A DNA stretch of 63,084 nucleotides, filler included, from Patellaria atrata CBS 101060 (Eukaryota), in the NCBI GenBank assembly GCA_010093705.1. It is 5 parts of 5 records of this genome, joined end to end, with 100 filler letters (N's around TTAATTAATTAA, not from the genome) between each part and the next. Parts side by side here need not be neighbours in the genome. Positions count along the whole stretch, not along the records: positions 1 to 29,533 come from MU006106.1; 4 more parts are not named here. One strand, written 5' to 3'. Below are positions 1-63,084 of the stretch, piece after piece. Position numbers and translations under genes: made by a program. The number at the start of each line of letters is the position of its first letter. The stretch's first letter is position 1. The notes under the pieces are model-generated. The model was not told the origin of the DNA and made no database searches. It saw only the letters and a program-made list of their open reading frames with translations.

Positions 1-589
1 GTTGCTGTTCGAAGCGAGTGTTAAGATACAAACAAAGATGAAGTGGATCGGTTAGCTTTATGAATGCCGAGTATGTAAGTTGTATAATACAGTCAGTCCT
101 GGGCTGTATAACTAAGTGTATAGAAGACAAGTAGAGAGAAGATGTTGTACGGACTACGGAGGAGTGTATTACACACCTTCCTGTTTCGGAGAGCTTGGGA
201 TGTGAGAGAGAGGGGAGCTCTAAGGTAGAGCTACCTTTATGCTGGAGTGGGGTAAAGAGTACAAGGGGGTGACCTTTTGAGGTATATATTGAGTAAATTC
301 AGCATTTTGATCTGGTACTGTACCTCTCGAAGCACACTTCAGAGCCAGAGACCCTCGTTTGATATTTACATTATTGACTGAATGAATGCTTATCTATCTC
401 ATGCTAATGTAGGTATGAGTCTTTTCGTCACAGTCGGAATCAGCAAACCACTGATTTGCACATGCTTTTGTGCTGCCTTTGATATCATACCTTCGTAGAA
501 ATACCAGTTCCTGAGTGTTCCCTCACTGATATGACCTCTCTCTAACTCTGCTCTTAGTAGGATCCTTCTGCTCTTCTCTCATTAGTCTC

Positions 590-3313
590 CTATCCCATCC
601 ATCTAACCCTCTCGCTTTTAAGAACATCCACCAGACCAACCGGCAAGAGGGACTTCTCTCCCAACTGCAGACCTCCAAACCTCTCAACCAAATGCCCGGC
701 ATACAACTGAACGATCCAAGCCCAATACGGCTTCTTCGCCTCAGCATGCCAAGTCAGGGTTGTGGGCAGAGTTGAAAACGCCTTCTTAACATCTGCTGTC
801 TCCTCGACCGTCTCTTCTCCTGGGACGGCGAGCAAGAAGCTGAAGGCCTTGGATAAGTGCGTAGAAGTCTCTTCCTGATACCTGGTGAATTCTTCGAACG
901 TCATGAAAGGTTCGTCGGATTCCGATTCAGATGCATCCTGAGGGCGGATGACACGCGAGCGCCTCTGCTGGCTAGCCAACTCACCCTTATTCCATTGCTT
1001 CTTGAGACGGTCATACTCGTCTGTCTCTTCCTCAAATGCCTGATCGATTCGCTTTGTCACGTTTCGAGGAGAAAGCTTATAGCTTGTGTACAAGGTGACG
1101 AATGGATTGCGAAGTTCCAGTCCTCCTAGCTCCACGGGAAAGTAGAAGAAACCATCTGGGACATGTTCAGCACCAAACCTTTCCTTTAGCATACCACGTA
1201 GATAATCCGTGACGTTTCCACTGCCTGTATCGGAGAAGAGTTTCAATTGGATGTGCTCGAATGTCTCGATCACCATATCGAGATGCTTACGTCCAAAACA
1301 GTTCGCGGGTTGTCCAAAATTGGTACTGAAGAATCGAGAGACATAACTATTCCAAGCTTGAACCCACGCAAAAACACTACGGCAAGCTCCCAGTTGAAGA
1401 CGCAGCTCAGCAATGTGCGTATCCACTTGTTCTCTGTCGATGATCCAACGACCTTCCACCGAATCGAGATATAAGAAGCCCCATCGGATCTTGCCACTGG
1501 GAAGTGACGTAGGAACTTTGGCATTCTTCTTCTTCGGATCGTCAACAATTTTCGTAGCGCCGGTCTTCTCCTCATTGAGTTCCATACCCATGATGGTAGA
1601 GAATTCTTTCAGGGCGTTCCAACCGTCAACGACAACACTCTCCTGACCCCAAAACCACAGATCATCATGGAACCGGTAGATGTTCGCTCCCTTTGTTCGC
1701 TTGTTCATGGCGAAGTCAAGGCAAAACATAACAGCCTCACCGAAAGCATCACTGAGAACGTGGCTCATGGGGATACCACACTTCCGGATCTGCGGTTGAG
1801 CATCTGGTCCATCCTGTACAAACACTACCGGCGAACTAAGAAACCTTTGAAAAAATCGCAACCATTTACCAGGGACGCCAAAGAATTTCAATACAGCGAA
1901 GATAGTATCATGCGGCAAAGATGGACCGAACCACTTGAAGTCCGACTGTAGAATGTTGAATTCGCCGTATATCTTCGTATTTAGGAGCATCTCTGCTGTA
2001 ATAAGGCGCAACATAGACTGTTTGATGGCTAGGGGAGTTTTCGTATCGTCCACTCCTGAGTCGGTCTCATCATTGTAATCGCGCGGGGTTAACGAGGCGC
2101 TATCCGGTAACTGTGTCATGAAGTAGTTCTCTTGATACATCGCCCTCCTCATGTTCCGTACAGAGTTGGTCTCAAGTCTGCTGTCACCCAAGAAATACTC
2201 TCGTCTCTCTTTGCCCTTCTTACTAATCGAACGGTAAGGAGACTGGGTCCATGCTCCGGAATGATAGAACTTAATAAAAGCGTCCTTCAATGCTACGGCC
2301 CAAGTAGTTCCAATGAAGTGAAGGAGGATAGCTTGATGAATCTCCTCGTCCATGAAGGCACGATACTTCCCGTTTAGCTGTCTACGCATCTGCATTGGTA
2401 CAGGTGATGGTTCCCATTGCCACTCATCTAGACTGTCCAGATCCATGTTCAGGACATCGACCATTTCACTGAGAACAGTAGTCCTAGATTGTAAGTCTAC
2501 AAGTGCTTCTCGCTTTTTACCAACGAAGAGATCCGCTTTCAACACTCCTTTGATGCATATTTTGAGTTTATCGATGGTAAATCTCTCATGAGAAGTGACG
2601 ATGCGGTCAGTCTCATAGTCTTCCTTCTTATCCTTGAGATCAGATTTGAAATCCATTACTTTCTTCATCGAATCTCGTAACTCTTTGAGTGGCGTCTTCT
2701 TCACCTTCTTAGATTGCAACGTAGATCCAAACAGCTCGTCGAGATATTTCTCAATCTTGCTTTGGTCGACCTTCTTCTCGGTGAAAGCATAAGACTCCCA
2801 TTGCTTACGTTGTTCATGCATCTCTTCGCGTCCAACGTGGCTAAAGGTCGAGGAACCGCTGTCACTGTCCGAATCAGAACCGTTACCACCAGCTTGGGGA
2901 TTCTCGGCGTCGGACGGAGTCGTCAGAAGCGCATCATTTGGGTTTTTGATCCATTCGGTGACAAGATTTCCGAACAAGGAAGCATATTCGTATTTCAAGC
3001 TCTGAATATCTAGACCATGTTCTAGTTTTGCTTGCCAATCTTTAAGCATGTGAGGAGATACGGAAGGATCATAGTGAGATTGGCGTATAAAACGGTCGAG
3101 ATTCTTAGCTGACAGCCCGATTTGTCGCATGTCAATGTTGTAGTCGTCATACCCGTCCAAGAGTTTGCAAACCTTGCTACGTTGGTGTGGAGCTGCGGCA
3201 ACGGCATCCAGGATTGACTTCTTCTCCGATTCATACTTCTCACGTTGATCGGCCAGCTTACTTAATTTCCGCTCGGTAACATGATGAAGAGTGGAAAGAA
3301 CTGCTGCGGCCAT
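590..3313 (-). CDS. rvt: Cellular reverse transcriptase-related protein (rvt family), 907 aa, intronless
   Basis: Single uninterrupted ORF with strong start context (CCACCATGG). RT motifs in order: LQSDFKWFGPSL, GIPMSHVLSDAFGE, catalytic YRFHDDLWF (FHDD codons at 1661-1672), LNEEKT, WGFL. N-terminal coiled-coil-like region, long insertion before the first catalytic Asp and a C-terminal YFPVELGGL motif. No gag, integrase, RNase H, LTRs or RIP damage, and it lies among housekeeping genes. Confidence 0.9.
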   Translation of the reverse strand: MAAAVLSTLHHVTERKLSKLADQREKYESEKKSILDAVAAAPHQRSKVCKLLDGYDDYNIDMRQIGLSAKNLDRFIRQSHYDPSVSPHMLKDWQAKLEHGLDIQSLKYEYASLFGNLVTEWIKNPNDALLTTPSDAENPQAGGNGSDSDSDSGSSTFSHVGREEMHEQRKQWESYAFTEKKVDQSKIEKYLDELFGSTLQSKKVKKTPLKELRDSMKKVMDFKSDLKDKKEDYETDRIVTSHERFTIDKLKICIKGVLKADLFVGKKREALVDLQSRTTVLSEMVDVLNMDLDSLDEWQWEPSPVPMQMRRQLNGKYRAFMDEEIHQAILLHFIGTTWAVALKDAFIKFYHSGAWTQSPYRSISKKGKERREYFLGDSRLETNSVRNMRRAMYQENYFMTQLPDSASLTPRDYNDETDSGVDDTKTPLAIKQSMLRLITAEMLLNTKIYGEFNILQSDFKWFGPSLPHDTIFAVLKFFGVPGKWLRFFQRFLSSPVVFVQDGPDAQPQIRKCGIPMSHVLSDAFGEAVMFCLDFAMNKRTKGANIYRFHDDLWFWGQESVVVDGWNALKEFSTIMGMELNEEKTGATKIVDDPKKKNAKVPTSLPSGKIRWGFLYLDSVEGRWIIDREQVDTHIAELRLQLGACRSVFAWVQAWNSYVSRFFSTNFGQPANCFGRKHLDMVIETFEHIQLKLFSDTGSGNVTDYLRGMLKERFGAEHVPDGFFYFPVELGGLELRNPFVTLYTSYKLSPRNVTKRIDQAFEEETDEYDRLKKQWNKGELASQQRRSRVIRPQDASESESDEPFMTFEEFTRYQEETSTHLSKAFSFLLAVPGEETVEETADVKKAFSTLPTTLTWHAEAKKPYWAWIVQLYAGHLVERFGGLQLGEKSLLPVGLVDVLKSERVRWMG

Positions 3314-3682
3314 GGTGGAGGAAGTAATTGTCTGTCTGTACGATCAATCCCGTTAAGCTTGATGGGAAGAGTTGGAATAAGCTGGAATTGGTATATCTGG
3401 GGTAACCGATCCTGGGAGTGTTTCCTCGATGCAACGTGCAGATTGACTCCTAAGATCAAGTTCCTGATGGTATAATCTCTTTTATGAGTGTGACACACGG
3501 ATTAGGCGGTCAACAAGAGGTTCCGTGATGAGAATGTCCTCAAGGGAATTGGAAAGGTGCTGTAGAGTAGAGTGGAAGAAAGAAAGGTTTGAGTTAAAAT
3601 ATAAGAGATGTTAAAATGTATTGATTGGAAAGGAATTTTTTATGTACATTTCCCGCTAAGGCAGCAGTGACAACACATTGAG

Positions 3683-3689
3683 TGAGTCA
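3683..3689. promoter_or_regulatory. Candidate Gcn4/CPC-1 (AP-1-like) response element upstream of rvt
   Basis: Perfect TGAGTCA (TGACTCA on minus) 370 nt upstream of the rvt ATG. It is about 40 nt upstream of a TATA-like CATAAAAA (minus, ~3636-3644), which is followed by a pyrimidine-rich tract on minus. Confidence 0.45.
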
Positions 3690-3976
3690 GGTGCGGTGAG
3701 CCTAGCTGAGCAACTGCGGTGTCTACATTTTATGATGAAAAGAGGAATTAATCGATGCCTAAAAGGAAGATGTACTCTCTGAGAGGAGGTGTACTCCACC
3801 CGATAGTATTCGTGGATGGAAAGAAACCTAGAAGAACTATAGTGAAAGTGGGCGAGGGTGAGAATCTGATCAAAGCACGGTGCATAACTCATAATTCTCT
3901 CCCTTATTTACCAAAAAATACATCAACCCCTAAAAAGAAGCGAAAATCTGCATGAAAAAATGCTAAAAAAGAAAAT

Positions 3977-4067
3977 TGTCGCTTGTGTGGATCGAACACA
4001 CTACCTTCAGATTTGATGATTGAAGTTATACTTCAGTCTGACGATCTCCCAAATGATCTAAAGCGAC
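3977..4067 (-). tRNA. tRNA-Phe(GAA) with 18-nt intron (4013-4030)
   Basis: Minus strand folds as a cloverleaf: acceptor GTCGCTT/AAGCGAC plus discriminator A, D stem GATC/GATC, anticodon stem TCAGA/TCTGA with CT-GAA-G, intron after nt 37, T arm GTGTG-TTCGATC-CACAC. An oligo-T Pol III terminator follows (A run at 3965-3975 on plus). Confidence 0.93.
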
Positions 4068-4627
4068 TAAATGATTGTTGAGAATCGTTTTGAGTACAGT
4101 ACTACATAAATTTCATAATAGCTGCCTAAACCCCGCTTTTGAACCATGGCACACATTTAGCCAATAGTGCAGTGATCTGAAAAAGGTTCACCGACAAGTC
4201 CCCGGCAAGATATACAATACAAAGTTACTTATCCTCTGTGGATGGTGGAGTATCCATATCTCGTATCAAGGCATCGAGTACATTTTTACCATTCTTCACT
4301 ATTGAACATTTGAAATAGGGATTTTACACTCCATCATAGTCATAGATTGATGACATAACTTAAAAGGGTGTATATATATGATTTCCCCTGGAAGATTCAC
4401 ATTATAGCACTCTTTTACCATAGCCATGCACATGAGAACCATTCTAAACTGTACTTCTATACGGGAACAATTTGGTCTCTCTCAATGTGGAACCTCTACA
4501 CCCACCTTTAAGCCAACGAGTCAACACCACCCCTGTCATTCACGCACTCGAAGCCTTATCAAAACACTCCTCTCCAACACGCTCAATCGGATGCAAAAGA
4601 CCGAAACCACAAACCATCTCTATGCTT

Positions 4628-5812
4628 TTAAGCCGCGGCAGGTGCGGGCGCGGGTGCTTTCCCCTCCAGTGTCGTTTCACCTTGCGGTGCAACTGTGCTC
4701 TCCGTCTGAGGAGCCGCCTCAGCCGACTCAGGCTTATTCTCAATAGTGTCATCGTCCCGCTTAGCCCACTTAGGAGGTGTATAGTATTCCCGCTCCTGCC
4801 AAGGGCCTGCATCGCTAAGCATGCAACCCTCAGCGCACTCGCACGAACCGCCAAACGCAGTAGGAAGATTCTCCTTGGGGATTTGCGCGAGCAACTCCTT
4901 CTCGTAGCCGGTACCTAAAATGTGGATCTTCTCCACAGTAACGGGGTCCAAGAACCTCTTGACGAAGTTGAAGACGGCGCCGAAACCCCAGGGTGCGTTG
5001 ATGACGTAGAGCTTTCCGAGCCGCTCGGGATAGTAGTTTTGTGATATCGCCGAGACCTTTCCCAGGTAACCGTACACTGAGCTAGCTTTTGAGATACCCA
5101 CCCCTTTAAGGTCCATTATGGAGCAGGAGGTTTCGAGCAGGTGTCCAGCCTTGCGACAGCAGGCTGGGAGACGAGGATCAGCCATCTTCTCGTACTCGCA
5201 CACGAGATTCTGTATCATGCGTTCTTCGGTCGTAATTTTGTACATAGCCGTCAGATCGACTTTGCCCAGTTGCTCGATGTATACAGGGCGTCCATCCTTG
5301 AAGCTGTTTAGCAAACGGTCTATCCGAAATTCGGGTGTCCCACCTTGTCCGTTTTATGGTAATACTGGGGATAATACTGAAAAACCTTTGGTTTCTCCTT
5401 ATAATCAAATGTTCTGACTAGATTCTCAACACCACCTCCAAATTCACTCCGCCACTTCTCAGAGTCGATAAACCTAATAGAGTAAGCCCCGCCGCAGCTG
5501 ATATGGACCAAAAATTACATTTGTTTGGAGAGTTCGACGTTGAATTTTCGTGCTCGTAGGAATCTGAGCTAGCCGTACTATTAGAATTTTAATCCACGTC
5601 GGGGGTAGCTGAGCGAACTCTACCATGGTCATAGTATCCAGTCTCTCAGTATAACCGGCCTGCTCGAGCAGTGATCTCAGCTGGAAAACTTGCGCATCCT
5701 GCTCGGGTGTTGTCCAGCCAGGATGTCCATTGTGTGGGACGGGGCTGTTCGTTGGGAAGTCGTAGTTATCGTACTTAGGATCTTGCTTCAAGGGGTTTTC
5801 GACAGGTGCCAT
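4628..5812 (-). CDS. SEC14: Sec14 cytosolic factor (PI/PC transfer protein, CRAL-TRIO); exons 5624-5812, 5519-5568, 5344-5473, 4628-5296
   Basis: [51 protein letters not shown] and LPTAFGG motifs reassembled across GT-AG introns. Confidence 0.93.
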
Positions 5813-6249
5813 GTTGTATTACGCTTGCGGAAAGAAAAAAGAATAGCGGAATAGTAAGTAAAGAGTGCCTGCTCCCTCTAAGATATTTGCAGGGAGACTG
5901 TGAGAGTGGGGAGCTGAATGTTGCTAGGGGAGCTAGTCTAACGTAAAGTGTAGGTGTGATGTGTTTTGAGGATGAGGTTGCCGAGAGAGGACGTTGAAAA
6001 AACACAACCAACGTTCTCGCCAGATGATGCATAGCTGCATCATGATTGGATATACTTTTGCATGCACCTCGATATCATGTGAATTCCTCAACACTTATGA
6101 TTTCCATGTCTTAATTAGTCAGACGATAGTTAGTAGCACCATACGGATATTATAACAAGTCACAGGCACACATATACTGCACAGTAGAGCTATGGAATTT
6201 TGAAGCATAACAAGTGCAAGTCATATTGCCTATATGGAAATGAAGATGT

Positions 6250-9215
6250 CTATCTGCCACCGATCGGACTTAGAGGATCGCGTTGACTGCCAGGGTTACT
6301 ACCATTCGCACTACCAGACCCGCTGCCATTGCTCCCTTTTCTCTCATAGCCCACAGGTGCGTTGTGAGTTCCAAGGAGAGCGTCACGTTCGGGGTCGTCA
6401 AGGTCAGGTGCAGTGAATCCGCTTACACCCGATAACATTGAGCTTGAGCGACCTCTCCCCTCACGGAACTTGGGTGCGGGTGTCCCTTGAAAAACATCCG
6501 TACTCGGAGGTAATCCGAATGTCTGATAGTTCAATGGTGGGAATTGAGGAAGTGAGTTGCGATTGCTGGCTCCGGGAAGGTTCCCTTCCGGTGTGGTTGG
6601 CACGGAATTAGGATAGCCAGTCGCTTGCTGAGAGAGCAGGTTTTCGACATGACTTATCTGCTGAAACATGCGGTCATTAGCTAAGTTCACATCATGTAAC
6701 TGACTTTCGAACTGCGCAATAGACCTGACATATTGTTTTTCTTGATCACTACGAGAGGCAAGTCGAACGGCCCGTAACTTTTCCCTTCGTGCTTTTTCGT
6801 CCATATCTTGAGTAGTAGCAGCCATAAGAGTAGCGTATTGCTCGTTAAGTTTGGTTTGACGAGCTTGTAATCGATCACGCTTTTGGATGGCGGACGCGAT
6901 CTCAGCTTGAATGTGAGCGACCTCGGTATCAGCGGTTCCTTTGCATTGGCTATAGTCCTCGGAGACGGCAGATCTATGGGCTCTCTCCTGTTTCCAAGCT
7001 TCTTTTTTAGCAGATGCTTCCTCGATTTCATTTCTAGGTATTTCTCCGAGGGTATCTATCTGGTGACATATATCAACGGTAGACTCTTCTGTTTGTCGGA
7101 TCGTTTGCTTGAATTGGAGAACCTTAGATTTTTGTCTATCGTCAGTACCGCCAGATGAAGAGACACGGTTATTTAAATTATCGACCTCTTTCCTTAAGGC
7201 TCCAGTGGCGCCCTTGTGGTCTTTCCGGTTACGTTTCTGCCGGTTTCGGTTCTCTGACAGCTTCTGTTCCGCTGCCAAGATAGAGTTCTTGAGAGTTGTT
7301 GTAGGAGATGACGGACGGAGAGATTGATGTGTTGTAGGGGCAACGACAGAAGCTGTAAATGAGTTAGGAGATCAGTTCTCAAGAGAAGGTTTCAAGTTAA
7401 TAAAGAGAGTATGTACTGACCCGGCTCAGTAGCAGGTGCCGACTGGGTAATGAGGCTCGCAGAGTATATTGGAGTATCGTCTGACATACGAACGAACTCG
7501 ATGTAGTAACTCGAGAGGGGCGTAAGACCGAAAATTTCTCCAGAGTATGCGTCTACGTTATCACCACTGTAACTGCCATTTGGATGTATCTCGTTGATCC
7601 GTGTCGAGCTCCAATCTGCACCATTGACTCGCACATAGAATGGTTTCGACTTATCGATACCAGATCCTAAGTTTGCACCATGTCTCATACCGTCGTGGAC
7701 AGCCATTGACATTTCTCTGAGAAGGTTTAAGCCGAAAGATATATCGGTAGAACCAATAGCGGAGATCCACACGCGATCCTCCTCTTGGATGAAGTTTGCA
7801 TTTCCAACATGATATGCATCCGTTGCGTTTGCCTCTGCGGCATCACTAGAGGCCTGACTATGCTCCATTTCTTTGTAAACAGTAACTTTTGTACTTGCAA
7901 GTGCAGCCCAAAATGGCTGCTGACTACGAACTTGATTAGATTGCTTGCGCTTCTTCTTCCCACCAGTGCTCCTTTCTTTAGCTTCACGTGCAGCGGGAGA
8001 TGGGCCTGGCGGCCTTCCATCCGTGCTGGAACTGGAGCCCGCGTCCGTCGTATTGGAATCTAGAGCACTGAGGTTAGCTCTAAGCATCTGACCAGCTGCT
8101 GCAGCTTCGGGGTCGTTTTTCTTGTCAGGGGAGTACCCAGACAGACTTTCTCTGTTTGCTAAGGACCGGCGGATGAGCCGCACAACTCCTTGCGTTAAGA
8201 TATGTACTCCGAGTAAGCTCCGAAGCCAACCATGGGGAACATTGAAAGTGTCTGGGTAGTCTGACATTGTCGGCGGGTGTTTAGAAACAGGAAAACCGAT
8301 CTTGTGAAAGCCGACCCATAGGAGCTGGAGACCATAATGGCGAACCGGATTGTAGCGGAGTGTGTGAGAGATGATGATTATAACAACGCAAAGAAACAGG
8401 CTGTTCGTAGAGCCGCCTGTGCCGGCCGCAGCACCCCCGAGGGAGATTGCGATAACAGCCTGTGCGAGGTCCAAGGTGATATTTTGCACTGGGACGCTCA
8501 ATACAAGCCAGAATATGAGGATTATGATATCGGCAAAGATGATCGTGGCCATTGAGGGTGTACCACCAGCACCTTGGAACATGTCATTAAGAGAGGGTAG
8601 GGCGGAGAGAGATGTACCGGTTGACGGCGGTACAAACGTGAGTGTTGCGAAGAGACAATGGATGATGGTAAGGAAAGTCGGGGGGAGCTGTAGAAGAATG
8701 ATGAGGATAGCAATGACGTCTCGGAGAGGACATGAGGCGATAATTGTAGAAGCTAAGGTGAACACATTGCCTGCATTGGCGATGCCACTCCCCTTGACTC
8801 CATTGATGTCCATCCTGCTGGGTATGGGGCGCGAAACTGGGTCCAGTATATGGTTGATGTTTCCGTTGGTGTAACGATAGGAGTCCTGACCATCGAAAGA
8901 CAGTTCTGAATATGCTCTCGCCCTGGGATCGAGTTGAATATTGTCGGGAGGGGAGCCATTCGCAGTAGAGGAGGAGCTACTATCATGATGGAAGCCATTC
9001 GGTACATCATCTAGGTTGCCATTACCCAGAGTCAAATGCTGTTCTAAATCCGAGGACGGAAGCGGCGGCGTAGGTGTCTGGAGCCGTCCATTTGTATGGC
9101 CGTTCAGCTTTGGGTTTGATTTTTGCCTGTGTATACGTTTGCCAGGTGCAGCCAGTCCGCTTTCGTGTCGCTTGTCGTGTTGATTCGCCTTGGGCCTCAC
9201 TTTCGTCGACGGCAT
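6250..9215 (-). CDS. acrB: Probable ubiquitination-network signalling protein AcrB (TM segments plus C-terminal coiled coil); exons 7421-9215, 6250-7352
   Basis: N-terminal KQ/RQKSN-type motif, CPLRDVIAILIILLQLPP, QQPFWAALASTKV, FYVRVNGADW, coiled-coil C-terminus. GTCAGT...CAG intron at 7353-7420. Confidence 0.75.
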
Positions 9216-10968
9216 ACAGTAACTTTGATGTTATGGCAAACTCAGACCCTCAGCTGGCTCGACGTGACGCAGCAAGACGAGCCAAGCATGGGGGGATGAG
9301 CCTGGTAATGTGGAGGGAGGGAGGGAGGAGGGATGGGAAGGTTTTTGTGGGTGGAAGGTGAGTTTGTTTCGCGGTGTAAGTCTGCCGATGGGATGGCTCA
9401 GAGTAAAACGGCCAGGGCTTGGCATCTCTTTGTCACAAACTACCTTACGACAGGACCTTAGCTTGAACATTTCACATGAAAATACCCTTTATTCTAGTAT
9501 GCTTATACTTTTGCCGAATCATGTATCCTTTGTTCTTATTCTGCTATTTTCTATGCAATGGAGAGCTGTAGTTTCATGTAAAACAATGCATTTTGGTTTT
9601 GTCTATTTTTGACTGCAATATGTATTGGAAAAAAAGCTGTGATACCGCGGGCCCTCGTGTAACAAGGAGTTGGAAGTTTTCTTCAAGTCAGTCTCAGTCC
9701 ACATATTCTACCTATCTCTCTCTCTCCTATTCTCATATTTTTTGTTATTCGGTTGGTCTCGGACTGTCAGCAAAGCTAGAAGTACTGAAACTCCAAAAGA
9801 CCTGGTGACAGCGGCAATAATAGAGTCAGTAGCGTTGTTAGATTGTTAGAGTGAAGTGCGTGAGTGGATGGAAGTTATTGCGGTTATGCTCCTTCAAGCT
9901 TACTAGAGAGGGTCAGCCCCTACCTTTGTATACCTATGGTAAGTTCTTTTATCCCGAAAATGGCCTTTTATGTACCTTACGGTAGATCGCGGAAGGCTTG
10001 CGAGCGGATGTGGAAATCCTCACAACGTTCAAGGCCCGAAAACGATCACCCTCCACCAGATATCCATGGATAGCCTAGAACCACGGAGTACATTTACGGA
10101 GGTACAACCCCACCAAACATTGACTTCTTCTCCCCTGTCCCCGTTTCGACTGTCGAGGGGAAGAATACTGCCCGCAACGAGCTACCTGGGTAAAAGTCCT
10201 CCTTCCCCTCCGCCTTGTTAATCCCTTTCTTTTTTTGCTTCTTACCGCAAGCTTCAACACCGCCAAAAGCTTACTCTAACTGACCTGATAAGGGCCTTCC
10301 ACCTGGAATTGTATGCCCGCATCAAAATGACATATCTCCAAGGATGAGAAACATCAAACTTTTGCCTCACCCTCGCACGATAGCCGCCAATTTATCCAAA
10401 AGCTTGGTAGTATATCTGCTTAGACTGCTTTGCTGTACGACTTATCCCGGGTATGCCCCGAACGAATGATTCGCCCGTATAGAAATAATGATGATAGGGT
10501 TATCCTTTCGGAGCGACCCCGCTGTTAATTGCATGTCTAGAAACGTCAGTCTATAGCCAGGTATAGCCAACTATCGTCTCTGCCGACACGACAATCTTGC
10601 TATGTCTGGCTTCATTAGGCTGCCTGTAAAAACTTGAAATGGTCACACCGCATGATATATCTGCACCAATCTGCAAGCTCTTACACCTTTTGTAGAGCAG
10701 CTGGAGCCCCAAGTGGGGAGTGGATGCAATTTGAGCATCGACAGTCGCTACGTTGACGCTCACAAGAGACTGTAGAGTTGAAACACTTCTTTTTCATCTT
10801 ATTAGTAGTAATCATGTAGGGGAGGGGAATAAAGTAAAAAAACAGTTGAAGTCAGGGCATAAAGGTGATGAAAATGATGGGATAGCAATCCTATGCTTGT
10901 CACGCGAGCATGTGTTTGTCCAATGGATGATTGAGAGAGTGCAAATAACATCCTAAAGATAAGCAATA

Positions 10969-12379
10969 TCAAGTCTTTGCACTCCCAAAATCCTCTACAG
11001 AATCTGCTCTGTCCCAGCTATTTTGCTCTAATTCTCTCACCTTGCTTGTCAGATATCTGACTCTTTCCCCATACTTCTTCTTGGCTTGTTCTTGAAGTTC
11101 GAATGTCTGCCGAAACTGCTTCAACATGAACGGACGCAGGGGGGTCTTCTTCCCCTCTTTGTAATCATATACTACAATGTCTTCCACGCATCTGGCTGCA
11201 GGTCGTCGGTGTCGCTCCGAGAGGATTAAGACATCAAGTATGAAACTATTTGTCTCATCGGATGGCTTTGAACGCAGCTTGTGCATTACCGTAACGTGGT
11301 CTGGCCATGTCATAGGCTACCGCAAGACGTCAGCTTAAGTTCATTATCGGGAAGTGTACGCGACGGATGTCCAGATAATGGCTCAAGCTTGAAGGCTAAA
11401 TTCTCCGAACTCGAGAGTTCGCCACCGCGACTTGTATGTGATACGTGGAGCGATGCGGAGTAGCTCTCAGAGCATCACTTGACTATGCCGATGCAATCCA
11501 CGCCCATCACCATTCTAGCCAACCAGCCAAAACCTGGTGAGTAGTCATAATGGTGATTACTTTTTTGTTCAAAGCATGCCGGAACTTCGATACTATCTCC
11601 AGCTCATAGCGCACAACTTGCTAGATTCGATAAGAAAATGTACCACTCACAAACTTGAAGTCTGTCCTTATACTCCGCAGAATTAATCCTTCGCCTTGTG
11701 GCGTCCACAACTGGCTCCACTCCTTCTTGTGATGCGGATCAAGTATGTTTGCGAAGTTTTGGGCCCAATTAATTCGTGCAGATTCTGCGTAACGGTTATA
11801 GGTAACATTATTGACGTGACCTGCGAATATCGAATTAGATCCTCGAAAGAATACCACAGACTAAGAGATCTCTGTACCCTTTGTATCACTTAGTTATTTG
11901 CTTTCATGTGAAAGTGTCGACATAACTTACCATGCTATCCTAAATCACCCAAAGCTGCGAGATTAGCCTCGACCCGTAGTAAAGCTCAAAAGTACTGTAC
12001 AACAATACAAGCGCAGGTGAAGCTTCCGTACCATCTCACCCCACACAACTTCCTGTCGGAATAGGCCCTTTCGACCTGGGCCAGTGAGATAGCCTTCACT
12101 GCCTGCTATTAAATCCCTCCAATCCCGAGCAATCTCTTGACATATCTTTGCAGCTTCTATCGTGTGGTCTGGTTTGAGCCCAAAGGTCATACATTTTCCA
12201 ATCCGTATCTTAAGGTCCGATAGCCATCGAGGGTTCGAGATATTATTTGTTACATCTTCTTTGGATTGCGCTCGTGAAAGCCGGCATGATGTTGAAAAGA
12301 GAGCGGCGCGTCCGACGCGTTGGGCGGGGTTACAACTGGTCGAGAGGAAGGGGCAAAGAGCGAGATGTTGTTGCCGCAT
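10969..12379 (-). CDS. Hotdog-fold thioesterase (4HBT-like), probably mitochondrial; exons 12032-12379, 11931-11939, 11878 (1 nt, proposed), 11651-11820, 10969-11316
   Basis: Reassembled motif WGEMDSMGHVNNVTYNRYAESARINW, LILRSIRTDFKFPMTWPD, AARCVEDIVVYDY. The Arg-rich N-terminus resembles a mitochondrial presequence. Confidence 0.82.
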
Positions 12380-12699
12380 GTTACAATTGCGGATCTTTTG
12401 TACTCTAAACGCCTAGATACGACATACTACGCTAAATTTTGTATCGATTGACTGGGTTATCATGAAAAAAATAGATGGTCTAGGGGAATCAGTTCAAGCA
12501 ACGAAACCCGCAATTGAAATCGGCCAAGCTCGGCAAAACGAAGCGTCATTAAATGTCGTCTGGTGTTCTGATGTCAGAGCCCATCCCGAATACCGAACGG
12601 AACTGTCACCATTTTGAGCATCAAGGAGTCTACCTGAAGTAATACAGTAATGATATCTGATCGATATTGTGACATAACATTTCTCTACTATGGTTGAAT

Positions 12700-13127
12700 A
12701 TGGTTCCTCCTAACCCACAGTTGCGGCAACAAGTTATTAAGATCTATAAAGGTGCTCCGGACATGATTTCGTTACTGATCGATTTCTAATGGCAATAGAA
12801 CTTCTTTACTTGGGAAGAGAGTATCCTTTGGGGTATGATTACTTTAGATCTAGGCTTCACAAAGCTTTTGCCAGTCAGGCCGGTATAGAAGACGAAGAGA
12901 AGATTAAACAAGGAATCGAGAGAGCAGAATACGTAAAAAAGGGTACGTCACAAGTTCTTCTTGCCTTCCATTGTGCCACAACTGTTCTAATACTGCTTCA
13001 TAGAAATAGAAGCTTTGTAAGCAAAAGCGTGATACTCCTCGATGATGCGTATAATGTACATTAAAACGAATGCAGGTACTATCTCAAAAGGTATCGTGCA
13101 CTCAAGCAGCGTTATGACAAAACCTGA
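12700..13127 (+). CDS. LYR-motif protein (LYRM5/ETF regulatory factor 1-like), 4 exons
   Basis: [41 protein letters not shown]...[24 protein letters not shown] across three short GT-AG introns. Divergent from the thioesterase gene. Confidence 0.82.
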
Positions 13128-13188
13128 AAACACCACCATGCAGTCGCGAGTTGGAAGCCGCCAAAGTAAGTCGTGAGACTAGAAATCT

Positions 13189-14604
13189 CTAGATTTTCCG
13201 AGCCCACCAGGCTCCTAACTCCAGACATTCTCCACTAGAAGCCCCTTTTTGCTCCAATAGATCCACCATCATCCAACCCCACCAGCGTTGCCATTCCTCT
13301 TGATTCTTTCCGCTAACTTCCTTCAGTAACGGCTCCATGCTCTCGATTAACTGAATTACGGTTAGAAGAGCGGTATAGCGTAAGGCTGCTTGGTCCTCCG
13401 TGAGCACTGTCTCTCCAGCTCTCGCCTTGCCGCGGGCCGCCTCGCTCTCTCGCCGTTGGGACAGAAATCTCTCGCCAGAGTCCCTTTCCCATCTCAACTC
13501 ACCTAATGGAATGGCCACCCTTCTGTACTCTATGTCACATAGAAGATCTGGTTCCTGCAACAGAACCTGCGTGACTCTGGTACATGGCTGTGCGGGAAGT
13601 TTTCGTCTATCAAGTGCTTCTTCAATCCAGGCGTTCGAGTCATGGAGGTATTTGTTTTGGACCGGCGCAAAAGGCGTTATGGGGGAAATCATGAAGGTCC
13701 CAGTCGCAGCAGCACAATTTTCGTATTCTGGATGTTTGCCCGGCGGTGGCGGAGGATGCGGCAGTATAGATCTTATGGTATGGTCACAATCCCATATCTC
13801 AAATGTACCTCCTCTCTTAAGGACTCTGATCGCCTCGTCGGTGACTTTCTGGGAATGGAGTAGCGGTACGACTAGACTCATATCTTTCATTACTACTATA
13901 TCGAATTCTTCATCCTCGAAAGGTAAGGGCACTCGACGTAAATCATGTTGGACGAAACGCCAATCCATCCCCTGTTTTCGAAGGTCTGGTGCTAGTGGGA
14001 CTATATCTAATCCCGTGAATGAAACGTCATTCCACCCTAGCGTGCAAAAGTAATCGTGACACAATGACGACCAGTATCCGCTCCCACATGCAATCTCCAG
14101 AACTTTTCTAGGGCGATGTTCTACAGCATACGGGGAGCACAATGCTTTGCCAAATATTGTAGTGGCTAGGAGTGTACTCAGATTTTGGCGTTGCATTTCA
14201 GGGAGATCGACGGGAAGAGGATAAGGTAGGTCTCGAAGATATCGCCGGCCATGGCGTAGGATAAGTTGATTCCGTGCTGGAGGTGGATTATCTGTACCAG
14301 ACGTTGAGGAACTAGATATCGAAGCCGTCTTCCCTCCCGGACCGTCCATCGGTCTTATAGAATTGCTCCTCACCAGAGTGACAGAAGCATTCGACAGCGT
14401 CCTTGCAAGAGGTTCCGGTTCCGGGTTATCCCATAGCGACAGGGGGTCTACATTCACGTTCGCGGTCTTCGGTCTCACGAATTGCGTAGCTGGTAAGCTC
14501 GGGACGCTCTGATAACGGTACCTTCAAAATAAAAAAAGTCAGCAAACAACGACGTATGTAGTACCAGAACAGCGGGATATTCCACACATCATCCATTCTC
14601 CCAT
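13189..14604 (-). CDS. SAM-dependent methyltransferase-like protein (5' end uncertain, may extend further upstream)
   Basis: Class I motif KVLEIACGSGYWS, FTGLDIVP, LPFEDEEFDIVV, IRVLKRGGTFEIWD. Intron about 14522-14587. Confidence 0.72.
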
Positions 14605-16331
14605 TTTGAACGGTGTTTTTCCGGGTACCAGAGGAGGTACCCCACAGGTGCTAGTGCAGATCAGAGACGACGAGCGGTGACCGGCAGATAAGCACACGTC
14701 TCAGATAGAGCCCTTGGAGCAGTAGGCGACTGCAGTCGCGTGGGAGCAAGTGTAGGGGCTTCTGCAAAGTGTAAACGACCTGGACATGTCCGTGAGGTCC
14801 AAAGTTGCAGTAGGTGGGGTTCCGAGAGGAAAAGAAGGCTGGGAAGAAACATAAATGGGAGATCTTAAGTGAGTTCAAGTAATGCGCCTGAACGGCTGTC
14901 TTTGCAACGCCTCCTGTTGGTGCGCATGAGACCCCTCGGCCTTTGAACACCCCTCTTGTTCAGCTTGGGTTCATGGCCTTAGAATTGGCAGAACGTGGAG
15001 AGAAGCTTCATCCAATCATCACCATGAATTGTTGGTTCATGCAGGTTTCGCCCCTCAGTGATTCAGCGATCGAGCGGGAACTGCGAAAGGATATTTGGAC
15101 TTCTTTGAGCCACCTCTACCACTTCCTGTACGTAAATAGTTAGGACTACATAAACAGTTAGCCAGACGCGGGAACAGCATGGAAATGGCGGCGAGAACGT
15201 GGGAGGCTAGATCAGTATTGTCAGCTGGAACTGGAATAGTAGTATTTTGAGAGGCACCATTTCATATCAAGCATAACTGTGAGACGAAACTGTTCAAGAT
15301 CTACGGTATTCGTAGAACTAGCTCTACCAGAAGGTGACCTTCTCTTTCTTTGATGCAAGGAGGTCGTCCCGAAATAATAGAGTGACTAGATATCTGACAG
15401 ATACAGTTTCGGCACAAAATAAGAACAATCAATGGGACGGAAATAGCTGTAGACCGAATAAGATATGTTTCGATGCAAGCTGCGACTGAAAACTATGAAA
15501 AGCTATACTGTACTGTACGGTACACTACTCTACCGTACACTACCATAAGATATGCTCAGTACTGCTACGGTCAGGTACCTGTGCTACCCTTCAAACAGTA
15601 TCTGTGCTTGCATCGATTCATGAATATAAAAGTTGGAGCTGCCCTTACATATATGAATCACGTGTCACCGCCAAGTAGTGTCTTCCCTCACGACGCTTGA
15701 AGCTGTGAGTGCGCACCTCAACCTCTAACAAGCCCGCCCAAACTTTACCTGTTCTTATCGACGGCCATAAGGATAGATATCATTCTTTCAATCCCGTTCT
15801 TGTTGGCTCCCGTCACCATTTACCCTTGTGGACAGTTGCGCCTCGAGACTTAGCTCAGTCTACACTTCCGCCGAGCGTTTGTGCGTGTCTTTCACCCTTT
15901 CCGCAACCTACCTTCTTTTGATTGCATACATATTAGCACGGACCTAGTCTCATAACGCTTTTGACTGACATAAGGTAATCTAGATTTATCGTCAGCGCTG
16001 ATTCATAGGCACCTCTTCGTACACCTCTAAGATACAAACTTTGCGACTACCTCGAACCACGACTCAAGACAAACAAACATCGCGTTACCGAGTGCAGGAA
16101 TAATAGTCTGAACTGAAACGTCCGTCCCGGGTGTTCTGAGCGAGTGGGCAGGAGGAAATTCATCTCAATTAATGAATGATAACCGTCCGGTTGCCTATGT
16201 TAAGACGAAGAAAGCTCCGGATCCAGCCCCTTCCACTCACTTGATTCCTCCACACAACTCTCCCTCTACGTCCACAAGAACAACGATTTTTCTACCTGGC
16301 AGACAAGCCAACAAATTGAGGCTATCTTTAG

Positions 16332-18726
16332 ATGGCCGATGGTCCCTACCGGTTCCAACAGGGAGCCGGTCATTTCTACTATTCACAACACAACCAACAA
16401 AATCATCACCAAAGACACGGTCAACGCGCTGGATCGCCGGTCAATAACACGCGTATTGGCGGATTCAGTAACGACACTCCTTCTCCCTCACGATCACCGG
16501 GGCCGCAGTCCCCCGCACATAACACCTACGGCATGTACAACCAAGGCCACCACCAACATGGTCAACATGGGATGATGAACGGCGGCACTGGGCATCAACG
16601 ATATGCTATGCAAATGAGCATGAGCAAGCAATATCAGCACCAAAATCACCATAACCAGGGCCATCAGCACCAACAAGCACAGGATCATGCTGGTCACGGA
16701 CATGGAGCGCATGTTGGCGGTCATCAACATAACCTCTCCAGTGGGGGCATGTCCAACGTGCAGCCTCATTTCAATCAACATCACATGCAAAACGGTACAC
16801 CTTCAAGCTTGCACAGTGGTCTAAACAAACCTCCTACTGAACACTGGACTCTCCAGTTGCAGCTTGCGCAGGGAGCCCGAGAAATGACAATGGCGCATTC
16901 GCATGCACGGAACCACCCAATGGTAAACAAAAGCATAGTAGCGGGAGTGAGCAGTGGAATGAAGGAAAGGGACAAAGAGGAACGGAATCGTGCAGGAGGC
17001 GAGACAAATGACGCAGGGCGACAGAAACAGGTCTGGGCCGCATTAGATTTTGGAGGTCAAAATCTGAAAGTTATATCTCCAACGTTATTCGGATATCCGT
17101 TCCTTACAAAGTTGTTTTTGAATGCCAACAAGCTTTCCTACCTCCCATCAGCAATCGGACGGCTGCGAAATTTGACCCAGTTGGATCTATCGCTCAATCA
17201 GCTCACCGAGCTACCTCCGGAAGTGGGCATGTTAGTTAACCTCAGAGAGCTTTTAGTGATCGACAATAACCTCGAAACCTTGCCGTTTGAGATGGGGTCG
17301 CTGTACCAGCTGGAAATCCTTGGTGTCGAAGGTAATCCTCTTCACGATGATTTTAAATCAATCATCGTGGAGCATGGAACCGGCGAGTTAATCAAACATC
17401 TTCGTGAACAAGCGCCAGGTAAGTAACATTGGTAGCGGCGCATAGCATTTACAATAATTAACCTTTGTAGGGCCGGAACCACCGCGGGATCGGGATTGGA
17501 TATCCCTGGATGATTCGTTGGAAAACCTTGATGATAGATTCTCGGTGATAAGCTGGAACACTCTTTGTGACAAATATGCTACACAATCTCAATATGGATA
17601 TACTCCCTCGGCGGCATTGGACTGGGGACACCGTAAGGAAGTCATTTTGGACGAGATCCGGAACCGTAACGCAGATATCATCTGTCTACAGGAAGTAGAT
17701 CTCGAGAGTTTTAATGACTTCTTCCGTTCCGCACTCGCACATAATGATTACAAGGGAGTATTCTGGAACAAAAGCCGGGCTAAGACCATGGGCGAGAGGG
17801 AAGCTAAATTGGTTGATGGTTGTGCTACGTTCTACAGGAATAAGAGGTCTGCCTAATTTGATTCGGATCATCATAGAGTTCTGCTAACAGTTAGCAGGTT
17901 CATTTTGCTAGATAAACAGCTTATTGCTTTTGGAAATATAGCCATTAACCGACCAGACATGAAAGGCGAACATGACATATTCAACCGCGTCATGCCTCGA
18001 GATGATATAGCCGTTGTATGCTTCTTTGAGGACCGAATGAAGGGGACTCGATTGATTGTTGTCAATGCTCACGTTTTCTGGGACCCTGTCTTCAAAGATG
18101 TCAAGGTCGTCCAGGTAGCAATTCTTATGGAGCAGATTACCAAACTTGCCGAGCAATATGCAAAATGGCCGCCTTGCAAAGACAAAGCTCTTTACCGTTT
18201 TGCCGACGAAGACAAAATCGGAGAAGAATCGGCAGAGCTTCCAGAGGAGCCTGCACCGTCTATGGAATACGGTGAAGGTCCTCAAATTCCTCTTATAATG
18301 TGTGGAGACTACAACTCGCTTCCCAACGATTCTGGAGTGTACGAGCTTCTCGCCTCGGGATCACTTTCAAGCGCACACTCCGATCTTAACGGGAGAAAGT
18401 ACGGAAATTTCACGCGGGATGGGATGAGCCACCCCTTTAGCCTCCGTTCAGCTTATAATCACGTGGGAGAGCTGAACTTTACCAACTATACACCCACATT
18501 TACCGGCGTCATTGATTACATCTGGTATTCAACGAACGCGTTGAACGTGACGGGTCTACTAGGCGAGATTGACAAGGAATACTTGCAACGAGTGCCCGGC
18601 TTTCCCAACTATCATTTCCCCAGCGATCATTTAGCTCTTCAGGCGCAATTTTCGGTCAAGGGTAGGAAGGAAAAAAAAATAGTAGAAGCGGATTTTGGCC
18701 CGTCTTCGCGAGATAGAAGAACATGA
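16332..18726 (+). CDS. CCR4: CCR4-NOT complex deadenylase Ccr4 (Q/H-rich N-terminus, LRR, EEP nuclease); introns ~17419-17470 and ~17847-17897
   Basis: LRR repeats (LTQLDLSLNQLTELPPEVGMLVNL), SWNTLCDKYAT, ADIICLQEVD, MCGDYNSLP, IDYIWYS and FPSDH catalytic motifs. Confidence 0.95.
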
Positions 18727-19716
18727 GATTTCTAGCGAACCCTAACACACTCCGTTAATGACCGATTTCTTCGTGGAGTGCAGGGAAGTTCATATCTCTC
18801 TTGATTGGAAACTTGTAAAGCGGATGGGTGCAAATGGAGTTGTCTGTGTTATTTCAATGCCTACTTTGGCAAAGGGTACTTGGTTTTCAATTCTCTTCCG
18901 TGTGACCTTGAGTCGATTGGGTTGCATCTTTGGGGGGGGGAAGGGGAATTGCGGACGAGCGAGGATTGAAACATATTTCTGATTTTCCCGGGTTGCTTCG
19001 AATTCCTACTTCTATTCACGTTACGTTGCGTAGACTGAATTCGCTGGATCGCGGATGGATGTCTTTTCAATCTCTATTTTGGCTTATGCACGGGCAATGC
19101 TTTTGTTTTGACGAATTGTATTAGATAGTTCAATTGGCACAACGTCCGACCTGTATGGTACACTACGTATTGTGCAGGTCGAGATGAAGATCCTAAATCT
19201 ATGCTATCCTCCACATCATCGATCTCATATGACCCACTATATACTTGCTGGTGCCTTGGGGATGTAGGGAGTAAGGTACCTTACTGTATCCCCTGCTTTA
19301 CTCGGAGCATTAAATCGGGGACGCGACTTTGATACTTGGCATGTTTGACGTACTTTTGTACCTTATGCGGATAGCAAATCCGAGCTAATAATAATGAGGA
19401 AATTCCGCTACGAAATCCATCCATCGTCACCGTATCCGACCCGACTCTCCCCCCAGGCGGCTTCCTCAACCTTCCGGTCGGACTTTTGTCAATAATGTGA
19501 GCGGACATTTAAATTCTCTTCACCGCGTCTGCATTCTTCTATATTCCCCAGGAGTTGGAATTCCTCGCATTGCAAATGACTTTTGCACTCTCTCCTCCAG
19601 CTATTTACTTTGGTCACTTACTTTTATAGAGCTCGCGTCACCGGCTATCTTCCGCTGCTTCCGCCCGCACCCCACCCTCTATCCTCCTCCCCAACACCTC
19701 AATTCCCACGCCATAG

Positions 19717-21395
19717 ATGGGTCTCATCACTCTCCGGGATCTTGTCCAATTTCCCGCTGGCGACAATGATACCGACACCTTCATAAATGGCAGGCACTAC
19801 AATCTAACCGCGTTAGAATTGTACGACTACCGCCTCTTCGAGAACCACACGGGACAGTTTACCATCTCCAATGAATCGAGATGCTATCTGATATTCGACA
19901 AGTACCAGCCTTTCTTATATCCGAATGGCAGCTGGGTCAATGGCACTTCCTGCTACTTTCCGTATTACGAAATTGGCACACGGGGTGCGGCTGGTGTTGC
20001 GTTTGCGGCCTTGTTTACCGCGAGTATCATGTTTACTCTGATCAATCTGAGGAAGCATGGTAAACTATATCTAAGGGAGGATAGGCGCTTCAGAGTTGTT
20101 GGTAGGAGGTGGCAGTGGTATTGGATGCTATTTGTGGCAGCTTGTGCAATGATTAGCACACTCACAGGGGTCGACGTGGATCGAAACTATCTGCAAGGCC
20201 TGCCCATAGTTTTACAAAGTTTTTTCTTCTCATTGATGATACCTGGAACGCTTGCGATGGTGTGGGAAGCTACAAGACACTGGTTTGTGTCACTAAAGTA
20301 CTGGCCTTTGGTAACAATAGCTAACAATAATAGGGGCTCATGGCAAGAGAGACAGATCTGTGATCGCGATATATACGGTTTACCCCAGGATGATCGAAGA
20401 AGCAAGACGGAGTTCTATCTACCGCTGATTTTTTATCTATTTGCGTGGTTGGTGGGTAGCCTCCCTATAACGTAACATTTTCTTATTTCAATGATCTGCT
20501 TACCCTCTACTAGAACTTCTTCATGGTCATTCCCCGTGCCTGGGATCCCCTCCAGAAGCAGCGTTCGCTCTTACAGCAAGAGACAATTGCCGGTCCTTCT
20601 GCTACGGACGTTCGCATGAAAGCCGGCTCAATCATGGCAGCTATCGCCTGGTTCGTTATCTGCTTTTCACTCCGTCATAGCATCCACCACTACAAACCAA
20701 AGAATCGTGGCATGTGGAACAGTTTCAATGGATTCTGTCACTACTGTCCGACTAAGCTATTCCTTGCCATCGTACTTCTCGCCTTACGCATCGCCTACGC
20801 TATTGCCAGCGCGTGGGAATTTGACATAAGTCTTCTCAAGTATGACAGCAACCCAGCGTGGCCTTATACCCTTGGGTACGGGTCTACGATCCTTATTATG
20901 ATCGTCCTTGAAGTGGCTGGCTTTATCGACGAGAATGAGGATAAGATCCTCATCGCACAGCGCGCTGAACGTGGACGTGCTGCTGATGCGGAGCTTGGAT
21001 ATACCGCTAAACCGAACTGGTGGTCTAAGATGACAAGTCACATACACATGACGGACGATCAGCGCCTGCGAGCTCTGACATCTGAGGTCCATGGTGTTAC
21101 CCAGCCGACGGAAAGAGGTCTCGCGGAAGGCGTCGAGCTAGGCACGATGCCGCGCAACAGGTCTCGTAGTCGCCAACAAGGGGACCCTTTTACGGATATG
21201 CGCACTGGAGCTGATGGACTGAGGGGAGCTACTCTTGGGGCTGGAGCGGGAAGAAAAATAGGTGTGACCACAGCCACTACCGGAGGTACATTGACCAGGG
21301 AGACGAGCATGGCACCGAGTACGCGGACAACCGGAAGCGACAACACATTGACAGGAGTCCAACCTCAGACTATACGGAGTATGTTGGATATTTAA
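19717..21395 (+). CDS. Fungal multi-pass membrane protein (DUF2434-like), with introns
   Basis: NGTSCY, NLRKHGKLYL, GRRWQWYW and WEATRHW motifs, several hydrophobic helices. Introns near 20284-20333 and 20452-20513. Confidence 0.68.
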
Positions 21396-22431
21396 GGCAA
21401 TTCTTCATTGATTTTCATAATCAGGGCTCCATTGGTTGATATACTCTCGCTGTACACTCTCGGCACGACCTCGATTCAGGAGTATCCCTAGCTTTCCAGG
21501 ACCTGTACCATTTATTGTATCTACAGCTTGCAGTCATTTGCACAGTCTGGTTCATCACATTTGGGGGAGTAGGAGGCTCTTGCTTAAATCGTCGTACTGT
21601 AAGCCAGGGTTTCCACAACACGGGAGGGATGAGCGTTGATGGAAGAGAAGAACAGCATAATGAAGGAGTTCTGGGCATGAGGACAAAGAGAACTTAGTAG
21701 TCGATTATTATGCTCGTGACTAATTATGAGAGGAGGCTAAATGTAAAAAGCGGTATACTGGAGGTAATCTACTACAGATGTATTAGCTATACCATTGATA
21801 TATGAAATCGATTTGTCCCAGTGCACACTGAAGTAAAATAAATATCACTTAGGGGGTCTGAAAAAGCGCTCATGCAGTCCCCAGTTCGACATTTCGAGTC
21901 CCGCCCATGGTTTAATATTGGGATAGTTCTGAAGCAAAACCGAGATTTACGCTTAACTCATCTTAGATGAAGGTGTCCCTTTTGCCAAAAAGAAAGAAAT
22001 TCTTTTTATCGTTCATAATTTACTGTATGTGGTGGTTACATATTATATTCGCCCTTCACCCATTCCTCGTGCTCATAGGGTTAGTTCTATCGTTTTCAAC
22101 TGCTCCGATGCACGACACAATGAAGGACAATGGAAACTCAAAGGACTGGCCTTTTGCTTATCTCATACAGAAATTGCAGCGTGAAGACAGTCATGGAAAC
22201 TTCTCCAGCATTTACACTTAAGGCTTAAGAGTGTGCGAGACCGCATCTCGCAATATCTTTTGTGACATCCGCTTTGCTCGACGTATTTCCCTTGCGACGA
22301 CCGAACCCTTTCACGGCACCATCCACGTGTTTATTGTGACAAGGACGCGTCGATTTCGAATTATTCTAGTCCTGAAGCAATTCTATTAACTTATGGAACC
22401 CTCAGTCTTTTAAACATACTCTCAAGAAGTC

Positions 22432-24109
22432 ATGGTTGTTTGCAGATTCTTTCTACAGGGTAACTGCAGGTTTGGCGGTACTATAACCTCACGCAACTTT
22501 CCGACCTTCGCTAACCATCACCGTTTCTACAGCAAATTGTAGAAATGAACACCCTAGTTCAGAGTCGAGAAGTTCATTTCAGAACCAGAATCAAAACCGC
22601 TTCGCCGCCCTCCAAACCCCTCCTCACAACCGGTCAAACGCATTTCAAAACCCTCCACAAAACAGGAACAACGCGTTCCAAAACCCTCCACAGCACCGGA
22701 ATAACCATAGTTCGTTTCAGAATCTTCCAACAGGGCCACGGAGAGGTAATCAAGACCGAGGTACTGAAAGGCGAGGAGGTCGTGACCAACGAGACTATCC
22801 GTACCACCTTGAAACCGAGATCATAAAAGCAGATCTGACGAACGAGCTTCCAATATGGCCATTCTCTGCTTACGGACCAGGCCGGGATGCTCCAAGACAG
22901 CTATTTGGCGGTGAATTGGAACAAAGCCCTGAAGAGATGAGGTTGTTCTATTATAACTCGAAGGCGGCCGGAAATGTTCAGGTGGCTATTGAGGCAGAAC
23001 AAGCATTGTATCAGCAGTCTAGGAGACAGATTGACGCAGCTCTCAATGATCTCCATGGTGCAATTGATTACATCGTCACTGGGAAAGATATCCATCCGAA
23101 TCGTTGGGATGTTGTGAATATGAAAGATATCCCTCCCGGTCAAGCAAGCGGAAACCAAGTGTTTGGTCAGCCACCCGTACATCAAGGTGCAGCTTCTAAT
23201 CAAGCCGCATCTTCTGGTCAACCGGGAGCAGTAGGACCGGGTGCTTTTTTTGGGCAACCAACTGGGAGGGTGCAGAATACCACCTTCAGCCAAGCTGCTC
23301 CCTCCACTAACAATTCTGCCTTTGGTCAACCATCTTCTATGGGACAAGATGCTACTATGGGGCAGCCAAAATTTGGACTACCCTCAACAGCGCAAAGGGC
23401 TACTGTGGCCCAACCAACATTTGGAAAACCATCTGCGTCCCGGGGTATTATTTTCGGTCAAACGTCTAATACGGGCCAGTCTGCATTTACCAATCAAACC
23501 CAAGGTCAAGGGGGGATATTTGGGCAGGCTTCTGCGCAGACTTCTGCTTTTGGCCAACCCGATACTCAGCAATCCCTATTTGCACAAAACCAAAATCAGA
23601 ATCAACAGACGTCTTCTGCTTTCCAATCCTTTCCTCAGCCTTTACAACCAGTTGCCTCTAACGCTTTTGCTCAAAAATCACAAGCGTTTTCGGGCCAACA
23701 AGGCCTCCCTGCGGGTCCGTCATTGGCGCAAAATGCGTTTTCCCAGCATTTAAACGGCTCGTCTGGAGCAGCTCAAGCGAACGGGACTGGCTCTTTAGCA
23801 GTTGCAAGTTCAGACGATCCCAGAACTTATTCTACCCGGGACAACCAAAATCGTCTCCTAACATGGAAAGGGAGACCAGTCAAATATGAAGATGGCAAGG
23901 CATTCTACAGGCGGGAAGACAATGAGCTAGAGCGCATCTTCTTTCCTGAGGGCCCGCCTCCCCAAAATCCTTACACTGAAGAGTTGCCAGACGCATACAC
24001 AGACAAGGTCGAAGTCGCGTACGAGTATCTCATTAACAATGATAGTTTTCAAGACGGGGTCATGCCAGATGTAGCACCGAAAAGGGAGTGGTTACGCTTC
24101 GATATCTGA
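22432..24109 (+). CDS. CCCH zinc-finger FG nucleoporin (Nup42/Amo1/NUPL2-like); intron ~22478-22532
   Basis: N-terminal MVVCRFFLQGNCRFG-x-CRNEH CCCH finger, WPFSAYGPG...EQSPEEMR, multiple FGQP repeats and C-terminal GVMPDVAPKREW. Confidence 0.8.
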
Positions 24110-24644
24110 GAAGCTATATACTAGAAAAAGAAGTTGAAAAACTTTTGCATTAGCGGAGGCGCTTGGAGGTTTTGTCTTGGGTAAAGCGATTTGGTTCTTT
24201 TATGCTGTAGTTCACATATATTCGAAAATCTGTGTCATGTATAGAACTAATAGATCAGACATTCGGAAATTCACGATCAAGTGCTCCTCCCTGTAGCTGA
24301 TGTGTATGCAAGTGTAGGACCTTAATTACAAAAGTATAACTATCAGCAGGATATCAGACGAGAAAAGTTTAATTCGCATGTGATAATGTGAGGGTTTGAG
24401 GCTCCTACAGTACCTATAATAAGGCTGAAATAAGCTTTTTCCCAGAATTGCCTAAATTGTGGTCAAAACTTGTCCCTCCCACCCTACGTAACGACAATCT
24501 ATAATCTGGTGAATCAAACCAACAGCGTTCACTCACACGACGCAAAAGCTCCGGTTTCTTGAACCTAGAGGACCCTAAAACCCTAGGCATGGAGCATCAA
24601 CATTCCGTTCCCAGAACATCTAATCACTTCTGATAACTTGCACA

Positions 24645-27600
24645 ATGTCAAGTATCAAGGCCGCTTTGAAGGCCGCAAAAGCGGCGCTGGATGCGCAGAA
24701 ATATGAGGATGCAGTTGTACAAGCTAATAATGTGCTTGCATCCGATCCACAGAACTATTTCGCGTAGGTAACCTTACTCACTGTATCATCGTAATCTCTC
24801 ATTTGGATGCTTTCATCTCGCTAACTAAGTCAGTACCATATTCCTAGGCAGAGCTCATGAGAAATCAGAAAACTACGAGGATGCCGCGAAGGCATACACC
24901 AGCGCAACGAAGTTAAAGCCGAAAGATGACCAAGCATGGTTAGGTTTGCGGAGTCTATACGAGAGTCAGGGAAGTAGTAAAGTTGATGAGTATATCACCG
25001 TTGGAGTGAGGCTGGCAGAGATCTATGGCGAAACGTAATGCATACTGTCCTTTCCATGATTACTTTTGTACGGTACTAATTTTTAATATATAGCGACGAT
25101 AACCATAGATGCGCCTCCGCTATACACAAAGTCACAGATCTTGTCAAAGTAAAAGGAACAACTGCAGATTTAAAACGTACATTAGAAATACAGTTACCAA
25201 CAAGCCCGATATACAGTTACATAGAAGGCTTTGTACCTCACCCTTCCCACACATATCTAAGACTCGCGGAGATTATTGAGAATGAGGAGAAGGAACGTAT
25301 AAACAAACTGATTGGAGAAAGGAGGACCCGTCTAGGAGCTAGAATTGCACAAGTCACAACGGAAGCCAAGCGGGAGGTACTCAGTAACAGCCCTCTGGAG
25401 GACATATACCAGAAGATCATCGATTGGACCAACGACGACGATGTGCGGCGAGATCATGAGGAAAAGCTCCTTCGGCGGTGTCTCGAGCTTTTACATGTGC
25501 TTCCCAAGGAACATAAGGAGACCAAAAGGAAGGAGGTTGAAAAGATTGCTCGTGGGATGGTCATTGTCAAGCATAAGTTTCAGATTGCGTGGTGTATTGA
25601 CATCGAATGGAAAGATGTTGAAAATATCCAAGAGCATGACGGAGGTGTTTTACGAGAGTTTGTCGAATTCTTCCCAGAGAGTGGCCTTTCCGAAGTACTT
25701 AAGGGTTACCTAGGTAGCGAGATATCTCCGTTCCCACTACCGCAAAAGGATGATACAAACCAACAAAACGGAGAGAGCGATGATAACCAAGATGCAATTC
25801 TGAGTACTGAGGATCGGCTAATACTAATGACAGAAGGTTTGGACCTGTGTAAAGAGTCCATACTGGCTCATCGCTTGATGGGAGATTACTACCTCTATCT
25901 TGAAGAATACGAAAGTGCAGTTGATATTGCGCGTAAGGGGCTCCGTTTTGTTCGCTCTGAAACTGATAAATCCGGACTTGCGTTAAGAAATCATATCGAT
26001 GCACTGAATATAATACTAGCAACGTCCTTGATCCACTACCAGTCCCCCAAGAATCATCCTGAAGCGAAGTCAATTTTCAACGAGCTGCTAAAGCGCAAGC
26101 CCTCCTCCACCCCAGCTCTGATAGGTGTTGGATTGATTCTCGAGGAAGAAGAAGAGTACGAAGCGGCAATTGATTTTTTAGGCCGTGCGCTAATGAAGGA
26201 TCCTGGGAATACACGTATAGGGGCAGAGGTAGCATGGTGCAAAGCACTAAATGGCAATCTAACTAAAGGCTTAGAAGAACTTGAGACATACGTTGAACAG
26301 ATGGAAGTAACTGACACACGGTCTCGAGATTTACGCTCTCAAACACTATACCGAATAGGAAAATGTATGTGGGACTTAAACCCGGCACGAGCGGCACGGA
26401 AGGACCGTAATGGAGCTTACACTAAATATCTTGCATCTATCAAGACGAATCCGAATTATGCGCCAGCCTACACAAGCCTTGGATTCTTCTACTCGGATTA
26501 CGCCAGGGACAAGAGGAGGGCGCGGCAATGCTTCCAAAAAGCATTCGAACTATCAGTCTTTGAAATTGAGGCTGCTGAAAGACTAGCAAGAGCCTTCGCA
26601 GACGAAGGAGATTGGGACATAGTGGAGGTAGTCGCTCAGCGTGCTATAGACTCAGGCAAACGGAGACCCGCGCCTGGTTCGAAGAAGAAGGGTATTAGCT
26701 GGCCGTACTCTGCTCTCGGCGTGGTGCAGATGAACAAACAAGAATACGCGAAGGCTGTAGTATCGTTTCTTGCAGCATTGCGGATTAGTCCCGATGACTA
26801 TCATTCATATGTGGGCCTTGGAGAAGCATATCATAATTCAGGTCGTTACAATTCCGCGGCTCGAACATTCAACTACGCTGAACATCCAGAAGATGGAGTT
26901 CAAATGAAAAAGACTGGCGAAAGTTGGTTTACACAATATATGCTCGCAAATGTAAAGAGAGAACTGGGCCAGTATGATGATGCAATAGATGGTTATAAAC
27001 ACGTTCTGAGTGATCGGCCGACGGAATTTGGTGTCTCGATAACTCTACTCCAGACGTTGGTGGAACGAGCTTGGAGGTGTGTTGAAACAGGATTCTTTGG
27101 GAAAGCAGCTGATAGTGCAATAGAAGCTATTGGTATAGCTGAAGGCATAGCTAAATACAGACCTGATGCTTTCAATCTGTGGAAAGCACTGGGAGACGCA
27201 TCTTCTGTCTTTTCTTTCGTCCAGAGCCGTTTGAAGGACCTCCCTTTCGAAAAGGTCCAAAGTCTCCTTGGAAAGGGGGTGTCAGTAGATCAATATGATT
27301 TATTCCAAGAAGCCGACGGTATCAATAAAGCATCGCTACAAACTCTTACAAGTGAAGACGAAGGCTTAAATTCCCCATCTTCTATTCTCCCACGCTGCTT
27401 AAACGCTTCAATTCTCGCCCATAAACGAGCAATCAATAGTTGTGCACACGATATACACGCACAAGCCGTAGCATGGTTTAACCTTGGGTGGACTGAGTTC
27501 CGAGTTCATAAATGTCTCGAAACAGATTCCGCAACAGGACAGACTAAGCAGCAGAACAAGTTTTTGAAAGCTTCAATGCGATGTTTCAAACGTGCAATCG

Positions 27601-29024
27601 AGCTTGAGGCTGGAAACTCAGAATTTTGGAACGCGTTAGGAGTCGTGACAACAAAAATGAATCCAAAAGTGGCCCAACACTCGTTCGTCAGGAGTCTACA
27701 CCTTAACGAACGGAGCGTAAGGACATGGACTAACTTGGGCGTCCTGTATCTTCTACAGAACGATTTGGAGTTAGCACATCAAGCTTTCTCTCGTGCTCAG
27801 TCTACCGATCCTGACTACGCCCACGCATGGCTTGGAGAAGGTCTGGTCGCTCTGCTTTGGGGTGATACGAAAGAAGCTCTAGCCCATTTTACACATGCAT
27901 ATGAGATATCAGACTCCGGCTCCCTTATCGCAAAACGTCAATATACCCTTTCCGCATTTGACCATCTCATATCCTCCTCAAATACCTTAACTAGTATAAA
28001 TGACCTAATCCAACCTCTATTCGCCCTCGAACAACTCCGCTCCCAAGAGCCCTCCGACCTCCCTCATAACCATCTTGCAGCCCTCTTTCTCGAACGCGTT
28101 GGCAAACACGATGAAGCCATCACTACCCTCGAAGCGATCTGCACCACCGCAGAATCTAACTACGAGGTCTCCGAATCCCCCTCTGAGCTCTCCACTTTCG
28201 CCAAAGCAAAGACAGACCTGGCACGCAACCGCCTCGCAGTCGACGACTACAGCAACGCGGCCACAGACGCCGAAACCGCCCTCGACCTCATGTCCGAAGA
28301 GGACAGCACGACACTGTCCAAAGACGCGCTCCGCCGCACTCGTCTATCCGCTCATATCACAACCGGCCTATCGCACTTCTACCTCTGCGACATCGACGCC
28401 TCCCTCGCTACTTTCCGCACCGCGCTCGAAGAAAGCGGTTCCGCGCCCGACGTCGTCTGCCTCCTTGCCCGCATTCTCTGGGCTAAAGGTGGCACAGACG
28501 AGAAAGCCGTCGCGAAAGAGCAACTCTTCGACGCTATTGAACGGCATCCCGGTCACGTCGGCGCGAGCGTGCTCATCGGTGCCATTGCGGCGATCGAGGG
28601 AGACGAGGAGACGATGGAGGCTGTGAGAGATGATCTCGAGTCTCTCCGTACCGAACCCAAGCTCTCTTACCAGCAAAAGAAGAATGTAGAGGGTGTGCTT
28701 GAGGCCATCGCTGCACTTGGGCCGGGTGGGGATGAAGCGGAACTGGAGCAGTTGCGGACGGCGATTATGTTGACGCCGGCGGGGAGTCATGGGTGGAGCT
28801 TGCTTGCTGGTGCTGTGGAAGGGGATGGGGAGTTTGCGGCACGCATGGCGTTGAAGACGGCGCAGAGACAGGTACCGCCGAGAGGGGCGATTGGAGCGGA
28901 GGAGCTTGCGAGGACGTTTGCGGGGACGGGGAGTGTGGGTGATGCGCAGAGAGCGGTTATGGTTGCGCCGTGGTTGCGGGATGGATGGGAGTGCTTGGTC
29001 GAAGCGGTGGATGGGGTGGCGTGA
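24645..29024 (+). CDS. SKI3: Superkiller complex TPR subunit Ski3; two 5' introns
   Basis: Starts MSSIKAALKAAKAALDAQKY. Long TPR solenoid of about 1,400 aa with NYAPAYTSLGFFYSDY, CFQKAFELS, VAQHSFVRSLHLNERS and C-terminal QRAVMVAPW. Confidence 0.88.
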
Positions 29025-29577
29025 TGGAATTGGGGGTAAGGGAGGTAGGTAGACGCTTTAGGGGTGGAGGCGGAATGTCCTCAATATTAAGAAGCGATGA
29101 ATCATGAACTTACAAATATAGGCTACTGTAAAATGACTACAACCGATGTCACCCATGATGAGAATGCTGTCCCTGAGTCTCACATGCGTACGTACCTTAT
29201 TTGTGAAGATTATTTTATATCCACCAGCTCAGTCCTTAGATATACCTCAGAAACTCCCACCAGGAACTAATGTAACCTCCGACGCAAAGAATAAAACAGC
29301 ATCTTCTCGTTAGCAATTCCGCACTTCGAGTCGGGGATGAGTGCGAAGAGCGCTCAGTCGGACGTTAACAGAAAATTTATAAGGACTGTGAAGTCGATAG
29401 ACGGGTCATTTACTCCATCCCCACAGAATCCTACACGCCCTCATGGAAACCCCCTTCAACCTCATCCCAGCCAGATATCCACACAAAATTCCACTCCACC
29501 CCCTTTCCCCTAAACCTCACCTCCCCCCCTCCCNNNNNNNNNNNNNNNNNNNNNNNNNNNNNNNNNNNNNNNNNNNN

Positions 29578-29589
29578 TTAATTAATTAA
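29578..29589. other. Artificial scaffolding linker TTAATTAATTAA within N runs (also 35706-35717, 50923-50934, 59299-59310)
   Basis: Identical 12-mer with stops in all frames, flanked by short N blocks at four places. Confidence 0.9.
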
Positions 29590-29632
29590 NNNNNNNNNNN
29601 NNNNNNNNNNNNNNNNNNNNNNNNNNNNNNNN

Positions 29633-32600
29633 NGCAGAGGTTTTGTCAGTCCGTCTGCCGGCATCTCAAACGTAGGCTTCCATTCTACGTTTATCCGGTC
29701 ATGCTGAACCTCTTGCCTCAGCCAGAGGTGGTGGATATCCACGTGTCTGAGTTTAGTTGTCAACTGAGGTTCAGGTGCTTTGAGAAGCCGTATCGTCTGT
29801 TGATTGTCGCACCAAATTGAGCTTCGGTGCTCTGGATCAAAGTTGATCGCTTCAAAGAAGCGGTTCCACGCTACCATCTCCCTGGTAGCAAAGCTGAGAG
29901 CTAACAGCTCAGCTTCTGTGCTTGAGGTGGTGACTGTCTTCTGCTTTGAGGCCTGCCAGTCAATTGGTCCACCGAATAGTGAAAAGAGGAACCCCTGAGA
30001 GCTCCGTCTGTCGAGGTTATCTGCAAATGAGGCGTCAGAGGAGCTTGTAAACACCCTTCCAGTCGACGTTCCGTCGTACTGAATTGCAAGGTGCTTGTGG
30101 TGCTTCAGGTAAGCCAGCACTTGATTTGCAGCTTCTAGGTGCTTACTTGACGGATTCTTAAGGAATTCCGATAGCTTGCTATGGGCCTTTGCGACGTCTG
30201 GTCTGGTTATGATGCTCAACCAGCCAATAGAGCCGACCCGAGTGTTGTATGCCGATATACGGCTTGGTGGTGCTTCGTCTGAGACGTTCTGAACGAGCTC
30301 TTCTGAGGGAAGGGGAGTATGTCTCATCCGGCAGTTTTGAAGCTCAAATTTGTTTATGAGCTTGTCAATATAGGCATCTTGACACAGCCATATCTTCAAA
30401 TTTGGTCTGTCGCGAACGATACGTATGCCCAAAAAGTACTGGATATCTCCAAGATCTCGCATGGGGAATTTTCCCATCACTTTGTCTTTGAATTCGTGGA
30501 GCTTCGTCGCAAATTGAGAACGTGCTAATAGCACTATGTCGTCCACGTAGAAAAACACTACTATTGTGCCATCAGTAAACAAGCAATTGACACCAGGAAC
30601 CAGCACCATTCCCAGCTCTTCCAGAGCCGTTGAAAACAACTGATACCAGAGCCGAGGTGATCTCTTCAGCCCGTACAACGCTTTGTGAAGCTTCATGACG
30701 AGCCCCTGCTTATGGAATCCGTCTAGATACCTGCAGTAGACTTCGTCATCAAGATCACTGTTGACAAAGGCATTGACAGCGTCTAGCTGTACGGCTTCGA
30801 GATTAAAAGCGGCTGCTATAGACAGTATGGCCCTGATTGTACGGGCGGTGAGAGTAGCTGCGTACGTGTCGAGTTCTATCTGGTGTAAATCGCCTCTGAC
30901 ACAAAGTCTTGCCTTTGTCTTTGTCAGAAATCCCTCTGCGTTGGTTTTGTACGTAAACACCCAAATAAGTGGAAGTATCTGCTTAGTACTACCGATACTC
31001 GTCGAGCTGACTGGCTCGTACGTGCCACGGCTCTGAAGCGCTGACATCTCCAGCTCCATAGCGGCGAGGAACTAAGCCCTGTAGGGGTGCTTCAAAACGT
31101 CCTTGTAGTATTTTGGGGGAGGTGGCAGATCGTCTTGATGAGTCGGCTTCAGGTCTGACAGCTGTTTAGCTACATGCTGAGCGTAGAATATAGCTGGATC
31201 GTCGAATTTGCGTGGTTTTCGGGCCCGTTTTGAGCCCTCTGGGAGAATGTTGGTTTCGGCCATCTGGGAGGAAATCTCTATGGCCCGTGGGGCCCGTTTC
31301 CGACGGGTATTTACCCCTGAACCCCTATTCTGACTGGTATGAAGCTCGCTTTGGATCTGCTGCTCCACTAGCTCTTCCTGTGTGGGTTTATCTTGCCCCC
31401 TCTCTACCTCTATTACCTCTCCTTCTTCATCTGTCCTTAAAGAAGACGACGATTGCCTCTGTCGTGGATGGTCGGAGAGTGATACGCTTGGCGGCGCGGC
31501 CTCGGGGTCTTCCATAGCATCAGCTGAATCCGTAGGGCCACTGAGACTCGTTTCTTGCGCTTCGTCAGCATTTCCAGCTGTTCTATCTAGTTGCTGTGGT
31601 TGTGCTGAGAGTTAAGGTGTTGAAGTTGGTGTTAAAACATGCGAATTTGACGGTGAGTCTGATGTTGGAGGTGTGTCTGGAGGGGGGGTAGGAAATGTCC
31701 CGGACTGGTCCACCCTTCCATCTTTGGCCTTGCCAACTGCTGTTTGCGTCGTCTGCTTCAAATTGCAAACTTGAGTCGCCTCAGCGTCCACGATATCTTC
31801 AAGGAGCACTGGTTCGTCAACTTCTTCAATTGTAGTGACCATAGGGGGAACTTCAAGCATAACGATCACCTCATCAGCTCTCTCACGTAGTAAATGACCG
31901 AAATCCAGCACTGTTGGATCATAGAACCGATCTTCGTCGAATTTGATGTCTCTGGAGCGGAACACCCGTTTCCTGCTGGGAACCCAGATTCTGTAAATAT
32001 TCGTGGAGTCGTATCCAACAAGATAACCAATCAGAGCTCTTGGCTGGAGCTTCTATAAATGTGGAATATGCTTGTCGAGTACGTATGCCCTGCAGCCGTA
32101 CGTTTTGAGGTGACTGATATCTGGCTTCCTGTCAAGGCTCAACCTCAGATGAGAGCTGAAAGGTATATTGCTGTATGTACATGAAGCTTAAACTTAAGGA
32201 AAGAAAGTAAAAGAGAGTATCAGAACAGCGTGAGCTGTTCTATTAAAGTAAAACATGACTAAGCTACTGGATCATGCATGCAGCTTAAACTTAAGGAAAG
32301 AATGTAAGAGAAAGTGCCAGAACAACGTAAGTTGTTCTATTAAAGTATAGCATAGCTAAGCCGATGGATCATCCAAGGCACTTATACCTATCGGGTCTAA
32401 CCCGTGACACTTCCGTCCGGTCACAAATTCAAAAGGAGTCTTCCAGTTGAGAGCTTTATGGGGAGTCCGATTGCTTATATAAACCACTGCTGCCACCACT
32501 TCTGGCCACAACTCCCACGGAATCATAGCATCTGTCGCCAACGTGCGTGCTTTGGTTAGTATCACCCTTCCAGAGCGTTCAGCACCACCGTTTTGGCCCG

Positions 32601-33357
32601 GTGTATCTGGAGCTGAAGGCTCTGCAACCGTTCCGGTCTCGTCTAACAGCTGTTGATGCATTTTTCCGAAGGACGTTTCGTTGTCACTATGGAATGTCTG
32701 AACCTTCTCTCCGAATTGAGTTTCCGTCCGTTTAAAGTACTTTCTATTGCTAATATTCGCAGCTAGCTTTGTTACTGACGTTTCTAGATCAATCCAGGAG
32801 GAGTAGATATCTCGGTAGTGTCCGAGATATCGATGGCCGTTGTAGCCAGGAGGGAAAGAGATGATGTCAAAGGACACTCTTTGGAAGATACGTGTTGCTG
32901 GATTCTCCAGCCCGCGTGGTCGTCTGCTTACCAATTCAGTTGCTTTTGAGACAGCACAGACTTCACACTCAATAGTAGATGGTGCTCGGCTATCTATTTC
33001 AGCTCCAACCACTCCGGTTGTTAAATGCTGAATTGCTTCTGGACCAGCATGGCCCATGATTCGGTGCCAACGTCTCGTTGTAGCACTGATTGGGGGTCTC
33101 GGATCCGTGGACTTGTAAGCCGCGAAAACAGATCCGGTGGGTTTGCTGACTTCTTTATAGTTCAGCAGATAGTGATTGCCTTTTTCCAGGACTTTGCACA
33201 TCTCGGTGCCATCGCTGAATTCAAGACAATCGCCTCGGTGGTTCCAGTAGATGCCACGCTTCTTCTTTATCAGCTCCAAGCCGACGACAGAGGCGTTGAA
33301 ATCCGGACAGAGATAAGCTTCTATTAAGTGGAGATTCCGTTTTCCTACAGGACCTTC
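29633..33357 (-). mobile_element. Degenerate Ty1/copia LTR retrotransposon pol (GAG-pre-integrase, integrase, RT, RNase H)
   Basis: WHRIMGH...CEVC, integrase FHSDNE...QNGGAER, KARLCVRGD, QLDAVNAFVN, LYGLKRSPRLW, FFYVDDIV, TEAELLAL, RHVDIHHLWLRQ, ADGLTKPL in INT-RT-RH order. Several in-frame stops. Interrupted by a solo LTR and truncated at both ends. Confidence 0.92.
32130..32409. mobile_element. Solo LTR (family A, 280 bp) inserted in the copia integrase region
   Basis: TGTCA...TGACA termini with 5-bp TSD CTTCC (32125-32129 and 32410-32414). Internal ~107-bp imperfect tandem duplication. Confidence 0.85.
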
Positions 33358-33694
33358 TGTGAGATTGTGGATAACTGAATATAGTCGCTTGATTCTCCGT
33401 ACAACTACGGATTCTATCTAGTGTTTATATAATGACAGACCACCTTATTGATTAACCCTTTGACGTCACGAAGCCTAGCTACGTAATCTCCAAATCAAGG
33501 CGAATATAACGATACTACCTACGTCAGATATAAAATAAGAGATGACATTAAAAGAGTGAGCTAATGTTATAGTTTTGATGATACTTAACCGATAAGTCGG
33601 AGCCGAGCATTTAGCTCTGAAAATCTCCAACACGAACTCCTGGAGATCCTGACGATCTTCCAACATAAGGCTATCGGGGATCAGCTATCTGACA
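33358..33694. mobile_element. Solo LTR (family B, 337 bp), complete copy
   Basis: TGTGAGA...TCTGACA termini. Near-identical copies at 35360-35661, 44127-44395 and 50979-51253. Flanks CCTTC / CCCAG do not match. Confidence 0.82.
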
Positions 33695-33935
33695 CCCAGG
33701 GTAGGTGGGATGTGTCTATGCACGCTAAAAAGTTCTCTGTCAGTGCACGGAGAGTGACGGAAGGTTAGGGCTGCCCTAGATCCGACGGGACCTGACGAGG
33801 TCGGCCGAAGTTTGCTGTCTGTGCACGCTAAAGTTCCATGTGTCTCTGCATCCGACGCTAAAACGTCATGTGTCAGTGCGTAGGTTTATGCGGCCCTGGT
33901 CCCGATGACCCAGCTTCATAAGTGCGACAACTGAT

Positions 33936-34471
33936 ATGATGGATATAACGGTGCTATCTACAAAAGGACAGGTCCAAGCGGCTTTGGGGTATGACAACGA
34001 TCAGTGGAAACAATTTCTAGTGAGTATGGCCCATTGCTCTCCATGAATCAAGTATTTAGTATAAGAAAATTACTAGAGACGAGGGGGACGCTCTCGTATT
34101 TGGAGATGATAAGTTTTGGGCGGATGTAGGGATCTCCTTCGAAAACCAAGTATCGTGGAAAACGATCCCCCCAGCAGTCAAGATAAACTTTATCGACTAT
34201 GTAAGCGGAATCTTAAGTAGCAAAGGTTTAACATCCTGGAATGCCGATATTGCGGGTTGGCGCATGCCAAAAGTACTTCAAAGCACTAAAGAAGCAATCC
34301 GTGAAGCGGGTGAGTATCCTAGAACATGTGTGAATAAATATTAACTCTAACGGATCCACACAAGTTACATTAGAATTAACCCCCACGTCACAAGAATCGG
34401 GACGGAGGTTCTACGATCCTGTTCGCGATTCATCGTTGATTCCGGATCAAGCAGGAGAGTCGAGCAACTAG
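33936..34471 (+). CDS. Putative 3-exon orphan protein (~145 aa), not in the ORF track
   Basis: MMDITVLSTKGQVQAALGYDNDQWKQFL | GTGAGT intron | KITRDEGDALVFGDDKFWAD...WRMPKVLQSTKEAIREA | GTGAGT...CTAAC...CAAG intron | VTLELTPTSQESGRRFYDPVRDSSLIPDQAGESSN*. The frame stays open across both introns. Confidence 0.5.
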
Positions 34472-35359
34472 ATTTACTGGGGCTTGACGCGCCATATTGA
34501 ATCAAGTTACGTTGAAAGCAAGCAGTTCAGGATAAGGACAAGTTACCGCGCCTTCTTAGGGTAGCACATAATCGAATCAAATGAGTTTTGGGGCTTCTTG
34601 TACAATACTGCAAAGCCGACGATCTAATTCTTTATTCTCATCTTGCAGCAGTTTTGATAAGTTTTGAGCCCCTTCTCGAGGCTCTTAGTTCTCAGATCCA
34701 GTCTTGAGCTTCATGGCGGTGTGGGCGACATTCGTCTATGGTGAACCAATTCATGCAGAGACGGCCTAATCCGGAGGATAAGAAAATATTGTCACATATT
34801 CTAATCTAAGAAATAATAGAATATACAGAACCACACGACAAATTCGGAAGGGGAGAGGACAGCCCCTTTACGCCACTTAGAACCATAATCTAGGATCAGG
34901 TGTAAGAATAGCGTGAAACCGAGTTCCGCGACAAGACGATATTAGCGGAGATTCATTGAACGGTATAAACTAATGAAGTGAGTGAGATCTCCTGCATCAT
35001 CAACTATAGTTTAATGCAGTCCCCCTAAAGGAATACTCTAGAAGTAGGACGTAGCGTAGAACGAGAACCCACACGCAACAATTATTGAACGCGGCATCAG
35101 CGGTTGGAAAGCTTTGACCGACTAACTAGGACAGGGACTGAAGGTTCATGCTGTAAGATAGGATTTATCTTAAATCAAGAGGTTGTAACAACCTATTTAC
35201 TCCATAAATTTTTCTCTTCTTTCTACCTACTGATAGTTGGAACTTCTAAGCTACCGCCTTAGTTATCTTTACTTTCATAATCCATCTTCTAGAAGGTTTT
35301 ATCATAATGTCTAATATTCCTTCGAAGATTCTTTCCTCAATAACTAATCTAGTTCAAAC

Positions 35360-35661
35360 TGTCAGATGGCTGATCCCCGATAGCCTTATGTTGGAAGATC
35401 GTCAGGATCTCCAGGAGTTCGTGTTGGAGATCTTCAGAGCTAAATGCTCAGCTCCGACTTATCGGTTAAGTATCACCAAAACTATAACATTAGCTCACTC
35501 TTTTGATGTCATCTCTTATTTTATATCTGACGTAGGTAGTATCGTTATGTTCGCCTTGATTTGGAGATTACGTAGCTAGGCTTCGTGACGTCAAAGGGTT
35601 AATCAATAAGGTGGTCTGTCATTATATAAACACTAGATAGAATCCGTAGTTGTACGGAGAA
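35360..35661. mobile_element. LTR family B copy, inverted relative to 33358-33694, truncated by gap
   Basis: Starts TGTCAGATGGCTGATCCCC; near-identical reverse complement of 33358-33694. Confidence 0.85.
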
Positions 35662-36002
35662 NNNNNNNNNNNNNNNNNNNNNNNNNNNNNNNNNNNNNNN
35701 NNNNNTTAATTAATTAANNNNNNNNNNNNNNNNNNNNNNNNNNNNNNNNNNNNNNNNNNNNACCAGCGATTTATATCGCAGGCTGCATTAAAGGAACTAA
35801 AAGCGATATAAAAAATCTAATTTGACCGGCTGATTGCGTAAGGTTGATTTTACCTTTCTATCGAATTATATCTGCATTTACTTGAAGATTTACCCTTTAC
35901 TGATTTGCAGCAAGTTTTTTAAATCAGTAATACCCCTGCTCTTCAGGTGCGCACGGTCCACATTTAAATCAGTTATACATTTACTGATTTAAGCATTGCA
36001 GT

Positions 36003-36520
36003 TAGGTTTGGCAAAGTGATAGGATACGTATAACAAAAGGCACTTTAAGTTGTCGACATAACTTGCTGACTCCTTGACTTCGGGTAACGCTCACAATGAG
36101 ATAAGACGTACTATATGGAAACAGTGTAACAAGTGAAGTCAAGTTCGAAACCGTAACATCCAAATCTATGGGTAAGATTGATGGTAAGAATAACTACGAA
36201 GAGTCTAAATATATGAGGGAAAGACCGTCCTTAAATATTCAAATCCTCCTAGTTCAATTTGGTGGTGCTCAACCTGTTCTATGCTCAATACCCCTCGAGC
36301 ACTGTTGAACATCGATCACGTTTGCTCAAGTCTGCTCTATGCTCGATACCCCTCGAGCGCCGTTGAACATCGATCACGTTTGCTCGAGTCTGCTCTATAC
36401 TCGATACCCCTCGAGCGCCGTTGACCATCGATCACGTCACGTGACCTCCGTGTTAGTTGTTCCGTTCCGGCACCTCGTGCTACCGTTCTACTGGTGATGC
36501 TGTCTTTCTGTCCTATGCAT
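36003..36520 (-). mobile_element. LTR fragment related to the TGTTACGGCCACA gypsy LTR family
   Basis: 36003-36270 is the reverse complement of about 52785-53050. GTCACGTGA block at ~36436-36445 is shared with copies at 46573, 47000 and 52627. Confidence 0.65.
36274..36437. repeat. Tandem repeat, about 3 x 58 bp
   Basis: Unit CTGCTCTATGCTCGATACCCCTCGAGCGCCGTTGAACATCGATCACGTTTGCTCGAGT starting at 36274, 36332 and 36390. Confidence 0.9.
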
Positions 36521-36627
36521 CCGAAGATTAGCCAGTAATATTTTCCTTAAACCTACCTTTAGACTCTTCTCTTCTTCTTTATCTTGATTGTAGATAGTAT
36601 CTAGACTAGATAGTTGGAACACAATTA

Positions 36628-39600
36628 CTAGAGGCCGCTCATATCTTTTACTTTCTCAAATGCCTTTTCTTCTTTCTGCCCAAGTGGTTTCCAAACCCCT
36701 TTTCGTGTCCGTATCGTTAATGGTCGTATAACTCGTCCGAATTTCTCTAGGAACTTCCGGTAGAAGTTGCAGAATCCGTTAAACGACAAGATCCCCTTTA
36801 CGTTCGTTGGTAACTTCCAGTTTCGGACTACTTCAGTCTTTTCTGGATCCATCGCTATTCCGTCGGTGCTGATAATAAAGCCGAGGAACTTCGTCTTTGT
36901 CACGTGGAACTCGCTTTTCTTAATATCGGCTTGCAGGCCGGCCTTAGCTAGTGCTTCTAGCACTTTCGCGACGTGGGTCTGGTGCTCTAGTGGGCACTTA
37001 GAGTAGATCAGTATATCGTCAACATATGCTATATAGAAGTCGTCTAGGTATTGGAAGAGCGCCTTATTAATAAACCGTTGGAACGAGGCTGGGCCGTTGC
37101 ATAACCCGAAGGGTAGTACCTTGTACTTAAACGATCCATATCTCGTTCGGAAGGTGGTAAGATCTTCGGCTGACTCCTTTATCCGGATTCGGTAGAATGC
37201 TTGTCTCACGTCGAGTTTCGTAAATATCTTTGCTCGTCGAAGGCGCGCTAGTGTTTCTTCGATCAGGGGTAACGGATACTTATCCTTCTTAGTAATGCTA
37301 TTCAGCTTTCTATAGTCAACGCAGAATCTCNNNNNNNNNNNNNNNNNNNNNNNNNNNNNNNNNNNNNNNNNNNNNNNNNNNNNNNNNNNNNNNNNNNNNN
37401 NNNNNNNNNNNNNNNNNNNNNNNNNNNNNNNNNNNNNNNNNNNNNNNNNNNNNNNNNNNNNNNNNNNNNNNNNNNNNNNNNNNNNNNNNNNNNNNNNNNN
37501 NNNNNNNNNNNNNNNNNNNNNNNNNNNNNNNNNNNNNNNNNNNNNNNNNNNNNNNNNNNNNNNNNNNNNNNNNNNNNNNNNNNNNNNNNNNNNNNNNNNN
37601 NNNNNNNNNNNNNNNNNNNNNNNNNNNNNNNNNNNNNNNNNNNNNNNNNNNNNNNNNNNNNNNNNNNNNNNNNNNNNNNNNNNNNNNNNNNNNNNNNNNN
37701 NNNNNNNNNNNNNNNNNNNNNNNNNNNNNNNNNNNNNNNNNNNNNNNNNNNNNNNNNNNNNNNNNNNNNNNNNNNNNNNNNNNNNNNNNNNNNNNNNNNN
37801 NNNNNNNNNNNNNNNNNNNNNNNNNNNNNNNNNNNNNNNNNNNNNNNNNNNNNNNNNNNNNNNNNNNNNNNNNNNNNNNNNNNNNNNNNNNNNNNNNNNN
37901 NNNNNNNNNNNNNNNNNNNNNNNNNNNNNNNNNNNNNNNNNNNNNNNNNNNNNNNNNNNNNNNNNNNNNNNNNNNNNNNNNNNNNNNNNNNNNNNNNNNN
38001 NNNNNNNNNNNNNNNNNNNNNNNNNNNNNNNNNNNNNNNNNNNNNNNNNNNNNNNNNNNNNNNNNNNNNNNNNNNNNNNNNNNNNNNNNNNNNNNNNNNN
38101 NNNNNNNNNNNNNNNNNNNNNNNNNNNNNNNNNNNNNNNNNNNNNNNNNNNNNNNNNNNNNNNNNNNNNNNNNNNNNNNNNNNNNNNNNNNNNNNNNNNN
38201 NNNNNNNNNNNNNNNNNNNNNNNNNNNNNNNNNNNNNNNNNNNNNNNNNNNNNNNNNNNNNNNNNNNNNNNNNTATTGAAGGCATTGACTTCGATCTCCT
38301 GGTCCATCTTTCTGACTTCGATTCCGAGGCGTTGTTTTAGAGCGGGTAGCCATCTCTTATTTAGTAGGGCATACCCTTAAGCTCTAGTGTCGATTAGGGC
38401 CCTAAGCTGTATTACGATTCCGTTCTTCGAGATTCGGCACGGTATCGTGAATGGCTTTTCTAATACCGGATCGCTGATCGGTGTTGCTAGTGCTCTTACT
38501 GTTAGCCCTGATGCGGAGTCTCTACTCAGGGTTTCTCGTTTTCCGAATCTGACCCTGAATCGGACCTTAAGCTCTGATGCTCGTCTTTCTAGACCGACTT
38601 TACTTCGGTTGTCTTCTTTGGTCCCCGGCATTCCAACGCTCTGTGTCCGGCCTTACCGCAGTTGAAGCAGTTACCCGTAAACTTCCGAACAGTTATGGTC
38701 TGCTCCGTCACTTATAGTGTTATAGGTGAGGTGGTTCCTCCGCTCCCTAATCGGTATAAAGTTCTATTCGTCGTTATTGAGGTGGAAGTTATTCTAGTCG
38801 GTTTACCACGCTTCTAACTCTCTCTACGGGCCTTACTGGCTTTACCTGACCTTTCTAGCTCTCGTGCCTACGTCGTGGCTTTACTACAGTACTTCTGGAA
38901 GCTAATTTCGTCGTTGCCCACGGCTTCCGCTATTGTTAGCCTTAGACTATCGTAGAGTCTGTCGTGGAGTTCCTCTTTCCACTGGTCGCGTGATAACCTG
39001 GCTTCATTAGCCAGCCGGATGAACGTAGACTGGAACTTCGGAAAGTCCGCTAGGTAGCCTTACCTTAACTCCTTTAGTTCGTCTCTAGCTTTTAGTCGTC
39101 TGTTTAGGTCCTTATAGATCTAGTCTAGGAATCTTATTAGCCTTGTTAAGGTTACGTCGTCCTCCTCCGATTCTAAGAAAGGGTACATGTGTTCAGCTGC
39201 CTCGCCACTAATCCGTGTCTTAATATAGGCAGTCTTCGCTCTTTCGTCTTGGAACTAGTCGCTGTTGACGTGGAGCTTATCGTTTATCTTACTCTTCCAC
39301 TCCTTATAGGTTGGCTTCTTGCCGTCGGTTAGTTCTAGTGGATCGGGGAACTTCTTTATCTTATCGTCGCCCCTGCTCCTAAAGCTTCCGGTTGAGTCGA
39401 CTGTTCCAGCTCGGTCGTTACGACTACGTGGTGCCAATGGTTCTTCGTCGTTAGATTCGTCGTCGAACCGGACGCTCCTTCGGTCTAGTTTAGACTACTT
39501 AGTCTACCCCTTTAGGTTATCGATCTCGTCCTAGAGGCGTTCTATGGCTTCTTCGTTCGCTTAGTATACTTGTAGCTTTAGCTGTAAGTCGGGCGCCATC

Positions 39601-40502
39601 TCGTTAATAAGGTTTACCATCTTTCCGAGTTGTATCTCTCGAGCTATAAGCTTCGCTCTCGTGTGGAGGTACTCCGTTACGAACTGGTCTAGGCTTTCAG
39701 CTACCCATTCCTTCGCTCCGTCGATCGTATCGGCGTTTCGATCGTCTATAATAGCGGTACACCTAAGAGGCTTCCCTTCTTCTATTATTCCGGGGATTCC
39801 TCTTAGTAGGTTCTGTAGATCCGCTTCTAGGATATCGTCGGTGATCTACTAGTCGACCACTTCTAGCATCGATCTGCGTCGGTGCATTTTTCCTTTTCCT
39901 TTTAATCCGGTGCTACTCTCTACTCCTAGATCCATGGTTGGCTCGTTGCCCGTCTACTTCGCTAAGGTTGCTGAAGGTTTAACTATCTTGTTTAGTTTGC
40001 TATAATGTTTGCTTCTCTAAGTAATTCGTATTCGTCAGTCCTGATCTCTTTCAAGTACTGGGTCGTCGTTGTCGTCGGCGCTGATACTCTTAGGCACCGG
40101 ATATCTCGTTGCTGGTGGAGCTCGGCTGCTTGCAGATCCCCGATCGGTCCGATGATCGTTCGTCGGCTAGACTGATGTCGTGCTCCGGTTGGAATATTAT
40201 ATCGCCTTTCCAGAGGCCGTTAAAGGAGAACTTAATCTAGTGTGACAATGTAGTATAGCTGTAGTAATCGTATTTTGACTATCTCTATTACTAACTACTA
40301 AGTGTGGAGATTAAGTTAAGGAACAATAATATCGTGGGCCGAATATCCGCACATAATAGTCCCGCCTTGCCAAGCCTCGGCCCGACTGTCTGCCGTTTAA
40401 CCAATCAGCGCTTAGAGATCTTTTCCGCGTCCGACCCGGTAAAGATCTCTTGCAAATAAACCAAACACTCAGCATAGGAAATACGGGATCAGCATCGTGA
40501 CA
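36628..40502 (-). mobile_element. RIP-damaged Ty3/gypsy retrotransposon (family G1): 5' LTR 40241-40502, gag, protease, RT
   Basis: RT RFCVDYRKLN, YPLPLIEE, LPFGLCNGPASFQ, AYVDDILIYS. Protease remnant ALIDT, zinc-knuckle remnant CFNCGKAGH, gag KFPDP. LTR has TG...CA termini. Many TAG/TAA stops, and a gap inside pol. Confidence 0.88.
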
Positions 40503-40945
40503 CGTCGTCACACCTCTAGATCGGACACTTTAATCTTTATTCTTCACTTTATATACTATTACTACCTAACATTAAACAATCGAGCAATTATCTTAATCAT
40601 TTTCAGCACCCTTACGTCTAATAGATTAGCTCTTAGCACTACAGGTGTCATAATAGCTATATAATTAAGTTTGAAGGTTATAGTGGAGTGGAAAAGTGCG
40701 CCGCTCGCTTATATACGCCGCTCGCTTGTGGACCACGTTACTCTATACTGTATATCCTATTGGACCCAGCATGCAATGTATATTGATGTTATATAATATA
40801 CGTCGAGCATAGATCTTAAATGATCACACCACTTCAATACTTTAGAAAGAGTTAATCTTTTACTAGTATTAGAACTTACTACTAGGGGCAACTTTTTTAT
40901 TTCCCCTTCCCTCTCCCACTTCGAACCGCGATATCGTGTTTAGAA

Positions 40946-42139
40946 ATGCTATTCATTTCTATTTTACTTCTTTGGTCTTTCCTAATTCTATACGCCTATA
41001 CATATGACTTACCCCCTCTTACGACTACCTTCTATCCTAACCCTGATTGCGAAGGAATATGGAGATATGCTCTTGACGAATACACTGACATACTCGGCAA
41101 CTCAATTGGTACTAGGTTATATAAAGATATTACTGCACCATATGACGACTTTGAAGAGTGCGGAGGCTGTATAGAATCATGCATGCCTCCAAACTGGAGA
41201 TACCCGCCCGCGTCCTTCAGCCCAGGAATTTGCCCATATGACTACTCTACCGCTGCTACGAAAATAAATGGAGAATCCGATGCTGCTTGCTGTCCATCGT
41301 AAGCCCACTTATTTATCCACACTATAACTCTTATGTTTCTGGAACTAACCTCTTAACCTTCTAATAGAGGCCTTGATTTCGTAAGCACTACCCTTTCATC
41401 TACCAGGCCGACATGGTTCTGTCGCGGCACGTTCAGTGGCAATACGAGAATAGTAAGCTGGGTAGGTCATTGGGTGCAATCCCAGTCCACTAGTGTTTAC
41501 TCGTATACCTTTACACGCACAATGATTGAAGAGGGAACAAAATTCGCATGGCCAATATACATCGCTAGCCGTGCCAATGAAATGCCTACGGTCGTCGAGC
41601 CTCCACCCGGAACGGAAATAGGCACAGACACTAGTATTCCCAGTGTTAGTTGGATTGTCGATTTTCCGACAAATATAACTCCAGGTAGCATAATACACAC
41701 AGTATCACAAACTAGCATTTCCAATCCTAACGTTGATACAAAATCGCGGATAACTCCAGGGAACACAGCACAAATAGGTTTACAAACTAGCACTTCTAAT
41801 ACCGATGGTGGTTCGAAATCAAGTTCCCTAACAGCGAGTGAAATAGCTGCTATATCTAGTAGTATCTCTATAGCTTTCTTTCTAGCTGGTATCGGAATCT
41901 ATATCATCCGGCGTCGACACCTAAATCACGCTATTAAAAGGCAGAGCACCAATGAGCTAGGAATACCAGAATTAGACGCTAGCAGCAGTTATCCCCAGGA
42001 AATTGATGCAGTAGAACCTAGGATAAGAGAGATGGAAGTGGTGGAAAATACTAGCTGGGAAGCTGGAGGACAAGCCTTAATCGCCGAGTTAGAAGCACCA
42101 GTTGAGAGAATTGATTCGGAGGGGGAGAATCTAGACTAG
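40946..42139 (+). CDS. Predicted type-I membrane protein (signal peptide, Cys-rich ectodomain, S/T-rich stalk, one TM, ELD/ELE-repeat tail); intron 41299-41367
   Basis: Hydrophobic N-terminus, SFSPGICPYDY...ACCPS, and a GTAAGC...CTAAC...TAG intron that joins in frame to the 41474 ORF. TM AISSSISIAFFLAGIGIYII followed by RRR. Confidence 0.72.
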
Positions 42140-42218
42140 ACAGAATTTGGATGAGTTTAATTTGGACATGTGATAGATGGAGGAGCTTACCATCGGGTCA
42201 ATGTTATGCTGTCAGTGT

Positions 42219-45200
42219 CAGTGATGGCCGTGGATTGGATTTGGACTGGATCGACCTCTGATCCAGATCCGGTCCACGTTTTGACCTCTGGTCCAATCCA
42301 GATCCAGTCCAGTCCATCAAATCCATGATATTTTGTATGGCGAATCCGTTCCGGTAGAGTCTAAGGCATGGATGGGGCTTGTATAGGTAGTATTTTAAAG
42401 GACTATGGTGTTATAGATGGTCGAATACAATATATTGCTACTACTACGGCTCCTCTAAGGTGTAGTTGATATCCGTTTCGGCTTCACTACCGTCGCCTTA
42501 TTCGTCAATAGATGCCTCTTTAACCATATTTTCCGTGTTATCTATTGTATTGCTACCGTTTTTTTTGCTCTGATTAGCCTCGTCGCTTATAGGTGGCCCA
42601 AACCAGCTCCGTAGGCACTCAGATACTTCAATTATATCTGCTTAAAGGCGATTCCGGGCATCGGAGATGAGGTGTTTTGCTGAACTAAATACTCGCTCGC
42701 ACTCGTCTGACATACACGGAAGGGCAGCCATATCTAAGCCCATCCGGGCTAGATCCGGTTGGCTGTTGTAGCGTTCGTTCCAGTATATCAGAGCTTCGAT
42801 TTCGCGTGTATCGTGGGCTGAGTATTCGTCGAAGAAGTCGATGGCTTGTGATGATCGATTGCGAACAGCCTGATGGGCTTATAGGCCACCAAAGTCGTCG
42901 CCGTGCCTACGGGGGTGGGTGGATTGGGAAGGGACCTCGATTTGGCTGTAGCGACCCTTATATTCGTCAGTATATAGCTATCGAACTTTGCCCTAAATGC
43001 CCGTATCTCCAGCTATTCTCGGGTTCCCCCTAAGCCAGTGTTTCTTTTCAATATGACCATCCATCTTATCGCTGAACCATGACCATTTAAGCCCGGGCTG
43101 TAGAAACTGAGCAGCATAATATACCGGATTAGAATCAGCCATATTATAGTACTTTTCGCATTTCTCCCAAGCCGTCTGGCAAGCCGCTTGGAGATAGATA
43201 TACTCTTCGTTNNNNNNNNNNNNNNNNNNNNNNNNNNNNNNNNNNNNNNNNNNNNNNNNNNNNNNNNNNNNNNNNNNNNNNNNNNNNNNNNNNNNNNNNN
43301 NNNNNNNNNNNNNNNNNNNNNNNNNNNNNNNNNNNNNNNNNNNNNNNNNNNNNNNNNNNNNNNNNNNNNNNNNNNNNNNNNNNNNNNNNNNNNNNNNNNN
43401 NNNNNNNNNNNNNNNNNNNNNNNNNNNNNNNNNNNNNNNNNNNNNNNNNNNNNNNNNNNNNNNNNNNNNNNNNNNNNNNNNNNNNNNNNNNNNNNNNNNN
43501 NNNNNNNNNNNNNNNNNNNNNNNNNNNNNNNNNNNNNNNNNNNNNNNNNNNNNNNNNNNNNNNNNNNNNNNNNNNNNNNNNNNNNNNNNNNNNNNNNNNN
43601 NNNNNNNNNNNNNNNNNNNNNNNNNNNNNNNNNNNNNNNNNNNNNNNNNNNNNNNNNNNNNNNNNNNNNNNNNNNNNNNNNNNNNNNNNNNNNNNNNNNN
43701 NNNNNNNNNNNNNNNNNNNNNNNNNNNNNNNNNNNNNNNNNNNNNNNNNNNNNNNNNNNNNNNNNNNNNNNNNNNNNNNNNNNNNNNNNNNNNNNNNNNN
43801 NNNNNNNNNNNNNNNNNNNNNNNNNNNNNNNNNNNNNNNNNNNNNNNNNNNNNNNNNNNNNNNNNNNNNNNNNNNNNNNNNNNNNNNNNNNNNNNNNNNN
43901 NNNNNNNNNNNNNNNNNNNNNNNNNNNNNNNNNNNNNNNNNNNNNNNNNNNNNNNNNNNNNNNNNNNNNNNNNNNNNNNNNNNNNNNNNNNNNNNNNNNN
44001 NNNNNNNNNNNNNNNNNNNNNNNNNNNNNNNNNNNNNNNNNNNNNNNNNNNNNNNNNNNNNNNNNNNNNNNNNNNNNNNNNNNNNNNNNNNNNNNNNNNN
44101 NNNNNNNNNNNNNNNNNNNNNNNNNNAGATCTTCAGAGCTAAATGCTCAGCTCCGACTTATCGGTTAAGTATCACCAAAACTATAACATTAGCTCACTCT
44201 TTTGATGTCATCTCTTATTTTATATCTGACGTAGGTAGTATCGTTATGTTCGCCTTGATTTGGAGATTACGTAGCTAGGCTTCGTGACGTCAAAGGGTTA
44301 ATCAATAAGGTGGTCTGTCATTATATAAACACTAGATAGAATCCGTAGTTGTACGGAGAATGAAGCGACTACATTCAGTTACCCACAATCTCACAATAAG
44401 TTGAATTCAGAGTCTCCAAAGTTTCGTCCAAAGCTTTGCCCAGTAAAAAAGCTGAGCACAAAGATTAATAATATGGCCCAGGCAACGTAGCCGACGTCTC
44501 TCTCTCTCTACCTTCGTCATTGTCGGATAGAGAGTCTGTAGAACAAAATCGACGCAGGTATCGTTAGATCTCGCGTTATCGAGAACGAAATATCCAATCT
44601 TTTTTCCTATCTTGTAATCTCGAAAAACGTCAAGCATTAGTTGGGCCTGATTCTCACCAGAATGTTCACCTTCCAGCCTTCGAAGAGCAAGCATCTTAGT
44701 GCGACGGTGGCCCTTATCATCAATATAGTGCCCAACTACTGCCATCATCGCGTAACAGTTCGGTGACGTCCAAAGGTCGAAGGAAATATGGATATTCGAG
44801 CGTGCTACTCAGAGTTCACGCCTCAGAATCCGTCGTCGGATAATAAATTCATCTATTATCCATTTCCTCAGGGCCCTCCGCTTTGGTATGGCAAAAGATA
44901 TACCGTCGCTAAGGTAAGTAAGGAGCTTTATAAAGTACGGATTCTCAATCTGATAGAGGGCAATATGGCAGTAAACAAACCACTTAACTAATAACAACCT
45001 GAAAGTATCCAATACGAATCTATTGACTATCCTCGCGTACAACGGCGACGGCGACGGCGACTTGCTTGCCTTGAAGGTGTTACTTTTGATAGCATTACCA
45101 CTGCTATCTATTCGGTGGATCCGTTCAAAGTGCTTAAGTACAGGTGTTCTTCCGTTTTGGGTGCCTACTAACAGCTCAGCTATCCCGGGGTGATCGGGAT

Positions 45201-46036
45201 GATTTTTGGTGTTTTGTCAGATCTGGATACTCACAGATTGGCTCGTACGTAAAGTCCTTTTTGATGTCAAGGCACAACGTACAGTAGAAATACGAATTCT
45301 TATTCACCTCACTAATAATCTCATAGCCTTTTGACCAGATATGCGACGTCTTCTTCTTCCTCCGATCTATCTTTATAGCCCCCGAATCCTTTAAATACCA
45401 CTTGCCACGGATCTGTATTCGTTCGGGTGGAACAGCGCCTTCAGGAATCTCGTCGTCTGATACGGAAGACTCGATATATTCAGAAATACGATGGGAGGAT
45501 TCGTCACCGCCCTGAGCATCACCAGCCGGGGCTTCTTCCGGCTCTCCAGCTGAAGATCCGGCTGTAGACTGGCTATACTGAGTATTCGACACCTTCTTTT
45601 GACGACGGGGCTTTTTAGTAGGCCGAGAAGCTTCCCCATCTTCCTCTTGTGCCTCTCTGAGCTTCTTCGATGGCACGGCCGTACGGGCAGACGAGCGAGT
45701 AGTAACAAAGCGTTCCATATCAATTAGAGATGAGATAGATGGCATATAGGAGATTTAGGATTTTTGAAGATTTCGTTTGGGAGATTTTCAGTCAAAACAC
45801 GAGCAGAGAGCACCATATGGCTGATGCTCAGGCCTACGTCAGTGCAGATACCCCAAAACAACACCTACAACACCATATTTCTATATATCTACAATTATAA
45901 TATGGATCGTGGAACTACTGGACTTTTTGAGAGCCGAATCCAGATCCGTCCACGATTAGTCGAATCCAGATCCACGTCAAATTCGCGTTCAAAATCCGAT
46001 CCAGATCCACCTGAGTCCAATCCACGGCCATCACTG
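42219..46036 (-). mobile_element. hAT-superfamily (Restless-like) DNA transposon, degenerate transposase, interrupted by a family B LTR
   Basis: 21-bp TIRs CAGTGATGGCCGTGGATTGGA / TCCAATCCACGGCCATCACTG with subterminal ATCC/GATCC repeats. Transposase motifs: BED-like finger, SFDLWTSPN, FVLDNARSND, RLRCLGHIINL, dimerisation CERVFSSAK. Internal stops. Confidence 0.88.
44127..44395. mobile_element. LTR family B copy inserted in the hAT transposase (5' side in gap)
   Basis: Matches 35430-35661 and ends ...ATCTCACA. Confidence 0.85.
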
Positions 46037-46459
46037 NNNNNNNNNNNNNNNNNNNNNNNNNNNNNNNNNNNNNNNNNNNNNNNNNNNNNNNNNNNNNNNN
46101 NNNNNNNNNNNNNNNNNNNNNNNNNNNNNNNNNNNNNNNNNNNNNNNNNNNNNNNNNNNNNNNNNNNNNNNNNNNNNNNNNNNNNNNNNNNNNNNNNNNN
46201 NNNNNNNNNNNNNNNNNNNNNNNNNNNNNNNNNNNNNNNNNNNNNNNNNNNNNNNNNNNNNNNNNNNNNNNNNNNNNNNNNNNNNNNNNNNNNNNNNNNN
46301 NNNNNNNNNNNNNNNNNNNNNNNNNNNNNNNNNNNNNNNNNNNNNNNNNNNNNNNNNNNNNNNNNNNNNNNNNNNNNNNNNNNNNNNNNNNNNNNNNNNN
46401 NNNNNNNNNNNNNNNNNNNNNNNNNNNNNNNNNNNNNNNNNNNNNNNNNNNNNNNNNNT

Positions 46460-47097
46460 ATCTCTCTCAGTAGTTGCAAATCAAGCGATATATTCAGTGC
46501 ACCTGCAGATCCAGTTTATCTAACAGCTCCCGCTGCTCCTGTGCTTCCATCTAGGGATCACTGGGAGCATGGGATCACGTCACGTGATCTCCGAGCTCAT
46601 TGTTCCGTTCCGACGTTCTCGTGCTACCACCCCGCTGGTGATGCACCTTCTACTGTCCTGTGGCCGTAACAAGGAGATATACTTGATTATCCTTTCCACC
46701 AAGATCTTCAGTCTAACAAGGGGACCCATACTTCAACATGTGGTAACCAGGGGTAGTGAGCTAGTCGCTTATACCACCACAATTACGGTATCGTCGTAAC
46801 CTAGGGTTTCTAAACTTACATAACACTATCTTTTAGTTCTTGTGTCGGTGCTATTTTCGTTATTTTCTGCGACATAGATTTCATACTGTTCCGTCCGTTT
46901 TAGTACACACCTGCAGTATATAACAGCTAGATAGAACCTCTCTTTTGAGAATCAAGCGACATGTTCCATGCACCTGCAGATCCAGTTTATCTCATACTGA
47001 TCACTCGTCACGTGATCTCCGTGCTAGTTGTTTCGTTCCGGTGCTTGGTGCTACCGTTCTACTGGTGATGCCCTTCTCTTGTCTTGTGGCCGTAACA
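46460..47097 (-). mobile_element. Two diverged LTR-end fragments of the TGTTACGGCCACA family
   Basis: Both end ...TGTGGCCGTAACA (~46671 and 47097) and share CACCTGCAGATCCAGTTTATCT and GTCACGTGATCTCCG blocks. Confidence 0.6.
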
Positions 47098-47513
47098 GAT
47101 ATATACCTTAAAGGCTTTAAATATAGTATTATAGATAAAACAATATAATGGAATTAAAGAAAAAAAACCATATTTACCCGATAGCAAGCTCCACTATCTA
47201 AAACTCACCAATAAAGTCTATCTTTATTGGCGTGCTACTTAGAAAATAAGATAAGAAATACTCTATTATAATATTCGCTTTACTTCTAGCGACTTGATTA
47301 ATGCGGAGTGTGTGCCGAATAAATACATCTAGCTTTATCAGGACTAGATAACGGAGGCTGAGCTCGTTTCACACCTTCGCGTACACTGCCTCGACCGCCT
47401 AGCTATTATAATCCATCAACCGCTTCTATTGTCCCTCATAATTCGTAGTCGCTATCTTTGCCCCGATTTATATAGTTCTCCTACCGTTCCGTGCTAGAAC
47501 CGATGTTATAGCG

Positions 47514-50500
47514 ATGCGACTTCTTCACTTTAATTATTCTAGAAGACTGATATTAACGGACTTCGGTAGAAAGAGCATTCCGCCATATGCTATTCTTTCA
47601 CATAGATGGCGAGATGACGAGGTTCTCTTCGAAGATCTAGGAAGCGACACCTATAAAGAGAAGGGTGGTTTTCAAAAGATTGAGTTCTGCGCTAAACAGG
47701 CGGCCCAGGATCAGCTACAGTACTTCTGGATCGACACATGTTGCATTGATAAATGGAACCTCCGTGAGCGTTCGAAAGCGATCAACTCGATGTTTCATTG
47801 GTATAGAAATGCAACAAAATGCTATGTATACCTATCGGATGTCTCGGTATCTACTACGACGGAGATACTCCAACGAAGTACCTGGGAGGCATCCTTCCGG
47901 AAAAGCGAATGGTTTACTCGAGGCTGGACACTTCAAGAACTTATTGCTCCAGTATCAGTCGAGTTCTTTTCCAGTGAAGGACGGCGGATAGGTGATAAAA
48001 TATCTCTTAAACAGCTAGTATATGATATTACTAGCGTTCCACTTAAAGTGTTATCGGGTAATCCCTTAGATGAATTTACTATATCCGAGCGAATGGGATG
48101 GGCCAAAAATCGCGAAACAACTGAAGAAGAAGACAATATATACTGCCTTCTTGGAATTCTTGATATCCGTATGCCTACCTCCTATGGAGAGGGAAAGGAG
48201 AAAGCATTAAGAAGACTCCAGATGGAAGTAGAAGCAGCTACTAGCGCACCATCTATCATTCCATTCTCCCGAAACGATCATTTCGTGGGTCGAGAATCAC
48301 AGCTTGCGGAACTGGAAGCAAAGCTCCTCAGAGACAAGCAAACTACAATATTAGCGATAGTAGGACCGAGAGGAATAGGCAAATCGCAGTTAGCGCTCGA
48401 GCTTGCATATAGAATTAGACAAAGGAATAAGAACTACTCTATTTTCTGGGTTGATGCAAGCGATATAGATAGTCTCTATCAATCGTATGTAAGCATTGCC
48501 CAAAAGCTCGACGTTCCTGGTTGGGATGATGAGAATGCAGATATCAAGCAGTTAGTGAAATTTCAGCTAAGTAAAAAGAGTGCAAGGCAATATTTGCTAA
48601 TTTTTGATAATATGGAGAATATAACCCAAGGGTCCGGCGGGTTCTCCACGGCACGAGCTACTGACTTAATAGACTACCTCCCACAGTCAGAACTATGTTC
48701 TATCATCTTCACAACAATTAACAGTGACACAGCCAAGAGTTTATCATCGCAAAATATTGTAGAACTAGGGGAAATGACACCAGATACGGCCCAAAGGATG
48801 TTAGAAAACTATTTAAACACTCCGGTTTTAAGAAGTGAACGGGAGGAGGCGAAGCTTTTACTACAAGAGCTATTATATCTCCCCTTAGCAATTGTCCAAG
48901 CAGTAGCCTATATGAATACTAGAAATATCACGTTACAGAAGTACCGATCACAGTTAGTTAGGCGAAAAAAAGAAACTCTCGAGTATGATAGCGAATTATC
49001 TAAGGACAAGCTACAGGAGTACGGTATAAAAAGTTCTATAGCTACCACACTACTTATCTCCATGGACCAGATCCGCCGTAGCGATACGCTAGCAGCAGAT
49101 TATCTATTCCTTGCCGCCTGCGTAGACCGAAAAGACATTCCGCTGGATTTTCTAGAAGCATCATCCCCTCGTGAAAGGGAAGATGCGATAAAAGTTCTCA
49201 GCAGCTACTCGCTTATTATAAGACGGCCTGCCGAATCCGCACTCGATCTTCACCAACTAGTGCATCGCGCTCTACGGGAGTGGCTTCGAAAGCAGGAGAA
49301 GCTAGACCAATGGACCCAAAATGCTATTAAACAGCTACTAAGGGTGTTCCCAGACCCTGCTCATGGTAATAGAAGTAAGTGGAGACGATTACTTCCGCAT
49401 GTTAAATATGCTTTATCACATAGTCTCGTTGAACAAGAGGGCGGAAATAGATTAACCTTGGCATGGAAGTATGCTATGACGCTATATAGTGATGGACGGT
49501 ACAACGAGTCTGAAGAGTTATTTGTGCAAGTGATGGAAACGAGAAAGAGAGTGCTTGGAGACGAGCATCCAGACACGCTGACCAGCATGGCTAACCTTGC
49601 GTCGACGTTTTGGAATCAGGGGCGGTGGAAGGAAGCCGAAGAGCTGGAGGTGCAAGTGATGGAGACGAGGAAGAGGGTGCTTAGGGACGAGCATCCAGAC
49701 ACGCTGACCAGCATGGCCAACCTGGCATCAACGTACAGGAATCAAGGGCGATGGAAGGAAGCCGAAGAGCTGGACGTGCAAGTGATGGAGACGAGCACGA
49801 GGGTGCTTGGGGACGAGCATTCAGACACGCTGACCAGCATGGCCAACCTGGCGTCGACGTACAGGAGTCAGGGGCGGTGGAAGGAAGCCGAAGAGTTGGA
49901 CGTGCAAGTGATGGAGACGAGCTCAAGGGTGCTTGGGGACGAGCATCCTTCCACGCTGACCAGCATGGCCAACCTGGCGTCGACGTACAGGAATCAGGGG
50001 CGGTGGAAGGAAGCCAAAGACCTGGCGGTGCAAGTGATGGGTACGAGGAAGAGGGTGCTTGGGGACGAGCATCCAGACACGCTGACCAGCATAGCCAACC
50101 TGGCGTCGACGTACAGGGATCAGGCGCGGTGGAAGGAAGCCGAAGAGCTGGAGGTGCAAGTGATGGAGACGAGGAAGAGGGTGCTTGGGGACGAGCATCC
50201 AGACACGCTGACCAACATGGCCAACCTGGCGTCGACGTACAGGAATCAGGGGCGGTGGAAGGAAGCCGAAGAACTGGAGGTTCAAGCGATAGAGACGAGG
50301 AAAAGAGTGCTTGGGGACGAGCATCCAGACACGTTGATCGGCATGGCCAACCTGGCGTCGACGTACAGGAATCAGGGGCGTTGGAAGGAAGCCGAAGAGC
50401 TAGACGTGCAAGTGATGAAGATGAAGAAGAGGGTGCTTGGGGACGAGCATCCTTCCACGCTGACCAGCATGGCCAACCTGGCGTCGACGTACAGGAGTCA

Positions 50501-50878
50501 GGGGCGGTGGAAGGAAGCCGAAGGGTTGGAGGTGCAAGCGATAGAGACGAGCTCGAGAGTGCTTGGGGACGAGCATCCAGACACACTGACCAGCATGGCT
50601 AACTTGGCGTCAACGTTTTGGAATCAGGCGCGGTGGAAGGAAGCCGAAGAGCTCGAGGTGCAATTGATGGAGACGAGGAAGAGAGTACTTGGGGATGAGT
50701 ATCCAGACACGCTGACCAGCATGGCCAACCTGGCGTCGACGTACAGAAATCAGGCGCGATGGAAGGAAGCTGAAGAGCTAGACGTGCAAGTGATGGAGAC
50801 GAGAAAGAGGGTGCTTGGGGACGAGCATCCTTCCACGCTGACCGGCATGGCCAACCTGGCGTCGACGTACAGGAATCA
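47514..50878 (+). CDS. Fungal NLR: HET domain - NB-ARC - TPR repeats (C-terminus lost in gap)
   Basis: HET motifs PYAILSHRW, FWIDTCCIDK, AINSMFHWY, WFTRGWTLQELIAP. P-loop GPRGIGKS, Walker B LLIFDN, YLPLAIVQA, LHQLVH. At least 10 full 42-aa HPDTLTSMANLASTYRNQGRWKEAEEL repeats. Confidence 0.93.
49565..50878 (+). repeat. 126-bp tandem coding repeat array (TPR), 10 full units plus a partial
   Basis: Near-identical 126-nt units seen directly in the sequence; also the cause of the spurious repeat ORFs in other frames. Confidence 0.92.
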
Positions 50879-50978
50879 NNNNNNNNNNNNNNNNNNNNNN
50901 NNNNNNNNNNNNNNNNNNNNNNTTAATTAATTAANNNNNNNNNNNNNNNNNNNNNNNNNNNNNNNNNNNNNNNNNNNN

Positions 50979-51253
50979 AGTGTTTATATAATGACAGACC
51001 ACCTTATTGATTAACCCTTTAACGTCACGAAGCCTAGCTACGTAATCTCCAAATCAAGGCGAACATAACGATACTACCTACGTCAGATATAAAATAAGAG
51101 ATGACATCAAAAGAGTGAGCTAATGTTATAGTTTTGGTGATACTTAACCGATAAGTCGGAGCTGAGCATTTAGCTCTGAAGATCTCCAACACGAACTCCT
51201 GGAGATCCTGACGATCTTCCAACATAAGGCTATCGGGGATCAGCCATCTGACA
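50979..51253. mobile_element. LTR family B copy (truncated by gap)
   Basis: Matches 33420-33694 and ends ...CATCTGACA. Confidence 0.85.
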
Positions 51254-54200
51254 AGAATTAATACCCCGATAGCTCTATTATTTAACATTTATTCTCGATT
51301 TCTTCTCTTATTATCCACCTTCTCTTACGCTAATCTTTTCTTTACTCTCGACCTTAAATAGTCTCCCTAGCTTCCCTACTCCCGTAAACTTCTAATATTG
51401 CACGCCCTCTATCTATAATCTCTCTTCTACTATATCTCGTCTTCTATATAGCCGGCGGCCTTTTATACTACTTTAAGCGTGTTCCTTACGATAGTGCTTA
51501 TATATATTTATAATCCTTTAGTATATATAGCCGTATAATCGTATATCTACTATCTTTACCGTACACTTTATTCTATTATCGTGTACTAGTAATCCTAGGA
51601 CCGAAGCTAAGCTTAACGCTAGCTAAACCACCTAATTATCTATTTTAGTTAATCCTCTAATACCGGCTACGAATTAAGCGATCTCCCGCCTAGTTCTAAG
51701 AGTTAAGTGGCTATATCTTACTACTAGATACGTATTATAATATATTACTAGATATCTAACCTAGTACTCCCTATAGATAATAATACTACACTTTAATAAA
51801 ATAGTAAAGAGTTAATAGAATTAGTCTATATCACTAGGATTAATTAGTAAAATATTATATAGTAAAATATAGTCTAGTACCTTAATTTATAAATTATATA
51901 GAAGTAAAACTCTTATAAAATAGGTACGTCGTACTATAATTTAGAGGCTTATTTTATACTTAGCGCTTTAGATATATAAACTAGGAAAACTAAAATATTA
52001 CTCTAATTACTTAAGATTAAGGTGAACTAATAATAGAGGGTATATCTCGATAATTAGGTAAGATATTAAGGCTACGAGCGTATTAATAGATTCTTAAAGC
52101 TTACGCGTAGGATATTATTAACTTAGATTCCCGAAATTTAATAGTTTAGGGTATATATTATTTTAAAGAAAGATATAAATAATATATACCCCCTATCTTC
52201 GCTAGGCACGGGCTATAATTAAATAATATATACTATATATTATTTAGGGATTATAGTTAAGATCGTTAATTAGTATTATTAATACTTCTATTATTAGCTT
52301 TAATATAAAGTCTCTATTTAGGGTTTCTCGTTTTCCGAATCTAACTCTAAATTAGACTTTAAGCTTTAATACTCGTCTTTCTAGACTAACTTTATTTTAG
52401 TTATTTTCTTTAATCCTCGGTATTCTAACGCTTTATATCCGGCTTTACCGTAATTAAAGTAGTTACTTATAAACTTCCGAATAATTATAGTCTACTCCGT
52501 CACTTATAGTATTATAAATAAGATAATTTTGTTACGGCCACAAGTTGTAGGAACGTGTAGACAACGAGTGAGGGGAAAGTAGGAACACCACTCGGGAGAA
52601 CCACGGATGAAACCAGTAACAAAGGGGTCACGTGACTAGAAACTGTGGACGCAATGGACGCAAAGGACGCAAGGGGGGATCCACGTCCACCACGTCCAAG
52701 ACGTCCAGGTTATGGACGTAGTGGACGTAAAGGACGTAGAAGGAGATCTACGTCTAGAACGGCCACCACGTCCAAAAGGGTGTAAGCACCCCAAATTGAC
52801 TATAGAGGATAGGAATATTTAAGGACGGTCTTTCCCTTATGTATTTAGATTCTTCGTAGTTATTCTTACCATCAATCTTACCCATAGATTTGGATGTTAC
52901 GGTTTTGAACTTGACTTCACTTGTTACACTGTTTCCATACAGTACGTCTTGTCTCTTTGTGAGCATTACCCGAAGTCAAGGAGTCAGCAAGTTGTATCGT
53001 CAACTTGAAGTGCCTTTTGTTATACGTATCCTATCACTTTGCCAAACCTACCTTTATGGTTGACCACGTTAAGTGAGAAGCTAGGCGCGTTTCTAGACTT
53101 ATCCAGTTCCGTCTTAATAAGTATAGACTCCCGTTATAACAAATTTCTCTACTTTTTAATCGATATAAAGTTTTATTTATCGTTATTAAGATAGAAGTTA
53201 TTCTAATTAGTTTATTATATTTTTAACTCTCTTTATAAACCTTATTAGCTTTACTTAACCTTTCTAACTCTCGTGTCTATATTATAACTTTATTATAGTA
53301 CTTCTAAAAGTTAATTTTATCGTTATCTATAGCTTCCGCTATTATTAGCCTTAGACTATTATAAAGTCTATTATAAAGTTCCTCTTTCTATTAGTCGTAT
53401 AATAATTTAGCTTTATTAGCTAGTCGGATAAACGTAGACTAGAATTTTAGAAAGTCTATTAAATAGTCTTATCTTAACTTCTTTAATTTATCTTTAGCTT
53501 TTAGTCGCTTATTTAAATTCTTATAGATTTAATCTAGAAATCTTATTAACTTTATTAAGATTATATTATCCTCCTCCGATTTTAAGAAAGGATATATATA
53601 TTTAGTTACCTCGCTATTAATCTTTATCTTAATATAGGTAGTCTTTATTCTTTTATCTTAAAATTAGTCGCTATTAATATAAAGTTTATCGTTTATTTTA
53701 CTTTTCTACTTCTTATAAGTTAGCTTTTTATTATCGGTTAATTCTAATAGATTAAGGAACTTTTTTATCTTATTATTATCTTTACTTTTAAAGCTTCCGG
53801 TTAAGTCGACTATTCTAGCTTAATTATTATAATTATATAATATTAATAATTCTTTATTATTAGATTTATCGTCGAATTAGATACTCTTTTAATTTAGTTT
53901 AAACTATTTAGTTTATCTCTTTAAATTATCGATTTTATTTTAAAGATATTTTATAGTTTCTTCGTTCGCTTAATATATTTATAGCTTTAGCTATAAGTCG
54001 GGTATTATCTTATTAATAAGGTTTATTATCTTTCCGAGTTATATCTCTTAAGCTATAAGCTTCACTCTCGTATAAAGATACTTTATTACGAATTAATCTA
54101 AGTTTTTAGCTACCTATTTCTTCGCTTTATCGATTATATCGATATTTTAATCGTCTATAATAGTAGTATATCTAAGAGGCTTCTCTTCTTCTATTATTCC

Positions 54201-54667
54201 GGGGATTCCTCTTAGTAGATTCTATAGATCCACTTCTAAAATATCGTTAGTAATTTACTAGTTAACTACTTTTAGCGTTAATCTATATTAGTATATTTTT
54301 CCTTTTCCTTTTAATCTAATACTACTCTCTACTTCTAAATTTATAGTTAATTTATTACCTATTTACTTCGCTAAGATTATTAAAGATTTAACTATTTTAT
54401 TTAGTTTACTATAATATTTACTTCTCTAAATAATTTATATTCGTTAGTCTTAATCTCTTTTAAATATTAGGTTATTATTATTATTAGCGTTAATACTCTT
54501 AGATATTAGATATCTTATTATTAATAGAGCTTAGCTACTTATAAATTCTTAATTAGTCTGATAATTATTCATCGACTAGACTAATATTATACTTTAGTTA
54601 AAATATTATATCACTTTTCTAAAGGCCGTTAAAGGTGAACTTAATCTAGTATAATAATATAATATAG
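51254..54667 (-). mobile_element. Heavily RIP-mutated copy of gypsy family G1
   Basis: 52321-52529 and 53147-54667 align collinearly with 38529-40258, and the differences are almost all C>T or G>A. Confidence 0.85.
52530..53141 (+). mobile_element. Solo LTR (612 bp, TGTTACGGCCACA family) with AATTT TSD
   Basis: TGTTA...TAACA termini. AATTT at 52525-52529 and 53142-53146. Internal GGACG/CACGTCC short repeats. Confidence 0.8.
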
Positions 54668-57600
54668 TGTTACGGCCACAAGTTGTAGAAGCATGAAGAC
54701 CACGAGTGAGGGGAAGAAGGAACACCACTCGGAGGAACTACGGGTGAAACCCGTAGACNNNNNNNNNNNNNNNNNNNNNNNNNNNNNNNNNNNNNNNNNN
54801 NNNNNNNNNNNNNNNNNNNNNNNNNNNNNNNNNNNNNNNNNNNNNNNNNNNNNNNNNNNNNNNNNNNNNNNNNNNNNNNNNNNNNNNNNNNNNNNNNNNN
54901 NNNNNNNNNNNNNNNNNNNNNNNNNNNNNNNNNNNNNNNNNNNNNNNNNNNNNNNNNNNNNNNNNNNNNNNNNNNNNNNNNNNNNNNNNNNNNNNNNNNN
55001 NNNNNNNNNNNNNNNNNNNNNNNNNNNNNNNNNNNNNNNNNNNNNNNNNNNNNNNNNNNNNNNNNNNNNNNNNNNNNNNNNNNNNNNNNNNNNNNNNNNN
55101 NNNNNNNNNNNNNNNNNNNNNNNNNNNNNNNNNNNNNNNNNNNNNNNNNNNNNNNNNNNNNNNNNNNNNNNNNNNNNNNNNNNNNNNNNNNNNNNNNNNN
55201 NNNNNNNNNNNNNNNNNNNNNNNNNNNNNNNNNNNNNNNNNNNNNNNNNNNNNNNNNNNNNNNNNNNNNNNNNNNNNNNNNNNNNNNNNNNNNAGTAGGA
55301 AAGCGTATAACAGACCTAGACACGATGTCGTCAGCCGCAGCCAACACGAAGACGGATAAAGAACATATCCAAGCGTTGTATAAACGCATCAGCGAACTCG
55401 AGAATGAGGGAACAGTCCAAGAACTTAGGGATCAGCTCGAACAACTTACCGTACAGTTGCTTTCACCACAAAAGCGAACCGCGAAAGTCAAAGAACCCGC
55501 ACCATACGATGGCAAACGAGACGAGCTGAGAGGATTCTTAACCCAGGTGAGGATCTATCATAAAAGAATAGGGCTAACGGACGACAGTGAACGTGTACTC
55601 GATGCATCAGCGTACCTTAAAGGAGACGCTTTGGAATGGTTCGAACCCATTGCACGAGACTATCTTGAGAACAGTGAAGAACACCAGGAAGACGAAACAG
55701 TTGAGATCTTCAAGTCGTTTCCAAAGTTCGAAGAGACGCTAAAGAACGTCTTTGGGGAAGTCGACGAACAACAGGCAGCAGAAAGAAAGCTTCAAGGACT
55801 CAGGCAGAAAGGGTCAGCTTCGAAGTATGCGACTACATTCCAGCAGGCAGCATCAACATTGGGTTGGCCTGATGAACCACTGATGATTGCTTTCTATCAA
55901 GGTTTGAAGGAAGAAGTAAAGGACGAGTGGGTTCATTATGAGAGACCAACGACCATGCAGGACGCAGTGACCTTAGCAGTTAGAATAGATAATAGGTTGT
56001 ATGAGCGTAGACAGGAAAAGGGAGGACGGAAGAATGTTGTGGTTGGGTACAGAAAGAAGGCAACAAGGGCCACAAACAGACAAGATCAGGGAGACCCGAT
56101 GGACCTCGACCGACTATAACAGACAAAATAAAAGAAGTCGAAGAAACAACGACAGTTCACCCAAGAAGAAAAAGAACGCTTCGCGAGCAGAGCGTGTCTA
56201 CAATGCGGAGAGGTAGGACACTTCAAGAGAGACTGTCCACAAAAGGCACCATCACCCTCACGACACAACCGACGTATGCAACTCAGAGTCATGCACCTGA
56301 CACCACCATCACCAGTCTCGTCACTCGAAGAAGAAGAGATTGAAGAAACGCCACTACCATACCAGACGGGGGTAAGTAGACCACCGACACCATTTCCAAC
56401 AGCAGGGAACTGGCTAGGAGAGGAAACACTCCGACAACGTTTAGACCATCAACAGTGTTGGGCGTGCGGAAACGTACACGCACACACAGCATCAGAATGC
56501 CCAGCACAGAATCAGGGTCAGAGGATCAGAGTACAAACATCTAACGGACCAAGCCTCATATACCGGATTATGGAACAACAACGTCAGCTTGAACAAGAGT
56601 TCCGAGATTGGGAACCGATCGAACCCGAATCCGATGCCGACGTGATCGTCGAAGAACAACAATTGAACCTTGCACCAAGAGCAGAAGACTGTTTAGCCTT
56701 TCGATGGATGCAATGTAAAGAGGGTGACTGTTTATACCATAAACAGCAGAGGGCTACAGCAAAGTTCAGGGACCGAGACCCTACACATATGCATTTACCT
56801 GAAAGCGAGTGCCAGGTAAAAGGGTGCAAAACACACGAAGGTGAAACGAAAACACTTGAAAAGAACCGAGGACTCGAACCACCAGTAGGCGACTGTGGAA
56901 AGTATGACAGTTTCAGTTGCACGGACAAACTGAAGTGCAGACGACATTACTGGGCGCTAATCCACGCAGAATGTGTAGCAGCAACGTGGGTAGATTGCGA
57001 ATATGGCACAGATTGCTGGTACCATAGAGGATTAGAAGAAGAGTTCTATAAAGGAAAAGTGTTCCCATGGGAAACAGAAGGGTTTAGAGACGAAAGAGAA
57101 ACCATCGAGCAAGCCACTAGATGTGACGCGACAGACTTTGGGCAATGCGCCATTAGAGGGATGTGGTGCGATTACCATACCGCGCAAAGATGGAGAGCAG
57201 GAATCAAAAGTAACCCAAGTCACAACGCAGTTATTAAACGAGAGTGTCGAGAATTGGAATGCGAGGAACATCGTAAAGGTCCATATTACGACCGACACGA
57301 CAGACTACACTGGACCGTGTGCGTAGAATCCGGTTGCCCGGTACATGGCTATGCAAAAAACTACTAAGCCACTCGAGATAGGAACGATCGAGAAGTATGG
57401 CTCCTAAGTTCCTTAGAACCCTACGAAGTAACGACAGAACGCTTTGGGTAGACGTTACCATACACGGCAAGAGAACGACAGCGCTAGTTGATAGTGGCGC
57501 CACCGATTCGTTCATCTCACCCCGATGGGTAGAAAAGAAGAGTATACCTTACACGAAACTTGAAAATCCAGTCCCGTTGCGACTAGGAAATGGCGAAGGA

Positions 57601-59254
57601 ACAGGATATGGACGAGGTCTGATCAACTTTAGGACCATACCGGTAGAAGTCAACGTACAAGGGAAGGTAACTACTCAGCGCATCCCCATAACCGACCTGG
57701 GAGATGTAGATATGATTCTAGGGATGGACTGGTTACAAACAGTGAACCCAGATATTGACTAGAAGACGAGAAGTATCCAGATTGACCAAGACACCTCACG
57801 AAAGGACAGAGTCAAGCGAACAGGACGTACTAAGCAGACGGACGCTAGCATATCCGTAGGACGTATTTCGCACTGCAAGATGATGAAGATCTGCAGAAAC
57901 AAACCCAAGAGCGTAGGAGCAGTATAGCTCAGGAAAATAGACGCTAAGAAGGTTTCCGAAGAACCCAAGATACCCGAAGAGTATAGCGAGTTCAAAGATT
58001 TGTTTAAGGAAGACATAGCGACTGTACTTCCGGATCACCAGACGTGGGATCATGAAATAGTGCTAAAGGAGGGTGCGAAACTACGACCCGGTCCGATTTA
58101 CCCGTTGACAAGAGAACAACATAAAGCACTCGAAGAGTATATCCGCACCAACTTAGAAAAGGGATATATACGACCTAGCGAAAGCCCGATGGCTTCACCA
58201 ATTCTATTCGTACCAAAGAAGAATGGCAAGCTGAGATTATGTGTCGACTATAGACAGCTAAACGATGCCACGGTCAAGAATAGATACCCATTGCCCTTGA
58301 TCTCAGAAATCCAAGACAGGTTACAAGGAGCAAAATGGTTTACGAAATTCGATATCCGAGACGGTTACTATCGAATCAGAATGAAAGAAGGCGAAGAATG
58401 GAAGACAGCCATGAGAACGAGGTTCGGACTGTACGAATACACAGTAATGCCGTTCGGCTTGACCAACGCCCCAGCAACGTTCCAAGCAGTGATCAATCAT
58501 GCACTGAGAGAGTATTTGGACGTATTTGTAACTGCTTACCTAGATGATGTGCTAGTGTACACGAACGGAACATTCGAAGAGCACAGGGAGCACGTGAAGA
58601 AAGTATTGACGAAACTACGAGAAAAGAGACTCCTAGTACACCCAGACAAGTGTGAATTCCATGTTAAAGAAACGGAATTCCTAGGCTTCATCGTTACCAC
58701 TGAAGGCATACGAGCAGACCCAAAAAAGATAGCCGTAATCCAAGATTGGCCAACACCGAAAAACGTAAAAGATGTACAATCGTTTTTAGGTTTCGCGAAC
58801 TACTATAGAAAGTTCATCCAGGGGTACTCGAAGGTAACAACGCCGCTGTCAGAGTTAACAAAGAAGGAAAATGCCTTCGTTTGGACAGAGAAGGCACAGG
58901 AAGCATTCGACGAACTTAAGAAGAAGTTCACCATAGCACCTATCTTAGTCATGTTTGACCCAGAGAAATCGATAGTGCTAGAGACTGACGCATCTGATTA
59001 TGCACTAGGTGCATGTATAAGTCAGCCAGATGAGAAAGGACGACTACACCCAGTAGCCTTTCATTCACGGAAATTCACGGCCGCAGAGCTAAATTACGAC
59101 GTACACGACAAAGAATTGTTAGCAATCGTCGACGCATTTGAACAGTGGAGGTCATACCTTGAAGGACCCAAGTTCACTGTAAAAGTTTGGTCAGACCATC
59201 AAAACCTGACAAACTTCCTCACAACAAAGAAGTTGAATCGAAGACAAGTAAGAT
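54668..59254 (+). mobile_element. Ty3/gypsy retrotransposon (family G2): 5' LTR from 54668, gag 55325-57367, pol in -1 frame (protease, RT, RNase H), lightly RIPed
   Basis: Retrotrans_gag LRQKGSASKY, DPMDLD, CLQCGEVGHFKRDC knuckle, protease ALVDSGAT, RT LRLCVDYRQLN / AYLDDVLVY, RNase H ETDASDYALG. Premature stops at 56117, 56129 and 57760. Confidence 0.92.
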
Positions 59255-59354
59255 NNNNNNNNNNNNNNNNNNNNNNNNNNNNNNNNNNNNNNNNNNNNTT
59301 AATTAATTAANNNNNNNNNNNNNNNNNNNNNNNNNNNNNNNNNNNNNNNNNNNN

Positions 59355-62300
59355 AATTATTAATTTTTTATAATAAATTTATTTATTTTTTTATTTTTTT
59401 TTTAAATTTTAATAGAAAATAATTATTAATAATTTATTAAATAAATTTTATATTAATATTATTTATTAAAATATTATAATATATTTTAAAGTTAATCTTT
59501 TTTATTTAAATCTTTAAAATTTTATTTTTATTATTTATTATTTATCGATTTTTTTAAAAATATTTTTAAATATTTCTTTAAACTTTAAAAATAATATAAA
59601 AATTTTAATTATTTTATTTTTTTATTTTTTTTTATTATTTTTAAAATAATTTTATATAATAGATTTAAATTATTTTAAAATATTTTCTTTAAAATATATT
59701 AATATAATAAATATATATTTATTATTATTTATTAATTTTATTTTTTTATAATAAATTTTTATTTAAATTAAAAATCTTTTTAATTTATTTTATTTATTAT
59801 TATATAATATAAATTTTTTAATTTTTATAATTTATTTCTATAATAATAATAATTATATAATAAATTATTTAAATTAATTTTTAAATTTTTAAATTATTTT
59901 TTTATTTTTAAATTTATTAATAAATTTATATAATATTTAAATATATTTTTTATCTATTTTTATATTAATTATAATTAATAATATTATATTTAAATCTATT
60001 ATATATTTTTCTATTATATAATAATTATAATATTATAATAAAAGTTTATATTTATTAAAATAAAATTAAATAAATTTAGAAATATATTTAACTTTTTATT
60101 TAATATAATTAATTATTAAAAGAAATTTAATAAAATAATAAAATATATATAATAAAAATATTTTAAATTATTAATATAATTTATTAACTTTTTAATTTTA
60201 GAAAATATTTATAATAAAATAAAATATATTATATAAAAATAATATAATAAATAAAATTAAATTTAAATTATAATATTTAAATTTATAAATAAAATTAATA
60301 ATAAAAATAATTATAAAAAATTTAAATATTTAAAAAAAAAACTATTTTTTAATATTTCTATTTTTTATAATTAATTTAATATATTTATATTTTAATTATT
60401 TTAATTATTTAATTATTTAATTATTTAATTATTATTTATAACTAAAATATTTAAATATTTAAATATTTAAATTATATAATTCTTTTTAATTCTTTTAATT
60501 TTTTAATTATTTAATTATTTTTTATAATTAAAATATTTAAATATTTAAATATTTATATTATATAATTTATTATTATTTATTTTATCTATAATTTTTTTAA
60601 ATAATATTTTTTCTTTCTTTTATTTATTATTTATATATTTTTATAATTTATAATTATAATAATAATAAATAAAAAAGTATATAAAATATTAAAATTTTAT
60701 TCTTTAAATAATAATTCTTAAAATTTTAATTAAAGTAACTTTTATAATTATTTAAAATAAATAATTAATATATTTTTATTATATATATCTTTATATATAT
60801 ATTAAAATACTTTAATTATTTAAAATTAAATATATTATTTATTTAATTATTTTTAAAGATTAAAATTTTCTAATTATATAATAAATTTATTTTTTTATAT
60901 TATATAAAAATATAAATATAATCTTTATTAATAATAAAAAGTAAAATTATATATTTTATAATATAAATATTTTAAATAATTATAATTTATTTTTAATTAT
61001 CTAATTAAATAAAATTAAATTTTATATATTTTTTTATATTTATAATAATATTTATTAATTTAATTATATTTATTTAAAAGTTATTTTTATTAAAATTATA
61101 GATATTATTATTATAAATTTTATATTTAATTTTTATCTTTTTAATAAATTTAAATTATATATTAATTATTTTAAAATTTTTTTAAAATTTTTTTAAATAA
61201 TTTTTTATTTAATTAAAAACTATTTTTAATTTATTTTAATATATTATAAATTTTTTAAATTAATTTTTATTTATTTACTTTATATTTTATATATTTAATA
61301 GTTTATTTACTATATTTATTATTTTATATAATTAAAATATAAATTCTTATAAATAAAAATTAAAAATATATTAAATAATTATTTACTTTTTAATTTTAAT
61401 AAATTTTTAATAATTAAATTAATAATTAATTTAAATAAAAATTTAATTATATTTTTATTAAAACTTTTATAAATATATATTATATATAATAATAATATAT
61501 TATAAATTTTAAAATTAATCTTTTTTATAAATTTAAAATATAAACTTTATTTAATTTTTTTTATTAAATTTTATTATTTTATTATTATTAAAATATTTTA
61601 TATTATAATAAAGATAATAATTATTAAAAAATTCTATAATATTTTATAATATATAATATTTTATAATACTTTATATTTAATAAAAAATTATTAAAAAATA
61701 TTTTAAAAAATTTTTAAAATAATTAATATATAATTTAAATATAATAAAGATAAAAGTTTAATATAATATTTATAATAATAATAATATAAAATATTATTAA
61801 ATATTATATATTATTAAATATTATAAAATTTTTTAATATAAATAATTTATTATAAAAAATATTAAATTAATTATTATAAAATAGAAAATTTATATAATTT
61901 ATATTTATATTAAATTTAAAAATCTTTTTTAAATTCTTTTTATATATTTAAATATTATATTTAATCTTTTTATAATTTTTATAATATTATATAATTATTT
62001 AAATTATTTTAAATTATTATTATTTTAAATCTTTTTTAATTATTAAAATATTATAAATATTTTTATAAATATTTTTATTAATATTTTATTCTATTTTATT
62101 ATATTTTTATATTAAATTTATTTTTATTTATATATTTTTCTTTTAATTATTATTATTAATTACTTTTTAAATTTAATAATATAAATATTTATAAAAATAT
62201 TTTTATATATTATTAATTTAACTTTTTTTATAAATTATATAAATTTAAATTAAACTATAATAAATAATTTAATAATAAAATTTTATATAAACTTTAATTA

Positions 62301-63084
62301 TAATTTAAATTTAAATATATTATTTAAAGTTTTTAATTATTATTATATTTATAATAATAAAAATTTTAATAAAATTTATAAATATATTTTAAAATAATTT
62401 AATATTATTTATATATTAATAGAAATAAAGTTTAATATTTTAAAGATTTTACGATAATTCTTTTTTATAAATATATTAAAAAATATATTTTTAAAAATTA
62501 ATAAAAAGCTCTTTTTAATAATATAAAAAATATATTAATATATTAAATCTTAAATATATTAAAATTATTTATATTTTAATAGTAAAAAGTAAATTATATT
62601 AAATTATTAAAATATATATAATAAATAAAAAAGTATATAAAATATTAAAATTTTATTTTTTAAATAATAATTTTTAAAATTTTAATTAAAATAACTTTTA
62701 TATATTATAATTATAAATTATAAAGATATATAAATAATAAATAAAGAAAAAAAAGAAATATTATTTAAAAAAAATTATAAATAAAATAAATAATAATAAA
62801 TTATATAATTTAAATATTTAAATATTTAGATATTTTAATTATAAAAAATAATTAAATAATAAAATAATTAAATAATTAAATAATTAAAATTATTAAAAGA
62901 GATTATATAATTTATATATTTAAATATTTAAATATTTTAATTATAAAGAATAATTAAATAATTAAATAATTAAAATAATTAAAATATAAATAATTAAATT
63001 AATTATAAAAAATAAAAATATTTAAAAATAATTTTTCTTTTATATATTTAAATTTTTTATAATTATTTTTATTATTAATTTTAT
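59355..63084. mobile_element. Terminally RIP-degraded, almost pure A/T transposon relic, including an inverted G2 gag/5' LTR (59355-~60661) and another G2-type LTR from ~62703
   Basis: The purine/pyrimidine pattern of 59900-60015 matches the reverse complement of 55295-55410. TATTATAATTATAAATT at 62703 is TGTTACGGCCACAAGTT after C>T and G>A changes. Confidence 0.75.

Follow-up and report, generated by a model that had tools for sequence, protein, structure and literature searches.

An intact rvt gene with a tRNA gene upstream

The window analyzed here is a 63-kb (63,084-nt) stretch of Patellaria atrata DNA. Near its start, at positions 590..3313 (minus strand), lies an open reading frame (ORF) of 907 codons plus a stop, which we identify as an rvt gene from the ORF call, a match to the RT_UG37 profile and 768 homologues. 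The preliminary description of the locus had reported an intact 907-aa ORF, and it is indeed unbroken, with an ATG start that is consistent with the N termini of 26 aligned homologues. The description also called the gene intronless, which is now in doubt because a public model, Patellaria atrata hypothetical protein P0001 (890 aa), equals the product of this ORF minus 17 residues (133 to 149). The corresponding 51-nt in-frame GT..AG stretch (2865..2915, minus strand), which the public model removes, is thus a candidate intron. The residues in question fall within a low-complexity linker that AlphaFold2 models with low confidence (pLDDT of <50 for residues 127 to 162), and a linker of comparable length is retained in the homologues of a 27-sequence alignment. 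A 31,869-nt DNA contig, probably the source assembly, covers positions 1..6500 without differences.

A Pfam search of the 907-aa protein at E≤1 gave nothing above noise, and no RVT_1, endonuclease, zinc-finger, or RNase H domain; an NCBIfam search likewise returned only noise. Two transposon ORFs from the window, run as a positive control, gave strong Pfam matches (RVT_1 plus RNase H, and RVT_2). The transposon reverse transcriptases (RTs) of the genome had been described as riddled with stops, but those in the window are instead broken into a few long pieces. Neither direct nor inverted repeats of at least 20 nt were found in 1..9000, and the 63-kb window holds no second rvt copy. The indices of repeat-induced point mutation (RIP) were normal in the rvt coding sequence (TpA/ApT, 0.62; [CpA+TpG]/[ApC+GpT], 1.17) compared with 1.45 and 0.39 in the RIP-like DNA at 51000..55500. 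The earlier statements that the gene carries no retroelement domains or long terminal repeats and no RIP damage therefore hold. With no other domains, flanking repeats, RIP signature, or second copy in the window, the locus appears to be a nonmobile host gene.

Upstream of rvt and on the same strand lies a tRNA-Phe(GAA) gene (3977..4067, minus strand) with an 18-nt intron at 4013..4030. The gap between this gene and the rvt ATG is 663 nt, in agreement with the distance of about 660 nt given before. ARAGORN called one tRNA gene at these positions. Excision of the intron at 37/38, where nuclear tRNA introns lie, leaves a 73-nt tRNA-Phe(GAA) cloverleaf with the loop CTGAAGA, G20, and A73, and in the folded precursor the anticodon pairs with the intron. 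G20 and A73 are among the established Phe identity elements. The Cys(GCA) identity given by ARAGORN when its intron option was used, with the intron at 34/35, was rejected because it requires a noncanonical intron position. Just 3′ of the tRNA are T runs (TTTT C TTTTTT; 3965..3975, minus strand) that resemble a Pol III terminator. An Rfam search of 1..8000 at E≤1 matched no RNA family, tRNA-Phe included, and this miss may be due to the 18-nt intron.

The protein belongs to the rvt/UG37 family

The rvt genes are reportedly the subject of work by Gladyshev and Arkhipova from 2011. We ran the profile search against rvt, Abi, and DRT reverse transcriptases that the preliminary description had proposed, and RT_UG37 came out far ahead (E = 6.5e-65, 217.6 bits; residues 241 to 776 on profile positions 171 to 691 of 778). 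The PADLOC runners-up were AbiP2 with 19.3 bits, a weak match over residues 511 to 590 (motifs B to C; E = 9.7e-5), and Drt6 with 15.7 bits. Since UG37 is equated with rvt in Mestre 2022, the gene's earlier placement as an RT-like host gene of the rvt class stands. Among 7999 candidates scored, 768 were homologues at E≤1e-3, the named ones including Lojkania, Rhizodiscina, Glonium, and Lepidopterella; representatives numbered 1291 at E≤1e-3 and, with the stricter cutoff of E≤1e-30, 492.

The P. atrata protein resembles other rvt/UG37 proteins in its length of about 900 aa, in having a helical domain at the N terminus and a further domain at the C terminus, in an RT core whose motifs 2 and 3 are separated by a long insertion, and in the absence of retroelement features. 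Pfam RVT_1 weakly matched 22 of the 27 aligned rvt members (best E, 2.5e-9), whereas the P. atrata copy lies below RVT_1 detection at E≤1. Nothing of substance sets this copy apart from the family; the upstream tRNA-Phe is specific to the P. atrata lineage. The locus is an ordinary, intact member of the already described fungal rvt/UG37 family and no new kind of system.

Domain organization and predicted fold

The AlphaFold2 model of the protein had a pLDDT of 77.3 and a pTM of 0.78. Residues 1 to 126 (2936..3313, minus strand) form an N-terminal helical domain with helices at 2-40, 44-57, 69-78, and 87-123 (pLDDT, 80 to 94). On the strength of these helices and the literature, we regard this domain as a putative coiled-coil multimerization region; Mestre 2022 gives the N terminus such a role, citing Yushenova 2018. 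A complex prediction of self-association for residues 1 to 126 scored 0.00, which argues neither for nor against it.

The RT core spans about residues 300 to 625 (1439..2416, minus strand), as judged from invariant columns, palm strands, and RT-fold matches. According to our own assignment of the motif labels from the alignment and model, motifs 1/2 lie near R310-R318, A at D458, B at G513-E526, C at F548-D551, D at K583, and E at W611-L614. The R310-R318 block and D458 are about 135 residues apart; this stretch is the long 2a insertion of the family and carries conserved helices at 323-350, 365-375, 385-397, and 427-449. The catalytic residues sit on modeled palm strands 451-459, 546-548, and 551-556. 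The FHDD catalytic loop noted previously was confirmed at residues 548 to 551 (1661..1672, minus strand): D458, R547, H549, D550, and D551 are invariant in the 27 sequences and F548 is present in at least 90% of them, and the P. atrata protein retains all invariant columns of the alignment. Judged from these aligned sequences, FHDD is a family-wide signature and no peculiarity of this copy, and the catalytic core, with the motif A Asp and motif C xDD both present, is intact at the level of sequence. The remainder of the protein, residues 627 to 907 (593..1435, minus strand), is modeled as a C-terminal helical domain comprising the thumb and an extension.

A PDB sequence search with the protein gave only noise (best E, 0.63). 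A Foldseek search with the model gave 51 PDB matches at E≤1e-3, and among the matches listed all were RT, telomerase, or Prp8. The best structural matches were mobile non-LTR reverse transcriptases, at 10 to 13% identity and with no solved rvt structure in the comparison: VIA Z scores were 17.4 to 19.9 for R2, 14.4 to 15.8 for LINE-1 ORF2p, and 13.2 to 14.4 for group II intron RTs. Superposition on R2 and LINE-1 ORF2p covered 414 to 508 residues, running from the N-terminal extension through the fingers, palm, and thumb into the C-terminal region, and the alignments to R2 proteins extended to model residue 895 to 897. These matches are what would favor reading the ORF as the RT of a non-LTR retrotransposon, possibly a degenerate one, but we find that hardly credible. 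The identity to R2 and LINE-1 is 9 to 13%, and the protein has no RVT_1 match at E≤1 and no endonuclease, zinc-finger, RNase H, or DNA-binding domain; it matches RT_UG37 strongly and specifically; and the gene is free of flanking repeats, has no second copy within the window, and lacks the RIP signature that other DNA in the window resembles.

Conservation of the orthologues points the same way. Pairs of related rvt genes with dS of 0.05 to 0.9 gave dN/dS ratios of 0.11 to 0.36, a range that refers to the relatives, the closest DNA-bearing locus being 57% identical in protein to the window's gene. An uninterrupted full-length coding sequence was found in 33 of 63 related loci and in the window's gene (n = 34). 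The dN/dS comparison had been suggested in the preliminary description, and its outcome indicates that rvt relatives are under purifying selection, with length conserved.

Synteny of rvt and tRNA genes

The co-oriented tRNA had led to the proposal that rvt and tRNA-Phe function together as a module, with either the tRNA or the leader of rvt serving as template, primer, or sensor RNA in the manner of bacterial DRT systems that act with an adjacent noncoding RNA. The tRNA-Phe gene is real and only 663 nt away, the rvt model aligns with the noncoding RNA (ncRNA)-dependent DRT9 and DRT2 RTs (Z of 11.7 to 12.9 and 12.7, respectively), and there are the weak profile matches to AbiP2 and Drt6. However, when we carried out the proposed synteny check, none of the 51 related rvt loci with at least 1000 nt of upstream DNA had an upstream tRNA. 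Only one tRNA was called in all 63 loci, a questionable tRNA-Gly (intron of 147 nt) that lies some 5 kb downstream of rvt in L035. Apart from short promoter motifs, the upstream regions of 24 promoter clusters could not be aligned with one another, no Rfam family was matched in 1..8000, and a window with many genes and one tRNA is certain to place that tRNA next to some gene. The polymerization attributed to rvt in a 2023 meeting report is nontemplated.

Because synteny is absent in the 51 related loci, the module is largely refuted, by the very outcome that the preliminary description had named as counting against it, and we regard it as very improbable. The rvt protein shares the RT fold with DRT2, DRT9, and DRT10 (as seen for DRT9 and DRT2) but differs from them in having no conserved adjoining ncRNA or tRNA (51 loci; Rfam on 1..8000) and in its published nontemplated synthesis. 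The tRNA-Phe(GAA) gene is functional-looking, but from its distribution it looks like a chance neighbor of rvt, probably a separately transcribed Pol III gene that came to lie there in the P. atrata lineage.

A Gcn4/CPC-1-type site in rvt promoters

A motif scan together with the related promoters revealed a site of the Gcn4/CPC-1 (CPRE) type, TGAGTCA/TGACTCA, at 3683..3689, at −376 from the rvt ATG. TGA[CG]TCA occurs once in the 63-kb window, compared with 6.6 matches expected, and that single match sits in the rvt promoter. In the −500 to −100 region of rvt genes no other 7-mer is as widespread as TGA[CG]TCA, which accounts for 23 sites spread over 15 of the 24 independent promoter clusters, versus 1.7 sites in shuffled sequences (maximum of 6 in 1000). 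Its density there, 2.39/kb, compares with 0.05 to 0.125/kb elsewhere in the same loci. Positive clusters have one to three such sites per promoter between −100 and −500; promoter distances are approximate, as the ATG was extrapolated where the locus match begins at residue 2 to 8. One site lies inside a conserved 66-nt block shared by two loci (L001 and L006), and the motif is present in two of the three loci L034, L037, and L039. The canonical motif is absent from −500 to −100 in 9 of the 24 clusters, including the two closest relatives (the L009/L010 cluster and L011).

Other bZIP factors are also able to bind TGACTCA. In PMC7289440 and PMC3199737, it is the motif bound by CPC-1 and the CPRE in a Dothideomycete. 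The rvt promoters thus resemble those of Gcn4/CPC-1/CpcA regulon genes in having TGACTCA-type sites (15 of the 24 clusters), but the likeness is by predicted sites, and rvt is not an amino acid biosynthetic gene. A search of the literature, with Gladyshev and Arkhipova 2011, Yushenova and Arkhipova 2018, and Tian et al. 2007 outside its scope, gave no link of rvt to CPC-1 or Gcn4, and the term "reverse transcriptase" was absent from the supplements of PMC12345223 and from file 48 of PMC10191625.

Proposed starvation control and the question of a defense role

The background given in the preliminary description (nontemplated and protein-primed synthesis, induction by starvation or a translation block, and membership of the UG/Abi family) was found in print. 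The 2023 meeting report describes rvt as induced by amino acid starvation and ties its function to amino acid starvation and antibiotic stress; induction by translation inhibition has also been published. Mestre 2022 places UG37 in the UG/Abi family, with protein priming common to rvt and AbiK.

This kinship is a ground for supposing that RVT is primarily an antiviral polymerase, directed against mycoviruses or retroelements, a eukaryotic counterpart of Abi and DRT systems for which stress induction would be secondary. AbiK, Abi-P2, and AbiA share the broad UG/Abi family with rvt, and both protein priming and untemplated synthesis are reported for both sides in Mestre 2022, to which the weak AbiP2 and Drt6 profile matches may be added. 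Against this, the same paper rates the defense association of UG37 as inconclusive, and the AbiP2 profile match is 19 bits versus 218 for UG37. AbiK, Abi-P2, and AbiA are not among the structural matches listed, which still leaves room for similarity, and rvt, unlike the Abi systems, is a gene of a eukaryotic host outside any phage context. The adjoining genes are not of an effector or defense type, the upstream neighbor being a Sec14-like CRAL/TRIO gene, and the HET-NB-ARC-TPR gene lies at a distance of 44 kb. The element conserved in the promoters is a site for nutritional stress, and amino acid starvation and antibiotic stress are what the meeting report links to rvt function. A defense role for rvt is speculation, and we consider it unlikely to be the primary one.

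The best explanation overall, and in our judgment a very probable one, is a nonmobile host rvt gene of a Dothideomycete, with proposed starvation-type promoter control and with the tRNA-Phe gene nearby by chance. The site at 3683..3689 fits the published induction of rvt by amino acid starvation. By analogy with other family members described in the literature, amino acid starvation or a translation block would induce the gene, and RVT would multimerize, self-prime, and polymerize nucleotides without a template. We infer that Gcn4/CPC-1/CpcA, the factor of general amino acid (cross-pathway) control, would drive rvt transcription through TGACTCA sites 200 to 400 nt upstream of the ATG, sites that many fungi conserve in their rvt promoters and of which the P. 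atrata promoter has one, at 3683..3689. Whether rvt is a direct member of this regulon, so that uncharged tRNA sensed by Gcn2 would lead to an untemplated polymerase, with a second conserved promoter motif, TGAGGAC, marking an additional input, is to us an evenly balanced question.

On this view, any connection of tRNA to rvt would lie in regulation (uncharged tRNA to Gcn2 to CPC-1 to rvt), and physical adjacency would play no part in it. RVT would be one of the effector arms of the integrated stress response. Dependence on CpcA/CPC-1 would connect a puzzling polymerase with a stress pathway that is well understood and leave fewer conditions in which to look for its in vivo product.

The TGAGGAC motif emerged from enrichment in the promoter clusters and is present in P. 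atrata at 3536..3542 (minus strand). It accounts for 19 sites in 7 of the 24 clusters at −500 to −100, a density of 1.98/kb versus 0.10/kb in other flanks.

The window gene belongs to the rvt family

The window carries an uninterrupted 907-codon ORF on the minus strand (590..3313), whose start codon agrees with the N-termini of 26 aligned homologues. Its top BLASTP match (98% identity) was P0001, a hypothetical protein of 890 aa already public for Patellaria atrata CBS 101060, a Dothideomycete of the order Patellariales. P0001 is the same as the window ORF in every residue but lacks residues 133-149. The public gene model removes as an intron an in-frame stretch of 51 nt with GT..AG ends (2865..2915, minus strand). 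This stretch, which contains a branch-like CTGAT site, sits in a variable acidic/serine linker, and the linkers of homologues are closer to the unspliced length.

Among 7999 candidates scored, 768 homologues were found at E ≤ 1e-3, and the 120 listed were mainly fungal proteins of 850 to 950 aa. At the same threshold there were 1291 relatives among 50%-identity representatives, the named examples extending to Basidiomycota and Eurotiomycetes. A Pfam scan of the window RVT protein returned nothing real, even at E ≤ 1; RVT_1 touched 22 of 27 aligned relatives (best E, 2.5e-9). A PADLOC profile search gave a specific match to RT_UG37 (E = 6.5e-65, residues 241-776), with AbiP2 (9.7e-5) and Drt6 (1.3e-3) far behind. 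UG37 corresponds to the rvt elements, described by Mestre et al. (2022) as single-copy genes of eukaryotes and a few bacteria, with an N-terminal coiled-coil and protein priming in vitro. Judged by its sequence, the window gene is therefore an rvt gene, in agreement with the preliminary description. It adds one more ordinary orthologue to a family known since 2011.

The RVT protein has an intact catalytic core and a reverse transcriptase fold

In an alignment of 27 sequences, R547, H549, D550, and D551 were invariant, as were D458 (motif A) and K583 (motif D), and F548 was present in at least 90%. FHDD is thus a signature of the clade and no special trait of the window copy. Between the motif 1/2 block and D458 lie some 135 residues, which match what Arkhipova (2017) called the "big insertion loop 2a".

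In an AlphaFold2 model of the window RVT (pLDDT 77.3, pTM 0.78), the N terminus forms long helices, the palm has the strands expected of it, and the C-terminal domain is helical. Foldseek found 51 PDB matches at E ≤ 1e-3, all those listed being RT, telomerase, or Prp8 entries. VIA-align ranked R2 proteins first (Z 17.4-19.9, 414-465 residues), followed by LINE-1 ORF2p (14.4-15.8) and group II intron RTs (13.2-14.4), and further down DRT9 (11.7-12.9), DRT2 (12.7), DGR RTs, and G2L4. Identities were 9-17%, and since the PDB holds no rvt structure, the ranking speaks for fold and not for membership. The window RVT is a member of the rvt family with an intact catalytic core and an RT fold.

The locus shows no mobile-element features and its relatives are under constraint

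The rvt locus lacks the features of a mobile element. Pfam found no endonuclease, RNase H, integrase, or gag domain in the window RVT, while transposon ORFs elsewhere in the window, serving as positive controls, matched RVT_2 (29637..31071), rve (32359..33417), zf-CCHC (56132..57364), and RVT_1 plus RNase H (57928..59250). There were no direct or inverted repeats of at least 20 nt in 1..9000, and tblastn found no second rvt copy within the window. RIP indices were normal in the rvt coding sequence and RIP-like at 51000..55500. The earlier claim that the gene has neither retroelement domains nor RIP damage was thus borne out.

We collected 63 metagenome loci encoding rvt relatives at 28-60% identity, in 41 of which the rvt match lies in a single uninterrupted frame. 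When only frames that open with a start codon and reach 840 aa were kept, 34 full-length coding sequences remained, 33 from these loci and the window's own. Pairs with unsaturated dS gave dN/dS values of 0.11-0.36 (NG86), a range that describes the relatives and not the window gene, because the locus nearest to it is only 57% identical. In some loci (L018, L045-L047, and L049; also L022 and L055-L057), only 24-52% of the match is in one open frame; these are copies with introns or broken copies. Several distinct rvt loci come from records whose names begin alike, which may reflect paralogues or the presence of more than one fungus.

The adjacent tRNA-Phe gene is not a conserved neighbor

The only tRNA gene that ARAGORN detects in the 63-kb window (3977..4067) has the orientation of rvt and lies 663 nt upstream of its ATG. 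With introns allowed, the gene was called as Cys(GCA) with an 18-nt intron at 34/35, a noncanonical position, and we set this call aside. Nuclear tRNA introns lie between positions 37 and 38, and cutting the same 18 nt out there yields a 73-nt tRNA-Phe(GAA) with the anticodon loop CTGAAGA, G20, and A73. The precursor folds into acceptor, D, and T arms plus an anticodon-intron helix, and T runs follow directly 3′ of the gene. Both the ORF and the tRNA are therefore what and where the preliminary description had placed them.

That description had also proposed the tRNA, or the gene's own leader, as RNA partner, primer, or sensor of RVT. With introns allowed, a setting that recovers the window tRNA, ARAGORN found no tRNA upstream of rvt in any of the 63 loci; 51 of them carry 1000 nt or more of upstream DNA, and most carry 6000 nt. 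The sole call, a questionable tRNA-Gly with an intron of 147 nt, came from locus L035, some 5 kb downstream of rvt. No Rfam family matched in 1..8000 at E ≤ 1. Since rvt has no conserved tRNA or noncoding RNA neighbor, an outcome that the preliminary description itself had named as refuting its proposal, the adjacency looks like chance; the window's single tRNA gene must adjoin some gene.

rvt promoters are enriched in a putative CPC-1 site

We took the 1-kb upstream regions of the window gene and of 46 of the 63 loci, the other 17 having under 1 kb of upstream DNA or a match that misses the N-terminal part, and grouped them into 24 clusters that share no blastn match of at least 100 nt, with one representative each. 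In an unbiased k-mer count, TGACTCA/TGAGTCA ranked first of all 7-mers at −500..−100, with 23 sites in 15 of the 24 clusters, compared with 2 sites at −1000..−500 and a mean of 1.7 (maximum, 6) in 1000 dinucleotide shuffles. Across the 23 related representatives, its density at −500..−100 was 2.39/kb, peaking at −200..−399, against 0.05/kb in coding sequence, 0.125/kb further upstream, and 0.089/kb downstream. Loci L001 and L006 have one such site within a 66-nt conserved block, and two of L034, L037, and L039 have one. No canonical site was found in 9 of the 24 clusters, the two closest relatives among them.

TGASTCA is depleted in the window, with 1 site against 6.6 expected (SD, 2.7) and at least 1 in all 100 shuffles. 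This one site (3683..3689) lies at −376 of rvt. The next gene upstream of the tRNA, encoding a CRAL/TRIO Sec14-like lipid-transfer protein (4631-5818, minus strand, as rvt), has its 3′ end facing the tRNA, and the site can therefore serve only rvt.

TGACTCA is bound by CPC-1, the Neurospora Gcn4 orthologue (PMC7289440), and is the CPRE of the Dothideomycete Leptosphaeria maculans (PMC3199737). The enrichment is consistent with the responses of rvt to amino acid starvation and to inhibition of protein synthesis noted in meeting reports of 2023 and 2012, respectively. We suggest that CpcA/CPC-1 would directly activate the window rvt gene under amino acid limitation. Multimerization, protein priming, nontemplated polymerization, and stress induction have been described for rvt family members, and in members other than this one stress relief needs the catalytic residues (Mestre et al., 2022; 2012 and 2023 meeting reports). 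Our literature search, which lay outside the key rvt papers, found no account of promoter-motif conservation in rvt, and a prior report in N. crassa is possible. TGAGGAC is a second enriched motif, with 19 sites spread over 7 of the 24 clusters (1.98/kb versus 0.10/kb), at −100..−500 and often several times per promoter; in the window it lies at 3536..3542. We know of no factor that binds it. The 2011 rvt paper reportedly found NTPs to be preferred, with Mn2+.

Other features of the window

An open frame of 1162 aa (47442-50930, plus strand), about 44 kb from rvt along the window, has HET and NB-ARC/NACHT domains and many TPR repeats, and is by its domain content a fungal NLR-like gene of the heterokaryon incompatibility type. 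Copia-like remnants (RVT_2, rve) occupy 29534-35761 and gypsy-like remnants (zf-CCHC, RVT_1, RNase H) 50879-59354, each split into a few long ORFs; they are flanked by paired 44-N runs 12 nt apart at 29534, 35662, 50879, and 59255. In the composition profile, 37331-38273, 43212-44126, 46037-46458, and 54759-55293 look like AT-rich dips but are in fact N runs of 943, 915, 422, and 535, across which all six frames read open. The G+C content is 30.5% at 50800-54700, overlapping the segment with RIP-like dinucleotide indices (51000-55500), and only 2.9% at 59200-63084, the last 3.8 kb or so of the window, which is real sequence.
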